Assembly: GCA_017654855.1 (NCBI GenBank)
Contig: CM030337.1
Span: forward strand, 3,100,001 to 3,164,000
Origin: Podospora anserina
Taxonomy: Eukaryota
Direction: 5' to 3'
DNA length: 64,000 nt
In this document: positions 1 through 64,000 of the stretch, in pieces
Numbering within the stretch: position 1 is the stretch's first letter
How the letters are laid out: each line of letters begins with the position of its first letter
The notes under the pieces: generated by a model
Told to the model about the DNA's origin: nothing
The model's database searches: none
The model's input: the letters and a program-made list of their open reading frames with translations, nothing else
Made by a program: the position numbers and the translations under genes

Positions 1-11670: not shown

Positions 11671-13466
11671 TCAGTTCGGTGCCCATCTTTTGACCACAGG
11701 CTTCAACCCATCATCGAAACCTCCTTCAAAAACAGCACGATAGCCACCATCCAGATTCACCGCATCATACCCGTCCTGCTTCAATATCCTGTAGCCCAGA
11801 TAGCCCCGGTATCCAACCTGGCAATAACTGATGATGGGCTTGTCCTTGGGCACCTCGTCCAACCTCTTCCTCAAATCACCCAAGGGAATGTTGACAGCCC
11901 CATCAATATGCCCACTCGCAAACTCCTTGGGCGACCGGACATCCAACAAAAAGTAATCCTCCAAGCTCTTCCTCCTCCCCTTTGACGTCTCAAAAGCAAA
12001 GTCGGCAGCGTGGACAATCTCCACATCCCCCCTCAGCACATTTCCAGCCACGAACCCAGCCATATTCACCGCGTCCTTTGCGCTCCCAAAAGGAGGCGCA
12101 TACGCCAGCTCGAGATGCTCCAGATCTTCCACCGTCATCCCCGCCGTCAGCGCCACGGCCAAAACATCAGTCTGCTTGTCCACGCCTGCGTTCTCCGGCC
12201 CGGTGACCTGGCCCCCAAGCAGCTTTCCGTTTTTGAGATCAAAGTGGATCTTGACCGTAAGCCGGCACGAGCCGGGATAGTAACCGGCGTGGTTGACCGG
12301 GTGGACGGTGACCCAGTCGTGGTTGCTACCACTAATCTCGTCAAGCTGGTGGGCGCTTAGCCCTGTCATGCCGACTGCTTTTCCAAAGACCTTGCAGACC
12401 CATGTGCCGATGTTGCCCCGGTATTTCGTCTCCTTCCCGCAGATGTGATCGGCTGCTAGACGACCCTGTCGGTTTGCCGGTCCGGCGAGGGCGAGCATTT
12501 TGTTCTTGTCTGGGTGGTCGAGGCCGAGGAGGAGGAGGTTGGGGGTTTCGACCATGTCGCCTACCGCGTAGATGTTTGGGTCCGAGGTCTGCATGTGCTC
12601 GTTTACTGTGAGGCCTGTTTTGCCGGTTTTGAGACCGGCGGCTTGGGGGATGGAGAGGCGGGCGCGGACGCCGGCTGCCATGATGACGAGCTCGGCGGGG
12701 ATTTGTTGGCCAGAGGGGGCGAGCTCGACCTCTTGGGGGAGGATTTTGGTGACTGTGGCGTTGGTGATCAGGTTTACGCCGTGGGCGTTGAGTTCTTTTT
12801 CTAGGGGGTAGACCATGTCTGCGTCTGCGGGGGGGAAGATGTGGGATAGGCGTTCGATGACGGTCACTTCTAGGCCTAGGAGACGGAGGTTTTCGGCGGC
12901 TTCGAGGCCGATGAAGGCGCCACCTATTACGGCGACGGTTTTCACGCTGTGGGTTTTGATGTGTTCTTTGATGGAGTCTAGATCGCCCAAGGTGGTGAGG
13001 TGGAATACCTGGTTTCCATCCCCGCCTTCGATGCCTTTTGGTGTGATCGGCTCTGCTCCGAGGGCTAGGACGAGTTTATCATAGGGCATAATGTCCTTCT
13101 GTCCACTGATTCGATCATTAACAAGGACTGTTTTGTTTTGTCGGTCGATGGAGACAAGTTCGGTGTTGATTTTGACGTCGACGTTGAACCACGAGGTGAT
13201 TTTCTCAGGAGTTTGAACGTGGAGTGCGTCGTCTGTGGGGATGACGCCGGAGAGGGCGTAGGGGATGCCGCAGTTGGCGTAGGAGATGTAAGGCCCGCGT
13301 TCGAGGACGGTGATGGGGGTGTGTTCGGAGAGGCCTGGTGATTGTTAGCCGCTTTGTGGTGGAATGTTGGTATGGATGGAAATTACTTACGGCGGAGGCG
13401 CGTTGCGCAGGACATGCCGCCTGCTACGCCGCCGGCGATGATGATTCTTTTCGGGGTGGTAGACAT
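11671..13466 (-). CDS. CoA-disulfide reductase / NADH-dependent persulfide reductase with C-terminal rhodanese domain (CoADR-RHD-like)
   Basis: ATG 13466 MSTTPKRIIIAGGVAGGMSCATRLRR; intron 13390-13335; SYANCGIPY (redox Cys); VIGGAFIGLE (NADH binding); TSDPNIYAVGD; LELAYAPPFGSAKDAVN; rhodanese LLDVRSPKEFASGHIDGAVNIPL and YCQVGYRG. Confidence 0.93.
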
Positions 13467-14756
13467 CGTGGCTGTTGGTATGGAGTCTGGCGAGTGAAGC
13501 TGGGGTTCGGAGCAGCTTGTGGCTGGATGGTCGGCCTGGAATCGCGATGAAATCTCAGGTTGGGTGTCGGTTTCAATCCAGTGTGCTTTGACACATGTCG
13601 TTCGACTTTTCTGTGGTGATGTCGTCACTGTATCGTGGAGTCTGCATGTGCGGTGTGAAGGTCAGAGCACGCACCGCCCAGAAAGTGGTGTCATCCCATC
13701 TTTCAGACTGCTGGGTAACTGAGCGTGGAAAGATGAGGCGAGGGCAGCTGGTTGAAATCACCGTTTTTCAAGTGACCACCGGAATTCCGAATTGTCTGTC
13801 GGACATCATGAAGAGGTGAATAAGAATGTGGAGATGATGATGATGGGCGCAGGAAGATTCAACGGCTGAAGGTGGAAAAGAAAACGATGAGGAACACGGG
13901 GAAAGAAATCGAAAAAGGCCAAAAAGTCAAGCCCAACAGAATGCCCGTCCTCGCTTCGAACGAGGCACCTCCAACGCCCACTATCCTTCCGCCGCGGATG
14001 AAGTGCCAGAAGGGTCCATGGGAAACAGTGCAGTGTGCTACACAATTACACCATGAGCAGTTCTGCCTGTAGAATGGAAGGTACTCAAAACCGCTACAAG
14101 TATTGACAGCAGAGCACGCTGCAGGCCCTTTTGTCTCCAGCAGAGAATGTGGAGGTTCGAGTAATTTGACACTGAGCAGTTTCCCAAACATATCCATGTG
14201 GTCTCTACTTGTTTCAAGTGAATCATTGACTTGGAAGTCGACCTTATGTCCGATGTTGTCCACATGCCTCCGTTACGATATGATGGCAATAGCAAAACTC
14301 CTGAAGGGTTCTATAAGCTCTTTACACACCCTGAGTTCAATTTGCTCGAGAACGGCCCCGAGTCACTGCTTGTTTTCTGCCAAGTTTTGGTCATTGCAGG
14401 ACTAACGCATGATTGTTGCGAGTTTTGAATGTACAGGCCACCACCAACCTCGCTTCTCTGTTCCAATCACTTCAACGCGAAATTGGACTTGGCTCAATAA
14501 TCTTTGGGACTATGCAACGCTCAATGTGTAAGCTGCAGTACACACCATACCTGAGTAATCTAGTCTCGTCCTGGCCAGCTAGGCCGCCGAGTTTCACTTT
14601 TGTACCTTGCCAAGATGTGGAGGTCAGTTGCTTTGATCTGACTCTGAGGACATGGCAATTTGTATATGAGTAAGGCTTGGACACCCTCTGCAGTTTTACA
14701 ATGAGGTTCCAGAAGAGTTGAAGACTTTGCCTACCAAGTCAACCTACGATCAAAAG

Positions 14757-15564
14757 ATGGACTGCATCGGATTTGTGATGTACCAAAACACCTCTCCAGT
14801 CGACAATCCGCCGCCTTATCAGGCATGGCCAACCTACAACAGTCAACCCGACATGATTCCTATGCAACCAATACAAAATCACGGCACGAATCTAAGCCCA
14901 ATGGGTACATTTCCCACAGCTCCCCCGAATAGTTACATGCCAACTCACATTCCACAGTCCAGCGCGGCCAAAACCCCCATTGTTGCGCCACCACCGATGC
15001 CACAATCATCAAAGCAACCATACTTCCACAACTCCCACAACTACCCCGGCCCCATCACTCGAAATAACATGCTCTACAAGGATCGCAGCTCCTGGATAAT
15101 GGTATATCTGAAACGGGTAAACTGCCCCTACTGCCATGTGGTGGCCCCCGTGAAAAGAGTCATCAAATATGATTGGAGGTGTGTCTGCATTCTCCCTGAC
15201 AAGCGCCATCTACACATACTAACATCAAACGTGCCCGCTGGCTCAGTCCCAAGATGTGGGGAAGCTGGATCCTCGGCTGCCTCTTAACATTGTGCTGCAT
15301 GATCTTCTGTCGACCGACAAAAACGACATCAAGGACTTCCACTGTGAGCAGTGCGGGACCAAGGTAGCGACGTTGCTTGTGGGGAGTAAGAAGGTCAGAG
15401 TGTATGAACCAGACGGAAGGGAGTGGGAGTATCAGATTCCAAAGAATGACGACATGAAGACAAGCAAGCAACAACAGGAAAAAGAATGGGCAGCAACACA
15501 GATACTTCTGGCAACTCACATGGCCAATGTACAAGGCCAGCGATTGGGAATCTGGCGGCGTTAA
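14757..15564 (+). pseudogene. LITAF-like zinc-ribbon membrane protein, apparently frameshifted
   Basis: Pro-rich N-terminus with PPPY; CPYC; intron 15179-15246; hydrophobic WILGCLLTLCCMIFC; the second knuckle DFHCEQCG is reached only through a 1-nt shift near 15315-15325. Confidence 0.55.
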
Positions 15565-16270
15565 GTCCGGCTTGATGGACTTGACGGAATAAAGCAACCT
15601 TGACGTGCTGGAGCCTTTTCAAATATTGACGTGTACGTGATGAAGGCTCCTAAATCGAGGCAGCACGGAGTTGCGCTGTTGACGCGAAGCATAAGGCGGA
15701 CCACACTAATGTAACCCTCTGACAACTGGTTCACATTGCCTGATACACCAATGCTTTCCCCGCATGCTTGAGGGGTATCGTCCCAGCTACCTCGGGGTAT
15801 TTCGCTTGCGTGTGCTGCTGAACTAGGGGTTTGCCGCTCGCGCGCGCATCGAACTGTGGCGAGTTTGAGCTTTCGAATGGTTTCGAAACGGAGAGAGAGG
15901 ATGGAGGCTGGGATGGAGTACACCCAAGGGAGAAAAAGTAGATGGTGAACTGAACAGTAAATACAAGTTCCCGATTGTGTGGGGAGCGATAAACTAAGGG
16001 AGGGCTGCAGATATATGAATGATTCTTCTCCTAAAATTAGCGGCGAATCCTTCACCAAGCCACTATTCGCTTTTCAACTACATCATCAGCCACATAGGTG
16101 TCGGTCTCGCATTCGGACTCTGAACATAGCCACGATGGTGAGAGGACGCTGTAAGTAAGCGCTGATTTTCCACTGAGGGCACTCAGCTATATAATACCCG
16201 ATTTCAACCATTTTTCGTTCCAGGTGAAACACTTGGCTTATAATTGAAGCCCACACCAAATCTCACGACA

Positions 16271-17111
16271 ATGGATTCCAATGTCCCTGTCCCCGTTGAC
16301 CATCAATTGGCGCCACCACAATACAACGAACTCATTAGCAACCCCCTCGAAAAAATAACTCTGGACGTTGGTGGCCATAAATTTACTGCAACAATCAATA
16401 GTCTCACCACCAAGAGTTTTCTTTTCAAGCTGCTTCTGCAAGGTGATTGGAAGTCTTCTTTGCAGGAAGATCAAAGCATCTTCATCGACTCGGATCCAGA
16501 AGCATTCCGGCACATTCTCCAGTACCTGCGGCGCGGTGTGTTCCCATTGATCTATGACCAGAAAAAGGGGCACAACTACAAGCTCTACGCTGATATCCTA
16601 GCCGAGGCAAAACATTTCGGCATCCCCAAGTTAGAATGCTGGCTCAACGATCAGCTGTACTTGCGCTGCATCACCAGCTCAACAGTGTGGAGTTCCGCAT
16701 ACAAGAATGATAGGATTCCAACTGGGTTTCAAACGACATCAATTTGGGGTAGCGATGTCACCTCCACACAGCTCGTGCAACAGGACGTCAACACCGTCAA
16801 GACACCTATCTGTCCTCATCTTGCTGAGGATCGAAGCCCGTGCCCGAAGCGGTCTTGCTACCTTTCCTTGGGAACAATGCAGGATAATGTCGAGAAATAT
16901 CGTTGGGCCGAAGTCGGTAGGTCGATCAGGTTCATTCAAGGATGGTGTAGTGACTCAGGGTAAGTTGTTAATCTATAGCCAGACCTCATTTCAAGGGCTT
17001 GACCGCTAACGCTATATCAGCAAGGAGTTTATGGAACACTGGGGGCGAGTTTCTCGGGTAGCACCTCCCCCAAAGCCGGAGTCTCAGCGTACAGTCCAGA
17101 CTAAGCAGTGA
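16271..17111 (+). CDS. BTB/POZ (KCTD/T1-like) domain protein
   Basis: ITLDVGGHKFTATINSL...FIDSDPEAFRHILQYLRRG...EAKHFGIPKL; intron 16960-17020; stop TGA 17109-17111. Confidence 0.88.
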
Positions 17112-17631
17112 TGCGAGTAGCAACAACAGACGTAGCATTTTGTTCGATGACAAGGGAAATTGTGCCGGCAGTGACTGTGTTCACAGGGTTGGTACATTGG
17201 AAGGGTCTTTACATTTGAACTGGCAACTGCTGTATTTTGTTAAGCAAGCCCGGTATTGATAACCTGAGAGTCTTTCGTTAGTTTATTTTCTTTAAATGTT
17301 GGATATCTATGACTTATAAAACCAAAGCAAGGCCCGTTGTGGGGGCTGTTTGAAGAAGGCATCATTTTCCCCATTACATCATAGCCCTCTTGCTCAAAGA
17401 GCCCTACAGAGATAAGATAAACTGCCATTTAGCCTTTCTGCATCCGTGGGTTGCGTGTTGGTTGGTTGGTTGTGAAGCGGGGGAAAGAGATTCCGCTTGG
17501 TCGACGTCTCATTGGCTCAGGTGGCCCACCTCCAGGCAGTCGCCCCTATAAAAGGGACATCTGCTTTTCCCAGCAACAAGAGATAACGGTCAACCATTTT
17601 AATCTTGACATCCCCACCAATTTTGTTCATC

Positions 17632-19707
17632 ATGTTCGAACGTCTCCCTGAGGAGCTTCTTAGGAAAGTTGCTAGAGGGTTTCGTATTCAAGATTTCAGG
17701 AATCTCTCTCTCGTCTCCAAGACCTTCCACGCCATATGGACACCCAGGTTCTGGAGAACACTGTGTGTCGACACTGCTGGCTCAACAGGCCGACCGTCTT
17801 CTGTCAACATCAAACGGATCGAAGAGTGCGCCCATGCGCTTCAGAATGCTTCTTCTTCCATACAGAATGTCTCCGCCGTTGTGTTTCGACGGGACACTCG
17901 ATGGAAGCTGTGGGACTATGAGAAGGAGGAAGACTGGCCCAACGTCGCCTGCCTGCACCGGCAACCGCCCCCAGAGGATCTTAACTACTGGAGAGGCTTG
18001 CAACGAGCAGCGCCAGTCGCCGGATGGTCATTCGATCAGTGGTTCTACAGGAATCAGAAATGCATCGAGGCAAGTATAGAACGAATGGGTGAGCAGCTGG
18101 ATTCCGACCCCATGGACGATATTGCCCTCGCTATACAATCTGTCATTGGACGCATACCCGCTGGCCAACTTCAATCCTTCACCTGGGACTTGGCAACATG
18201 CATTCCTCAGGCTGCTTTTGATAGTCTCTTCCAAGCGCAACCGCAACTCGAGTCTATCACATTGACGGCTGATGCCTGTTGCAAGGTTGCCGGTGAAAGC
18301 TTGCACCTTCCCTTCCGCCAACTCAAACGGGTCATCTTGAACTCATTACCACGATCTCATGTTGTACCAGTGCGAAGAATGCTGGGAACAAATAGAGGGC
18401 ACCTGCGTGACCTTCAAATCGAGGAGTTGGTGCATGGGTGCTCTTTAGAAGAGCTCTTATATGGCGGAGAAGACTGCGAAGATCCAAGAGATAGGGAGTC
18501 GACAGACGAACGCAACGGCGAACTGGTAGCGGATCCAACGGTGTCTTTCCCGTCACTAGTGACGCTGTCGTTGCGGAATATCGACTTGACCGAGAGTATG
18601 GACCGGGCATTCAACATCAGTGGCCTCACATCACTTACACTACGCCAATGCTCAAGGTCGAGCGAATTCTTTAAAGGAATCATGGCAAGGAACAGCCCGC
18701 TTCAGCTCAAGGCTTTAGAGTTCCTGGCTGACTATGCGGACCGTGACGAGGATGAAGTCACGAACACACTCAACCACTTCCTCCTTTCATTCAAGGGCCT
18801 CGAAAAGCTTTACATCGGGTTGATAAAAACCATCTACTATCCGGACAGCCGGGATAATTTTCATCCCCTATGGTCTACCGTTGGTTATCATGGCTCTACG
18901 TTAAAGAATCTGGTGATTCACCCGCGAGGCCCAATCACGAGGACAGATCGGGCTTGCACGATGGGGGGCATCCAGAGAAATGTTGATTGGATTCATGATG
19001 TCGTTGGAAAGCTCGAGATTCCACAAGTGACCATTAGCAACTGGATGAAGGATCCCGCCACTCATCCCCTGTCGCCGCTGTCAAAGCTCGAATGCCTCGG
19101 CGTATCTTCGGACCCGTTTGCGAAAGCTACAACGCAGGATGGGGGATCCGAGCAATTTCTTGTATGCATCCTCAATGCCATCGCAGGACCGCACCTCCTA
19201 AGCATCGCTAACTGGTCGTCGACCGTGCAGATAACCCTCCTCAGGCCTTTCACCTCATCATCCCGCCGCCTCAAGCTCTTACATCTCCGGAAGACAGGTT
19301 CCAATAGAGAGGATCCATTTGGTTCGAAGGTTTTCATGTCGAGTGTCAGCCGACGGGTCAGCGGAGACAAGACCATTCCTGTCCCCCCTTCAAGAATGAT
19401 GGCATACCTTGACCCCGACTTTGCTCGGTTTCTCAATTGGGTCTTCGGGCGAGAGGGAATCCCCTCCCTCGAGGCCGTCGCGTTTGGGGATTTTGCCAAC
19501 GGCCACATGAGCGGTAAATACCTTCATAACATGTTTGCATGCCGCAGCAGTGATGTACGTCAGGGATATCGATTGTTTGACTGTCGCTACAAGGTCCGTG
19601 AGCACGAATGGCGGGTCGTGGCGGATAAGTACGCTGACTTTTTGGAATCGTGCCCCGTCGGGCCGCGGGTGGAGAGTTGGGGGCATGGGTCGAGGTATCA
19701 TTTCTAA
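17632..19707 (+). CDS. F-box protein with LRR-like (RNI-like) C-terminal region
   Basis: N-terminal FERLPEELLRKVARGFRIQDFRNLSLVSKTFHAIWTPRFWRTL; repeated L..L.L segments (QLESITL, SLVTLSL, GLTSLTL, GLEKLYI); probable in-frame intron 19162-19230. Confidence 0.8.
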   Translation: MFERLPEELLRKVARGFRIQDFRNLSLVSKTFHAIWTPRFWRTLCVDTAGSTGRPSSVNIKRIEECAHALQNASSSIQNVSAVVFRRDTRWKLWDYEKEEDWPNVACLHRQPPPEDLNYWRGLQRAAPVAGWSFDQWFYRNQKCIEASIERMGEQLDSDPMDDIALAIQSVIGRIPAGQLQSFTWDLATCIPQAAFDSLFQAQPQLESITLTADACCKVAGESLHLPFRQLKRVILNSLPRSHVVPVRRMLGTNRGHLRDLQIEELVHGCSLEELLYGGEDCEDPRDRESTDERNGELVADPTVSFPSLVTLSLRNIDLTESMDRAFNISGLTSLTLRQCSRSSEFFKGIMARNSPLQLKALEFLADYADRDEDEVTNTLNHFLLSFKGLEKLYIGLIKTIYYPDSRDNFHPLWSTVGYHGSTLKNLVIHPRGPITRTDRACTMGGIQRNVDWIHDVVGKLEIPQVTISNWMKDPATHPLSPLSKLECLGVSSDPFAKATTQDGGSEQFLVCILNAIAGPHLLSIANWSSTVQITLLRPFTSSSRRLKLLHLRKTGSNREDPFGSKVFMSSVSRRVSGDKTIPVPPSRMMAYLDPDFARFLNWVFGREGIPSLEAVAFGDFANGHMSGKYLHNMFACRSSDVRQGYRLFDCRYKVREHEWRVVADKYADFLESCPVGPRVESWGHGSRYHF

Positions 19708-20884
19708 TCGAGATCGCTTCTGTTTTGAGGAGGCAAGGAATTCGGGCTCTGGTAGATGTAAGTAGAATCTTTATCAACAGGTACGATCATCCTTCCCAAA
19801 TGGTGATATGGAACTGTAAAGACAGCTGCTCTTGAAGTGAACGACTAGACAAAAGAAGGTATCTATCAGATTCAGCATGGCGATTTGGTAATAGGTAGGT
19901 AAGTGGTAATGAATATGGGAGTATGAAAGAGTGGAGGAGAAAAGAAAAAAGAAGAAAAAATCAAGCCCAGACAGAGCTACCCAACCCTGTCTCGAACGGG
20001 GTAGCTCTCGACTGCCCAGTAGCCTTAACCCGTGGATGAAGTGCGAAAAGGGTCCCTGGGACACAGTCGAGCACCTTAACTAACTAGGCCATGGGCAATT
20101 TTATTGAAAAGAAGGTCTCCAATGCAGTGTATAAACCCCACCATGGCCCCTTTCTCTGTTATTGGGTCGCAAGAGGCCGTCTGCTCCCTCCTTCCCGGCG
20201 GTGATATAACATTGCCGGGCCCGGAGAGCACGCATTCGATGTGGGCAATTCAGACTTTTTCTTCCTTTTCCTCATGCGACTTGCTCCTGGACACGCGCCC
20301 CATAGACACCCACAAAGAAGCCATCCGAAGTAATTAGTTCTTCTCCGCCATTCTACAGCACCAATCTAGCCGGTTTTGGGGAGGATAGTACAGGACGGTA
20401 TTATGACCTATAAGTTTTGACCGCCCCTGTGCATCGTCACCTCAACTACTGTTGCCCGGGAGCTACATACGCGAAAGCTCCTGGGTAGTTGAGCCCTGAG
20501 ATTCAGTACCACCATGCGAAGTCCTGTTCAAGTGGTGGAATCTCATGACAGGTTCAAGTCTCCGCCAATACCGAGGAGGCTTCTTATTATATCTGGACCT
20601 CCCTCCTCTCCTTCCAATCTTAACCTTCCCCGTACTCTCTGACCTCAGTCAACCAACTACCCCCATCCTTGACATTATAACAGTTCGTTTTGAAAGTATG
20701 CTAACATCTCGCAATCACAACACCGCTAATACTCGTTATTTACAGGCTCATCTCTTCGGGGAGCAACCGTGCTACTGAACGAAACCAAACGGCCCCTTCA
20801 CTCCCGTATTCCAATTCGGGTGCATGTGGAATTGGGAATTGAGGATACAGAAAAGCGTGCTGGTAAGCGGTTTCGGGGCGAAAA

Positions 20885-21670
20885 TTGGGATTGGGCCGCG
20901 ACCGGATTTGGATAACACCGCGCTTTGAAGCGCCCGACGAGAGCGCAGAAACGGATTACGACGAGCCCGGCGGTCATAGCACCGCCAGCAACCCCCTCCA
21001 GCAGCGCCCACAGGTGTTGTACTCTGCGGTTGTTGGGACGATTAAAGTTCAACCGCGGACCGAAGCCCTGCAATTGCTGCGACGATCAGCCAACTGCCTG
21101 ACGTCGAAGAAGATGCTGTTCGTCTGGTGTATTGCGTTGATGATCCTCCGGCTACGCCTCACCCCAAGAGTTGGAAGGGCAGAGGTGTTTGTGTTATCCG
21201 ACAGCCAACAGGCACTCTCGATGTTGGATAGATGTCCGTTCAGGGCACCAGGGTTTACGCTGACGACGATGCCGTTATACATTCATTTGGCTGAACTCAC
21301 CAGTAAGCTTCAGGAGTTGGGTGGCCTCCTGACAATTCGTGGGTCCTTGGGCACAATCACAACTTTACTGTGCATCAGCTGGCAGAGGAAGTAGTCCATA
21401 TGGCATTTTCTTGATAGTATGTGGGAGTTACCAACACATCGGCATCGAGAAGGAAATTCCCCTATATAACCCATTATGCTGGGCAGATCTCTTGGCGCAC
21501 TTCAACAGTTTCGGGACAAGCATCCGACAGTGGATGTCAACATCAGCACCTCAGCATACAGACAAGCCCATAACAAGTGTTTGAGGCTGAAGAAGTTTCC
21601 TCGTCCCTGGGATTGGGCTCTGCATCACCAAATTATGGAGCTGAAGGAGGATTTGTTTCACATTATTTGA
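20885..21670 (+). pseudogene. RNase H-fold family paralog 1, frameshifted and internally deleted
   Basis: Across frames it reads EALQ/AATISQLPDVEEDAVRLVYCVD//ILRLRL...EVFVLSDSQQAL...PLYIHLAELTSKLQELG..TI/WVLGHNHNFTVH, colinear with the ORFs at 29323 and 35093. Shifts near 21074 and 21338; deletion junction near 21142. Boundaries are approximate. Confidence 0.8.
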
Positions 21671-22051
21671 GAACCTAGCTGGGGGACTCAGATGGGCGGT
21701 TGTGCGGAAACATGTCTTGGTGTGCTCATGAATCGTTGGAAAGTGTCGCGAAGTGTTTGAATGTGTTGGAGGGTGCTGGAGGATGTTGAAGCCATGGACT
21801 GTGGTTGCAAGTGGGGAAATGGTTGACAGTGTGTCGGAGAATGACGGAGAAATGTTGAAACATTTAGGTCACTGCAAGAAGGAATAAGGATGCTCTAGGG
21901 GACTGCATGTTAAGGAGGACCAAGTGAGCTGTCTGTGTCAAAGAACCTCAACAAGGTTAGGTAGATGTATACTGAGTAAGTGGTATTCACCGGTTACTAT
22001 CTCCAGATTTTTCGTCTCTTCTTCAACTACCAGTCTCTTAAAACAACCCCT

Positions 22052-22753
22052 CTACCCACCCGGCAGACACCTTTCTTCTACTCTCCCCCTTTCACAACCA
22101 CGCGGACACTCGCCCCTCACAAACTGCCACCCAAACAACACTTTACTCTGCTCCCTCCCCACCCCACCAAGCACCACCTCCGGGTCCTTATCCCTCATTC
22201 CAACGCCACTCCCAATAACCTCTTCACTCCCGATGTCCAACTGCCCCCATCCCAGTTCAATCAACTCTTTGATCGGAACCCCGTAAACGTACTCCCTAAA
22301 CCCTGCCCATCTCACCGCGGCAGCGCACATGGGGCAGCTTTCGGCGTTGGTGTAGAGTGTCAGGTCCTTGAATGCGGCTAGGGATTCGGCAGGTGTCATG
22401 TTATACGCAGAAGAGACAAAAAGAGAGGAGCAATTATTAATGGCGGCGATTTCGCCGTGCAAAGTTGGGTTTCCTATCCGGGAGTTACCGTTAGAGCCGG
22501 TGCAGATAAGTGTTCCTTGGGGGTTGGCAGAGGTGTGGTTCACGATGACGGTACCAAAGGCGGCGAAGGGGCAGGGGTGGGAGAGGGCGAGGGTGTTGGC
22601 TTGGTGGATCCAGTATTCGCGGGTGGAAAGGGGGATGGTGTCATCGTTGTAAGGGTTTGGGAGGGTGGGTGGTGATGCTGGGATGGAGGGGGTGCATGCT
22701 GTGATTGTTGGGAGGAGGAGGGACAATGAGGCTAGTAGCGATTGGCTTTTCAT
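22052..22753 (-). CDS. Secreted cytidine/deoxycytidylate (CDA-fold) zinc deaminase, guanine-deaminase/TadA-like
   Basis: MKSQSLLASLSLLLPTITA signal peptide; PFAAFGTVIV; NPTLHGEIAAI (HxE); LYTNAESCPMC (CxxC). Confidence 0.88.
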   Translation of the reverse strand: MKSQSLLASLSLLLPTITACTPSIPASPPTLPNPYNDDTIPLSTREYWIHQANTLALSHPCPFAAFGTVIVNHTSANPQGTLICTGSNGNSRIGNPTLHGEIAAINNCSSLFVSSAYNMTPAESLAAFKDLTLYTNAESCPMCAAAVRWAGFREYVYGVPIKELIELGWGQLDIGSEEVIGSGVGMRDKDPEVVLGGVGREQSKVLFGWQFVRGECPRGCERGRVEERCLPGG

Positions 22754-23067
22754 GTTTGGTTGGGTTGTGTGTGGGAGAGAAAGAAAGGTTAAGGCTGTGA
22801 TTGTGAATTGTGTGATGTTCCTGGATAGTTGGTGGTTGGAATGCTGACATCTTTGTTTCGAATTGGCCAGGACTTTTGGGTGCCACACCGTCTGTCTCAT
22901 TCCGTCAACTACACGCACGATGAACGAGCTTTATGATCACGAAAAGAGTGTCATCTCTGTATTTTATTAAATATGTAGCCAAATTTGATACCGGAAGATT
23001 GTTAATAAGGGTATACAGACGTTGCCGCCGCTCAATTCTCCCCCTTTCTAATGTTTTGTGTTTCCAT

Positions 23068-24105
23068 TCACGTGCCTCTGTGCAACGCGGCTGGCTGGCC
23101 GGCTGGCGGGGTGCCATGTGCACTTTCCAGCTCCCTTGGAGCAATCTCAGGACCGGGAGCTTCCGCCCTGCCCTCTATATCCCATCGGTCACTGCTCAAC
23201 TCGGCTGGCGCTTGCGTCTGTCCAAGTTCGTAAGTCGTCATTTGTGACTCCTTCATACCGTGGTGCAACTGTTGTTCGGGCTGGCCGGAGTAATAGTATT
23301 TCTCTCCAGGCCCAGAAACGACGGGTCCGGGCGGAGGTGTCCCTGCCTCAGTGACAGGTAATTCTGCTGTTGAGTCGGTACCGCTGCGGGCCAATCCACG
23401 ACGCTTCGTCCTCCAAAGCAAAAAGGCGCCAACCACGATGGCAATTGCCACCGCAACAGCACCGACCGCAATGCCGGCTATCGCTCCACTCGAGATGCCA
23501 CCGCTGGAAGGCTCCTCGGGCGCTGATGTGTTGGTCGGTCCTGGGTCCGAGGAAATAGCTGACGAGGGAAGGTCTGAGGGCTTCCATGCGAGCTGGATCA
23601 TGGGTGCATAAATATACGCCTGGGACCAGTTCTTGTTGGGGAGAGTCATCGGAGCTAGATTGATCTGGCTTCCGCTCTCGCATTGATATGTCGAAATGGT
23701 GGTGGCTCGAGCATTCGAGATGCAGGTTTGGCCGTTCTCGTTGTGGCACGCATAGCCCTCTGGGCAGCAGCCCACAAAGGTCTCTTCTGGCTCCATCCGG
23801 TACTGTACGCGCCAACCCTGAGAGGTGGCGCTGGCGGTGCATGCCGACACATAGCCCGCCGGGCAGTGAAGGCCGGGCGAGTAAAATCCCCAGCCGTAGA
23901 AGGCCGAGTTGGTTCTCGGAGCGTCTGTTGTCGTCGGCGGCCAGCAGTCGGCGTTATCCTGGACGTCTTCCGGCCCGCACCTCTGGCCCAACCAGCCCAC
24001 GTTGAACACGGTGTGATGGGCCGGTGTCCAGCATGCTTCCGGAGCTGTGAAGGTCGTGGTCAGATGACCGAGGATCTTTCGGGCTTCGTCGGTAAAGATT
24101 GACAT
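23068..24105 (-). CDS. Single-pass membrane protein (Cys-rich ectodomain, Ser/Thr/Pro linker, Mid2-like TM)
   Basis: LTTTFTAPEAC...FYSPGLHCPAGY...CCPEGYAC; TM GAIAGIAVGAVAVAIAIVVGAFLLW followed by RTKRR; ELP/EL repeats in the tail. Confidence 0.85.
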   Translation of the reverse strand: MSIFTDEARKILGHLTTTFTAPEACWTPAHHTVFNVGWLGQRCGPEDVQDNADCWPPTTTDAPRTNSAFYGWGFYSPGLHCPAGYVSACTASATSQGWRVQYRMEPEETFVGCCPEGYACHNENGQTCISNARATTISTYQCESGSQINLAPMTLPNKNWSQAYIYAPMIQLAWKPSDLPSSAISSDPGPTNTSAPEEPSSGGISSGAIAGIAVGAVAVAIAIVVGAFLLWRTKRRGLARSGTDSTAELPVTEAGTPPPGPVVSGPGEKYYYSGQPEQQLHHGMKESQMTTYELGQTQAPAELSSDRWDIEGRAEAPGPEIAPRELESAHGTPPAGQPAALHRGT

Positions 24106-25511
24106 CCTGTCTTGCTGCGAACTCGGACTTGTTGGTTCGGGGGATGAAGTGTTGTTTTGTCGTCGTCGAGTTGAAGACAAAAGAAACTGGGAACGCAATA
24201 CCGGTCGTCTTTGGGAGCCACTCCGCTTTTCATGGCGCGAGATTCAGCGGCCGGGAAGTCTAGCGAAGCGGCCAAGCCCGTAGGTCGTCAGGGTGGTCAA
24301 GTCTACGCTGGTCGAGACAGGGACCACATATCCAAGCTGTTGTTTATCGATTGGTTGGCGAGTCTGCACCCTTGCTAGTGTTTATCAGTCCATCCCGCTG
24401 ATTCGATCATTGAACCCGAGACCGCCACAGGGTGACCCGTCCGTGCATTTTAAGGTCGGCGGGCACGTGGGCTCGACGGGTACCCGGGATCGAGGCCCGG
24501 CGATGGCATAGTGCGCCTTCCAGCAGTAAGGATCCTGGTATGATCAACGAGGCGAAGATAGCAGCTTTTTTTCCACCTCCAGTGCAGGCCAGAGCCTCAG
24601 AGGCCTAGACCCTAGGTTTAGGGCGGCGCTGCAACGAAATGATGTCTCATAAGTTTTAAGATCGCCTGGGTTCCGGTAGTCAGTTGGCGCGGTAAATAAA
24701 AAAATGCAACCCTGAGATCCCCAAACTTGTTCCCCAGACACATGGCCCCCACGGCCGGCGCCGCGCCGGCTTCCCTTCTGGCCCACAAACACGCAATCCA
24801 GCCATCAAGAAACTCTTGTACAATCTGCGCAACATTGACAAAGCCTCTGCGATTGAAAAGGCTCCCAAGGGTAACGACAGCGAGGCCCCTTTCATCACCG
24901 CTTTTCCAAGATCAAGAAAGCCATACTCTGCAGGGCTTGGTGCTTCCACATCTTCTTATTTTAGAAGCCTCCATCGAAAAAAAAAGCTTGACTCGAGCCT
25001 GCTCGCTAAAGACATCGCTTAAAGTGAGCGATGTGACCAGCATTGGTGGAGGGGTCAAACCAGGATCGCCGATTGAAGGAAGTTCACCGCTCGAGGTCCA
25101 TAGCGAAAACTTGAGCAAATTCTGCATAGCTTGTGCAAGGATGCAGATATGCCGGAACCGGAAGTGCCATCGTCAACGGCGAGAACGCGGACGGGTTGTT
25201 CGTCGGTTGCTCAGGAAGTAAAGTAAACAAATCCGGGAAGGAGATGTATCTACTGCTCAGGGGTCACTCCTGTGTCGACGAAACCCTAACCCAGGCAACA
25301 CCAGCCAACAGCACCAACACAACACCAATTGCATCGTCCCAACAGCCAACCGCATCCACGCAAAACCCTGTGACACAGGGTTGATCCTTCCCAACCAACA
25401 GCCCTGAAAGATTCCGCCACTGTCACTTAACCAGCAACTCCCCCCCCGGTGGCGCTGTCGAATTGTTTACACACTCTTTCACTCATTGCCGTCAAGAAAA
25501 TTACCACCAAA

Positions 25512-26063
25512 ATGACACGCTCAATCCTCCCAACCTTCCCGCTCATCATCCTCGGCGTGATCGAGCCACTGATGCTGTACGTCCCCCATTCTACCCACCC
25601 CTCTAATTGCCCAAATCACTCACAATTCCCCAGCCTCGAAGCTTACCGTGTCGGCATCATCAACCCTGGCGCCCAGCACTACTTCACCCGTCAACTCCCG
25701 CCCGACTTGCTCTACACCACCAAGACTACTCAGCCTCCCGAGTTCTCTCCCCAGGCCGAAACGGTCACCCTCCAGCTGGTCAACGTCTTCCTCCTCCTCG
25801 CGGGCTTGGCTGTCGTGTGCTGCTTCAGCAAGGATAAATGGACCGTCAAGGGCTACTGCGTCGTGGTCGGGCTGGCGGATTATGGCCATATCTGGTCCAT
25901 CTACAAGGGTTTGGGCGCCGAGGCGTTTTGGGAGTTTGGCAAATGGAACGACTTGGTTTGGGGCGGGGTGTTGGCGTCCGCGTTGTTGAATTTGGTGAGG
26001 TGGGGGGTTGTGTTTGATGCTTTCGGGAGGTTGAAAGATGGGAAGAAGGTGAAGACGAAGTGA
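25512..26063 (+). CDS. Small fungal integral membrane protein of unknown function
   Basis: ATG 25512; probable in-frame intron 25577-25633; four hydrophobic segments; LADYGHIW motif. Confidence 0.75.
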   Translation: MTRSILPTFPLIILGVIEPLMLYVPHSTHPSNCPNHSQFPSLEAYRVGIINPGAQHYFTRQLPPDLLYTTKTTQPPEFSPQAETVTLQLVNVFLLLAGLAVVCCFSKDKWTVKGYCVVVGLADYGHIWSIYKGLGAEAFWEFGKWNDLVWGGVLASALLNLVRWGVVFDAFGRLKDGKKVKTK

Positions 26064-26407
26064 TTGAGAGCTGGGGGCGGTGGAATCATTTGACGCTATG
26101 GTCTGGTCGTCAGAGGTAGCTTAAAGTCAAGAAACCAAGCAATGAGTTGTCCTCGGACTTCACAAATTGTCTGGTGCTCAGCCATTGATTTGCGATATCT
26201 CGGATCCCATTGTTACCTCAATGTCACCAGGCAGTCGGCTCGGTGATGCTCGGACAAAGGCCGACAGGGGTATCGGAGGTACGTACCTCCGACCATTCCG
26301 TAATCAACAACTTTATCTTGACTTCATGTCAGCCTCAACTCCCATGTTTTTTGCCTTTTTGCCTTGCATCGTTCATCATACCATTCATACTAGTTAGTAC
26401 ATCCAGA

Positions 26408-28309
26408 ATGGCAACGCAGACACAAACCGTTATCGTTGCACCCCAATCTGCACACACCAACCCCTCCAACAACAACCTCATCACACTTTCCAGCCCTAAA
26501 GGACCACCTGAGAATGATAGCCACCCCGACGTTTCCATGTCCAAGCGGGACATCACCCTCCTCCTAACACCCCTCTGCCTTTCTGTTCTCTTGTCTTCTC
26601 TCGACCTGACGATCCTCACCCCCTCCATTCCCTCCATCGTGGCCGACTTTGCCTCCCCACAAGGCTACATCTGGATCGGCTCTTCCTTCATCCTCGCCCA
26701 CACAGCCAGCACACCCATCTGGGGCGCAGTGTCCGACATCTTTGGCCGCAAACCCATCATGCTTTTATCACAGGCCATCTTCTTCTTCGCAAGCTTGCTA
26801 TGCGCCCTAGCAGAGAACTTGCACTCCCTAATCATCGGAAGAGCATGGCAAGGGGTAGGCGCGAGTGGGATGGGGATGATGGTCAATGTGATAATTTGTG
26901 ACTCGTTCAGCTTGAGAGATAGGGGGTTGTATCTCGCGGTAACAAGCGGGGTGTGGGCGTTGGGGAGTGCGATTGGGCCGGTGATAGGTGGTGTGATGAG
27001 CACCAGGTTGAGTTGGAGGTGGTGTTTTTGGATAAACCGTCAGTTTTGTCACTTGGGCTTTCTTCCTCCACAGAATCACACTAACAAATCCATAGTTCCC
27101 ATCGGTTTTCTAGTTTTCTTCACCATCCTCATCTTCCTTCCACTCCCATCACCGCCCAAGACCCAGATCCTGACCGGGCTCAAAGCTCTGGACTGGTCTG
27201 GCTCGCTCCTCATTATCGGTAGTGCCCTGATGATCCTCCTGGCCCTCGACTTCGGCAATGTAGTACTAGCCTGGTCTTCCCCCACAGTCATCAACCTCCT
27301 CGTCTTTGGCGTCCTGACCCTGTTCCTCTTCTTCTTCAACGAGTGGAAGTTAGCCCCCAACCCAATATTCCCCGCAAGGTTATTCCCCAATCTCTCCACC
27401 ATCGCTGCCTACGGCGTCTTCGCCTTCGACTCGTTCGTTTTCATTGGACTGGCGTATTATCTCCCTCTCTATTCCCAATCCGTGCTTGGAGCCAATGCGC
27501 TCACGTCGGGAGTCCACCTTGTCCCATTGATCGTCTCGTGTTCTTTATCGGCGGCGTTTGCGGGGGTGGCTATCCAAAAGACGGGGAGGTATCTCCCTGT
27601 TATGTATGCCGCGCAGGTCTTCCTCATGCTTGGAGTGGGGTTGTTCGTCAGCCTTGACTTTGCGGAGCCAGATAATCTCGGGAAGTTGTTCGGGTACGAG
27701 ATTCTGGCTGGAGTAGGAGTGGGTATGAACATCGAGGGGCCGATTCTGGCTGCGCAGGCGGCGGCGAGCGAGCTTGATACTGCGGCGGTGATTGCGGCGA
27801 TGGGGTTTGCGAGGTCGATGGCGACTGCGGTGTCGATTGTCGTTGGGGGAGTGATCTTTCAGAATGGAATGGACGGGCGGAACCGTGGTCTGGTTGAGAA
27901 ATTGGGAGGTGATATCGCTAATTGGTTTGGAGGGGGAGAAGCGGCCGGGAGTATCGAGAGGATTGGATTGCTTGGTGAGCAGCAACAGCAGTTTGTGAGG
28001 GGCGCATATTTTGAGTCACTGAGGTTGGTTTGGATCATGGTATGTGGTTTTTTATCTGTTTGTTGGTGTTTGGGAATTGATCAGCTGACAAATGAACAGT
28101 ATGTCGCGTTTGCTGGCCTTGCCACTGTCCTCACTTTGTTGGTTAGAGGGCAAAGGTTGAGCAAAGAGCACAAAGACGTCGTTTTGGGTGTGGAAAGAGG
28201 TCGGACTACGCAGGGGCAGCTACCGGTACAACTGGGACCTGTGCCTGAAGTTAGATCGGGAGAGGGGAGTGCGGCGGAAATCAGGCTGCGGAGGGCTGCA
28301 GACATATGA
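26408..28309 (+). CDS. MFS drug:H+ antiporter (DHA2/14-TM) efflux pump
   Basis: LSSLDLTIL, WIGSSFIL, SDIFGRKP, LIIGRAWQGVG, WRWCFWIN(LP); in-frame introns 27039-27095 and 28040-28099. Confidence 0.92.
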   Translation: MATQTQTVIVAPQSAHTNPSNNNLITLSSPKGPPENDSHPDVSMSKRDITLLLTPLCLSVLLSSLDLTILTPSIPSIVADFASPQGYIWIGSSFILAHTASTPIWGAVSDIFGRKPIMLLSQAIFFFASLLCALAENLHSLIIGRAWQGVGASGMGMMVNVIICDSFSLRDRGLYLAVTSGVWALGSAIGPVIGGVMSTRLSWRWCFWINRQFCHLGFLPPQNHTNKSIVPIGFLVFFTILIFLPLPSPPKTQILTGLKALDWSGSLLIIGSALMILLALDFGNVVLAWSSPTVINLLVFGVLTLFLFFFNEWKLAPNPIFPARLFPNLSTIAAYGVFAFDSFVFIGLAYYLPLYSQSVLGANALTSGVHLVPLIVSCSLSAAFAGVAIQKTGRYLPVMYAAQVFLMLGVGLFVSLDFAEPDNLGKLFGYEILAGVGVGMNIEGPILAAQAAASELDTAAVIAAMGFARSMATAVSIVVGGVIFQNGMDGRNRGLVEKLGGDIANWFGGGEAAGSIERIGLLGEQQQQFVRGAYFESLRLVWIMVCGFLSVCWCLGIDQLTNEQYVAFAGLATVLTLLVRGQRLSKEHKDVVLGVERGRTTQGQLPVQLGPVPEVRSGEGSAAEIRLRRAADI

Positions 28310-29322
28310 TGAGGCTCTGGAGGTGGTACGCTCTTCACAATACCTCAGAGGCCCCGGGCTTTGAATTGGGTAGAAGCCGCAGCCGCCTGAGAGAGCATGG
28401 GAGCAAATCATCAGCCAATCGGAGTGGTTTTTGCATTGGTGGGTCGATTTGACCGGCCTGCTGGGCTCTGTCAAGTCGTCATCCGTCCAACAATTGCCAG
28501 CTGAGCTTTCTGATGTACCACGTCAGATCATTTTGCAGCATCATCATTCTCTTTTGCAGTGAATGTCACAGATCTGTAATATTGTTACAGTTGGATATTT
28601 GACAGTCATGACTCGAGGCTCGGCCTCGGGATTACCCTCCATTTCTGGCACGGTCACTCTGTGGGTAAGATTCGTGATTGTATAAAGCTAGCTTCACCTT
28701 TTTGACGCTCCGTGTCCTTCCTGTCCCATCCATTTAATTACCTACCATACCTTCATCAACAAATATTCGACTCTCTTAATGAAATGTGTTCAAGGTCCAT
28801 CATTCCAATAACTTGCGTATATACTACATCATGCCTCACTAATGTGGAAGGAGGTAGGTGAGCTCCTTCCCTCCATGGAGGTCCCACTTCGGCAAGCGGG
28901 CGTGTTCTCTTGTTCTGTTGAATAGGGAAATGGCCCTCACAACTTCATTGAATTCCTCTGGTTAGGCACGCATCATCAACGAACACCCACTTTTCTTCTC
29001 CAACAGCCTCCCTGGATAGAGGGTAGCTAGCGGCAGATGACTAAGTCCGCTGATGCATGATTTGTTTCGAGCTGTTTTAGGATCAACTTCCATCACTCAA
29101 ACTTTCAACCTTTTGACCTTTTGACTTTCCAGAAAGTCCATTCAATCCTGTTCGTCTGAGTCACATCTCAGCTAAACACGAGGTTACATTGCCTCACCGC
29201 GGTTGCTATCCCTTGTTTACCGTGCAGGACTGCCTCAGAATGACTGGATCCTTCGTTGAAAGAGGTTCATTAGTACCGGATGTTTTTGCTAATGTATTTT
29301 CATTTATCCAGATGGACAAGAT

Positions 29323-30288
29323 ATGCTTTCGTTAAAGAAATACCGGACGCCGATAAAAAGGACATTGGACGACCTTCAAACCGACGAAGCCCAAGTCGGA
29401 ATCAGACAGGCCAAATCAGATGATCTTAGTAAAAAATACCCTTTTCTACTCCGGGATGGCAAAGAGGACGAAGGACCGATATTTTATCCGATGCCTCCAA
29501 GCCCAAACTTCCTGCAGCTATTTTCGAATCACTACCCGAAGCTGTTAGCCCGAATCGAAGACCAGCAAATGAATCGGGAGGCTGCACTGGCATATGCTGC
29601 CTATATTGAAGCATTGCCACGGAAAGAAGGAGACATTGTTCGGTTGATCTATGGCATGGATGGTTCAGCCACATTGCAGTTCGACTGGGAACCCGTCCCA
29701 GGCTCCTTTGCTATATGTCTAGATGCAAGGATAGACGACGGACATTTTGTTGGAAAATCACAGGGGTTCTTTATCGATGAGGTCCCATCAATCCACTGGG
29801 CCGAGCTCATGGGAATCACTGAAGCAGTGCATCAGACCGTTCTTCGCCGCCGTAAGGCTATACCGTCCCGGGGTGAGCTGTACATACTCACTGACAGCGC
29901 TCAAGTTCTCGAGTATTTGCAACGATATCCACACGAAGTCCCGGTTAACAAGCTGGCAATGGCGCCGGTGTACGATTATTTGGTGAAGCTATCAGAAGAG
30001 CTGGATAAGATGGGATGGGTGTTTACGATTGCTTGGGTGCCTGGGCACCGTCACCAAATCAGATGTCACATCAAAAGTGATAGAAAGGCAAGAAAAACCA
30101 GAAGGGAAGGTTTTAAAACCATTAAGAAGCTACTCGACTGGCCTGACACAATCCCAACACCACTGGCTATGTCGGATGCTACCTATTTTGCGCCGATGAC
30201 GCATAGTTCGATATGGCCTTCCTGCATGCCAGGAGCATGGAGGCTATCCGCAATTTACCACCGCTTTTGCATATATGGATCTTTTTAA
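29323..30288 (+). CDS. RNase H-fold family paralog 2 (complete acidic core; C-terminal segment out of frame to 30403)
   Basis: YGMDGS, WAELMGITEA, YILTDSAQVL, AWVPGH, HIKSD equal the RNase HI-type D-E-D-H-D set. Branch site plus acceptor ending at 29311; possible exon 1 at 29240-29264 with a weak GTTCAT donor. May be a recent pseudogene. Confidence 0.8.
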   Translation: MLSLKKYRTPIKRTLDDLQTDEAQVGIRQAKSDDLSKKYPFLLRDGKEDEGPIFYPMPPSPNFLQLFSNHYPKLLARIEDQQMNREAALAYAAYIEALPRKEGDIVRLIYGMDGSATLQFDWEPVPGSFAICLDARIDDGHFVGKSQGFFIDEVPSIHWAELMGITEAVHQTVLRRRKAIPSRGELYILTDSAQVLEYLQRYPHEVPVNKLAMAPVYDYLVKLSEELDKMGWVFTIAWVPGHRHQIRCHIKSDRKARKTRREGFKTIKKLLDWPDTIPTPLAMSDATYFAPMTHSSIWPSCMPGAWRLSAIYHRFCIYGSF

Positions 30289-30299
30289 GCCATCAGAGA

Positions 30300-31560
30300 C
30301 GTATAATATCCTGTACTAGTTTTACATTAATGCGGTTGAGGGTGGGGTAGAGACGCCCAAGGAAATTCGAATTAGGGGGGAAGAGCTACTAAGAATCAGA
30401 TGAGAGGTGCTTTAGAGTCGGGGCTGGAAACTGAAGCCTGAGGGAGCTGGAAGTATAAAGACTCCATAGGAAGGTGGAAGCAAATTATGTTAGGGGCAGC
30501 TAAGAGTTTTAACGGGATCCCAAACGTCTACCTAGGATAGGTATGTCTTAGTAGTTAGGGAAATTGAAGATCGGCCACCTTCCCGAATGGACCGGATAAA
30601 CTTTTGTTAAGTATCCGTCTATTACTATCTTTAACTTTTGTCTTTAACTGATTTAATAACTAATAGTACTAGCATTAAACCCAATCCCGTCTTGGGAGTG
30701 GAAATAACTCTGGACTTTCTTTAAAGGGTTAATATTTTATATTTGTAAATCACGGAAGATACTAACCTAATCATCAATGATGGCCAACCCCTCCTGTTAT
30801 AACTTAATAACCTCACTGCCCGATAAATAACCACTTGCTAAGCTTCCATCATAGTTTTCAAAGGTAAAATGCTAAATAATCTTTTAAACTCTTCCAAGAG
30901 GTGACCGGAAATTTTCCGGAAGGGAAAGTATAGTGCATTTGCAATATGCCTATCTAAACTTCGAGGACACCGGGGATTATTTTTTATAAAGGCACTATCT
31001 TGAGAGTAGATTGAGGTGATGTCAATGGGTGACCCTGGGCACCAGTAGGTTCTTGTTTTGCGGTTAACTATTCCGTCGGTCGAGGTCAACTCTACATAGG
31101 GATTCAGAAATTGTGGTAATATCCTACGTTTTCGGAAGAGGGATCCTAACTACACACCTTATCACTAAGGTAGTTGATCTTAATACCGGTCTATAGGTAC
31201 CTAGTGTCTCTCTCGAGGAGTTGGGCTAAAGAGGATTCGAGCTGATAATTTCCTGGATACCAGGATATAATTACCAGATTATTATTGCACTCCCCTCCAC
31301 TGCTGTTGGCAACCAACTCGCTCTTTACACCATTTAGATATCAGCCTTAGCATTATAGTACTTGAAGGCTTCTCACTTTACGCCCCGCTACCTTCTTGAA
31401 ACACAAATAGACTTGGGGAACTGTCTATGTAATCTTAGAGACGGTACCTAAGGGTGTATGATGTAAGTACATATGCTCCTGCAAAGCCTTTTGTATGCTC
31501 AGAATAGACATCTCTTGATGATTTAAATCGAGCATTTCACGTACCAAATAGCTATTTACA
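30300..31560. other. AT-rich, TpA-enriched degenerate block consistent with RIP
   Basis: For example TATTACTATCTTTAACTTTTGTCTTTAACTGATTTAATAACTAATAGTACTAGCATTAAA (about 30620-30680); no credible long ORF. Judged by eye. Confidence 0.6.
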
Positions 31561-32355
31561 GTATTGATAGGTAATCTGTGCTAGATGGAAGCGATTTGTC
31601 TCTCAGGGAACTGGACAAGTAGATGCGGGTATTGTTAGAGGAGGTCCTGTTTTTGAAATAAGGAAGTGCAGACCTACGCCAGAGGAACTCTCGATAACAG
31701 CAGCCCTGACTATGTTGTCGACAATGGAATTGAGCGCGCCTTCTAGTTTTGCGTGGACAAAATTTTATAACCACAAACACTCCCTCTTTCAAACAGCTGT
31801 TTTTCTTTGCAACGCAGTCAACCAAAATAAACCAAGAGATCGAAGAAAATGGGTAAGCAACTAATTCATTTTCGATACAGACTCCTCGCCAGTAAGCGTT
31901 CGACTACGCTACCAGCAAGCGTTAATTACAACGACGGTACTCGCTCAGATGACATCAGCTACGCTTCGAGGCGCTCAGGACTGCTTGTTTTATTCGCTCG
32001 GCGACAAGCCGTAACCTATCCGAGCTTTTGCATATGTTAGTATTTGTTGCTAACATTCTATTTTTGAAAGCTACTCCTTACATACAAATACCGGCGGACC
32101 TTAAACCCCCATGGAAATGTAAAATCGAAGATGTCGAGAGATGAGGCTGGTCCTGCCATTCTTGAAGATATGGACAGCTATTTCCTGTCCAAGCGCTTTA
32201 AGAGAAGCAATAAGGGTGATGTCCGCTTGTTATGGTGTCTGGAAATGTGCCGAGCACATCATCCTAATAGCCATGTGCTAGGCGGAACAACCGTTGGATA
32301 GCCAATAAACTGCTGACCGAAAGCTCCTTGTCCCAGGTACGGTTCTCCACTGGCA

Positions 32356-32815
32356 CTCTGATGGATTAGACAGTGACGACGTGACATTAGGCTTGGATGG
32401 TCTGCCTTGAACTCTTGCACGGCCCTGGTACCGCTTGCTTCCAAGACAGGCCATATCGAATTGATCTTGAGGGTCTTCAGCGTAGCAGAGGTCGGAGAGG
32501 AAATTGTGTTCTCGCCATCTCAGCTTCATCCAGGCCCTTCCTGATAGCCAGCACTTCCAGTCGCTGAAACTCTACTCAGCTTCGCTTGAAGCACTCAGAC
32601 TTGTCCGTTTGCGAGCGAACAAATTTGTTCCGAAGCAAGCCTCCTCTTGCCTGCAACCAAAGACTTTCGAAACCCGGTTCTGGATATTGAACAATGCAAA
32701 CGCCATTAGCGCAGTAAGCAGCATATTAAACTGCACTGTTGATCGCATAAACTATGTTGATGAGGATATCTCCGACCCTGGTAAGCGCGTCGATCTGAGA
32801 GGGGTCGGCAAATGT
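32356..32815 (-). pseudogene. RNase H-fold family paralog 4, heavily degraded
   Basis: Minus-strand fragments in order: IDALTRVGDILINIVYAINSA*, AFAL, FQRLEVLAIRKGL, NSIWPVLEASGTRAVQEFKADHP, LSNPSE. They align to paralog motifs IEALPRKEGDIVRLIYGMDGSA, AFAV, IQWLELMAITEAV, NSIWPILHAR..AVEDF, LFKPSE. Confidence 0.7.
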
Positions 32816-33361
32816 GCTATCGAGACCAATCTGTCGGTTACATCCTCACCAATAATAGTTAGACCTGGTCCCAATGCCTAGGGTACCGCCGTGTGATTGT
32901 GCTAGGCGGAGAGATCTTCGGTAGGCACTATTTTCACTCTGGTCGCCGTCGGTGAATGGCTGACTTAACTTATGCATTCTGCTTCCACTGCTGCGCCTGT
33001 AGATCTTCTACAGGCCTCTCGGGTTGTGTAGCACTAGAGACCATTTAGGCTGACAGAGAAATACTGACGCCTGAAAATCCCGTGTCTATCAATGCCGGGC
33101 GAGGTTAGACAGTGTCACTTTTCTTGCTGAGCACCGCCGGACGCTGTCTTTGAATGGTGTAAGCGATGATCATGACCATATTGCAAAGAGCGTCAAAAAC
33201 ACCGAAGAAGGCCAGGCAGCAGCACACTGTTGAGCTTTCAGTCAGCATAAATACTGGCCAAGTCCACACCCTTCCATTCTCACCCAGCACCCCTCATCAC
33301 TTTCACCGACGGTGCCATCTGCATACCTACCTCTTCGCATTCTACCCACCCATCATTCACC

Positions 33362-33931
33362 ATGAAACCCTCCACCGCCTTCGCCCTCGCCGCCCTCTGC
33401 ATCAAGAGTTGCGTGGCCGACTTCTGGATCTACGAGGCTGGCGGATTTGGCGACATTGTCCCTGTCACGTACTTCCGTTTCTACCACGACCCTCCCAAGT
33501 GCGGTACAACCGGCAATAACAACGGACAAAACTATCTCCCATACGATGATGTCAGCAAGAGAAAGGTAAATGTCTCGTCTCTGTGGCCGACTGTGAAGAT
33601 GTATTGACTGACGATAACTTCAGGGCATTGCCTGTGACGGGAACGGTTGCGAGGGTGGAAACCCCAACGAGATCACCCGTTTTGAGATGAATGTGGACTG
33701 GGGACACTACAGTACGTCGCTGCCGTCCAACCATGAGTGCTACTGGGCGATTTCTGACATGACTTGTTTGCAGCTATTTACAAGGACCGTGGCTACAGGA
33801 TGTACGACAAGAAGAACAACGTTGTGGGGCAGTGTCGTCCTGATAGATCCAAGAGCTATCTTTGTGTTGGCACCGGGCTTCCTGATGGGGCTAGTGTCTT
33901 CCACTGCACTACGTCTGTTGACAAGTTCTGA
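33362..33931 (+). CDS. Small secreted cysteine-containing protein (about 150 aa, effector-like)
   Basis: Signal MKPSTAFALAALCIKSCVA; introns 33566-33623 and 33712-33773 give ...PPKC...GIACDGNGC...HYTIYKDRGYRMYD...GQC...YLC...FHC...KF*; six Cys in the mature part. Confidence 0.85.
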
Positions 33932-34952
33932 CAGGAACGATGAGGTTGGGCAGGACATGTGAGAAGGGTTTTGAAACTGGCGTGATGGCCTGAATGTGAA
34001 AGGGAATTTGAACAGTTGTTGTTGTTTTAAGTATTAGTCGACGGGAACCTGTAAGCAAAGAAAATGAGAAACAACAAAAATAGCACTGCCTTGAAATATC
34101 GGTTCGTTTTTGATTGACTGCTCAGTTTGAAGAAAAATCTTGAAGACGCAGACAAGCCGTTAGAGTGACAAGTTGACTCGATCAAATAGCCATCGTGGCC
34201 AGGGTTGAATTTGTGAGACGCAGCGAGTGATTACGTTGCATCTTCGAGGGTTGGGCTGGTCCCTGCGCTAGGTACCTGAGTGCAAGGACCGAGGAGCAAT
34301 ACAACAATAAGCAACCAGTCAGTGGTGCAATTAGCAGAGGTGTTGGCTTTCACACTGGGGTCCCGGAGCTACTCGTTCTTGGAACATACTGGGGAATGCT
34401 CTGCAGAGAACAGTGAAGCCTGGGATCACATGGGGCGACCAACGCAAGGTCCTCTTGGAGGCAGAAATTGCTTGTTTTTTGGGTGACCTTTTCTATAGGA
34501 TCTGCACTTCTTTCCCTTCAAACCCAAAACCCTCATAATGCAACCGATGCAAGAGTTGTTACATGTTGACATTGTGTAATATGCATCATTCAACATGTGA
34601 GGAGCATCGTGACAAACTTGGGGCACAGGAGGCCGACGGTTCAATTCCGAAGTCAAGCACCATTTTGTCACGCCCTTGGGCAACATGTCCCCCACTGATA
34701 TGCCCTTTATAACCTCTGTAAACTGTGCTCCTTGGTCGGGATATTTTCCAGAAGCAACATGGAGGCCACTGCCTTCCATCTCATCATTTCATGCACATGG
34801 CTGTCACGTCGTAGGGGAGGTTTTCAACTCGACGAGGCAACCGCATCAAGGCCGGTTAGCTATGCTTACAAGCATTCTCGTTACATAGTCTACAGAAATC
34901 AAAGTTCGGCGTATCTCCCAGGTGCCCGTGTGTATCCGTGAGTAGTCCTTCT

Positions 34953-36045
34953 TTATCCCCATCTTCGCCACATAATCCTTAAGAGATCCTCCCTTCGACA
35001 CCGAACTTGCTCCGCAGTCTCTGTCCCTGCTTCAACCGCGGCAATGTAGTACTCATACAGCACTTCGTAGATTTCTGATGGTTTGAAAAGGCTCAGATAA
35101 GGGTAGGCATTCTCGAAGTCCTCGACAGCTGCTGTGTCTCTTGCATGCAGGATTGGCCATATATGGAGTTGTGTTTCGATGGTGCGAAGTGCGCGATTGG
35201 CTTTGGAGCTGTCGCAGCCTGATCGCGAAGCTCATGCAGCCTCTTTTGACATTGCCTCCGTAGATTCCGTGATTTCTTGTCGCTTCGCGCATGACATGTG
35301 ATGTGGTGGTTGTGTCCTGGTATCCAGGCGATAATCAATCCGATGCCCCTTTGGTGCAACTCTTGTGATAGTGCTACCAGATAGTCATAAACCGGCGTCA
35401 AGATCAATTTCTCGCGAAGCGTGCTGTTAGGCTCCCTCTTCAGAAAACTCAGCACATTGGCGCAATCGCTGAATATGTAGAGTTCACCACGGCGGTGGGA
35501 AGTTGATAGTCGTAACCTCAGCACAGTCTGGTGTACCGCTTCCGTGATCGCCATCAGCTCTAACCACTGAATGGACGGTGCCCTTTTCACAAAGAACCCC
35601 TGGGCTTCTCCACAGAAATCCCCCTCTTTTGTTCGTTTGTCCAAACAAACTGCAAATGCACCATACACATCATTCATGTCAGAGTGACACTCAGCTGAGC
35701 CATCAACCCCATACACAACTCGCAAAAAATCTCTATTGTCGCGTGGAAGCGACAAAACATGATCGGCGTATGCCAGCGCTTTGTCTCGGTCCGCGTCGTG
35801 GTCCTCAATTCGCGCCAGGAGTTGCGGCAGCTCGTTCGCAAACCGCACAGGGGTCGATGGGAGCGGGAGAAATGTCGGCATTTCGTCTTCCTTCCCATCC
35901 CATAACAGGAATGGGAAGCTCTTCCGCGGATTATCCAAGGGTTCGATCTTTCCGATGGTGGATCGGACGCTGTCGCTCTGGAAATCCTTCCGCGATCTTT
36001 TGGAAGGGTTTCGCAGGTTTTCTAGCGACGTGGCAGCCTGGGCAT
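34953..36045 (-). CDS. RNase H-fold family paralog 3 (complete acidic core; stop at 35093 after a frameshift, ancestral frame runs to 34953)
   Basis: YGVDGS, WLELMAITEA, YIFSDCANVL, AWIPGH, HARSD; branch TGCTAAT and TAG acceptor at 36048-36046; upstream exon not resolved; extra AT at 35159-35164 shifts the frame. Confidence 0.8.
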
Positions 36046-37484
36046 CTAATAAGACACAGATAGATTAGCATTTAGTCTTGTTCATTAGGCTCTCCAACTA
36101 GCACAACAAACGATGTATTTAAGAAGACAGATTGAGCCACAGTGCTGAATGCATCATGACTCTGCGATTGTTTTCCAAGCCTTGGTTTCACAAATCGGTG
36201 CCTGAAGGGACAGAGGTCGATTGCCGGGAGAAAAAACACAAAATCAAAGATAATCAATAAATAGTAAACACGAAAGTTACCCATGTTGGAATTTGCCTGT
36301 TGGGTCCGTGGTGACGTGGATGCGACAGATGACCGTGACGAACTGTGAAGTAGGTGGCGGGTTTGGCGAACATGCAGAAGGCCAGAAAAGATTCCAGGCA
36401 GGAAATTAGCTGGATGGGTTCGATAGACGGCACTGGCAACAGATATTGCTCTTTCCGGAAGGCGACCATGCCACAAACGTGGGTGCCTGTCGGCAACGTG
36501 GGACCACCATTGTGGGAAGGCACGACGGAGTTGCTTCCACATGACCAATTATCACCTTTGGATTCCACTGACCACCCAAACCACTCAAGTGAGCAGACAA
36601 TTCAGAACGGGGGATGTAGTATATAAGCCGAATTTCTGGACATCCTTTCAATCTGGTGCTCTTTTCCTTCCATGGCCGCAGCTTCAACAAACAAGGGACA
36701 AGCCAACAAACAAATCCATAACCACCCCCTCAAGAGCTTTGTCTGGGTACCTATCCATGAACATGGGCAAGTATCACAACACAATTTAGCTAAGGTATCA
36801 CCACATATGCTCATTGCGCAGCCAGGCCTTTCCAGTATATGCAGGCAATTGGTGGATACAAGGAATACCACAGAGTTAGAATGCTGAAATTAGATATTTA
36901 AACGCCCAGGCAGACCAACAAAGCAATGCAAAACAAGAGCAGGACCAGTGGATGGAGCATGGAATATAAATATATGTTGGTAAATATAGGTATGCATGAC
37001 TACTATTGTGAAAGAAGGGATGGTCAACTGTGAACTGGTCAGTCAGGATGACTCTGAAGCAAGGGGCGCTGGGTTAAGGTAGGTAGATAGTTACCAACTG
37101 ACTCCGAAGTGGAATGGTATGACAGCGAATCAAGTTCTTACTTCTTGATGACAACCTGCAAATGCTGGATCTAGCCATATGTCTTACATTTGTTGAAGAC
37201 TTCGCTTTCACTTAGAATGTGTGTATGTGACCGAGAAAGACAGTTGTGTGTCGGATGAGCAAAGTCCAAACTCAAAGATTGCAGTCTTACCAGAGGAGCA
37301 CAGGTTCGGCCGTGCAGGTTGATAATGATAATAGAACAAAACTTTAACAGGTAACCCCAAGTTACCTAAAATGCATCCTAAAGCTGTTACGAAGAAGTTG
37401 GGTCTTTGGGTCGCTTGAGTAAGATAAGCCGAAGACGCGAATACAAAGAAACTCAGCTGAAAGGAAGGTCAAAAAATACCCAAT

Positions 37485-37690
37485 CTAACGAATCCCAGCC
37501 CACCTTGCAATCTGATCATCCGAGAAATCATCCGGACCCTAACCTTCTTCAAATAGGTATCAAACTTGCAAGCCACGGTAAACACCAGCTTCAGATGTTC
37601 ATATGTCATGCTTTTCCCCTGGAACTTGGCCAGCTGCCTCGCCGTCATAATAGGGTTCCGAATTTCAGGTCCATTCGAATGATCGTCGCA
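37485..37690 (-). pseudogene. Relic 3' end of a fungal AAA+ ATPase gene (lid region)
   Basis: NGPEIRNPIMTARQLAKFQGKSMTYEHLKLVFTVACKFDTYLKKV, then after a shift DDFSDDQIARWAGIR*. Matches the recalled NGRQIRN..TARQLA...HL...F..YL...D..A...R C-terminus; no Walker motifs upstream. Confidence 0.7.
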
Positions 37691-37936
37691 GACTCAATTT
37701 CATCTTGTTTGTGAAAGTTTTACTAAGAATAGCAATGTTAAAAGGGGTAGATCTCCATCTTCTCTCCTATACCATGAGTTGGAAGAGAGGAAGAGATCAA
37801 TGCTAAAATATATGTACCAAGAAGTGAACATCATCAAGCCCATCCACAGTCACCATCATGCCTTGAGTCGGCATTCAATTGAAACCAACAGTCTATAACC
37901 CCATATCATCGTCCAACGCTGTCACTAACACGCCAG

Positions 37937-38838
37937 TTAGCAGGTGAAGACGGCAGGTCCGGGAATGGTATAGGCTTGAGCTATAAACAGATCCATGTCA
38001 GTCTCTATTTCACAACATTTTTGAACAAAAAGGTAAAAGTGCTACGACTCACCCTTGTAAGCATCATAGGTAACACCGGGGTCGGTGCTCTTGTAGGCGC
38101 CGGGGAAGGAGACCAAGTTGGTGGGGTTGGTAGAACCGCCACCAGTAACCTGTAGCTGATGGCAACCGGGGTAGAACTGAGCACCAGGGTAGGCCCAAGC
38201 AGCATGGAGGGCAATGATCTCGTGGCGGACAAGGTAGTAGCCGGGACGAATGCAAGAGGGAATGGTGTACTGGTAAGTGGCGGGGCTCTTCATGAGAGGG
38301 GTGGCAGCCCAGTTGTTGGAGGTGCCCTCACGGCCACCTTGCTTGATTTTGAACCAGACGGCCCTTTAGAGAGGTTAGCATTTATCCTCACAACATTCGG
38401 ACAACGTGGCACATACGAGGTACCAGGAGACCAGTTCTGGCAACCGCTATCGGGGCAACGAGCCATGTAGGTAATGACGGGGCCCATGTGGGAGTCAGGC
38501 CAGAGAGTCCAGTGAAGGGTCACAGTTGAACCAGCAGCGGCAGGGGCGTGGAGAGGAGCGGGAACAGAGCCAGCATTGCACTGGACATCGATGGAGTCGA
38601 CATTCTCGACGGGACCGTTACCGGGGATGGAGCGAGAGACTCTCTGGGGCTTGTTGTTGCCCATGTAGGGGTCCATATAAGGCTGATAGAACTGTGACAC
38701 TGTTAGCATCTCGAAGCATGTCAAGAATGATCAGATGGAACTCACTTGGTAGTATTGGCCGCCAATGGTGGCATTGTCAACATAGCCGTGGGCGGCTACC
38801 AAGCCGACTGAGGCGAGAAGAGTAGCGAGAACCTTCAT
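37937..38838 (-). CDS. AA9 lytic polysaccharide monooxygenase (no CBM), similar to Neurospora PMO-3 type
   Basis: Signal MKVLATLLASVGLVAA then N-terminal His (HGYVDNATIGG); WPDSHMGP; YLVRHEIIALH; AQFYPGC; ends YTIPGPAVFTC*; three introns. Confidence 0.96.
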
Positions 38839-39721
38839 TGTGATAGAGACACTGTCGAGAACTGATCTTGCGAGTGATGGTTGAATGAAGATACAGGATG
38901 GTTTCTTTCGTTTTTATAGAACTTCTCCTCGGCCGGATAGGGCCGAGAAGCACATCTTGTTCTTGAACAACACCGGCCAACATGGAATCTCAACAACCTC
39001 AGACGGATTCGCGACCCGACAGTGGAAGTGTCCACCGTCTCTTGCAGCCAACCAAATCATGGCAGAACCTGGCTCGGTATACTTGGCCGATGCTTGTTGA
39101 CGGTGGTAGTTACTGCAACTGGAAGGGTGACATGGGACGGAGACGGTGGCGGCGAACCTAGGAAGATGTTCGCCTTGGCAACGACAGCTGCAGAGGGAGT
39201 CGATCAGAAGATGTCGATGAGAATCTGGAGTGAAGTGGAATGTGTGGAGCATCGCAACGGTTTCAACGTCTTGGAATGGGCGGCACTAATCGCCATGGAG
39301 TTGCTCCCTCCGACGTTACATTTTCCAGCCGGGGGATGTCGAACAAGATCAACCACCAATGAAATATCAGATTGAAGAAGAAAATAGCCCATTGTGGTCA
39401 TCTCCCCCCGGTTTTGAGATCGCATTGTTTGCTGTAGGTTCGGCATATGACCGGTGTTAAGAATGAATTCCTTGACTCTGGCCCTGTCGATATTGCACAA
39501 GCACAAAGCTGCCAGCCGAAAGTGGGGTCCAGTTGGAGATGAAAAATGCAGACAAACATGATTTTATTTTACACTTGGGAAAAAACAACCTGCAAGCATC
39601 CTTCCCATGGGGGGCAACTGTTGCCTTACCCCTCACCGCTCCTGGTCCCGTGCACCCGTAGCTCTTCCTCCGACATCCAATTCTCTCCTCTTCTCCCGGC
39701 GAGCCGGACCGGTCAACTTCT

Positions 39722-40802
39722 TCACTGCAAGAATGTCGGCGGAAGAGGAGGTCCCCAGATATGCAGACTGTCTGGCCCAGCCTCTGATCTCGAAATTGGC
39801 GTTGTCTCATCCACCAAGTCGCCGTCTACGTAATGTTCCAAAATGAAGCCCGATCGATCGTACCTGGCACCGAGTCAGCATCTCTACGCATCAAGCTAAT
39901 TCGCAAACAACACTGCCAACTCACCAGTAATCGAAAATCTGCGACCCAAGCACATGTCTGCCAACACCCCACACCAAGTCGTAGCCCTTGTCCCGAAGCC
40001 ATTGGTGGCCCAACGACTGAATATCGAAATCGTGTACCTCGAAGCTCGAGTGGTGGACGTGGTATTTGGGCCCTGAAGTCATTGGTCAGTCAGTTGTTTT
40101 GCCACCAACGAGATCTGGGCATGGATGTTAACCTTCAAAGAAGAACCAAGTGTGATGATCGACCTGTTCCATCCCCCTGTCCAAATGAAGGAAAGTAGAG
40201 ACGTCCTTCCCGTTGGGCTCGTGGATGATGTCGCTCGGCTTGAGGTTGAACCGAGTGGTGTAGAACTCGAACGCCTTGGCAAAGTTGGTCACGCAACACC
40301 CAACATGGCCCAACTTGTGAACGGCCGCTGGTGCCTTCTTGAACCGTTGTGTCTTGTTGACGGGCCGATGCTTGTTCTCGGGGAAGTTGTACTCCAGCTC
40401 GGGCAGGTGTGCTGACTTTTCGACGGGGGTTTGCCCATACACCAGGTGGAAGGGGAAGTCATCGACAGGATCTCTGAAGGTTACGCGCTTGCCGCCACCG
40501 GGCGCATCGGAATCGTGGACTGGGGTCGCCTTGGGAAGAGTCTTGGAGGCGAGCTCCAAATCCTCCAGGGACTCAACAACAAATCCAGCACCACCAAACT
40601 CATTTTCGGCGCCCTTGGTGGCACAGTATACAAAGGGCTCGGTCCCATAGCCCTTGAAGTATACTGTATCACCTCTGTCGTCGGCTACCGTGAAGCCGAA
40701 GTCGGCCAAAAACTCGCGTGCCTTGTCGAGATCGGCATGGGTGTAGTACACATGTGCAATACGCACAAGCTTGATCTTGGGAATCTGCTGCTCGGCCGTC
40801 AT
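39722..40802 (-). CDS. VOC-superfamily extradiol-type ring-cleavage dioxygenase (trihydroxytoluene oxygenase-like)
   Basis: Introns 40132-40073 and 39924-39864 extend the 224-aa ORF: LGHVG...DHHTWFFFEG|PKYHVHHSSFEV...WGVGRHVLGSQIFDYW|YDRSGFILEHYVDGD...WGPPLPPTFLQ*; His/His/Glu metal-ligand pattern. Confidence 0.9.
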
Positions 40803-41593
40803 GTTGGCGATGGACGTCTGGTAGGTCGTTTGAGGTGTGTTTGGTCAGAAAGATCTAATCTGATCTTCTCAGCGGGGCGAAGACATTGAGATATGGTCGA
40901 CTTTGATTCCACCGACAAGCACGGGGTATTTAGTTCGCCCGGGAGATGCACCGTTCTTCGGGGCAAATCATTGCTTGGCAGTCACAAGGTGGGTCTGCGG
41001 CGAGTCAAGCTGACCCCTTTTCACTGCTCAGTGGCATCACAGCACGTCTCTCTAGTGAATTTCCGGCTGTCCTTTTCCAGCAATCACGTTTTCACTGTGT
41101 ACGCAGGTTGATCATGGCGTATCACAACTCTTCGCTTCCTGTTTTGGGCCCTTTGTGTTGTTGGCAAAGCCACCTCTAAGTGAGGCTCAACTATCCTTGC
41201 AAGCTGTGCATATTTGCAACCACCCATCCTTTCCTTTTCACGCCTACCAGGTATCTGCATCAGAGAAGCCGCCGCGACCATGTGTCTCGCCTGTCACCTT
41301 GTCCAGCTGTCTTCGGTGGCCTGCGAGTTAATAGCTACCCGTCCCCGATGTGCCATCCGCCGTTCTTGGCACGGGCGATTTGCGAAGAAACTGTGGGGTT
41401 GTTTACTCCGTTGGCTTTGTCAAAGCTGACATGGCGATGTTGAATGATACTTATCCCTGAACGACCCCGCTGACAACCAGGTATGGGGTTGGACGGCCCC
41501 TCACATAAACAATCCAAAGTCATCAAGGTGTTTCGAATTTTTGCTGGGCTGTCTCTGCTTCTCCTCTAAACTTCGATCGCCGCGATACTTACA

Positions 41594-43424
41594 ATGGCCA
41601 ACGAGATCATCAAGACCGACCTCCTCATTGTTGGAGCAGGCCCTGCGGGTGCTGCTCTGGCATGCTTCCTCTCATCCTATGGGCGCAAAGGAATCATCAT
41701 TTCGGCCGCTTCTGGCACGGCGCATACGCCCAGAGCTCATATCACCAACATGGCTGCCCTGGAATGCCTGAGAGACATTGGACTGGACCGGCAATGCATC
41801 GATGCAGGCGCTGCGGGGAACCATATGGTGCACACAAGATGGTGCCATTCCATGGCCGGCGATGAATACGCCAGGCTCTATTCTTGGGGCAACGATCCGA
41901 AACGCAAGGTTTGTCAAAACACTGACACAGTTTCCGGCCAATTGCTGATGTCTTGTGATACAGGGTGACTATGATGCGGCAAGCCCTTGTGACCACGTCG
42001 ACCTTCCTCAGACCGAACTCGAGCCAATTCTCACGCGGAGAGCAATCCATACTGGCTGGACCTTGCGATTCGACACCTCCTTTGTGTCGTTCACGCGTCC
42101 TGAGCCAGACGTTATCATCAGCGAAGTCAAAGACAACCTTTCTGGCAAAACGTACAAGATCCAGTCACGCTTTCTGTTTGGCTGCGACGGCGCCCGCAGC
42201 CAAGTCATCCGCGAGCTCAAGATTCCCCTCATCAAGAAACCTGGGCAAGGATTGGCACTCAACGTGCTCCTCAAGGCCGATCTTTCACATCTCGTCAAGA
42301 ACCGAACCGGAAATCTACACTGGGTCTTCCAGCCGGAGAAGGAACATCCAGCTTGGGGTTGGGCCTGCATTGTCCGAATGGTTCGGCCGTGGGACGAATG
42401 GATGTTTATCTTTCTCCCACCCCCCGGTGCCGATGTCAAGGGTGACGACATGATTGCTTCGAACGAAGAGTACATTGCCCGGGTCAAACAGTTCATCGGG
42501 GACGAGTCGGTTGATGTCGAGATCAAGGACGTGAGCAAATGGATGATCAATGAGACGGTTGCGGAGTATTATTCAGATGGAAACATCTTTTGCTTGGGCG
42601 ATGCTGTCCACCGCCATCCACCATTCAACGGTCTGGGGTCCAACACTTGCATCCAGGATGCTTTCAACCTGGCATGGAAGCTCGATTACGTCATGTCTCG
42701 CCGCGCAGGTCCCAGCCTCCTCGATACCTACAGCACCGAGCGTCAACCGGTTGGTGTAGATATCATCACCCGGGCCAACCAAGGTCTTCGCGACCATGCA
42801 TTGTGGATGAAGTCTATCGGCATGTTGGAACCCGATTTGGAGAAGAGGAAAGCTATTCTGGCCGAGTTTGAGGACAAGGGCGAAGTTGGCAGGAAGAGGC
42901 GACAAGAGTTCCAAGCGGGCATCGAGAACACGGGCACCGAATTCCATGGGTTAGGCATCGAGATGAACCAACAGTATCGGTCGAATGCCGTGTATCATGG
43001 GGATGAGCCAGAAGCTCCGGCTCTGCCTGAGGACGCTGTGCGTGAACGTCTCATCTCCAGCTACCCAGGCATGAGGTTACCCCACGCCTGGTTGAACACA
43101 CGGAAGCCGGGCAAGCAGTTCTCGACTATTGATCTTGCTGGCCATGGGCGGTTCTGTCTTCTCACCGGGCCTGGTGGCCACAAGTGGAAGGAGGCTGCGG
43201 CCAACGCCGCCAAGGCCGTGGGGGTGGACATTGTGAGTTACTCGATTGGCTGGAAGGAGGACTATGAGGATGTCTATTTTGACTGGGCGAAGCGCAGGGA
43301 GGTGGAGGAGGACGGGTGTGTGTTGGTTCGCCCAGATAGGTTCGTTGCTTGGCGGTCAAAGTCCATGATTTCGAACCCGCAGGAAAAGCTGGAAAAGGTC
43401 TTGCGGAAAGTCTTGTGTCTTTAA
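41594..43424 (+). CDS. FAD-dependent aromatic hydroxylase (2,4-dichlorophenol 6-monooxygenase/TfdB-like)
   Basis: LIVGAGPAG, PRAHITN, FGCDGARS, LGDAVHRHPPFNGLGSNTCIQDAFNLAWKL, C-terminal PGMRLPHAWL and LVRPDRFVAWR; intron 41909-41963. Confidence 0.93.
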
Positions 43425-44036
43425 GCCGAGCGTGATAAGATAATAAACACAGTTCACACAATATTACACCTGGCGTGTCATTGCATCATCACACGCCTTA
43501 GCCCCGCTTGTCTCTCACCTCCATTTGTTTGCGGGTTTGATCAGGCATTTTCTCTCTTCTTTTTTCACACAAAATGGACCCAACGGATGACCTGTTGGTT
43601 GAGGAATGGGCATCATGGAGGTGAGATCAACTGGAGAGTGTCCACTCAGATGGTTTGAGCGCATATTCCACTTACGAAGTAAGACAGTGGACGATATTTA
43701 CAAGACAAGCTGACACAGGTGCATTGCGATGCCTTACACTAAAAGGCCGGGGTTGTTTGCTGCCAACTTGTGTCGGACCAGTTGTGGGATGCCTGTCCAA
43801 AGGTTCTGTCATTGTTCTGTCCGCGCAATTCAGCCTGTATCTTTTAACCCAACACGAACCAAAATCTATCCTTCGGCCCAATAGAGAGCTTTTGGATTGA
43901 CATGACACCTACTTGGTCTCCCACGGGTTCCTAGTTCTCCCACATGGTGGCCGATTATCCCGTGATGTTCCCCAACTTCCCCGGATTCACCCCAGATTTC
44001 CCCCACATTCTTGGCTTTTGGTGTGGTTCGAAAATG

Positions 44037-44051
44037 CGGGGAAATACCCCG
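44037..44051. promoter_or_regulatory. Inverted CGGGG-N5-CCCCG element upstream of the P450; candidate Zn2Cys6 site
   Basis: CGGGGAAATACCCCG; its half-site AATACCCCG recurs inverted at 40922-40930. Confidence 0.35.
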
Positions 44052-44511
44052 AAGGACGCTAGCCGGGTAGGACCGAATGGTGTTGGCCAGTGAGGATTTG
44101 GCCGGGGCTCATCCACCTAGCTGATGATATTGCCGGTAGTCTGGTTGGTTCGGTGCGTGCAGGGTGAGACGAGAGGACATGGTTAGACAGGTTGGTCCCA
44201 TGGTTGGCACACACATGGCAAGTGCGTGTCGCCGCCAGACCAGACATGTGCACCATGCCGAATTCAGGGGTGGCTGAACGTCCCGACGACTGACAGGGGG
44301 AGGAGGCAAGAGAGAAAAAGGTTTAAAGAGACCTCGAGGCTCGCCTTTGGTTTGAGATGAAGGGTAGGGCTCTTTGAACCTCTCACTCTTTTTTTTGTTT
44401 CGACAGCTTTTTGTTTACCTTACCCCCTTTTTTGACCTCATCTCTCCTCCATTGTCAACACCCCAACACCACCATCAGTTGGGCATCACACCCACTCCAA
44501 CTCTTTCAACA

Positions 44512-46107
44512 ATGGGCGTCCTCCTCCTCGCCGGCGGCGCCGCCCTCGCCCTCTCCATCCTCTACATCCTCCTCTTCACCGGCAAACGGGACCCACGTCT
44601 CCCACCCGGCCCCCCAACCCTCCCCCTAATCGGCAACCTCCATCAGATCCCCACCAAGCGCACCCACCTCCAATTCGCCGAATGGGCCAAACAATACGGC
44701 GAGATCTACTCCCTCAAGTTCGGCCCCGGAACCTCCATCGTCATTTCTTCTCCTCGCCTGATCAAACAGCTCGTCGACAAAAAGTCCCAGCTCTACTCCC
44801 GCCGCCCGCCCAGCCATGTAGCCGACCTCATCGCCCAGGGTGATCACCTCTTACTCATGCAGTACTCCGACCGCTGGAGGACATGCCGCAAGCTAGTCCA
44901 CCAGTACTTCATGGAGGGCATGGTAGCGAAGCAGCACGTCAAAGTTGTCAACGCGGAGGCGGTGCAGATGCTGCATGATTTTGTTACGGAGCCGAAAGGG
45001 CATATGAAGCATCCAAAGAGGTTCAGCAACAGTATCATCATGAGTTTGATCTACGGGACGAGGACGCCAAGTATCAAGACGGAGCATATGGTTCGGTTGT
45101 ATAGTCTTATGGAGAACTGGAGCAAGGTTATGGAGGCGGGGAATACACCACCCGTGGACATCTTTCCTTTCCTGAAGCTGGTGCCGGAGGGTTTGCTGGG
45201 GAATTGGAGGTCGAGGGCGAAGAATGTGGGCAAGGAGATGACAGAGTTGTATTCGGAGTGGGTGGAGAAGGGGATTCAACGGCATAGGGATCTGGGAGGG
45301 CGGGATTGTTTTCTGGACAAGGTTTTGGATCAGGGGTTGGAGAAGCTGGATTTGGACAAGCATGGGTTGTACTTTTTGTGCGGGACGGTGATGGAGGGGG
45401 GGTCGGATACGACGAGCTCGTTGATTATTGCTTTTATTCATGCCATGACCAAGTGGCCGGAGGTGCTCAAGAAGGCGCAGGAGCAGATTGATGCTGTGGT
45501 TGGGGAGGACAGGACGCCGACTTGGGAGGATTATGAGAAGCTGCCGTACATTGCGGCCTGTGTGAAGGAGGCGCATCGGTGGAGGCCGGTGACGCCGTTG
45601 GCGTTCCCTCATTCGTTGGCGGAGGATGATTGGGTTGATGGGATGTACTTGCCCAAGGGAAGTGATATCTTTATCAATGCTTTTGGGATGCATATGGATG
45701 AGAAGAGGTTTCCCAACCCCGATGTGTTCAACCCAGATAACTACGAGGGGTACACGGCGTTGGCGTCGGAGTTGGCTGGCGGTGATTACAACAACCGGGA
45801 TCATTATGGGTATGGCAGTGGGAGGAGGATTTGCCCTGGCATTCACTTGGCCGAGAGGAACTTGTTTTTGGCGGTTGCCAAGTTGGTGTGGGCTTTTAAC
45901 ATTGGGCCTGGGCTGGATGCTTCCGGGAGGGAGATCCCACCAGATGTCAGCCATGAAACTGGATACTGCTCAGGTTTCTTGGTGTGCGCGGAGGACTTTC
46001 CAGCTACTATCACACTGAGATCAGAGGCACGAAAGGCGACGATTCTGAGAGAGTATGCTGCTGCCAGGGCAGAGGTGTTTTCTCAGTACGAGCTACCGAA
46101 GGAGTAG
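44512..46107 (+). CDS. Cytochrome P450, CYP619-like (resembles patulin-pathway m-cresol/hydroxybenzyl alcohol hydroxylases)
   Basis: TM anchor, PPGPPTLPLIGNLHQ, HPKRFSNSI, MEGGSDTT, KEAHRWRP, RDHYGYGSGRRICPGIHLAERNLF; intronless. Family is from recalled similarity. Confidence 0.93.
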   Translation: MGVLLLAGGAALALSILYILLFTGKRDPRLPPGPPTLPLIGNLHQIPTKRTHLQFAEWAKQYGEIYSLKFGPGTSIVISSPRLIKQLVDKKSQLYSRRPPSHVADLIAQGDHLLLMQYSDRWRTCRKLVHQYFMEGMVAKQHVKVVNAEAVQMLHDFVTEPKGHMKHPKRFSNSIIMSLIYGTRTPSIKTEHMVRLYSLMENWSKVMEAGNTPPVDIFPFLKLVPEGLLGNWRSRAKNVGKEMTELYSEWVEKGIQRHRDLGGRDCFLDKVLDQGLEKLDLDKHGLYFLCGTVMEGGSDTTSSLIIAFIHAMTKWPEVLKKAQEQIDAVVGEDRTPTWEDYEKLPYIAACVKEAHRWRPVTPLAFPHSLAEDDWVDGMYLPKGSDIFINAFGMHMDEKRFPNPDVFNPDNYEGYTALASELAGGDYNNRDHYGYGSGRRICPGIHLAERNLFLAVAKLVWAFNIGPGLDASGREIPPDVSHETGYCSGFLVCAEDFPATITLRSEARKATILREYAAARAEVFSQYELPKE

Positions 46108-46349
46108 GTACATAGCCTTGTGTATGAATATTTCCTTTTTCGCTTCCTCAAAGCACTTTTGTCTCCAGTTGTGCAGAAGATCTTCCAGCTGTCGTCGTGT
46201 CCCTCGGTAGGTGGTGTCCCCAGCACGGGCCAATTCTGATTGGTCCGACGGTGGAGCTCGGCAATTGATGCAAGCTGTCAACGACGCCAAATTTGAAGAA
46301 TCATTGGATCAACATCAACCTTTGTTATCCAAGCACCCAAGTCATCAAA

Positions 46350-47314
46350 ATGTCTTTCCGCGTTCAGAAGGCAGCAGCCGCATCATTTCAACGGCTTGTG
46401 AGGTTTGTCAACGCTCAGGGGTCCACCAAGTTTGGTGATCTGAAGACCAGACCAACCGGCGTTAGTCTCGCCGGCGCGGAGGTTGAAGTCCTCGAGGGTG
46501 ATGTTGGCAATGGTTTCCGTGGCACTGGGAAAATAGACAAGATCCAGAAGGTGCGTTGCTCACATGTGGCATGAGAACGTCAGCTGACGTGTTTTTCAGC
46601 TTCTGTGTCCTTTGCCCCAAGTGCATGCGATTATGTGCATTGGACTCAACTATCAGAAGCACGCCACTGAAGCCAATGTATGATCCCCACCCATGCTCCA
46701 TGACGGACTGCCACTGACCAGTATAGCTACGAGTTGCCCCGTATCCTGTTCTCTTCACCAAACCAGCCGATGCTCTTGCTGGGCCTAATGAGGACATACT
46801 AGTCCACCCTGACGCTCAAAGCATGCTCGACTACGAGGGTGAGTTGACAGTGGTCGTCGGCAAAGACGCAAAGAATGTTCCCGAGACAGACGCCCTGAAA
46901 TACGTGCTTGGATACACGGTTGGCAACGACATCTCAGCGCGCTACTTCCAGCTGCCAGAGACATCAGGTGGCCAGTTTTGTTATGCCAAATCCTTCGACA
47001 AGTTTTGCCCCATTGGGCCTTGTATCGTGTCCCCTAGCCTGATTCCAGACCCGCAAAAGCTCCAGCTTGTCACCAAGGTCAATGGGCAGGTGAGGCAGCA
47101 GACCGAGACGTCGGACATGATTTTTTCGGTGGCCAAGATTATCTCTCACCTCAGCCGTGGAAGGACACTGCGGAGGGGAACGGTTATTCAAACCGGGACC
47201 CCGAGTGGAGTCGGTCTGTTCATGGAGCCCAAGGGGTTCTTGAAGAATGGGGACGTGGTTGAGGTGTCAATTGATGGATTGGGGTCGATTAGCAACAAGA
47301 TGGTGTTTGAGTGA
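46350..47314 (+). CDS. Fumarylacetoacetate hydrolase (FAH/FAHD)-family protein
   Basis: CIGLNY, LFTKP, DYEGEL, GNDISAR, AKSFD, TGTPSGVG; introns 46551-46599 and 46678-46726. Confidence 0.93.
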
Positions 47315-47565
47315 GGCAGAAAAAATACCCAGATTCTTCATAATACCTACCCCGCAATCCATTAGCCAAGTGAACCCAGTGACCTGGGGACGCTAACATG
47401 GCTAACTCGCTTAGCGGGCGTTTGAGGCCACGCTACCCCGCGCTAGTGGCGATCAGCGGCAGTCGCAATTCGTCCGTCTCTGGCAAAACTCCCCGAAAAC
47501 AACCATGCGGCCCTCGGGCAGATTTCATAAACCCACTGCCCGGGCACCTGTTCAGCAGGTGAGAT

Positions 47566-50191
47566 ATGCCGTCTTCACTTCGCGACCAACATTACCCCCG
47601 AACCATGGCGGAACCTCAGGCACACGCAAATCCACAGCAAGAGACAGGACCATCGCTGTCCGACGCGTCTGCGGCCAAACTCGCGTGCTACGCTTGCAAG
47701 AGGAGAAAGGTGAAATGGTATGTATGTGTGGATCTGTCGTCTCCAACCTCGACCTCTTGACTGACCGCATGACGTAATGGCAGTGACCGTCAACTACCTG
47801 TCTGCTCGCTCTGCCAAAAGCTCAGTGGACAATGTGAATATCCAACTCACGCCGAGAAGCCCGGTCCAAAGACTGGTGGTAAGCCGTTTTGTCAGTGATA
47901 TGCCTCATTATATACCTTCTTTCATGCAGTGAATGATATCTGACGGCATTGTATTCATCAAATCTGTAAAGGCGAAAGTTCAAATACTTACATATGTTCA
48001 TTCAGGCCCTCTTCAAGGCAACAAGCGTCGAAGACTTGATCAAGCGTCTGTGTCCAGCAGTGTCAGTCATGACCCATCCCTGAATGCCACTGGACATCGG
48101 CATACCACATCATTCGAGCTTGCTCGGCGCAGTTCCATTGCAGTATCATCTCCGACTTACAGCACAAGTCACGATGATTCCCGTACTCGAGCAGACGATG
48201 ACCTCCATTCCCGGCGAGAGGTGACCTCGCCTCTCTCAACTGGTGAATCGTCAGTAAGAATTCAGCCAACAAGTGCCCCCATCTTCTCTCGGATCATGTA
48301 CCCGTCTCATGAAGCACAGACACGCCCACAATCTCCTTCCACAGTGGACGCTTCACCTGGCCATCAAGACAATGCCATTCCCATCACCATCCAGACTGTT
48401 TGTGATGCTCTTCGGATATCAAGAGCAACATACGATGTGTTGATGGAGTCCTACTTCACCAACATGACATCATTCACCCTGTTCCGGCCAGGAAGTATTG
48501 AAGCCAAGTTCGCCATGATGCAGTTTCACTCGGACGCCGAAGCGCTGATAGCTGCCATGTTCTCCTTCTCCACCAGACATTGCCAAGATCGTGAGGACTG
48601 CCCAAGTCCGACCTACTTTGCAAAGATTGCCTACTCGAAGCTGGACGAATCAGTCGATAGTTATGGCGACAATCCCCCGCCATTCTGGCTTCTACAAGCA
48701 GGTGTTCTTGTCACCTTTTACCAACTCACCATGAGCGTCCGCTCTCGGTCGTGGAAGAAGCTTGGTGACTGCATCAGATATTCGTACGACTTGCACCTGC
48801 ACATGGTTGATGCAAACCATGACCCAGTCAAAGACAAGAACCCGGTCAACATCCAACGCTGGTCGTTGATGGAAGAACGGAGAAGAGCTTGGTGGGCTGT
48901 CTGGGAAATGGACGTCTTTGCCAGCACTATTCGACGACTGCCGACGGCCATAGACCCTGAGATGAACCTCACCATGCTCCCAGTGCCAGACAGTTGTTGG
49001 TTCAATGACGTATACCAGGAAAGCTGCTTTCTTGCTCAGGACTGCAGTCTCAGGTGGAAGCAACTTGCCCAGTCAGGCAACCAGAGCGCCAAGGCCTGGT
49101 TCATAGTGATGAACTCTTTGATGCGCAACACACAGCGCATCGTGTATCCAGTGGGATCGGCTCTGCAGTCGATGAACGAAAACCACATGGAAACCAACCA
49201 AGACGAACTCAACATCATGGCCAACACCCTCTACTGCACCGTCACTTCTTTTCCGACCAGTCTCGTCTACCAGGGGGAGACTCTTGACTTTCGACCAAAA
49301 GCTTCGGCTCAAAGCAGTCCCGATGGCATCAACCCAAGACAGGAACATGCCGACAAGTATTCCCTCCACCTGATGACGCAGCTCTGTCGGTTCATGATCT
49401 ATCATCACAAGATCTGTGCTCGAACACCGTGGCTGGCCCACCAAAAGGGTTCCAATGATGGCGGGCAGGGAGAAGGAAACAACGACCCACGAGATGCTCA
49501 GCAAGCCAACTCTGAGTGGTCCAACTACATCAACGCCTCGGATGAGATCGTCACCGTGGTCCGCAACAGCTCCCGGGACCACTACAAATTCGTCAACCCT
49601 TTCCTCGTCAACACTCTCTGGTTTGGAGCCGCGGCACAATGTGCCTGCAAAGTCTTTGGACCCGCATCGTTCAACAAACGGCTCACGATCTCCAACCTTG
49701 ACCTTTTGAAACTTACCATTGACCGTTACATTTCCTTCTGGGGGGGCATGGAGAACCTCAAGGGGAAATTGGCTCGGATTGAGACAGCCCTGCAGAGTCT
49801 GATGGCTGGGCATGGGAGACCGAACGAGCATCCGCAGGATAGGCGCCAACAAAAACAACCACTGTCACACATCCAAGGGAGCAATGGTGCTAGTATTAAT
49901 GACCTGGCTACGGTGGCCATGCAAAGACTTCCTGGTGTTACTGGTGATGCTGCCGTGTCATCATCGCCACTCCTCGTCAACATACCCGGTATTGGTCCCC
50001 CACAACCACCACCAAACCCATGGTCAACATTTGGACCGACGGACGTCTGCGGTGACTTTATCCATCCGGGGAATTTCACAACAGGGTTGACTCCAGGCGG
50101 CCCCAACTTTTACGGTCACGGGGACCCGATGGACTTTTCACCGTTTGGGCTGGAGGAGCTGCTGATGGCGAGCATGATGATGGATACGTAG
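47566..50191 (+). CDS. Zn(II)2Cys6 transcription factor with fungal-specific TF domain
   Basis: ACYACKRRKVKC|DRQLPVCSLCQKLSGQCEY across intron 47718-47783; second intron 47879-48005; EERRRAWWAVWEMDVFAS. Confidence 0.93.
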
Positions 50192-50831
50192 AACTGAACG
50201 GCATACTGCCTAACTTCGCTGCGAGCTTCTAGGGATAGCACTTAATCTTGGGTGTGTTTGTTGTAAAAAGTTAATTCGTTCTTGTCAACCGTCATAACTT
50301 GTCACTCTCTTCCGTAAACGCAGAAAGGTCTTGTACTGAATCCCCACCACCAACAACTACCCAGCACCCTGCGGTTAGGACTCCTATTACCGCCTATTCC
50401 CAATCAAATTTGTTCAAGAGAATTATGAGACTAGGGACGATTCTTCAATATCTCAGGGGTAGCCAATGAGTAGTTGGTCTAAATCTGGGGAGAAAATGCA
50501 GCAGTGCACGCCACATTTGCTTTGAGTTTGACTTGATTTATGAATGGTTGGTAGTGTAAAGCAAAAGGAGCCCTTAAACTATGTGGTACAAATTTAATCC
50601 CAGATATTTACGAAGCTCCATTGCTTCACGGGAAAGCTTTTTGGAGGCTTGAAAAAGTTGTTCAAACGCCTATCAAATGAGTACATCATCTTCCATACTG
50701 GGGAATTCCTTGCTGGATGTCAACTATCCTTTGGTAGCAGCTTTATTTGTAAATCGATATAGGTACGGAATTAAATACCATCTTGTCACCATGAACATCC
50801 ATCTCTTACACGTCTTCCAAATTCTCAATCA

Positions 50832-52909
50832 TCATACATTCATCCCCTCAAAATATCTCTCCACGCCCTCCACATCATCAACCTCCAAAACGGCACCAAT
50901 ATACCCATCAGGCCTCACAACCACCGTACAGCCAACCTGTCGGTCAATCTCAAGCCTCTCATATGCTCTGCCATGACCATCATGCACGCTCTCCACATCA
51001 GCAAACACCCTCCAAAAATCATACCCGCTCTCGTCGCTCCAAGGGCGGTACACTTCTGGCAGTGCCGAAAGATCCACCAGATCCCGCTCAGCACAATGTA
51101 CAACCACAACCTCCACCAATGGCTCTTGTTCCGACTGAGGCATCACGACATGCTTCAGAGACTTGCTCTCGCCCAAATACTTGCCCACGTCATGTAACCT
51201 CTTGGACGCAGTAGAGTCCGAGATGTCGCCAGCGAAAATTATGACTCTGAACTGCCCCGTGGCACTCAATCTCTGGTGCATCCAAGTTGGCACCCCATCA
51301 GCTTGATATACCACTCTGAAGTCGGGAAGCCTCTTTCCCGGCACCAGGTCTGCCTTGAGGAGGCTGGGTCCCAGCTGCTCGATACCCTTGGGCAACTGCA
51401 CAGCACAAGAAGGTGGGTAACGAATCGACAACCCAGTCGTGAACTTCAAGGCCTGTAGTATTTCAGTATCAAACTGTGCAGACGGAGCTGCAAACAGTTT
51501 CAGGAAGCCCTTGTCGAACGCAATGAGGTCCAGTGCCACTGGACGTCGCTCAGACTCATACGTCCTGAGAAGGTCCTGCCGTGCGCCAGAAGAACGGACT
51601 TTTCCTTCGAGAGTAAGTCTAAGCTTCCAACCAAGGTTGTACGCGTCTTGAATCGACGTGTTCATGCCCTGACCCGCCTTGGGCGAGTGCGTGTGAACAG
51701 CATCACCAACCAAGAAAGCCCGCTCATTAAGCCGAGAGAAGTGATTGCCCACCCGCTGACGCACCCGGTATGCTGACCACCACGAGACAGAACCAACTTC
51801 CATTGTATAAGGAGCAATGATCTTGCGAGCGGCATCCATGACACGGTCGAAAGTCAGGTCCTTGGGGTCAGGGAGGGCTGTGCCGCTCTCCACAGGGATG
51901 TACATCCTAACCTCCTTGTTGCTGCGAGGTACCAGGAGGATGGTGCCAGATGCGGCGCGTAGATAGCAGACCCTTCGAATATCTGGGAAGTTGGACTTGG
52001 GGATTATATCCACCACGCCAAAGACCGAGTCTGTGAGATCTCCTTCCAAAGAGACGTCGAGCTGCTTGCGGAGCCAGCTGCGGGCACCATCACAGCCGAC
52101 GATGTACTTGGCCGAGATCTTATCCGAGGGAGCATCATGTTCATTTGGTTGATGTCCATTCTGCCCGTTGATATGGTGCCCATTTGTGGCATGGCAGTTA
52201 GTCCCCTGTCGACAATGTTAGCCAACGATACTTCTCACAGATCACGGCGGTCTTACGTTAGTAGTGTCCCCATTAGTAGTATTTATGTTGGTAGTAACCT
52301 TTTCTAGGGAGACAGACACGGGAAATGTATCTGCTTCATGGACACAAGATGTGTCAACGTCAACAGAGATTGGAGCCGTGCTGTACCGAATCTCAATATT
52401 ATCATGAGAGAGAATATTGTGAAGCATGTGGTGCTCAACTCGTGCTGCAACATAGATTAGCCTGTGAGTTGGGGGTAAAATCCAAACTGGGAATATTCTT
52501 ACACTGCTGGAGCATCGTCTCCCGAGGCTTGCCAAGTTCAGCGACCTTGTCCGGAATGACTTGTTCTCTGACAATGCCTTCACCTCCATCTTTGCGTGTG
52601 CCCCAACAGGCAATTTCCTCGAGCCTCCATGATTCGGCCGTGACTTGAGGTCCAATACCGTAAGAGTCAAAGATCTCGTTGGTCGTACTCTTGAGACCCT
52701 CTGCTTGCCCACGAGGTGTTGGGCCTGGCTTCTTGTCGACAATAAGCACCTTGATGTTGGCGCCACGGAACCAGTTTGCCAATGCCAAGCTACAAGACGG
52801 TGTTAGTGATAAGCCATAGTCTAGACGATATGGAGAGGCAGTGTACCTACCCTGCAGGCCCAGCGCCGACGATGAACAGATCGACTTTGGTGGAGGCGGG
52901 AGGAGACAT
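50832..52909 (-). CDS. Phenol 2-monooxygenase-like FAD hydroxylase
   Basis: MSPPASTKVDLFIVGAGPAG|LALA..., GQAEGL, YIVGCDGARSWLR, LVGDAVHTHSPKAGQGMNTSIQDAYNLGWKL, VVVRPDGYIG; introns at about 52850-52790, 52502-52445 and 52256-52206. Confidence 0.92.
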
Positions 52910-54104
52910 GTTGTGCAGTATCGGATAATCAGAACACGGGCTTGCTGTCGATGCGTGATGTTTATCATGGACGCACTGCGGTGTTCCGGGGACCTGGAGG
53001 GTGGGTATAGACCGATATCATTGGTCACTTCGGGCGGTAGCTGCGATGAGGCCCGCGGAGTCCCCGGTTGCCAATTAGTTTCTGGCGGGCCGCAGATCAA
53101 GCGGGCCGTCTTTAGGTGATTGTCATTCCAGGCGGTGACGTGGTTTGAGCAGGATGGCAGGGCAGGTTCAAAGAACTACTGTTTACTACGTGGGGTTCCT
53201 GTCATCCAAAGCCATGGCATGTAATTACCCCTCCGCCCATGTCTCACCTTCCCCACCACCAAGTCACCTCATTCCGTCATGACTGCGCCTACCCATGAAT
53301 CCTCCACGGTTGCTTGCCGTCGTCGGCAAGAGTTCAAGCGCGCTTGCCTTGGCTCCAGTCTTTCAGAATCTAGGTCATTCAGCTCTGCCGGAAAACATGC
53401 CTTTGACCTCTCATTCGCCGAACTCAACTGATGCAAATCTATTTCCCGGTCCTCAGCTAGGAACTTCCAATGCCGCTGGCTCCTTCCGGTATCTGGCCGG
53501 CCCGGAGGCCAGCTGGATAGCTGGATGATGTATCATGACATACCCTGGGAAAGGGTCGCTAAACTACACAATGCACATCGCCATGGTTGAATCTCTCTCA
53601 TTGTCCGAATCAGCATCGAGAACTTGATCAAGGAGAAAACAGCATCCTTTGTCAGCAGCGAACAACCACCAATCAGACAGTTGTCGTCATTGACTTGCTA
53701 TCAACCCGCTCTCTCACAAATCCGGCGAACTCGCCTCACCGCAATATTTGCACATCTAAAATGAAACAATTGCATCATCCACCCCCCAGTGGCTCGGTGG
53801 ACCATGTAAGCATTCGGACGAGGCAGCCAGGGACCCTTCCTGCCGTGACCTCGTACCTGCGTGCATGAGGAAGATCGTTTCCATTACTCGGCCAGAGCGA
53901 CACTTTACGCGTGGTCGATCATAGGGGTCCACTGGCATCCTGGCGCGAGTGGCAGGCACCCTCCTGAAGCTGGGAGACGACACCAGAAGGGTGGACTTTT
54001 ATATACGGCCAAGGTGGTCACACAACTGCCCGCTACTGCCTTGAACCCCTACACCATCTTCTCCTTAATAGCCTGTAAGCTCAACAGAAGCAACCACCAC
54101 AGCA

Positions 54105-55365
54105 ATGGCCACTTCAGTCACATCCACCAAGACCCGTCCCCTGGATAAACACACTCTAAGACACTCGCACGACCTTCCACTTCCCAAAGGCCCCGACGTT
54201 CTCGATATTCGCTCCTCTCAGGAATCACTGCTACATAACTTGGACTCCAAGATTCTTGAAGGCCTCAGCCAACCACAAGGGTCCAAGTCCTTTCCTTCCC
54301 TGCTTTTGTGGGGAGAGAAGGGTCAAGTCTTGTACGACGATGTTCTGGAAGCTCCGGAGTATTACCCATACCGAGTAGAAGATGAACTTTTGCAGCAACG
54401 GGTCGACGACATTGCCAGAAAAGTGGCTTCCACAGGTACCGACATGCTCATCGAGCTGGGAGCAGGCAACATGACCAAGACAGCTCAATTTCTATCAGCT
54501 ATCGACAATTACATCAGCTCTCCACTCGTTTACTACGCCCTCGACGTAGACCAGGCCTTGTTGGAACGGTCTATTGTTGCCTTGAAAAGGCGTGTCACGT
54601 TTCGACATATCGAAGTCCGCGCTCTCTTCGGGACTTATGACGACGGAGCAAACTGGCTCGCCAGTCCCGAGATTGCCGCCTATCGGAGGACACTCATGTT
54701 TCTCGGAAGCAGCATCGGGAATGACGAGCAGGATGCTGCTGTCAGGTTCCTGAGCTCATTTACCCAAGCTCCTGAGACAGGTGTTCCCCAGAATGTGGCG
54801 GGCTTTCTACTGGCGGTTGATGGATGCCAAGATGCGGCGAAAATTGAGGCTGCTTACGATGTGCCAGGCGGGTATTCCCGCCGGTGGGTGAAACAAGCGC
54901 TGGAGTATGCACGGGAGCTATTGGGTGAGGGCATCGATAGGGCTGAGGTTGACTGTATTTTTGATGACAACAATTGGAAGTTTGAGGGAAGATGGTTACC
55001 TGAGCGTCAACGATACCAGACATATCTCACCACGACGTGCTCTCTCACGGCAACAATTAGGGGACAAACCATCACCTTGGAGGAAGGGGAGAGATTACCA
55101 ATCATCAGCAGTGGCAAGTGGACAAGGGAGACGGTGGACGGGGTATCTCTGAAGGCCGGTCTCAGCATCGAGAAGTCTTGGAAGAATCCTGAGTTTGATT
55201 ACAGTGAGTACTCGTTTTCATCAAGTTCAGCCAACATCCGTGCTAAATGCGGAAACAGACATTTATTGGCTGCAGCCAAGCCTCAAGAGGGTGGACAGTG
55301 GCATTGTCATTATTGATGAGCTCGAAGCGGAGGGACATGATCAGGTGCATCACCGCAACGAGTGA
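54105..55365 (+). CDS. EgtD/EasF-like (Methyltransf_33) SAM-dependent N-methyltransferase, stand-alone
   Basis: KSFPSLLLWGEKG, PEYYPYRVE, IELGAGNMTKT, YYALDVD, GTYDDG, FLGSSIGN, IEAAYD, SGKW; intron 55204-55258; stop 55363-55365. Confidence 0.9.
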
Positions 55366-56196
55366 AGGGAAACGAAGGATCTCTGCACAGCCGGCTGTGT
55401 TATCTTGCACAATTTGATAGACCATAATGTGCCAATTGCATGACGTCTCCAACATTGATCCTTCATGTGCCCGCCCACTACTGCAGCAAGCCACACATGC
55501 TGGTCAACAAACTTGCACCTTCAAGGCGTGCCACTATCTCAGACCACTTTTCCTGCCACTGAGATCACGAAAGGCTTGAATCCGAGATGATACCGATGAA
55601 CCCCATCCGCACCTATAGCATCAACGCCATAAGCACTCAATTTCCACGTCTTCTTCAAAATCCCCCAACCTCGTACTTTTCTTTTTGCCTTTCCAATCAA
55701 TCTCTCACGATCAATCCACGTTGAGGTGGGCAGACCGAGAACTTCAGCTCTCTGCACTCTGCAGATCATCACCCACTTGGGATGGTTGCATACATGTACA
55801 CCCTTCCTAGCTCCGCCCCGGCGCGCCGGCGCGGGCGCGGCCACCGTCGATCATATAGGACAGGGATAGCTCGGGGAGCTCATGATGTAACCGTACTTGT
55901 ATTTTAGGGTGCAATGCAGCCTCCACAATCAGTGTACAGGTACGTCGCCGCGGCCGGGTGAGGGATACGGGATGGGACGGAGGGTTCTCCGGTGGGGTAC
56001 CAAGTTCGGCGGCCATCATTACCAGCCATCCGTTGCGCTGAAGTGACTCCGCGGAAACGCAGGCGCGTCTATCAAACAGACCGGTGGCTCGGTCTTGCTG
56101 TCAGATCATTCTTTGAGTCTCACCCATTCGCTCTCATTGCTGTCTCATCAACTACCTATCCTTGGCTGCTACCTTTGCGGGGTTGTGTGGATCACT

Positions 56197-56252
56197 GTTC
56201 TGAATGACGACCAAATGTTTCACCGTTCTGAATGACGACCAAATGTTTCACC
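56197..56252. repeat. Perfect 28-bp tandem duplication
   Basis: GTTCTGAATGACGACCAAATGTTTCACC at 56197-56224 and 56225-56252. Confidence 0.95.
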
Positions 56253-56645
56253 TTGACCGCCTTCCAAGACCCCCCCTTCCTATACCGTCCCTGGAATGCT
56301 GTGCGATGTCTTCCAGATCTTTGAAACCCATTCCTGCGGTGGTCGAATAACGCACTCTCCCCCGTCCGACCTCCCACAGCAGCAAAGTTGGACCCTTGAA
56401 CCATGGTGCATTAGCAGCTTCAATAAGCAATGTGAGCTCTCAGATCAAGCAAAATTGATGTGTCAAGAAAACAGGACTACCTTCAGGTCAAAGGGAGATT
56501 CGACCAGATCCCATTCATACCAACGCAGCTAATCCTGACATTACCATTATCCCCAACCCAAACCCTCTTTTCCATGTCCAAACTCCTCAGTAAACCACCA
56601 GATCCAACTTGTCTTACACTACATCAACTTTACAGAAATGATCCA

Positions 56646-58649
56646 TCACGCGTTATCGCCCTCACTATCCGACTCCGAGACAGCACCATAGCCTTGATGA
56701 CTTCGACTCCGTTCTGGTCTCTTGGGCTTGGACGCACCCGGCGACTGATGAAGCTGCCCCTCCCTCATCACAAAGCTAGTGATCAGCCCCATGACACCAA
56801 ACACCACGCAGAATACTAAGATATCGGTTAGTACAAAAGTTCAAGTGAGTCAACGTCTCAAAAGCAAAAACACTTACACCAAATATTAACAAAGCTCCTC
56901 TCATAGGCCTTGAGCACAATATCCGCAATCTTCTCTGGCAACCCATCAATGGCGTCAAAGTTGGAGAGCACATCTCTGATGATCTGCTCCTTGTCTGGCA
57001 GGTCAGGCAACTTGTCTCTCAGGGTGCTTTCCACAAAAGAGGCAATGAGAAGGGAAGCAGTGCTGACACCCAGCAGGCTCCCGATGTTCATGCTGAGGTA
57101 GAAACCGGAAGTAGCCACCGCTACCTGGCTTGACTCGAGCCCTGATGTGAGCGCAATGAACGCTGCCGACAGGGAGACACCAAAGCCAACACCAATGGGG
57201 AACCCATAGAGAGTCTCCCCCCAGTGCGTCACCCCCCGCCATCTCAAAAAGATGGCCAGAAAGCTGAGGTTAGACAGGATAGCAGCAATGTTGGTGATGA
57301 GACGGTACAACCCGGTCCGTTTAATGACATAGCCGCTGATGAGACTTCCAGCAACGGTGCCCAATGTCACGACAAGCAGTCGGAGGGAGGACGTGGTGTT
57401 GGTGTCGCTCATTGTCACGCGGAAGTAGAGCGGGATGGATGTGTAAAGCGCTACTTGAGCAGCTGTAAAAACGAACTGGATCGCGTAGGCTGATACAACA
57501 TTCCGCTTCCGCAGCAGCCTCAGAGGGAAGATTGGTTCTCTTGCCCAGAAAGCTTCCACCAAGAGAAAGACTACCAAGAATCCCAACCAAGTCGACATTG
57601 GCACCATGGCCATGGCGTTGTGGACCAGGTTTTCAGGGCCCTTTTCGATTTGGTCAAGAAATAGTAGCAAAGACACATTGGCGATGGCCAAACTGGTTGA
57701 TCCTGAGAGATCAATCCGTTTGAACTTGGCGTAGGCAGTCTCCTCGGTGGTTGTCGGATTCCGCCCAACTGCCTTTGTGTCTGGAGCAGTTGGCTTGGGG
57801 AACGACATCTTTGCCCAAATGAAGATGAGCCCTGCGAGGTTGAGAGGTACGTGGTACAGAAGAGCCCATCGCCAGTTTGTGCTATCAGAGATGATGCCGC
57901 CAAGGGAAGGACCCAAAGCTCTGCCGATCTGGTTGATGGCATAAACGTAGCCTCGCCAAACCGCAACCTCGCGCATGGGCACCAGGTCAACGATGAGGGT
58001 TGAGATGAGCACTGTGATGCCGGCATTGCCAATTCCGCAAAGAGACCTTCCCAGCAATAGACCCCAAAACGAGAAGCCAGCGCCTCTGATGTACCGGTTA
58101 GCCTTCACGTTCTAGTAGAGAAAGCAGAGGGACATACTTACGCTATCGTTGCACCTACGCAGTAGCAGATGTATGCAAACAGGAGAAGTGGTTTCCGTCC
58201 ATAGATATCACTCAGCTTTCCGTACAAAGGCTGCGCAGCAATGATGCCAATGATGTATGCGTTGATGATCCAACTCGCCGAACTTAGTTGTTCGAATTCG
58301 GATGCAATGTCTCGAAACATGGCCATCAAGATGGCACTATCGGAATTGACGAGAAAGACGCCTGTCGCAAGAGGCGTTGCGTTAGAATAGATTGGTGGTC
58401 TATCTCACGCAGTAACATACCAAGCAGAAGCACCAAATTCTTCTTCCATTGCCCGTTGTCCCAGCTCTGCTGTGATCCTACTGTGGAAGTCGGAGAGAGG
58501 TCCCCATCTGAAGCAGCCAAACCATCCTGTTCCTCGTTTGCAGCGGCATTCAGCGTTTCTGGAGAAACGTTCAGGGTAGGCTGGCGCAGCAGAAAGGTCC
58601 TCTCTCCGACATCATCTCGAATTTCTTCGTCCTCTATCCTATCGACCAT
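56646..58649 (-). CDS. MFS transporter, DHA2/Vba-like 14-TM family
   Basis: WIINAYIIG..AQPLYGKLSDIYGRKP, LLGRSLCGIG, WRWALLYHVPL; three introns at about 58419-58363, 58141-58086 and 56877-56817; last exon ends ...SEGDNA* at 56646. Confidence 0.9.
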
Positions 58650-60170
58650 CTTGTCGAAGTGGAGATGCGAGGGGGGGGTGGTCAGTCGTCAACAAGGACG
58701 CAGGAGGTGAGGGAGGACAAATGCCGAAATAGAGCCCGCTTGAAGATGGCTTTCCAGCGAATTTGGGCGGGCGTTGCTTTAAGAGAATGCGGTGTCGGAC
58801 CAAAATCAAGACACTGGGAGTGGAACAGAAACTTCGTGATTGAGATTGAGATTGTGTCTGGTGCAACTGAGACCGGAAGGAATCAGAAAGATGGAAGGGT
58901 GAACACACCCAGCAAACGGTCCCCCAGGAGAGCCCCAAGCCAGCAAAGAACACAATGGCAATCGACACTCTCGGCGATATCCCTACAGGGTTGCCACCCG
59001 TTTGTGATGGGCCCGATTGCAAATCAAATCGCCCTGATCTCACTCACCCCACCGATGACAAAATAGGCTATCTATCTCTTTCCCTCTGGAATCTAACAAC
59101 ATGTGGACGCGGGACTTTCTGCCGGGGCCGTTCCTTCCGTCTCATTCCTCTTCAGCAGGCAGGCAGGCAGAGAGCGCCACCTCACCGCCAACCCCTCCTC
59201 GTCGTGCCTTCCATTGTCCATTGTCCTGATAAATGTGACCCACCTTATCCCGGCTTCTTTCGGAGCAACCATGTTTTGGGACATGGAATTGCGTGCCAGT
59301 CGGTCCCTTTCCTCTTTCATTGCAAATGACGAAAAATAACAGGGCTCGACTGAGGTGTCTCGGCTGGATCCAGAAATCCGTCAGTCGATGACGGTGAAGA
59401 AGCAACTGTCTACCAAACACATGTCTCGCCAACCTCCCTTTCTGGAACCACGGCCACCACCATTGGCTACCTGCGGCCCAATGGCCCCCCATCCAGCACA
59501 GACCACAGCTCCATGTTCGGCAACCGGGGACCCAACAAATCGGATCGACCTCAGCGATCCCTGTGCAGATCTGATCATCAAAGAATGACCGAAGTCGCCG
59601 ACCTCATCTGTGCGATACATACGTTGGCAACCCCACCGTCTACTCCAAGCTGCCAAACTTGATGGCTCACGTCCAGTCACCGCCCGCAAATCAGCCTATC
59701 ACGCCCAAACGCCTCGTGTCGATCCTCCATCTGCCGCTGTCAATATGGCGCTTGTGGGGTTGACTCAGCCCATGCAGGTTGATGCCGTCCTCCATTCTCG
59801 TCACTGTATCTTACCTCAACGAAACACGACTTGTGTGGCCACAGGAGACCTGCATATCCAAGTCACGAGTAGATCCCCAAGATCGTTGCGTTTGATGCCT
59901 GAACTGGCTGGTGACCGCCTCGCACCACGGAAAACACAGGAAAAGCTCAATAGTGGCTCTTTTAGCACTTTCCCACCCCTGTGACTCAGCTGGCGTATAT
60001 TATAGCCGTTTTTCAAAGAGGTACAACACCAACCACACCACTGCGACCCAAATCCTCCCTACAAAAGACCATTCTAGATCGATAGCTAGGTCGCCGGTTT
60101 ACCCTCCCTACGCAGCTTCTCACATCAGCAGAAACGCACTTTGCAAGCTCGAATCAGTCCGGTGACCATC

Positions 60171-61081
60171 ATGGGTGCCACTCCAGTTTCCGTGGAACAC
60201 ACCACGTACAACCCTGACGCCGTCTACCTCTCATGGGAAGTGGACGGGAAATTCGTGAGTAGGCCCCATGCCCCTCCACCAACAGACAGGCAGGTGATCC
60301 AATGCCATGTCGCCTGTCAGTGGTCCGCCAAGGTCAGGTACTGATACGATGCACATAGTTCGGCGATGGGCGTGAAGTTGCCCTCCTCGAGTACATCTAC
60401 GCTCGGCCGGATCTTGAGAAGCTGAGAGGCAACCCCCAGAAGGTTCTGCAAGCCATCGACGATTACGGTCGGTCCGTCAGAGGTCTGATCAACATCGGGT
60501 CCATGAAAGGATCCATCGTTTGCGACATTATCGCTAGACACAGACCTGCAGTGGTACTCGAACTGGGCGGTTACATTGGATACTCGGCCATTATGTTTGG
60601 ACATGCCATGAGACAGGCTGGTGGAAAGCAGTACTACAGTGTCGAGAAGAGTCCTCTCTTTGCTGCTGTAGCCACAAGCTTGATTGACCTCGCCGGCCTC
60701 AGAGACCATGTCAGGGTTGTGGTTGGGACGGGGGCGGAAGGAACTCGGCGCTTGTACGAGGAAGGGAAGATTTCTCGTGTCGATATGGCCTTCTTCGACC
60801 ACTTCAAGCCAGCCTACACTGATGACCTCAAGCTATGTGAGCGGCTCGGTGTCGTAGGGCCGGGGACCCTGATTGTGGCGGACAACATGGTGCTACCGGG
60901 GAACCCGCGTTATCTCGAGTGGGTGCATGCAAGCGTGGAAAGGAAGCGCGAGATGGACAAGGGGGCGGCCGAAAAGGGAAACCCAAACCTGCAGTATCGC
61001 AACCAATCTATCTCCAGTTGGGAACCATCTGGGCAGGAGGACGCGATGGAGATTACGGAATGCTATGGTATCGAGGATTAG
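60171..61081 (+). CDS. Catechol O-methyltransferase (COMT-like)
   Basis: Intron 60255-60358; FGDGRE..LLEYI, LRGNPQKVLQAIDDY, VLELGGYIGYSAI, FFDHFKPAYTDDLK, IVADNM. Confidence 0.93.
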
Positions 61082-61891
61082 TGTAGTGTAGGAACCGACA
61101 CAACCGAGACAGCCGCCATGTTTGTTTGAGATTACCCCACCTGCTCATCATGGCCATTGACCTATCATGATCCGGGGGCGTTGCTGCAATGTGGTGGGCA
61201 GCGTGCGCATCATGCCATTCTTGTGCTTTTTGACAACCTGGTTACATCGGTTTCTCTCAGTCAGCCACAAAATGTCCACATTCGGGGATACCATGCTGTC
61301 CACCGCGTCCAGCCCCGCTGATCGGTTCAGAGCTCTGGCTCGTGAGGGTTGCACGGGAGGGTTCAGGCCACACCGGGCCAGCCCGTGGCCCCTATTATTC
61401 ACCGAGGGGACTGCGCCGCAGCCAATCGGAGCCAATCATCACTCAATTTCAACGACATATCCTACCTAGACATGGCTGGCTGCATCGGTGGATCAATACA
61501 ACTTCAATCATGCTCTTTGAGAGTAAATCAGCTGTGTGTGCGGTGACCAAGGCCGGCTTCGTTATGTACATCATTACTTGCTATTGGAAGGGACTTGCCG
61601 GCCGAGTCGATAGCTCAAGACAACGCCGTCATTTGATGCGCTGTTGTAGCAGGGGATAGCATTATGGGCGATGATGAGCGCTCACTCCTGAGCTGAATTG
61701 AATGATTCGGGTAAGGGCAGTGCTCAAGCAAGCCGCCATAGCATACAGCGGAAGGATACCACGCCGAAGCGGACAATTATTGGTCGTGCCCAAGTATATA
61801 ACGCTATCTGGGGATAGGTACCTGACAACCTCCAGTCCAATAACGCAGTTTCTGGACTGCAATTTCGTCCTACCTACCGCATGCGTTCACC

Positions 61892-64000
61892 ATGAAGGCA
61901 GCTTCGGTATGGACGAGCATCGTCCAAGTCTTCAACTTCTTCACCTTCCCTTCCCCCGGCGGCGACAGCGATGTTTCTTCCCAGAAGCCTCTCATCCCGC
62001 ACACGGACCCTGAGCAGCCGCAATTCGTGACAGCCAAGATTATTCCCATCACCAAGAATGAGTTTGGTGAGTATTACCATGGAGACAGGCTCATGGTTCA
62101 GGAGTACTCCAGTGGCATGGTCTACCATCCTGATGACTACAAGGATGTGCCGCTCCGCACGGGCGGCGTGGAGAGGTCGTTTATGTACAAGGAGCATCCT
62201 ATTGTAGGGACGCCAAAAAATGGTCAGGAGGGTGAGGAGGGGGGGTTGAATTGTCATTATCCGTACATGAAGAATTGGCAGCCGTGTTATGGGCCGGAGA
62301 ACAGGACTTGTTGGTTGGAGGCTACGGATGGGAGTGGGAAGAGGATTGATATTGATACGGATTATGAGAATGCTTCTCTTGTGCCGTTTGGGAAGACGAG
62401 ATATGTGAGTGCTAAATTTTCAACATGTATCGGGAAGGTGCTGACTGATGGTGATCATAGTACCACTTTGACATATCTGAGGAGCCGATATCTCCTGATG
62501 GCATGACGATGGAGCATGGGAAGGTCTTTCAGAGGAGGTATCCCGGACCGTGGATTGGTAAGTTGTGTTCCAGAGATTGGAAGACGAATGTACTAACACA
62601 TGGAACAGAGGCATGCTGGGGCGATACTATCGGTGAAAAGACACCATCACTCATTCAGAATCGACTCTAGCTAACCAGTACAGAGGTGACAATCAAGAAT
62701 AACCTCCGATGGAACGGCACCTCGGTAAGCTCTTCTCCGTTTTAAGCCCAGGGCGGCCATTAACTCCTCACTCAGGTTCACTGGCATGGCATCCGCCAGT
62801 GGGAGACATTCCAGTTTGACGGTGTCAATGGCATCACTGAATGCCCCATCGCACCAGGGGAGACCTTCACTTATCGGTTCCGGGCACTTCAGTACGGATC
62901 AGCCTGGTATCACAGGTAAGTCTCCCACCACCTGTCCTATCCTTTGAGCAACCACTAACCATCACCAGCCATTACTCCCTCCAGTACGGAGACGGTCTTC
63001 TCGGCCCCATCACAATCTACGGCCCATCAACCGCCCAGTTTGGAGCTAACGAGGCATTCCGTCCCCTGCTTCTCTCCGACTGGAATCACCGCAGCGTCTT
63101 TGAGGACTGGCCTCTGATGATGTCAACCGGTGTCGCTCCTGAAATGACAAATATCCTGATCAATGGCACTGGCCAGTTTGGTTGGGGCCCCAAGCCAGAA
63201 AAGTACACCATCTGGCTTGACGAAGGACAGGCGCACATGTTGATCTTGGTCAATACCGCTGTTGATACCACCTTTGTTTTTTCTATTGACAACCACACCT
63301 TGGAGGTCATTGAGGCGGACTTTGTTCCCATCAAGCCGTACAACACGACACACATCAAGATTGGGATCGGCAAGTTCTTTTTGAGACTCACTAATGGCTG
63401 AAGGAGACTTACTAACACAACGGTAAAGGCCAGCGCTACCATGTTCTTGTCCATGGACACGAAAATGGGTACAAGACCGAGAGATACGGCAACTACTGGA
63501 TGAGAGCCACCCCTGCTCGAAAGTGCTCCAAGTTTGCGTTCGGTCCGGACGAGCAAATGGGCATTGTTCGGTACAACAGGACTATGCCGCCCAGGGGCTG
63601 GCAAGACCCTCTCTCGGAGCCGTCTCTGTACGATACCATGTGTGCGGATGAGCCCTATGACAAGTTGGTGCCCTGGAGGCCGTGGACAGTGGGCGATCCT
63701 GTCAATATCGGTACGTATACTTCTCTTCCATACAGTTCAACCTTCGCCTGGCTGACGTGGAACTAGATCCCAAGGTTGAAGACCCGTACACGCTCCCGAA
63801 CAACTCACAGTACATCTTCAACGTCGGTATGATCAGCTCTGGCGGACCTAACAGCTCCATGCCGTACATCCCAAACGACAAAGCATACGTCAGTCTCTTT
63901 CTTTCGCTTTCAATCCTCCAATCTCTAACCACCCCCCATAGACCCGCTGGATGATGCACGAAGCCCCCTTTCGCATCAATTTTTCCGACCCGACCCTCCT
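61892..64000 (+). CDS. Laccase-like multicopper oxidase (AA1), 3' end beyond the window
   Basis: Multi-intron gene; [86 protein letters not shown]. Confidence 0.93.

Follow-up and report, generated by a model that had tools for sequence, protein, structure and literature searches.

Five copies within one neighbourhood

In the whole 64-kb stretch of Podospora anserina DNA analysed here (the window), we located five copies of an RNase H-like gene, all of them within one 15-kb neighbourhood and not dispersed. Copies A and B are long ORFs, and copies C, D and E are relics. The original prediction had counted four members, having overlooked copy C. Its two long ORFs, at 29323(+) and 35093(-), are indeed paralogs, with 153 of 321 aligned residues identical (48%, E 2e-102), and each of the motif strings that it quoted is present in the alignment of A with B. 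The features of the two long copies are as follows.

29293-30288 (+): copy A stop-to-stop ORF, 331 codons, with the first ATG at 29323
29323-30288 (+): copy A, 321 codons from the first ATG to a TAA stop
29270-29311 (+): candidate intron end ahead of copy A, in which gctaat resembles a branch point and a cag acceptor comes after it
30220-30400 (+): decayed tail of copy A, where homology to the family tail is carried on in two other frames
36281-36284 (-): putative coding first exon of copy B, 4 nt (ATGG), followed by GTAAC
36043-36280 (-): copy B intron (donor GT at 36280; gctaat, resembling a branch point; acceptor AG at 36047-36046)
35093-36064 (-): copy B ORF, stop to stop, 323 codons
35093-36045 (-): copy B main exon in the annotated frame, comprising the N-terminal region and the RNase H core
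35159-35164 (-): copy B frameshift site, CCATATATGGCC in the window versus CCATATGGCC in the family frame
34956-35162 (-): out-of-frame tail of copy B, still open over 69 codons

The product of copy A comprises a disordered N-terminal region followed by a type-1 RNase H core, and the C-terminal helical domain is absent. The candidate intron end upstream of copy A, read from the sequence alone, occupies a position homologous to that of the intron end of copy B; an upstream exon was not found, the sole match (28662-28679) being at chance level. The family tail is recognisable as two pieces, FLHARSMEAIRNL... and then ...FKPSETYNILY*FYINAVEGG..., and since these lie in two other frames, the tail of copy A has two frameshifts, along with one in-frame TAG. 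The 321-codon ORF contains no lesions, compared with three in its tail of ~65 codons, which hints that the tail-less core was kept under selection for some time.

The family frame of copy B is interrupted by a 2-nt TA insertion directly after HNSI, and the stop of the main exon comes 22 codons past this frameshift. The truncated end is common to the annotated Podospora pseudocomata orthologue P0004, which is 99% identical to copy B and starts MDAQ..., at a place where the window has no ATG. The out-of-frame tail, which matches the beginning of the C-terminal helical domain, shares 77% identity over 64 aligned codons with the tail of the relative P0035. This domain has been lost separately in A and B, each through its own frameshifts just past the conserved SIW motif; the near-identical break point of both tails could mean selection for tail-less forms instead of decay.

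The C-terminal shortening of both long ORFs, with the conserved tail out of frame downstream of each, had been overlooked in the original prediction.

The three relics, together with a tract of distinct composition, are listed below.

30929-31319 (+): copy C, an RNase H core relic distributed among three frames and interrupted by several stops; its match to copy B has E 8e-14
21067-21414 (+): copy D, in pieces at 21067-21147, 21140-21340 and 21337-21414 and in two frames
32358-32462 (-): copy E, a weakly supported relic, recognisable from the C-terminal motif alone: NSIWPVLEASGTRAVQEFKADHPSL
30001-32000 (no strand): AT-rich tract with RIP-like dinucleotides, GC 0.40-0.43

Copy C sits in tandem, directly downstream of copy A, is nearer to B than to A, and reads WIPGYNYQI where WIPGHNHxI would be expected. 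The decayed copy predicted at about 21 kb(+) was recovered with a family HMM as the three collinear pieces of copy D (E 2.7e-11 for 21140-21340). An internal deletion of ~56 profile positions has removed its catalytic Glu region, and three motifs are substituted (DGS to DDP, PGH to LGH and AD to AE). For a further decayed copy, proposed at 32.4-32.8 kb(-), the C-terminal part stood, as a 35-residue motif match (NSIWPVLEASG...) with E 0.007 against the window and 2.7e-5 against a 1-kb target; the candidate N-terminal remnant at 32645-32839(-) is marginal (E 0.04, 1-kb target).

RIP-like composition was defined as a TpA excess together with CpA/TpG depletion and a composite index above 0. The AT-rich tract has TA/AT ratios of 1.05-1.26 and (CA+TG)/(AC+GT) ratios of 0.83-1.10, with a maximum composite index of +0.42 as opposed to -0.70 for the whole window. 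In a scan of 19-39.5 kb, positive values (+0.18 to +0.42) were confined to the segments 30501-31500 and 31001-32000, which represent copy C and its flanks; the index was -0.05 at 30001-31000 and negative in the segments over A, B and D. RIP is the putative agent of decay.

Fold, catalytic motif and relatives

The AF2 models show a mixed alpha/beta core that includes a five-stranded sheet and has pLDDT >85, preceded by 70-80 N-terminal residues that are predicted to be disordered. A Foldseek search returned at least 380 PDB matches at E<=1e-3 with RNase HI chains first, and the top 50 were RNase H chains or RT-RNase H throughout (E 1.4e-8 to 8.6e-7). In VIA, every one of the 16 chains at Z>=8 is an RNase H domain, among them Halobacterium RNase H1 (4e19; Z 13.8, rmsd 2.2 Å over 131 residues). 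On these models, both methods thus support the predicted RNase H fold and assign it to type 1. The fold is common to type-1 RNases H (PF00075; E. coli RNase HI, archaeal RNase H1, the catalytic domain of human RNase H1), with Z 12.4-13.8, rmsd 2.2-3.6 Å over 131-144 residues and a Foldseek probability of 1.00, and to the RNases H of retroviruses and retrotransposons (MLV, foamy virus, HIV, Ty3); foamy virus RT (Z 13.0) and HIV (12.3) are tied with the cellular enzymes in VIA, which does not discriminate between them, and these scores speak neither for nor against the domestication proposed in the original prediction.

The catalytic DEDD set is kept in both long copies, as anticipated. It corresponds to D123, E171, D201 and D263 in copy A, with histidines H252, H254 and H259 (P0001 numbering), and to D121, E169, D200 and D262 in copy B, with histidines H251, H253 and H258 (P0002 numbering). 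In the family alignment, D263 never varies, E171 and D201 almost never do, and the first Asp (DGS) lies outside the listed conserved columns. The family resembles type-1 RNases H in conserving the acidic catalytic tetrad and the histidine of PGH, and differs from them in having His for Asn and an extra conserved His (PGH-x-H), its core motif being PGH-x-H-x(4)-H-x-x-[AS]-D. The replacement of the usual Asn in G-N-x-x-A-D by His, noticed in the original prediction, agrees with the near-invariant H259 and with a profile alignment to MLV RNase H, a non-significant match (E 0.17) in which the Glu, the last Asp and the PGH...AD layout are aligned.

Copies A and B score 16.3 and 16.1 bits against Pfam RNase_H, below the gathering threshold of 25.8. 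Among 17 relatives, 14 match this domain at E<=0.1 and four lie above the gathering score (P0010, 33.1; P0015, 28.8; P0017, 25.9; P0027, 39.8); no Pfam domain besides RNase_H was found in A, B or the 17 relatives. Full-length relatives are tripartite: the N-terminal region is disordered and bears an LK.P.KR motif, the RNase H core comes next, and last is a C-terminal four-helix domain of ~85 residues, modelled with pLDDT 83-93 in the full-length relative P0012, which is an addition relative to type-1 RNases H. Eukaryotic cellular RNase H1 is a housekeeping gene conserved across eukaryotes and carries an N-terminal hybrid-binding domain. In the family, Pfam finds no such domain, and there is no eukaryote-wide presence.

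Compared with type-1 RNases H the family is tiny and lineage-restricted, with 23 representatives of 102-437 aa at E<=1e-3 among 1.84 billion proteins. Its named members are mostly from Sordariales and include proteins of Podospora pseudocomata (QC762_607777), Cercophora samala, Apiosordaria backusii and Thermocarpiscus australiensis. Their database names are automatic ('RNase H type-1 domain-containing protein' or 'hypothetical protein'), and a functional or evolutionary description of the family was not found in the literature searched. In the tree, copy B, the Cercophora samala protein and another relative are grouped with A outside (87/77, moderate support), and the A/B split appears older than the Podospora-Cercophora divergence. 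An identity of only 48% between A and B likewise means that the duplication is old. The clustered paralogs and relics support the local birth and death of copies that had been proposed; the fast turnover proposed with it conflicts with this identity and with the grouping of B apart from A.

Transcripts and alleles

Three RNA assemblies, in which GT..AG joints are seen in neighbouring genes, provide near-zero cover of copy A and low cover of copy B with one spliced joint; their contigs, from three runs, indicate presence, not expression level. The joint connects 36281 to 36042, skipping 238 nt at a depth of 5.2 (one contig, run X18), and lies 3 nt beyond the AG acceptor read from the sequence, with the frame kept. 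For copy B, the contigs indicate weak transcription with removal of the intron. A contig from run X22, covering 34989-35237, spans the frameshift site without gaps.

Other assemblies contain copy A in several forms. The 321-aa product P0028, identical to that of copy A, was called on 7 contigs, and P0030, another 321-aa ORF form, on 4. A split allele is present as a pair of 118 aa and 159 aa on 4 contigs each, its ORF ending where the window has CAG. Five of its six residue changes are explicable by single CpA/TpG transitions, from which we infer that the split alleles carry CpA-to-TpA (RIP-type) changes, including the premature stop. Copy A is also fragmented in further related assemblies, as P0032/P0033 on one contig and as P0034 and P0006, which start at an internal Met. 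For copy B, 15 listed strain differences comprise 7 synonymous and 8 non-synonymous ones, a non-synonymous share below the expectation for neutral decay in a small sample that covers only part of the differences.

Interpretation of the cluster

On balance, we regard the region as a small, lineage-specific family of stand-alone type-1 RNases H, present in five copies and degenerating in this Podospora genome. Judging by homology, cleavage of the RNA strand in RNA:DNA hybrids was most likely the activity of the ancestral protein. A and B are old paralogs whose catalytic core was kept as long ORFs and whose C-terminal domain was lost by separate frameshifts. C, D and E are wrecks, with C lying in the tract of RIP-like composition, and the copies in this genome probably have little or no function left.

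We consider it unlikely that A and B are instead functional shorter genes in which the loss of the tail was selected twice, perhaps because a regulatory or targeting module was shed with it, and that only C, D and E are dead. The separate frameshifts, only a few codons away from SIW in both copies, would fit such genes, as would the lesion-free core of A beside three tail lesions, the transcription and splicing of B, and the sharing of the B truncation with another species of the complex. However, some assemblies carry a nonsense allele of A and other related ones have it in pieces (P0032/P0033, P0034, P0006), and the frameshift of B may simply be recent, given that its tail retains an open frame and 77% identity to that of a relative. 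Between species of the complex, divergence is too low for an informative dN/dS.

Similarly little weight falls on a mobile origin, in which the copies would be what is left of the RNase H of retrotransposons, non-LTR or LTR, after the RT was erased (Tad1 is one non-LTR element bearing an RNase H domain) or parts of an undescribed element that carries this gene. Several decaying copies, RIP-like composition at one of them and RIP-type changes in alleles of A are consistent with this origin. The best PDB sequence matches are gammaretroviral RNase H domains, at a non-significant E of 0.17, and by a secondary-structure reading the model has no obvious basic protrusion, like retroviral and archaeal-type RNases H. 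Against it, we found no RT, integrase, transposase, endonuclease or gag domain in the 140 ORFs of at least 110 aa in the whole window, and no LTR-like or TIR-like repeats flanking the copies in a self-BLAST of the window; between 28000 and 37500 there were no direct repeats, and the inverted matches reflected only the coding homology of C and B. The original observation that RT, integrase, gag and LTRs are missing near the copies was therefore correct. The absence of RT extends to the relatives, all 23 of which have at most 437 aa, and no longer relative was found among 3945 candidates, which is weak evidence. Unlike retroelement RNases H, the family has no fused or nearby RT and no terminal repeats, and it has introns and terminal regions of its own. 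The N- and C-terminal parts are family-specific and conserved among members, a spliceosomal intron end lies at a homologous position in B, where it is spliced in RNA, and as a candidate in A, and the copies are confined to one 15-kb neighbourhood of the window.

Less probable still is an active, fast-evolving nuclease family engaged in genetic conflict (antiviral or anti-transposon defence, allorecognition or meiotic drive), with birth and death of copies driven by an arms race. The clustering of paralogs with relics, the catalytic residues retained in A and B, the intact core ORF of A despite its wrecked tail, the narrow and patchy distribution, and the many strain differences over copy B and its upstream region among those listed (101 more are of uncertain distribution) would all be compatible with conflict. 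It is opposed by the loss of the conserved C-terminal domain from both long copies, the premature stop in copy A of some assemblies, an A/B split that is old and not recent, low or nil RNA cover, and the lack of a recurring partner gene: no NLR, HET or other partner lies beside the copies among the 140 ORFs of the window, and the 7 flanking ORFs on a relative's 4.3-kb contig have no Pfam match. The literature searched shows no tie between such a family and conflict systems. With two copies tail-less and three wrecked, the cluster looks like a dying family and not like an active defence system; the conflict biology originally proposed finds no backing here.

It is a comparably long shot that the full-length ancestor, with its His-rich active-site motif in the core, was an undescribed fungal nuclease for genome defence or for control of R-loops and retroelements, its helical module serving in regulation or targeting, and that Podospora is either losing this system or, by two separate truncations at one SIW site, converting it into deregulated nucleases without a tail. 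The present evidence reveals no new defence or conflict system, and the wider importance is accordingly limited. The family itself is defined as an uncharacterised RNase H family without RT, marked by a C-terminal domain not shared with other RNases H and by His in place of Asn near the active site, and is directly assayable. If the reading as a degenerating family is true, the locus would be a clear example of a small lineage-specific gene family dying in a RIP-bearing fungus, combining old tandem paralogs that each lost one and the same domain independently, relics within DNA of RIP-like composition, and a copy that is intact or stopped depending on the assembly.

Copies of the RNase H gene and their expression

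Both long ORFs named in the original prediction are present in the window, and their products, P0001 (copy A) and P0002 (copy B), are indeed paralogs, sharing 48% identity over 321 residues (E 2e-102) with all of the quoted motifs visible. The window derives from a member of the Podospora anserina species complex, and the product of copy B is 99% identical to a P. pseudocomata hypothetical protein. Extra copies were located by tBLASTn with P0001, P0002 and ten relatives, and by a six-frame search of the window with a family HMM.

Members of the RNase H cluster in the window
21067-21414, + strand: relic D, three pieces in two frames, best piece E 2.7e-11
29323-30288, + strand: copy A, ORF encoding P0001
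30929-31319, + strand: relic C, 0.6 kb downstream of A, three frames with stops
32462-32358, - strand: trace E, C-terminal motif match only
36064-35093, - strand: copy B, ORF encoding P0002

Relic D carries an internal deletion of ~56 profile positions, which removes the region of the catalytic Glu. The E value of trace E is 0.007 with the window as target, and 2.7e-5 with a target of 1 kb. Five copies were thus found where four had been predicted; three of those four hold, while the fourth, trace E, is weakly supported.

At a homologous position, both long copies have an intron end, putative in A, marked by a gctaat branch-point-like element and an AG acceptor. In B, a single RNA contig connects 36281 with 36042; the first exon is then 4 nt long (ATGG), and the junction, 3 nt off the canonical AG, keeps the frame. 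A search for the upstream exon of copy A gave a chance-level match at best (E 1.1). Three sequencing runs that carry no RNA record were treated as RNA because of the GT..AG joints in neighbouring genes. Low-depth contigs covered B in all three of these presumed RNA runs, with next to nothing over A, although such contigs do not rank expression level. The missing RNA cover of copy A, relics C and D and trace E was not counted as evidence.

Contigs of three runs (X15, X20 and X22) depart from the window at 22639 with an identical loose end, and X15, a DNA run of another strain, gave no contig cover over 20000-21802, relic D included. Both observations point to strains that differ structurally at 20000-22640. 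The region comprising B and its upstream sequence (35225-37936) held 35 of the 40 listed differences from the 40,854-nt contig of another strain; as 101 further differences exist, this was not counted as evidence. Several of the differences in this region are common to RNA contigs of three runs.

Fold, active site and family

Pfam RNase_H matched A and B at ~16 bits, below the gathering score of 25.8; among relatives, 14 of 17 matched at E<=0.1 and four exceeded the gathering threshold. A was modelled with AlphaFold2 from an alignment of 20 sequences, and the model is confident over its core, approximately residues 80-290 (block pLDDT 82-97, with one loop at 65). Using this model, Foldseek returned at least 380 PDB matches at E<=1e-3, headed by bacterial and archaeal RNases HI and RT-linked RNases H. 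The model of P0012, a full-length relative, was compared with individual structures.

Structural matches of the P0012 model
Halobacterium RNase H1: Z 13.8, rmsd 2.2 Å over 131 residues
Foamy-virus RT RNase H: Z 13.0
E. coli RNase HI: Z 12.6
Human RNase H1: Z 12.4

The predicted fold is settled as that of a type-1 RNase H. Since the Z scores for cellular and RT-associated enzymes are nearly equal, the fold cannot separate a cellular from a retroelement origin. Among the columns conserved in the family are E171, D201 and D263 (P0001 numbering), as well as H252, H254 and H259 within the motif PGH-x-H-x(4)-H-x-x-[AS]-D. The predicted replacement of the usual Asn of G-N-x-x-A-D by His was recovered in a profile alignment to MLV RNase H that is not significant as a match, and a sequence profile search of the PDB gave nothing significant (best E 0.17). 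The structural part of the original prediction was largely right.

When 1.84 billion representatives were searched exhaustively with phmmer, 23 proteins were returned at E<=1e-3, all of 102-437 aa. Members of named origin belong to Thermocarpiscus, Apiosordaria, Cercophora and Podospora, and a distant one, with the classical GNQTAD motif, to Penicillium. Word-index homology searches yielded few relatives (2 of 1684 and 5 of 4670 candidates), and no relative of 766-2185 aa was found among 3945 candidates, a result that the search tool itself grades as weak evidence. Metagenome contigs contributed two family loci among 592 pattern matches; around the one on a 4.3-kb contig, none of the seven flanking ORFs had a Pfam match. 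None of 18 pattern matches in viral contigs was a relative.

Two motifs are common to the members, N-terminal LK.P.KR and C-terminal H..IW.VLH. The latter precedes a helical tail, which in the P0012 model forms a four-helix domain (residues 311-391, pLDDT 83-93). As part of that model, the domain found generic helical PDB matches alone, near Z 5, and it may still adopt a known fold. In the protein atlas, the whole protein hit generic RNase_H clusters alone, and the C-terminal part nothing at or above 0.8. Two family members from ENA assemblies, P0020 and P0038, carry three additional tandem HDVEGH..AAD active-site helix motifs after the RNase H core, separated by Ser/Pro-rich linkers. The portions of the literature available to the search contained no description of this family, and the accessible part of a paper on Podospora repeats does not mention RNase H. 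The family is real and uncharacterised: its members are type-1 RNases H without an RT, and it has a C-terminal domain of its own.

Genomic neighbourhood

As predicted, no RT lies near the copies, and nothing around them points to a retroelement: in the 140 ORFs of at least 110 aa in the whole window, no domain of an RT, integrase, gag or transposase occurs. The copies sit among ordinary fungal genes, including MFS transporters, a deaminase-like ORF, an AA9 and a P450. Between 28 and 37.5 kb, no direct repeats surround the copies, and the inverted matches reflect C-to-B coding homology alone. Elsewhere, a direct repeat of ~130 nt with 75% identity (13904-14029 and 19938-20067) is unrelated to the RNase H copies.

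The deaminase-like ORF (22055-22930, - strand) is placed between relic D and the remaining RNase H cluster. It contains a cytidine/deoxycytidylate deaminase zinc-binding domain (E 3.9e-12), a MafB19-like deaminase match just below threshold (26.5 bits vs 27) and a hydrophobic N-terminus resembling a signal peptide (MKSQSLLASLSLLLPTITA). A HeLo domain (E 2e-22), a prion-inhibition and propagation domain known in fungal cell-death and incompatibility proteins, is encoded by an ORF at 2159-2755 (+ strand), ~18 kb away from the closest RNase H relic. Two adjacent cysteine-containing ORFs at 33251-33962 (+ strand), between trace E and B, had neither a Pfam match nor RNA contig cover; the first has a signal-peptide-like start, and together they may form one intron-containing gene for a small secreted protein.

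Age and decay of the cluster

In a maximum-likelihood tree, A, B and their closest relatives form a clade (support 100/99), within which B joins a Cercophora samala protein and P0035, a relative with a tail, to the exclusion of A (support 87/77). Given this grouping, the A/B duplication appears, with moderate support, to be older than the split between Podospora and Cercophora, and the cluster is old rather than one of the fast turnover that had been proposed.

Both copies have lost their tails. The alignment of B to P0035 runs in two frames, 35716-35159 and then 35162-34971, and the second segment is stop-free and 77% identical to P0035. The frameshift is a 2-nt TA insertion directly after HNSI; an RNA contig of another strain spans the site without a gap, and the truncated end is common to the P. 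pseudocomata orthologue. The tail of A shows a frame shift just after SSIWP, a second shift and an in-frame TAG. As the frameshifts of A and B differ, the C-terminal domain was lost independently, a few codons apart.

Between 19 and 39.5 kb, RIP indices exceed 0 in 30-32 kb alone, around relic C. In other assemblies, 7 and 4 contigs carry the A product intact, at 321 aa; on 4 contigs each it is called as a pair of 118 aa and 159 aa, the 118-aa piece stopping where the window reads CAG. Five of six residue differences (P109L, S125L, A178V, D285N and C326Y) correspond to one CpA-to-TpA or TpG-to-TpA change each, the context preferred by RIP. Their sequence context suggests that RIP acted lightly on the broken A alleles, perhaps by spreading from the RIP-like tract nearby. 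A also lies in pieces in further related assemblies (P0032/P0033, P0034 and P0006). P0008, a relative of A from a Logan contig, was considered as a RIP-mutated copy of A and rejected: it differs from A at 40 residues, and all 40 differences are C-to-T, in every dinucleotide context. We attribute it to assembly of bisulfite-converted library reads rather than to a natural allele.

Some points argue against simple decay. The core ORF of A is lesion-free, its three lesions lying in the short tail; the strain differences in B comprise 7 synonymous and 8 non-synonymous changes among 15 on a partial list (101 further differences exist); and A and B are truncated at nearly the same place. On these grounds, the tail-less forms may be, or may formerly have been, functional. 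The proposed role in conflict biology found no positive support, and in the genome of the window the cluster is an old and decaying one.

Follow-up and report, generated by a model that had tools for sequence, protein, structure and literature searches.

Type-1 RNases H (PF00075), represented by E. coli RNase HI, archaeal RNase H1, and the retroviral RT-associated domains, are the described enzymes closest to a family of Sordariales proteins annotated as "RNase H type-1 domain-containing protein", such as P. pseudocomata QC762_607777, Cercophora samala QBC41DRAFT_229845, Podospora fimiseda QBC38DRAFT_444012, and Thermocarpiscus australiensis VTK56DRAFT_8432. This family resembles the known enzymes in the predicted fold of its members and in four acidic residues, and differs from them in its additional N-terminal region and in a helical tail at the C-terminus. 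In full-length members, the tail motif H-N-S-I-W-P-V-L-H-x-R-S and the helices that follow are in frame with the core, whereas they are out of frame in two copies, denoted copies 2 and 3, located in the 64,000-nucleotide stretch of Podospora anserina DNA analyzed here (the window), and in all copy-3 orthologs of the species complex. Other comparable systems are unitary and duplicated pseudogenes and the RIP-inactivated repeats of Sordariomycetes, which the locus resembles in having several decayed copies in one neighborhood and an AT-rich stretch of RIP type. Copy 2, with three lesions here and more breaks elsewhere, is also similar to these pseudogenes and repeats, whereas copy 3 is unlike them in being a still annotated and transcribed open frame.

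Alignment showed that copies 2 and 3 share the N-terminal region, core, and linker with the Sordariales family proteins. Both contain the acidic residues of the motifs DGS, (I/V)xEA, (S/T)D(S/C), and H..(S/A)D, which appear in the two copies as (V/M)DGS, ITEA, (S/T)D(C/S), and H..(S)D and supply D, E, D, and D. In the 17-sequence family alignment, to which both copies belong, three of these columns (E, D, and D) do not vary. The residues presumably correspond to D10, E48, D70, and D134 of the E. coli enzyme, as judged from the fold match and not from a residue-level superposition. An earlier note on this DNA had described both copies as catalytically complete, and this holds at the sequence level. 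The Pfam PF00075 (RNase_H) scores were 16.4–16.5 bits for the two copies (E = 0.011 for copy 2 and 0.0097 for copy 3), below the gathering cut-off of 25.8 bits, and 9 of the 17 family members matched at E ≤ 0.01 (best 7.5e-8). No match at E ≤ 1 was obtained for the family profile against the PDB sequences, and no hybrid-binding domain was seen. The fold was evaluated on models of two relatives, P0047 and P0026, not of the window copies. Residues 1–155 of the AlphaFold model of P0047 (pLDDT 78.5, pTM 0.77) matched RNase H1 (4e19_A) with a Z of 13.8 and an rmsd of 2.3 Å over 128 aligned residues, and no RNase H match of this model covered the tail. The model of P0026 (pLDDT 73.8, pTM 0.71) matched XMRV and E. 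coli RNase H domains in Foldseek at E of about 5e-6 (4.8e-6 for 3v1o), and contained tail helices at residues 311–391 (pLDDT 84–94) and a disordered linker at 281–306. The models thus show a predicted RNase H fold for these relatives, composed of a five-stranded mixed sheet and flanking helices.

Copy 3 lies on the minus strand and consists of two exons. Exon 1 (36281–36284) holds the ATG plus one base and is followed by a GT..AG intron (36046–36280) placed after the first four coding bases, and exon 2 (35093–36045) was translated into the N-terminal region, RNase H core, linker, a 22-residue shifted end, and the stop. Splicing of this intron yields an M-D-A-Q start, as in the NCBI model P0001, a P. 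pseudocomata protein with 99% identity to copy 3; the copy is the ortholog of QC762_607777 (99% identity). Direct reading of the DNA located two extra bases within an ATATAT run (35164–35159) that separates the I codon of the tail motif from its W codon, and CCATATATGG at this site is a perfect 10-base palindrome. The core frame hence proceeds from ..HNSI into YGQSCMQETQQLSRTSRMPTLI and ends at TGA (35095–35093), while the −1 frame reads WPILHARDTAAVEDFENAYPYLSLFKPSE...LLRIMWRRWG up to a stop at 34955–34953. Dropping two bases of the run restores NSI-WPIL. The former tail (34953–35159) is a series of 68 stop-free codons in frame −1 and now forms a 3′ untranslated part of the transcript. RNA-type contigs of the coded run X18 cover 34888–35970, of which 34888–35303, containing the old tail and the lesion, is gap-free. 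Copy 3 is an annotated, transcribed, and spliced gene whose transcript retains the insertion. The spliced joint in X18 runs from 36042 to 36281, its acceptor being 3 bases further on in that haplotype, and P0009 and P0011 (on contigs of 1470 and 1915 bases) also cross the exon joint. The haplotypes of copy 3 are unusually divergent and shared across species, with the divergent block starting inside the gene.

Copy 2 is a plus-strand open frame of 321 codons in the ORF list (29323–30288), encoding the N-terminal region, RNase H core, linker, and, after ..HSSIWP, its own 22-residue shifted end. Three-frame reading of the DNA revealed that the codon following W-P in the tail motif lacks one base (30218–30220), from which the core frame continues as SCMPGAWRLSAIYHRFCIYGSF to a stop at 30286–30288. 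The former tail (30222–30403) begins beyond this lesion as LHARSMEAIR in frame −1 (30222–30251). A second base is missing at 30252–30253, past which the remainder reads in frame +1 as FTTAFAYMDLFKPSETYNILY, a TAG (30317–30319), FYINAVEGGVETPKEIRIRGEELLRIR, and TGA (30401–30403). The lesions reported earlier for both copies (the AT insertion at 35159–35164, losses near 30219 and 30254, and the TAG at 30317) were thereby confirmed on the DNA. The exact copy 2 sequence is present in the protein collection as P0014, which is without an NCBI record, and copy 2 is 48–50% identical to copy 3 by tblastn. The former tail of copy 2 sits at the edge of an RIP-like stretch.

When the copy 3 tail was searched against the window by tblastn, it matched the copy 2 tail at E = 3e-15, which indicates homology and not chance. 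The two tails are 54% identical over 59 aligned positions and the cores 51%. Both first lesions put the tail into the −1 frame and are 6–7 aligned bases apart. The earlier claim that the same C-terminal segment was lost through different frameshifts is confirmed. The tail, recognized in alignments as the motif plus the following helices, is in frame in 10 of the 17 distant relatives fetched, as well as in P0047, P0049, and P0051; by these alignments, the ancestral tail is shown to have been in frame. P0047, an unshifted member of the copy-3 lineage, is 64% identical to copy 3 in the core and 76% (48 of 63) in the tail, so the tail had remained under selection until recently. The tree places copy 2 as the sister of (P0047, (Cercophora samala, copy-3 alleles)) at a support of 94/91, and the position of the unshifted P0047 shows that the shifts of copies 2 and 3 are independent events. 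Both are also old: the same shifted peptide ends all 10 copy-3 cluster members from the Podospora anserina species complex, which include NCBI records of P. pseudocomata, P. bellae-mahoneyi, and P. comata, and all 5 copy-2 cluster members covering the first lesion read SIWP and then the −1 frame. Both first lesions predate the radiation of the species complex.

Three further remnants of the family were found in the window. Copy 1 (20867–21667, plus strand) derives from a more distant member and survives as a heavily decayed relic whose parts lie in several frames; the family HMM matched four pieces (best E = 1.8e-12). Its TAA at 21467–21469 falls on the W codon of the shared tail motif, making a third lesion at one spot, in a copy riddled with other lesions. 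A copy-3-like relic (30929–31319, plus strand) is AT-rich and lies in three frames with stops (tblastn pieces, joint E = 8e-14). Copy 4 is a minus-strand fragment (32388–32462) representing the tail start alone (NSIWPVLEASGTRAVQEFKADHPSL), identified by motif scan and tblastn (E = 0.002), with a family HMM value of E = 0.009 on the piece 32262–32519; it reads NSIWPVL in a single frame from 32462, as was described earlier. RIP is recognized by TpA/ApT > 0.89 and (CpA+TpG)/(ApC+GpT) < 1.03 and produces transitions, not indels. Within the window, both thresholds are passed by a single kilobase, 31001–32000 (1.16 and 0.97), and 30001–31000 is near them (1.05 and 1.10). This bias is absent from the copy 2 core (0.64 and 1.34) and from copy 3 (0.42 and 1.43). 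A version of copy 3 with heavy C-to-T mutation, P0022, occurs in another genome. As RIP makes transitions only, the founding frameshifts of copies 2 and 3 are not explained by it.

We consider it probable that divergent type-1 RNase H genes form a small family at this locus and are undergoing birth-and-death decay. Their ancestor would have encoded a full RNase H catalytic domain, preceded by a short N-terminal region and followed by a disordered linker and then by a conserved helical tail at the C-terminus, which opens with H-N-S-I-W-P-(V/I)-L-H-x-R-S. Copies 2 and 3 are old paralogs, duplicated before at least two other Sordariales lineages split off, and each later received a small indel of its own inside the tail motif, in copy 3 a gain of two bases, probably by slippage in the AT run, and in copy 2 a loss of one base. 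Copy 2 would afterwards have acquired two more tail lesions here and nonsense or frameshift breaks of the core in other lineages, while copy 3 would persist in a shortened form that is transcribed and spliced and encodes the RNase H domain in full, followed by 22 nonsense residues, its old tail being left in the 3′ UTR. The closeness of the two sites is best ascribed to the combination of the choice of copies with open cores, a slippage-prone and palindromic sequence, and chance. The mechanism of slippage, the absence of an adaptive driver, and the functional status given to copy 3 are inferred.

The fates of the two genes are consistent with such decay. Relative to functional relatives, disabling lesions are present in both copies, the conserved module being gone, and they number three in copy 2. 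In the copy 2 cluster, 6 of the 8 entries are fragments broken in the core, against none of 10 in the copy 3 cluster (Fisher p = 0.0015, the entries not being independent lineages). The copy 2 core occurs in pieces in other genomes of the complex, as P0017 (118 aa) plus P0015 (159 aa) and as P0018 (114 aa) plus P0019 (66 aa), and the cluster entries P0004 and P0020 begin at Met163. Copy 2 was broken at least three times in a genome set where copy 3 has no broken allele among 10, and no NCBI gene model was found in its cluster. On the evidence of the three tail lesions and the core breaks elsewhere, copy 2 is, as read from sequence, a pseudogene. The earlier suggestion of early pseudogenization is hence supported for copy 2; copy 3 is open in 10 of 10 alleles and transcribed. 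For copy 2, the core breaks in other genomes also fit the outcome that the earlier note had named as its refutation, an even spread of lesions over core and tail in other strains. For copy 3, the core gave a pN/pS of 0.44 (13 non-synonymous and 9 synonymous differences, p = 0.07, not significant), a count that rests on the listed differing places and may be incomplete, as 5 of the 39 in the coded run X17 are not among them. The chance that its frame would stay open under neutrality over about 22–60 neutral substitutions is 0.12–0.46. The constraint on the copy 3 core is therefore weak and not significant, and the chances are about even that the shortened protein still works. Since copy 2 is decaying and copy 3 is shortened yet transcribed, the locus looks like ordinary gene-family decay, with adaptation not proven.

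The earlier note had proposed the convergent removal of a regulatory or toxic tail. In such a reading, an autoinhibitory, partner-binding, or toxic tail would have been removed twice by selection while the nuclease core was kept, giving a deregulated or decoy RNase H. The two sites, 6–7 bases apart, lie in the motif that opens the tail and is its best conserved, where a shift removes the whole module. The chance of two first lesions falling within 7 bases is about 0.013 for a uniform distribution over roughly 1150 aligned bases, and about 0.04–0.05 when they are confined to the 300–360 bases of linker and tail. Such a coincidence of about 1–5% is low, so that a non-random cause may be involved; however, the closeness was noticed after copies with open cores had been chosen, so that lesions could lie nowhere but in the linker or tail, and the pair was selected post hoc from five copies, three of which are wrecks. 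All three lesions that copy 2 has in this strain lie within the final 63 of about 384 codons, the two later ones downstream of the first. The probability that these two fall within those codons by chance is about 0.027, and such a pattern would arise if the core had remained useful for some time once the tail was lost, but the broken cores in other genomes of the complex mean that no lasting benefit is visible for copy 2. The tail was modeled as a separate helical module behind a disordered linker, and its loss therefore need not unfold the core; against its adaptive removal, the tail was the best-conserved part until recently (76% versus 64% for the core), which argues that it was needed. For copy 3, the transcribed core, its pN/pS of 0.44, and the lack of broken alleles among 10 leave some room for a selected tail-less enzyme, but the p value of 0.07 and the neutral likelihood of an open frame do not bear this out, and the family is uncharacterised. 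Such convergence is hence regarded as unlikely.

A related speculation, which we regard as improbable, is that the tail serves regulation or the docking of partners in an RNase H family whose targets may be RNA/DNA hybrids of retroelements or viruses. The tail-less copy 3 would then be kept by selection across the whole complex as a deregulated or decoy nuclease, the divergent haplotypes would result from genetic conflict at the gene itself, and the truncation of copy 2 would be a second run of this adaptation that was later abandoned.

It is very improbable that the copy 3 tail is still made by recoding, that is, by programmed −1 ribosomal frameshifting, transcriptional slippage, or RNA editing at the AT run. 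The tail is in the −1 frame in both copies, and that of copy 3 is stop-free for 68 codons inside the transcript; however, the X18 RNA-type contig keeps the two extra bases, the second shift and the TAG of copy 2 would still block its tail, and a shared shift class, being one of two, is expected by chance half the time. No slippery heptamer X XXY YYZ was found in any frame at 35242–35090 (copy 3) or 30151–30300 (copy 2).

An assembly or sequencing artifact at one or both sites, also raised earlier, can practically be dismissed: the copy-3 site is a dinucleotide repeat, and two assemblies of a relative from another organism differ by one base that changes the frame (P0003 versus P0047, contigs of 11374 and 11373 bases), but three DNA assemblies and one RNA-type assembly match the window at both sites and the shifted end recurs in annotated proteins of three other species. 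The DNA contigs of X9, X13, and X17, runs of three different coded studies, each span 29300–36300 in one piece with a sole listed indel at 36231, and no indel at the copy 3 lesion was found in them or in the X18 contigs; this evidence consists of contigs, and two of the three DNA ones carry a flag for near-identity with the window and may be the very source of it.

On the birth-and-death reading, the locus is a neat example of how a gene family decays in a model fungus. For annotation, copy 2 is to be flagged as a pseudogene, and the annotated copy-3 protein (the QC762_607777 ortholog group) has last 22 residues that are frameshift-derived and is without the most conserved C-terminal module of its family. 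This module, H-N-S-I-W-P-V-L-H-x-R-S followed by three or four predicted helices behind a disordered linker, is hereby defined for a Sordariales RNase H family that is yet to be characterised. Should selection indeed maintain the tail-less copy 3, it would be a natural experiment on the role of the tail, and the haplotype block would be of population-genetic interest.

Copy 3 was read on the minus strand as exon 1 (36284–36281), an intron (36280–36046) and exon 2 (36045–35093). Its core frame ran to HNSI and then through 22 unrelated residues to a stop, and reading of all frames recovered W-P-I-L-H-A-R and its continuation in the −1 frame, for 68 codons ending at 34953. The shift is made by two extra bases in ATATAT (35164–35159), which lies within the perfect palindrome CCATATATGG. 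Copy 2 (29323–30288, plus strand) held its frame as far as HSSIWP; one base is missing at 30218–30220, LHARSMEAIR comes next, another base is missing at 30252–30253, and the remaining tail contains TAG at 30317–30319 and TGA at 30401–30403. A fragment of copy 4, running from 32462 downwards on the minus strand, keeps NSIWPVL in a single frame. The earlier note had thus described these lesions well: the AT insertion of copy 3, the two single-base losses and the TAG of copy 2, and the unbroken motif of copy 4 were all found in the DNA, with its coordinates correct within a base or two. The out-of-frame tails of copies 2 and 3 were 54% identical over 59 positions, the cores 51%, and the tails were linked by tblastn (E = 3e-15). 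The truncation point lies past the whole RNase H domain and linker, exactly where the tail module begins.

The Pfam RNase_H profile matched copies 2 and 3 weakly (E about 0.01; 16.4–16.5 bits, cut-off 25.8). An exhaustive HMMER search with copy 3 gave 29 proteins at E ≤ 0.001, of which 17 were examined, and Pfam RNase_H was reached at E ≤ 0.01 in 9 of these 17 family members (best 7.5e-8). The AlphaFold model of P0047, an in-frame relative on the copy-3 lineage, showed a pLDDT of 78.5, and its residues 1–155 matched archaeal, bacterial, human and retroviral RNase H domains (best match: Z 13.8, rmsd 2.3 Å, 128 residues aligned). None of these matches covered its tail, which was modeled as three helices (188–205, 214–230 and 236–249) at pLDDT 62–81. 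The same plan was obtained for the more distant P0026 (pLDDT 73.8), with a core, a disordered linker (281–306) and four helices (311–391) at pLDDT 84–94; Foldseek matched this model to RNase H domains at E about 5e-6. The single-chain pTM values of the two models (0.77 for P0047 and 0.71 for P0026) are weak guidance on whether the tail packs on the core. An ESM Atlas look-up with P0026 returned generic RNase H clusters only (structure TM 0.36–0.44), which adds nothing beyond Pfam, and the family profile gave no match to PDB sequences at E ≤ 1. The four acidic residues of the family catalytic motifs are kept in copies 2 and 3, and the description of a catalytically complete core with a lost tail is therefore fair at the level of sequence.

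The motif H-(N/C)-(S/A/T)-I-W-x-(V/I)-L-H-x-R-S, followed in frame by helical sequence, was aligned in 10 of the 17 relatives. The remaining seven comprise a short fragment (P0022), two proteins ending at the core end (P0025 and P0027), one with an early stop (P0030), and three more distant RNase H proteins lacking the motif (P0039, P0041 and P0046). P0047 (250 aa), found by cluster look-up, reads GHNSIWPILHARS and continues uninterrupted to RCRREDLLRIM. It shares 64% identity with copy 3 in the core and 76% (48/63) in the out-of-frame tail; against copy 2 the values are 51% and 53%. Since P0047 reads through and matches the out-of-frame tail of copy 3, the in-frame reading of the tail is ancestral, and on the copy-3 lineage constraint on the tail was no weaker than on the catalytic core until not long before the shift. 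In-frame tails were reached solely through the core search and cluster look-up; a word-indexed search of the 68-residue tail against longer proteins gave 41 candidates, none at E ≤ 0.01. A profile search with alignment A1 returned only four proteins, with at most one extra named species. Among the relatives, the distant P0030 ends two residues past H-N-P-I, within the motif that is also the breaking point of copies 2 and 3. P0003 (163 aa) and P0047 come from two assemblies of one relative; a one-base difference between their contigs (11374 and 11373 bases) moves the frame just past the last catalytic motif. The endings of P0003 and P0030 may be genuine truncations, or may stem from introns that went unrecognised or from errors of assembly.

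In a maximum-likelihood tree of 19 rows, the clade (P0047, (Cercophora samala, copy-3 alleles)) was recovered with support of 94/91, and copy 2 branched as its sister. The C. samala record is partial and ends ahead of the shift site. The duplication therefore preceded the separation from the lineage of P0047; as P0047 is unshifted, each copy acquired its frameshift independently. The shifts are also unlike in kind (+2 in copy 3, −1 in copy 2) and in place (before W in copy 3, after W-P in copy 2). The tail falls in the −1 frame in both copies, for which the odds by chance are even.

Of the readings offered in the earlier note, early pseudogenisation is shown for copy 2, which is a pseudogene. 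It carries three tail lesions, its cluster contains no NCBI gene model, and six of the eight cluster entries are fragments: P0017 ends after residue 118 and P0015 restarts at Met163; P0018 ends after residue 114 and P0019 spans 163–228; and P0004 and P0020 start at Met163. These patterns imply at least three different core breaks of copy 2 in other genomes of the complex, and only the allele group of the window itself (P0014 and P0016) retains all 321 residues of the frame. No RNA-type data set was among those listed for copy 2, and the coverage of X18, an RNA-type assembly, starts near the locus at 34888, with 29300–34887 outside it; this has no bearing on the expression of copy 2.

Copy 3 is a shortened gene of uncertain standing, which may or may not still function, with evidence on both sides. 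It encodes a protein that matches an NCBI record of Podospora pseudocomata at 99% identity, and P. bellae-mahoneyi and P. comata are also represented by NCBI proteins in its 90%-identity cluster, so gene models exist in three species; these matches place the window in the Podospora anserina species complex. X18 covers 34888–35970 together with a joint skipping 36043–36280, which is a minus-strand GT..AG intron given the three base differences of that haplotype at 36044–36048; this exon joint is also spanned by P0009 and P0011, two ORFs encoded on short contigs of other runs. All ten alleles keep an open core, but an 882-base frame would stay open with a probability of 0.46, 0.23 or 0.12 after 22, 42 or 60 neutral substitutions. 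Among the listed differences between the window and the DNA run X17, 22 fall in copy 3 coding sequence (13 non-synonymous, 9 synonymous; 5 of the 39 differing places of X17 lie outside those listed); the resulting pN/pS of 0.44 does not fall significantly short of 1 (p = 0.07, uncorrected for transition bias). The protein evolves fast, with 25 of 262 columns varying among the ten alleles and up to 17 pairwise differences, and it is without its best-conserved part. The transcript keeps the two extra bases and continues through the old tail, which is therefore now 3′ UTR. A frame-restoring intron was rejected, as two bases are too few and X18 is colinear with the DNA over 34888–35303. No slippery heptamer was found in the stretches scanned around the first shifts of copy 2 (30151–30300) and copy 3 (35242–35090), and since such an intron cannot explain a 2-base shift either, recoding of the tail is unlikely. 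The intron acceptors of the two haplotypes lie 3 bases apart (36043–36048): the window type gives M-D-A-Q, like the P. pseudocomata model, and the X17/X18 type, differing at 36044, 36045 and 36048, gives M-A-Q, like P0009 and P0011.

The reading that selection removed the tail convergently while the nuclease stayed open drew on the closeness of the two shifts. Two independent lesions would fall within 7 bases of each other with a probability of about 0.013 over the whole 1150-base alignment, and of about 0.04–0.05 when confined to the 300–360 bases of linker and tail; the latter is the appropriate estimate, since open cores were the ground on which the pair had been picked. The AT-run palindrome at the copy 3 site is a plausible slippage hotspot, and the copy 2 deletion lies outside any repeat. 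Given this choice of pair and the candidate hotspot, the closeness is read as mostly ascertainment and chance. Convergent adaptive removal is accordingly a rather improbable explanation: it is unsupported, as the core of copy 2 is broken elsewhere, so that its lesions in other genomes are not limited to the tail, a distribution that the earlier note had named as counting against it.

The window holds MFS transporters, a P450, FAD monooxygenases, GH76 and a fungal transcription factor, and the region is ordinary fungal chromosome. An ORF fragment matching the AA9 family (lytic polysaccharide monooxygenase; 38293–38730, minus strand, E = 3.8e-20) lies in the otherwise gene-poor 36–40 kb. The family HMM found three more relics in the window. 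In addition to the copy 4 fragment, these are copy 1 (20867–21667, plus strand), whose remains occupy several frames and resemble distant family members more closely, and a copy-3-like relic (30929–31319), riddled with stops, in the sole kilobase passing both RIP indices. In copy 1 a TAA (21467–21469) stands precisely in place of the tryptophan codon of the tail motif (N-S-P-I-stop-P-I-M-L-G-R-S), which makes it the third lesion to fall in these three codons; the core of copy 1 also has several frameshifts. AT-rich, RIP-like sequence is confined in the window to 30000–32000 (GC 0.42–0.43, TpA/ApT 1.05–1.16), an interval that includes this copy-3-like relic and the old tail of copy 2. The shifted frame of P0004 implies four C/T differences from the window in that tail, all at CpA/TpA, which fit the RIP-type bias of 30–32 kb. 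P0022, a 71-residue ORF of another genome, is a heavily C-to-T-mutated N-terminal part of copy 3. The RNase H family thus duplicates locally and is then destroyed. RIP makes transitions, not indels, and was for this reason rejected as the cause of the founding lesions, its signal being confined to 30–32 kb. Gene conversion spreading one frameshift between the copies was rejected by eye, as the lesions differ in kind and place and their interconversion needs extra steps.

The suggestion of assembly indels was rejected, since three DNA assemblies and the cluster members share both lesions. Contigs of X9, X13 and X17, three DNA runs from three coded studies, each cover 29300–36300 in a single piece, and the sole indel listed for them over this interval is at 36231 in X17; two of the three contigs hardly differ from the window and may be the very source of it, and X17 is a clearly different haplotype with 39 differing places. 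The identical shifted peptide ends all ten members of the copy 3 protein cluster, and SIWP is followed by the −1 frame in all five members of the copy 2 cluster that reach the site. The second deletion of copy 2 is also shared, because the shifted frame of P0004 is colinear with the window across 30252, and its TAG is probably common to P0004 as well, since V-L-G against V-L-V would fit CTA-G. Both indels are old and precede the divergence of the sampled members of the species complex.

X17, which carries the same organism label as the window, differs from it in at least 4 places over 29300–35224 (5.9 kb), and in at least 30 places plus one indel over 35225–36300, about 3%. This divergent block begins within copy 3, some 65 bases upstream of the frameshift when read in the direction of the gene. 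At the protein level the window type of copy 3 differs by 2 residues from P. pseudocomata and by 9 from the X17-type allele; the latter clusters with those of P. comata and P. bellae-mahoneyi. A genome-wide π of 0.000492 has been given for P. anserina (PMC9262711), and introgression in the complex has been described as commonest on chromosomes 4, 5 and 6 (PMC13449251). The block could reflect introgression or balancing selection. Pfam scans of ORFs in 32.5–40.2 kb showed only the AA9 fragment and a glyoxalase-type domain, with no NLR, HET or allorecognition gene near the block. Judged from search results, the literature on Podospora RNase H, fungal domesticated or standalone RNase H and non-LTR retrotransposons yielded no paper on this gene family. 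What happened to the two truncated copies is ordinary in kind and clearly documented, and it concerns a fungal family of uncharacterised RNase H proteins.

Follow-up and report, generated by a model that had tools for sequence, protein, structure and literature searches.

Gene content of the cluster

We analysed a 64-kb stretch of Podospora anserina DNA (hereafter the window), running Pfam on stop-to-stop open reading frames (ORFs) and splicing gene models at GT-AG introns. Six adjacent genes lie at 39722-52909 and correspond to PODANS_6_7790 to 7840 of the Podospora anserina complex (Table 1). They are present and intact, with spliced models that are open throughout, and fall into the families named in the first-pass annotation. 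The cluster begins at the VOC stop codon (39722) and ends at the start codon of the phenol 2-monooxygenase, PMO (52909). The spliced VOC model agrees with P0001 in 318 of its 319 residues, and the FAH model with P0121 in 286 of 288. The Zn2Cys6 motif of the regulator, CX2CX6CX6CX2CX6C, appears only after its first intron is removed. In the divergent promoter region between the VOC gene and the flavoprotein monooxygenase gene (FMO1), CCGTTCTT occurs twice, at 40951 and 41360; a search for a promoter word common to the cluster genes found none.

Table 1 Features of the cluster, in positions of the window, with spliced gene models and the ORFs with Pfam domains.
Feature	Position	Strand	Length	Exons	Pfam domains and ORF
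VOC two-domain putative extradiol-type dioxygenase, PODANS_6_7790	39722..40802	-	319 aa	40802-40133, 40072-39925, 39863-39722 (stop included)	Glyoxalase/VOC, 40128-40844
Common VOC/FMO1 divergent promoter region	40803..41593	.	791 bp between start codons		
FMO1, group A flavoprotein monooxygenase, TfdB/HbpA/MhqA type, PODANS_6_7800	41594..43424	+	591 aa	41594-41908, 41964-43424	FAD_binding_3 + Rng_hyd_C, 41570-43424
Cytochrome P450, 6_7810	44512..46107	+	531 aa	single exon	p450, 44368-46107, E 2e-75
FAH-superfamily enzyme, HpcE/FAHD type, PODANS_6_7820	46350..47314	+	288 aa	46350-46550, 46600-46677, 46727-47314	FAA_hydrolase, 46727-47314, E 4e-64
Zn2Cys6 transcription factor	47605..50191	+	about 797-806 aa	47605-47717, 47784-about 47878, about 48006 (or 47979)-50191 (second intron ambiguous)	Fungal_trans, 47933-50191, E 5.5e-13
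PMO, phenol 2-monooxygenase, PhhY type, PODANS_6_7840	50832..52909	-	635 aa	52909-52851, 52789-52503, 52444-52257, 52205-50832	FAD_binding_3 + Phe_hydrox_dim, 50832-52217

Structural relatives and active site

The VOC protein, as modelled with AlphaFold2 (pLDDT 82, pTM 0.83), has the fold of a type I extradiol dioxygenase. All Foldseek matches listed for the model are two-domain VOC proteins, headed by 3b59 (E 2.5e-21, TM 0.77), an unassayed Mn(II)-bound 'glyoxalase', and followed by the extradiol dioxygenases 3lm4, 7q2a, 1mpy and 1q0o. At the sequence level, matches to solved extradiol enzymes have E values of 1e-6 or weaker, apart from the unassayed 3b59, and all NCBIfam matches of both VOC and FAH fall under the family cut-offs. 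A profile alignment pairs the key residues with the matching His, His and Tyr of BphC (1han). Residues H166, H217, H231 and Y272 are kept in all 37 fungal VOC sequences and E282 in 36, the remaining one having a gap; of the 61 bacterial sequences, 60 retain H166 and all have the remaining four residues.

The names given at first pass to the two flavin hydroxylases proved apt. FMO1, called TfdB-like, has 2,4-dichlorophenol 6-monooxygenase (6u0p) as its best solved relative (E 2e-98) and also matches solved HbpA (E 3e-90), while PMO matches 1foh along its full length (E 1.7e-105). FAH is related to the solved HpcE (1gtt), diketo-deoxyrhamnonate hydrolase (8gsr) and FAHD1, in a subfamily that mixes decarboxylases, isomerases, hydratases and hydrolases, which alignments do not separate. 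The P450 has an exact sequence match in the protein collection, with members named 'Cytochrome P450 E-class, group I', and a search for a narrower family gave no assignment; its N-terminus, read by eye, is hydrophobic, suggesting a membrane anchor.

Conservation in fungi and bacteria

The VOC and FAH genes are kept together in fungi of three classes, in support of the first-pass reading. In 11 species, Dothideomycetes and one Leotiomycete among them, their locus tags or accessions differ by 2 to 5, and the two sit on equally long contigs in 7 further named fungal cases; in this comparison, made for the pair alone, linkage was found in all species named in both match lists. PMO is linked to these genes only in Podosporaceae and lies at another locus in six of the seven more distant species compared. 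The description of the locus as a self-contained six-gene cluster thus holds within Podosporaceae, but not for PMO beyond them. Judged by sequence comparison, the conserved core is VOC, FMO1 and FAH, with PMO a lineage-specific neighbour outside it.

All three core proteins also have counterparts in bacteria. Plasmid byi_3p of Burkholderia sp. YI23 carries an annotated mhqA, then a VOC gene and, four genes later, an FAH gene; FMO1 is 36% identical to MhqA (601 aa, E 4e-123), VOC 33% to MhqB (316 aa, E 4e-51) and FAH 45% to its homologue (214 aa, E 1e-56). A Pseudomonas locus (L009) has FAH, VOC and hydroxylase genes in a row on one strand, the hydroxylase being 41.6% identical to FMO1 over 589 aa. 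Among 80 bacterial loci, an FAH homologue lies at most about 8 kb from the VOC gene in 72 and a group A flavin monooxygenase within the same distance in 46; none of the 80 has a counterpart of the P450. Because the VOC-FAH linkage recurs across fungi and bacteria, the adjacency of the core is beyond what chance would give.

In the VOC tree, MhqB falls in a different bacterial branch, on a long branch, from the one that joins the fungal clade. A match to the NCBIfam malonic semialdehyde reductase family (307 bits, cut-off 152) was found in 11 of the 80 loci, 10 of which fall in the subgroup of bacteria placed with the fungal clade in the tree. The reductase gene adjoins the VOC gene in 10 of these 11 loci and lies about 6.4 kb downstream in L001. 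A CoA-acylating methylmalonate-semialdehyde dehydrogenase (719 bits, cut-off 448) follows in 5/80 loci. These two enzymes are those needed for the predicted C3 product, and the gene context of the nearest bacterial relatives points to malonate semialdehyde.

Proposed pathway, rival explanations and known systems

Our combined findings suggest a phenolic catabolic cluster whose core performs meta-cleavage of a hydroxyquinol-type ring (1,2,4-trihydroxybenzene or trihydroxytoluene), as a fungal counterpart of the Mhq and lower 2,4-dinitrotoluene routes; we put the probability of this reading at roughly 0.58. The P450, joined in Podosporaceae by PMO, may convert a phenolic precursor to a (substituted) hydroquinone or resorcinol, with para-hydroxylation, O-demethylation and phenol hydroxylation as candidate reactions. 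By homology to MhqA, TfdB and HbpA, FMO1 would then use NAD(P)H and FAD to add a hydroxyl ortho to an existing one, yielding a 1,2,4-triol. The VOC enzyme is predicted to bind the vicinal diol at an Fe(II) or Mn(II) ion that has H166, H231 and E282 as its ligands, with H217 and Y272 catalytic, and would cut beside the diol to give a 2,4-dihydroxy-6-oxo-hexadienoate, a tautomer of a 2,4,6-trioxo acid. Bacterial gene context suggests that FAH tautomerises and hydrolyses this 2,4-diketo acid to pyruvate and either malonate semialdehyde or its substituted or acyl counterpart, and that housekeeping enzymes may then oxidise the malonate-semialdehyde-type fragment; the fungal cluster itself contains no gene for handling semialdehydes. 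From their position, the P450 is presumed to belong to the pathway and the Zn2Cys6 factor to be its specific activator. The extradiol fold of VOC with its five key residues, and the match of the core to bacterial mhqA/mhqB-type sets, support the order of hydroxylation, ring cleavage and hydrolysis put forward in the first-pass annotation. The literature searched yielded no reports of enzyme activity, induction or knock-out for the cluster genes.

That annotation had read the cluster as classical catechol meta-cleavage. In such a route the two hydroxylases would form a (methyl)catechol, VOC would be a catechol 2,3-dioxygenase, and FAH would serve the muconic semialdehyde branch as a XylJ/XylI/HpcE-like hydratase or decarboxylase. 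The VOC fold does match the catechol 2,3-dioxygenases 1mpy, 5zsz and 3hpy too in Foldseek, and the protein has weak NCBIfam matches to catechol_2_3 and HpaD, but these catechol-type matches score 48-60 bits against cut-offs near 320 bits. Similarly, PMO resembles the catechol-forming 1foh, yet of the six genes its own is conserved least. The HpcE isomerase/decarboxylase is the best solved relative of FAH, and fungal VOC orthologues are named 'Metapyrocatechase 2' in their sources; against this, the gene context of the nearest bacterial relatives suggests malonate semialdehyde rather than the pentenoate branch, and ORFs of at least 110 aa in the 64-kb window include no 2-hydroxymuconic semialdehyde dehydrogenase or hydrolase, aldolase or acetaldehyde dehydrogenase. 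The evidence favours cleavage of a 1,2,4-triol with C-C hydrolysis of a 2,4-diketo acid, and we consider the catechol route unlikely. Direct cleavage of a substituted hydroquinone (a para-diol), with VOC acting without prior hydroxylation as in enzymes of the PcpA/LinE/MhqO kind, appears less likely still. Such enzymes share their VOC superfamily with the fungal protein, precursors of the hydroquinone type are plausible, and the mhq ring-cleavage genes of Bacillus and Paenibacillus are given as of unknown function in PMC12673573. However, neither the 15 sequence matches with E no higher than 0.1 nor the Foldseek matches listed, to rank 47, include a PcpA or LinE-type chain; the conserved adjoining ortho-hydroxylase of the FMO1/MhqA type would be needless; and the product, 4-hydroxymuconic semialdehyde, would be no 2,4-diketo acid for the FAH hydrolase, while the dehydrogenase it requires is absent from window ORFs of at least 110 aa.

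Fungal secondary-metabolite clusters often hold VOC proteins, P450s, flavin monooxygenases and Zn2Cys6 factors, and the genes downstream of this cluster include methyltransferases, an MFS transporter and a laccase. The genes could on this account serve tailoring, detoxification or self-resistance instead of carbon catabolism, and VOC might even bind a ligand without catalysis, as bleomycin-resistance proteins do. This seems about as improbable as direct hydroquinone cleavage: window ORFs of at least 110 aa contain no PKS, NRPS, terpene cyclase or prenyltransferase domains, the metal triad and catalytic His and Tyr are strictly conserved, and the VOC-FAH pair is kept in the three fungal classes and in bacteria beside catabolic genes. 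Lastly, the genes may form no functional unit at all and may adjoin by chance, as members of families (FAD_binding_3, P450) with many genes per genome; PMC12420386 gives an average of 28 FAD-binding-3 genes per fungal genome. The unlinking of PMO outside Podosporaceae and the want of a common promoter word would fit, but the consistent VOC-FAH linkage in the fungal lists, the nearness of FAH to VOC in most bacterial loci and the homologues of all three core proteins within single bacterial gene sets make such a coincidence very hard to credit.

The hydroxyquinol-type pathway that we favour is most readily compared with the Mhq genes of the fenitrothion-degrading Burkholderia strains NF100, YI23 and SFA1, in which the three core protein families are likewise grouped: an FAD hydroxylase of about 590 aa with a Rng_hyd_C-type C-terminal domain, a VOC protein of about 315 aa and an HpcE-type FAH of about 286 aa. 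There, mhqA encodes a flavoprotein monooxygenase and mhqB an extradiol dioxygenase (PMC4572682), both reported on plasmid BYI23_F (PMC3703598), and the route runs from 2-methylhydroquinone via trihydroxytoluene to 2,4,6-trioxoheptanoate (PMC8571283). Unlike the fungal cluster, the Mhq genes are plasmid-borne, stand beside an acyl-CoA ligase and a thiolase, and lack a P450, a Zn2Cys6 factor and a second phenol hydroxylase, all of which the fungal cluster has. The natural substrate in the fungus is unlikely to be a pesticide metabolite. To the lower 2,4-dinitrotoluene route of Burkholderia (DntD, DntG, DntE), set beside the cluster by description, the likeness is one of reaction logic. DntD, the trihydroxytoluene oxygenase, is a VOC-type protein and DntG, the isomerase/hydrolase, an FAH-type one; DntE is the methylmalonate-semialdehyde dehydrogenase. 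In that route, as in the one proposed here, extradiol cleavage of a 1,2,4-triol is followed by an isomerase/hydrolase giving pyruvate and (methyl)malonate semialdehyde; as described in PMC10602510, pyruvate and propionyl-CoA arise through trihydroxytoluene oxygenase, an isomerase/hydrolase that is bifunctional, and a methylmalonate-semialdehyde dehydrogenase that depends on CoA. A methylmalonate-semialdehyde dehydrogenase also occurs in the bacterial operons whose VOC is closest to the fungal one, but the fungal cluster has no dehydrogenase. A 'trihydroxytoluene oxygenase' is listed, by automatic annotation only, for a Scedosporium genome (PMC5716253).

The closest VOC relatives found (41-44% identity) are in proteobacterial operons of the form TetR, FAH - VOC - malonic semialdehyde reductase - transporter - methylmalonate-semialdehyde dehydrogenase (loci L001, L005-L010, L012, L013, L016, L017), whose FAH is 39-43% identical to the fungal one. 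We know of no experimental study of these operons, which carry TRAP or MFS transporters and a TetR repressor; most lack a flavin hydroxylase beside the pair. The classical type I enzymes BphC, XylE and homoprotocatechuate 2,3-dioxygenase share with the fungal VOC the two-domain fold, the 2-His-1-carboxylate site and the catalytic His and Tyr, but only 16-22% identity in structural alignments, and their pathway context differs. The known fungal routes, namely the intradiol hydroxyquinol 1,2-dioxygenase leading to 3-oxoadipate, the homogentisate-type MhdA and the DUF3500 enzyme of the 1,2,3,5-tetrahydroxybenzene pathway, serve the same purpose of clustered hydroxylated-benzene catabolism with a flavin monooxygenase and often an FAH-like gene (PMC10832562), but use other dioxygenase families than this VOC. 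Intradiol cleavage was given as the sole kind described in fungi up to PMC10512348, and PMC12420386 reports large clades of fungal VOC-type extradiol dioxygenases without reference enzymes. If our reading is correct, this cluster would open aromatic rings in a fungus by an extradiol route so far characterised only in bacteria.

Gene content of the cluster and its surroundings

The six-gene cluster, which extends from the stop codon of the VOC gene at 39722 to the start codon of the phenol 2-monooxygenase (PMO) gene at 52909, matches PODANS_6_7790 to 6_7840 at the protein level; such matches, exact or nearly so, put this intron-bearing DNA of a filamentous ascomycete in the Podospora anserina species complex. 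All six families that the first-pass annotation had named between these positions were recovered by Pfam on stop-to-stop open reading frames (ORFs), and the spliced models built for them with GT-AG introns are all open. The VOC gene is divergent from that of the flavin hydroxylase FMO1, with the FAH gene two genes further on. FMO1, a group A flavoprotein phenol hydroxylase, pairs an FAD_binding_3 domain carrying the dinucleotide-binding motif at its start (N-terminus LLIVGAGPAGAALA) with a C-terminal Rng_hyd_C domain. The label TfdB-like suits it well, its nearest solved relatives being 2,4-dichlorophenol 6-monooxygenase (6u0p, 2e-98) and the 2-hydroxybiphenyl 3-monooxygenase HbpA (3e-90), both of which, judging from their names, hydroxylate ortho to the phenolic hydroxyl. 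Likewise, PMO, of the PhhY type, combines FAD_binding_3 with the dimerisation domain Phe_hydrox_dim and matches the Trichosporon phenol hydroxylase 1foh across residues 8-634 (1.7e-105), while the Zn2Cys6 factor displays the CX2CX6CX5-12CX2CX6-8C pattern, readable across intron 1, together with a Fungal_trans domain (E 5.5e-13). The P450 matched only "Cytochrome P450" clusters of Ascomycota in the protein atlas, with no finer family.

The flavin hydroxylase appears fused to the P450, as a protein of 1048-1064 aa named "phenol 2-monooxygenase", in the gene models publicly available for Triangularia setosa, T. verruculosa and Cercophora samala. In the window, FMO1 and P450 are kept apart by a stop codon and 1087 bp, and these fusions are probably prediction artefacts. 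On neither strand of the cluster's five promoters did we find a 9-12-mer shared by at least three or an 8-mer shared by at least four. Two copies of the word CCGTTCTT lie in the promoter shared by the divergent VOC and FMO1 genes (at 40951 and 41360), each within a CCG...CGG-type element; the cluster's remaining promoters have none.

Four genes located just past the cluster (54072-64000) may form a separate small-molecule gene group. Elsewhere, an intronless ORF with a bacterial-looking enzyme for a fungal genome lies where the window is richest in G+C (0.566); its best NCBIfam match, CoA-disulfide reductase, is below the cut-off (E 2e-101). A tRNA scan of the 64-kb window found none.

Features of the Podospora anserina window, in window coordinates
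Feature	Position	Strand	Description
HeLo (prion-inhibition/propagation) domain ORF	2159-2755	+	close to window start
Pyr_redox_2 + Pyr_redox_dim ORF	11674-13344	-	557 aa, C-terminal rhodanese
AA9 lytic polysaccharide monooxygenase exon	38293-38730	-	about 1 kb from VOC 3' end
VOC dioxygenase	40802-39722	-	3 exons, 319 aa
FMO1 flavin hydroxylase	41594-43424	+	2 exons, 591 aa
P450	44512-46107	+	1 exon, 531 aa
FAH	46350-47314	+	3 exons, 288 aa
Zn2Cys6 factor	47605-50191	+	3 exons; intron 1 splits zinc-cluster motif
PMO phenol 2-monooxygenase	52909-50832	-	4 exons, 635 aa
EasF/EgtD-type methyltransferase	54072-55316		TIGR03439, 308 bits against a cut-off of 206
MFS transporter	56861-58111	-	
O-methyltransferase	60359-61078		
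Multicopper oxidase	from 62841		laccase Pa_6_7880 by gene numbering

The predicted dioxygenase and its FAH partner

Pfam detects the VOC protein weakly (E 2.9e-9). A profile built from 37 fungal orthologues (alignment A1) matched the solved structures 3b59 (1.9e-13), BphC (1.2e-6) and homoprotocatechuate dioxygenase (5e-5). An AlphaFold2 model of the protein (pLDDT 82, pTM 0.83), compared by Foldseek, has two tandem beta-alpha-beta-beta-beta VOC domains and resembles 3b59, 3lm4, 7q2a, 1mpy, 1q0o and 1f1r with TM scores of 0.70-0.78 at 16-22% identity. The top structural relative, 3b59, is a Mn(II)-bound VOC protein without assayed function, and the Foldseek matches listed below it are extradiol dioxygenases. 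In the profile alignment, H166, H231 and E282 fall opposite the BphC metal ligands, and H217 and Y272 opposite its catalytic His and Tyr, residues that we take to be the 2-His-1-carboxylate ligands and the catalytic pair of that enzyme. In fungi, H166, H217, H231 and Y272 are conserved in 37 of 37 sequences and E282 in 36; in bacteria, H166 is conserved in 60 of 61 and the other four in all 61. Because the fold matches and the metal and catalytic residues are retained, the protein has every sequence and fold feature of an active two-domain extradiol dioxygenase of type I, which we predict it to be, in agreement with its original designation as a VOC dioxygenase. A PcpA/LinE-type hydroquinone dioxygenase was considered as another identity for the protein and rejected, with no such match among the sequence-profile or Foldseek matches listed.

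The designation of the partner as an FAH-family enzyme holds too, given an FAA_hydrolase domain (Pfam E 4e-64) and full-length similarity to the solved HpcE/FAHD members 1gtt (3.6e-57), 8gsr (3e-44) and FAHD1 (3.5e-37). It belongs to the short HpcE/FAHD branch, which contains decarboxylases, isomerases and hydratases as well as true 2,4-diketo-acid hydrolases, for instance L-2,4-diketo-3-deoxyrhamnonate hydrolase and the acylpyruvase FAHD1. The NCBIfam model that fits it best, 2,4-didehydro-3-deoxy-L-rhamnonate hydrolase, scores 198 bits against a cut-off of 500, and the protein aligns equally well to hydrolase, decarboxylase and isomerase members, such that the reaction is not fixed by sequence.

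Linkage of VOC and FAH in fungi and bacteria

Linkage in other fungi was judged from the locus tags and accession numbers of the hits and from contig identity by equal size. Consecutive accessions follow gene order in Podospora bellae-mahoneyi (KAK4640898, 899, 900, 901 and 903 for VOC, FMO1, P450, FAH and PMO) and in Apiosordaria backusii (KAK0726517 to 522), and the approach is therefore valid for such assemblies. Among the best 120 of 610 VOC matches and the best 120 of 7917 FAH matches, identifiers of the two proteins are 2-5 apart in 11 species, comprising Sordariomycetes (Cercophora sp. LCS_1, Madurella fahalii, Parachaetomium inaequale, Coniochaeta sp. 2T2.1, A. backusii, T. setosa, T. 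verruculosa and P. bellae-mahoneyi), Dothideomycetes (Rhizodiscina lignyota and Patellaria atrata) and Leotiomycetes (Xylogone sp.), and no species named in both of these sets has VOC and FAH apart. Contigs of equal size carry both genes in seven more named cases (a second copy in Coniochaeta 2T2.1, C. hoffmannii, C. ligniaria, Madurella mycetomatis, Corynascus similis, Chaetomium sp. and Canariomyces notabilis) and on three further contigs. The lignocellulose-associated Coniochaeta sp. 2T2.1 has two VOC-FAH protein pairs, P0006/P0134 and P0369/P0133, on separate contigs of 2,978,509 and 4,453,468 bases.

PMO keeps its cluster position in Podospora species, A. backusii, T. setosa, T. verruculosa and Cercophora samala. 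In six of seven more distant species (Corynascus similis, Coniochaeta 2T2.1, C. hoffmannii, Venustampulla, Conoideocrella and Aspergillus turcosus) the top-ranked PMO-like protein comes from a different contig or has a locus tag far removed; the contigs of the seventh, Podospora australis, are too small to place it. We also examined 10 of 150 listed FMO1 representatives, the named fungal ones being from Botryosphaeria, Aspergillus brasiliensis, Xylariaceae and Fusarium, and none was on a contig equal in size to those of the listed VOC or FAH matches, a result compatible with FMO1 being either linked or unlinked there. Since VOC-FAH linkage is widespread but PMO is unlinked in six of the more distant species, the conserved core, as judged from identifiers and contig sizes, is VOC plus FAH with 1-4 genes between them, and the six-gene unit is by the same measure a family-level feature. 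Co-conservation across species thus holds for the VOC-FAH pair, and the self-contained six-gene cluster of the first-pass annotation holds within Podosporaceae: among the matches listed, all six genes in order were confined to Podospora species, Apiosordaria, Triangularia and Cercophora samala.

When one genome was scanned for each prokaryotic species, at least 600 stretches matched, of which 584 were confirmed as relatives. We kept 80 bacterial loci, mostly from Pseudomonadota, with a near full-length VOC of 35-44% identity, and scanned all of their long ORFs. An FAH homologue was present in the same ~17-kb locus as VOC in 72 of the 80, and at least three of the eight loci without one are incomplete. 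When Pfam was run on 10 loci, FAA_hydrolase adjoined VOC in nine, the FAH of the remaining locus (L002) lying outside the ORFs submitted. A group A flavin monooxygenase was found in 46 of the 80 loci and a P450 in none of them. Two gene contexts were apparent. In one (43 loci), an acyl-CoA ligase gene comes after VOC and FAH, and a flavin hydroxylase often lies upstream of them. In the other (11 loci), there is a malonic semialdehyde reductase gene (NCBIfam, 307 bits against a cut-off of 152), adjoining VOC in 10 loci and ~6.4 kb downstream in L001, as well as a TetR gene and a transporter; in five loci a CoA-acylating methylmalonate-semialdehyde dehydrogenase then follows (719 bits against a cut-off of 448).

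The trio of VOC, MhqA-type flavin hydroxylase and FAH is also found in bacterial loci L081 and L009. The latter, from Pseudomonas, combines the reductase-bearing module with a same-strand row of FAH, VOC and hydroxylase, and over 589 aa this hydroxylase shares 41.6% identity with FMO1. Positions 1512-10988 of L009 (Pseudomonas sp. PLMAX) hold two VOC-FAH modules side by side, one with a GntR regulator, a TfdB-like hydroxylase and a porin, the other with TetR, malonic semialdehyde reductase and an MFS transporter, which suggests the upper and lower branches of one route. A Betaproteobacteria metagenome-assembled genome has both ring-fission types at one locus (L003, 5146-7024), where a VOC homologue 42% identical to the fungal protein adjoins a thiolase and an intradiol dioxygenase with Dioxygenase_N and Dioxygenase_C domains; no FAH gene was found in this locus.

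A candidate route and its bacterial counterparts

Our combined findings point to a route in which the P450, together with PMO in Podosporaceae, would convert a phenolic precursor to a hydroquinone or resorcinol, from which FMO1, by homology, would make a 1,2,4-triol. VOC, with its observed fold and residues, would then open the triol by extradiol cleavage, and FAH would split the resulting 2,4-diketo acid by hydrolysis, releasing pyruvate and either malonate semialdehyde or a substituted form of it, products that we infer because the nearest bacterial operons hold semialdehyde enzymes. The Zn2Cys6 factor is the presumed activator. A putative preference of VOC for 1,2,4-trihydroxy substrates is supported only indirectly, by analogy with the related operons and their malonate- and methylmalonate-semialdehyde enzymes. 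We assign this reading as a whole, extradiol cleavage of a triol followed by FAH hydrolysis, a probability of about 0.58, and consider it quite likely that, more broadly, the core forms an extradiol-plus-FAH module for aromatic catabolism. The earlier idea of meta-cleavage is supported by the predicted extradiol fold and residues, but classical lower-pathway genes of the xyl/dmp type were not found beside VOC among the window's ORFs of at least 110 aa. None of the 126 ORFs above this floor, which smaller proteins such as a tautomerase would escape, has an Aldedh, alpha/beta-hydrolase or aldolase domain.

A quick maximum-likelihood tree built from VOC sequences (37 fungal, 61 bacterial), midpoint-rooted and produced with a program warning of long-branch joins, unites the fungal proteins in one group (SH-aLRT 100). 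This group joins, with a support of 92 (unstarred), the bacterial subgroup that includes 10 of the 11 reductase-bearing loci. The placement is compatible with a single origin of the fungal VOC and with either direction of any transfer. A bolder scenario posits a further, unrecognised central route of filamentous ascomycetes, running from VOC cleavage of a hydroxyquinol-type triol through FAH to pyruvate and malonate semialdehyde and bypassing 3-oxoadipate, in which an early ancestor of Pezizomycotina acquired the linked pair once from Proteobacteria and later added the P450, the Zn2Cys6 regulator and extra hydroxylases. We regard this scenario as less likely than not.

Fungal breakdown of lignin and plant phenolics is usually described in terms of intradiol cleavage and a few cupin-type enzymes. 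Passages of two articles state that only intradiol cleavage had been described in fungi so far (PMC10512348, 2021) and that extradiol enzymes occur less commonly among fungi (PMC12388069, 2025), and part of a 2025 cross-kingdom survey places fungal VOC-type extradiol dioxygenases in large clades without a characterised reference enzyme (PMC12420386). Our literature search, made outside subscription journals and supplements, found no characterised fungal member. Searching by locus number, excerpts of the Podospora literature yielded only the neighbouring laccase Pa_6_7880 (PMC3129052, PMC3495915, PMC2441463), and articles on Podospora phenol 2-monooxygenase, lignin or transcriptomes, exclusive of supplementary expression tables, yielded nothing on the cluster genes. 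The main text of the FAMeDB paper (PMC13094099) has no extradiol, meta-cleavage, hydroquinone, orcinol, resorcinol or glyoxalase, and in literature on orcinol and acetylpyruvate hydrolase we did not find cloned genes for the Pseudomonas orcinol route.

The cluster provides a well-defined test case in a harmless model fungus that is amenable to genetics, with an enzyme, a partner hydrolase and a substrate class named: probably hydroquinones and resorcinols, degraded via 1,2,4-triols to the predicted pyruvate and malonate semialdehyde. If confirmed, it would add one more central aromatic pathway in fungi, explain a widely conserved pair annotated merely as "glyoxalase/dioxygenase" and "FAH domain protein", and provide a function for hundreds of unstudied bacterial operons.

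This kind of pathway is already known in bacteria. Our plasmid protein search matched plasmid byi_3p of Burkholderia sp. YI23, annotated in the order thiolase, acyl-CoA ligase, mhqA, VOC dioxygenase, three small genes and FAH. FMO1 is 36% identical to its MhqA (E 4e-123), the fungal VOC 33% identical to its VOC, MhqB, over 316 aa (E 4e-51), and the fungal FAH 45% identical to its FAH (E 1e-56); in the tree, MhqB falls into the other bacterial group, on a long branch. The fenitrothion genes mhqA and mhqB lie on byi_3p according to an excerpt of PMC3703598, and encode a flavoprotein monooxygenase and an extradiol dioxygenase according to one of PMC4572682. The Mhq route leads from 2-methylhydroquinone through trihydroxytoluene to 2,4,6-trioxoheptanoate, as outlined in part of PMC8571283. 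In the lower dinitrotoluene route, a section of PMC10602510 describes a trihydroxytoluene oxygenase, a bifunctional isomerase/hydrolase and a CoA-dependent methylmalonate-semialdehyde dehydrogenase, acting in this order to yield pyruvate and propionyl-CoA. On that description, the lower dinitrotoluene pathway follows the same logic as the Mhq-like reading of the Podospora cluster, a likeness in reaction logic alone.
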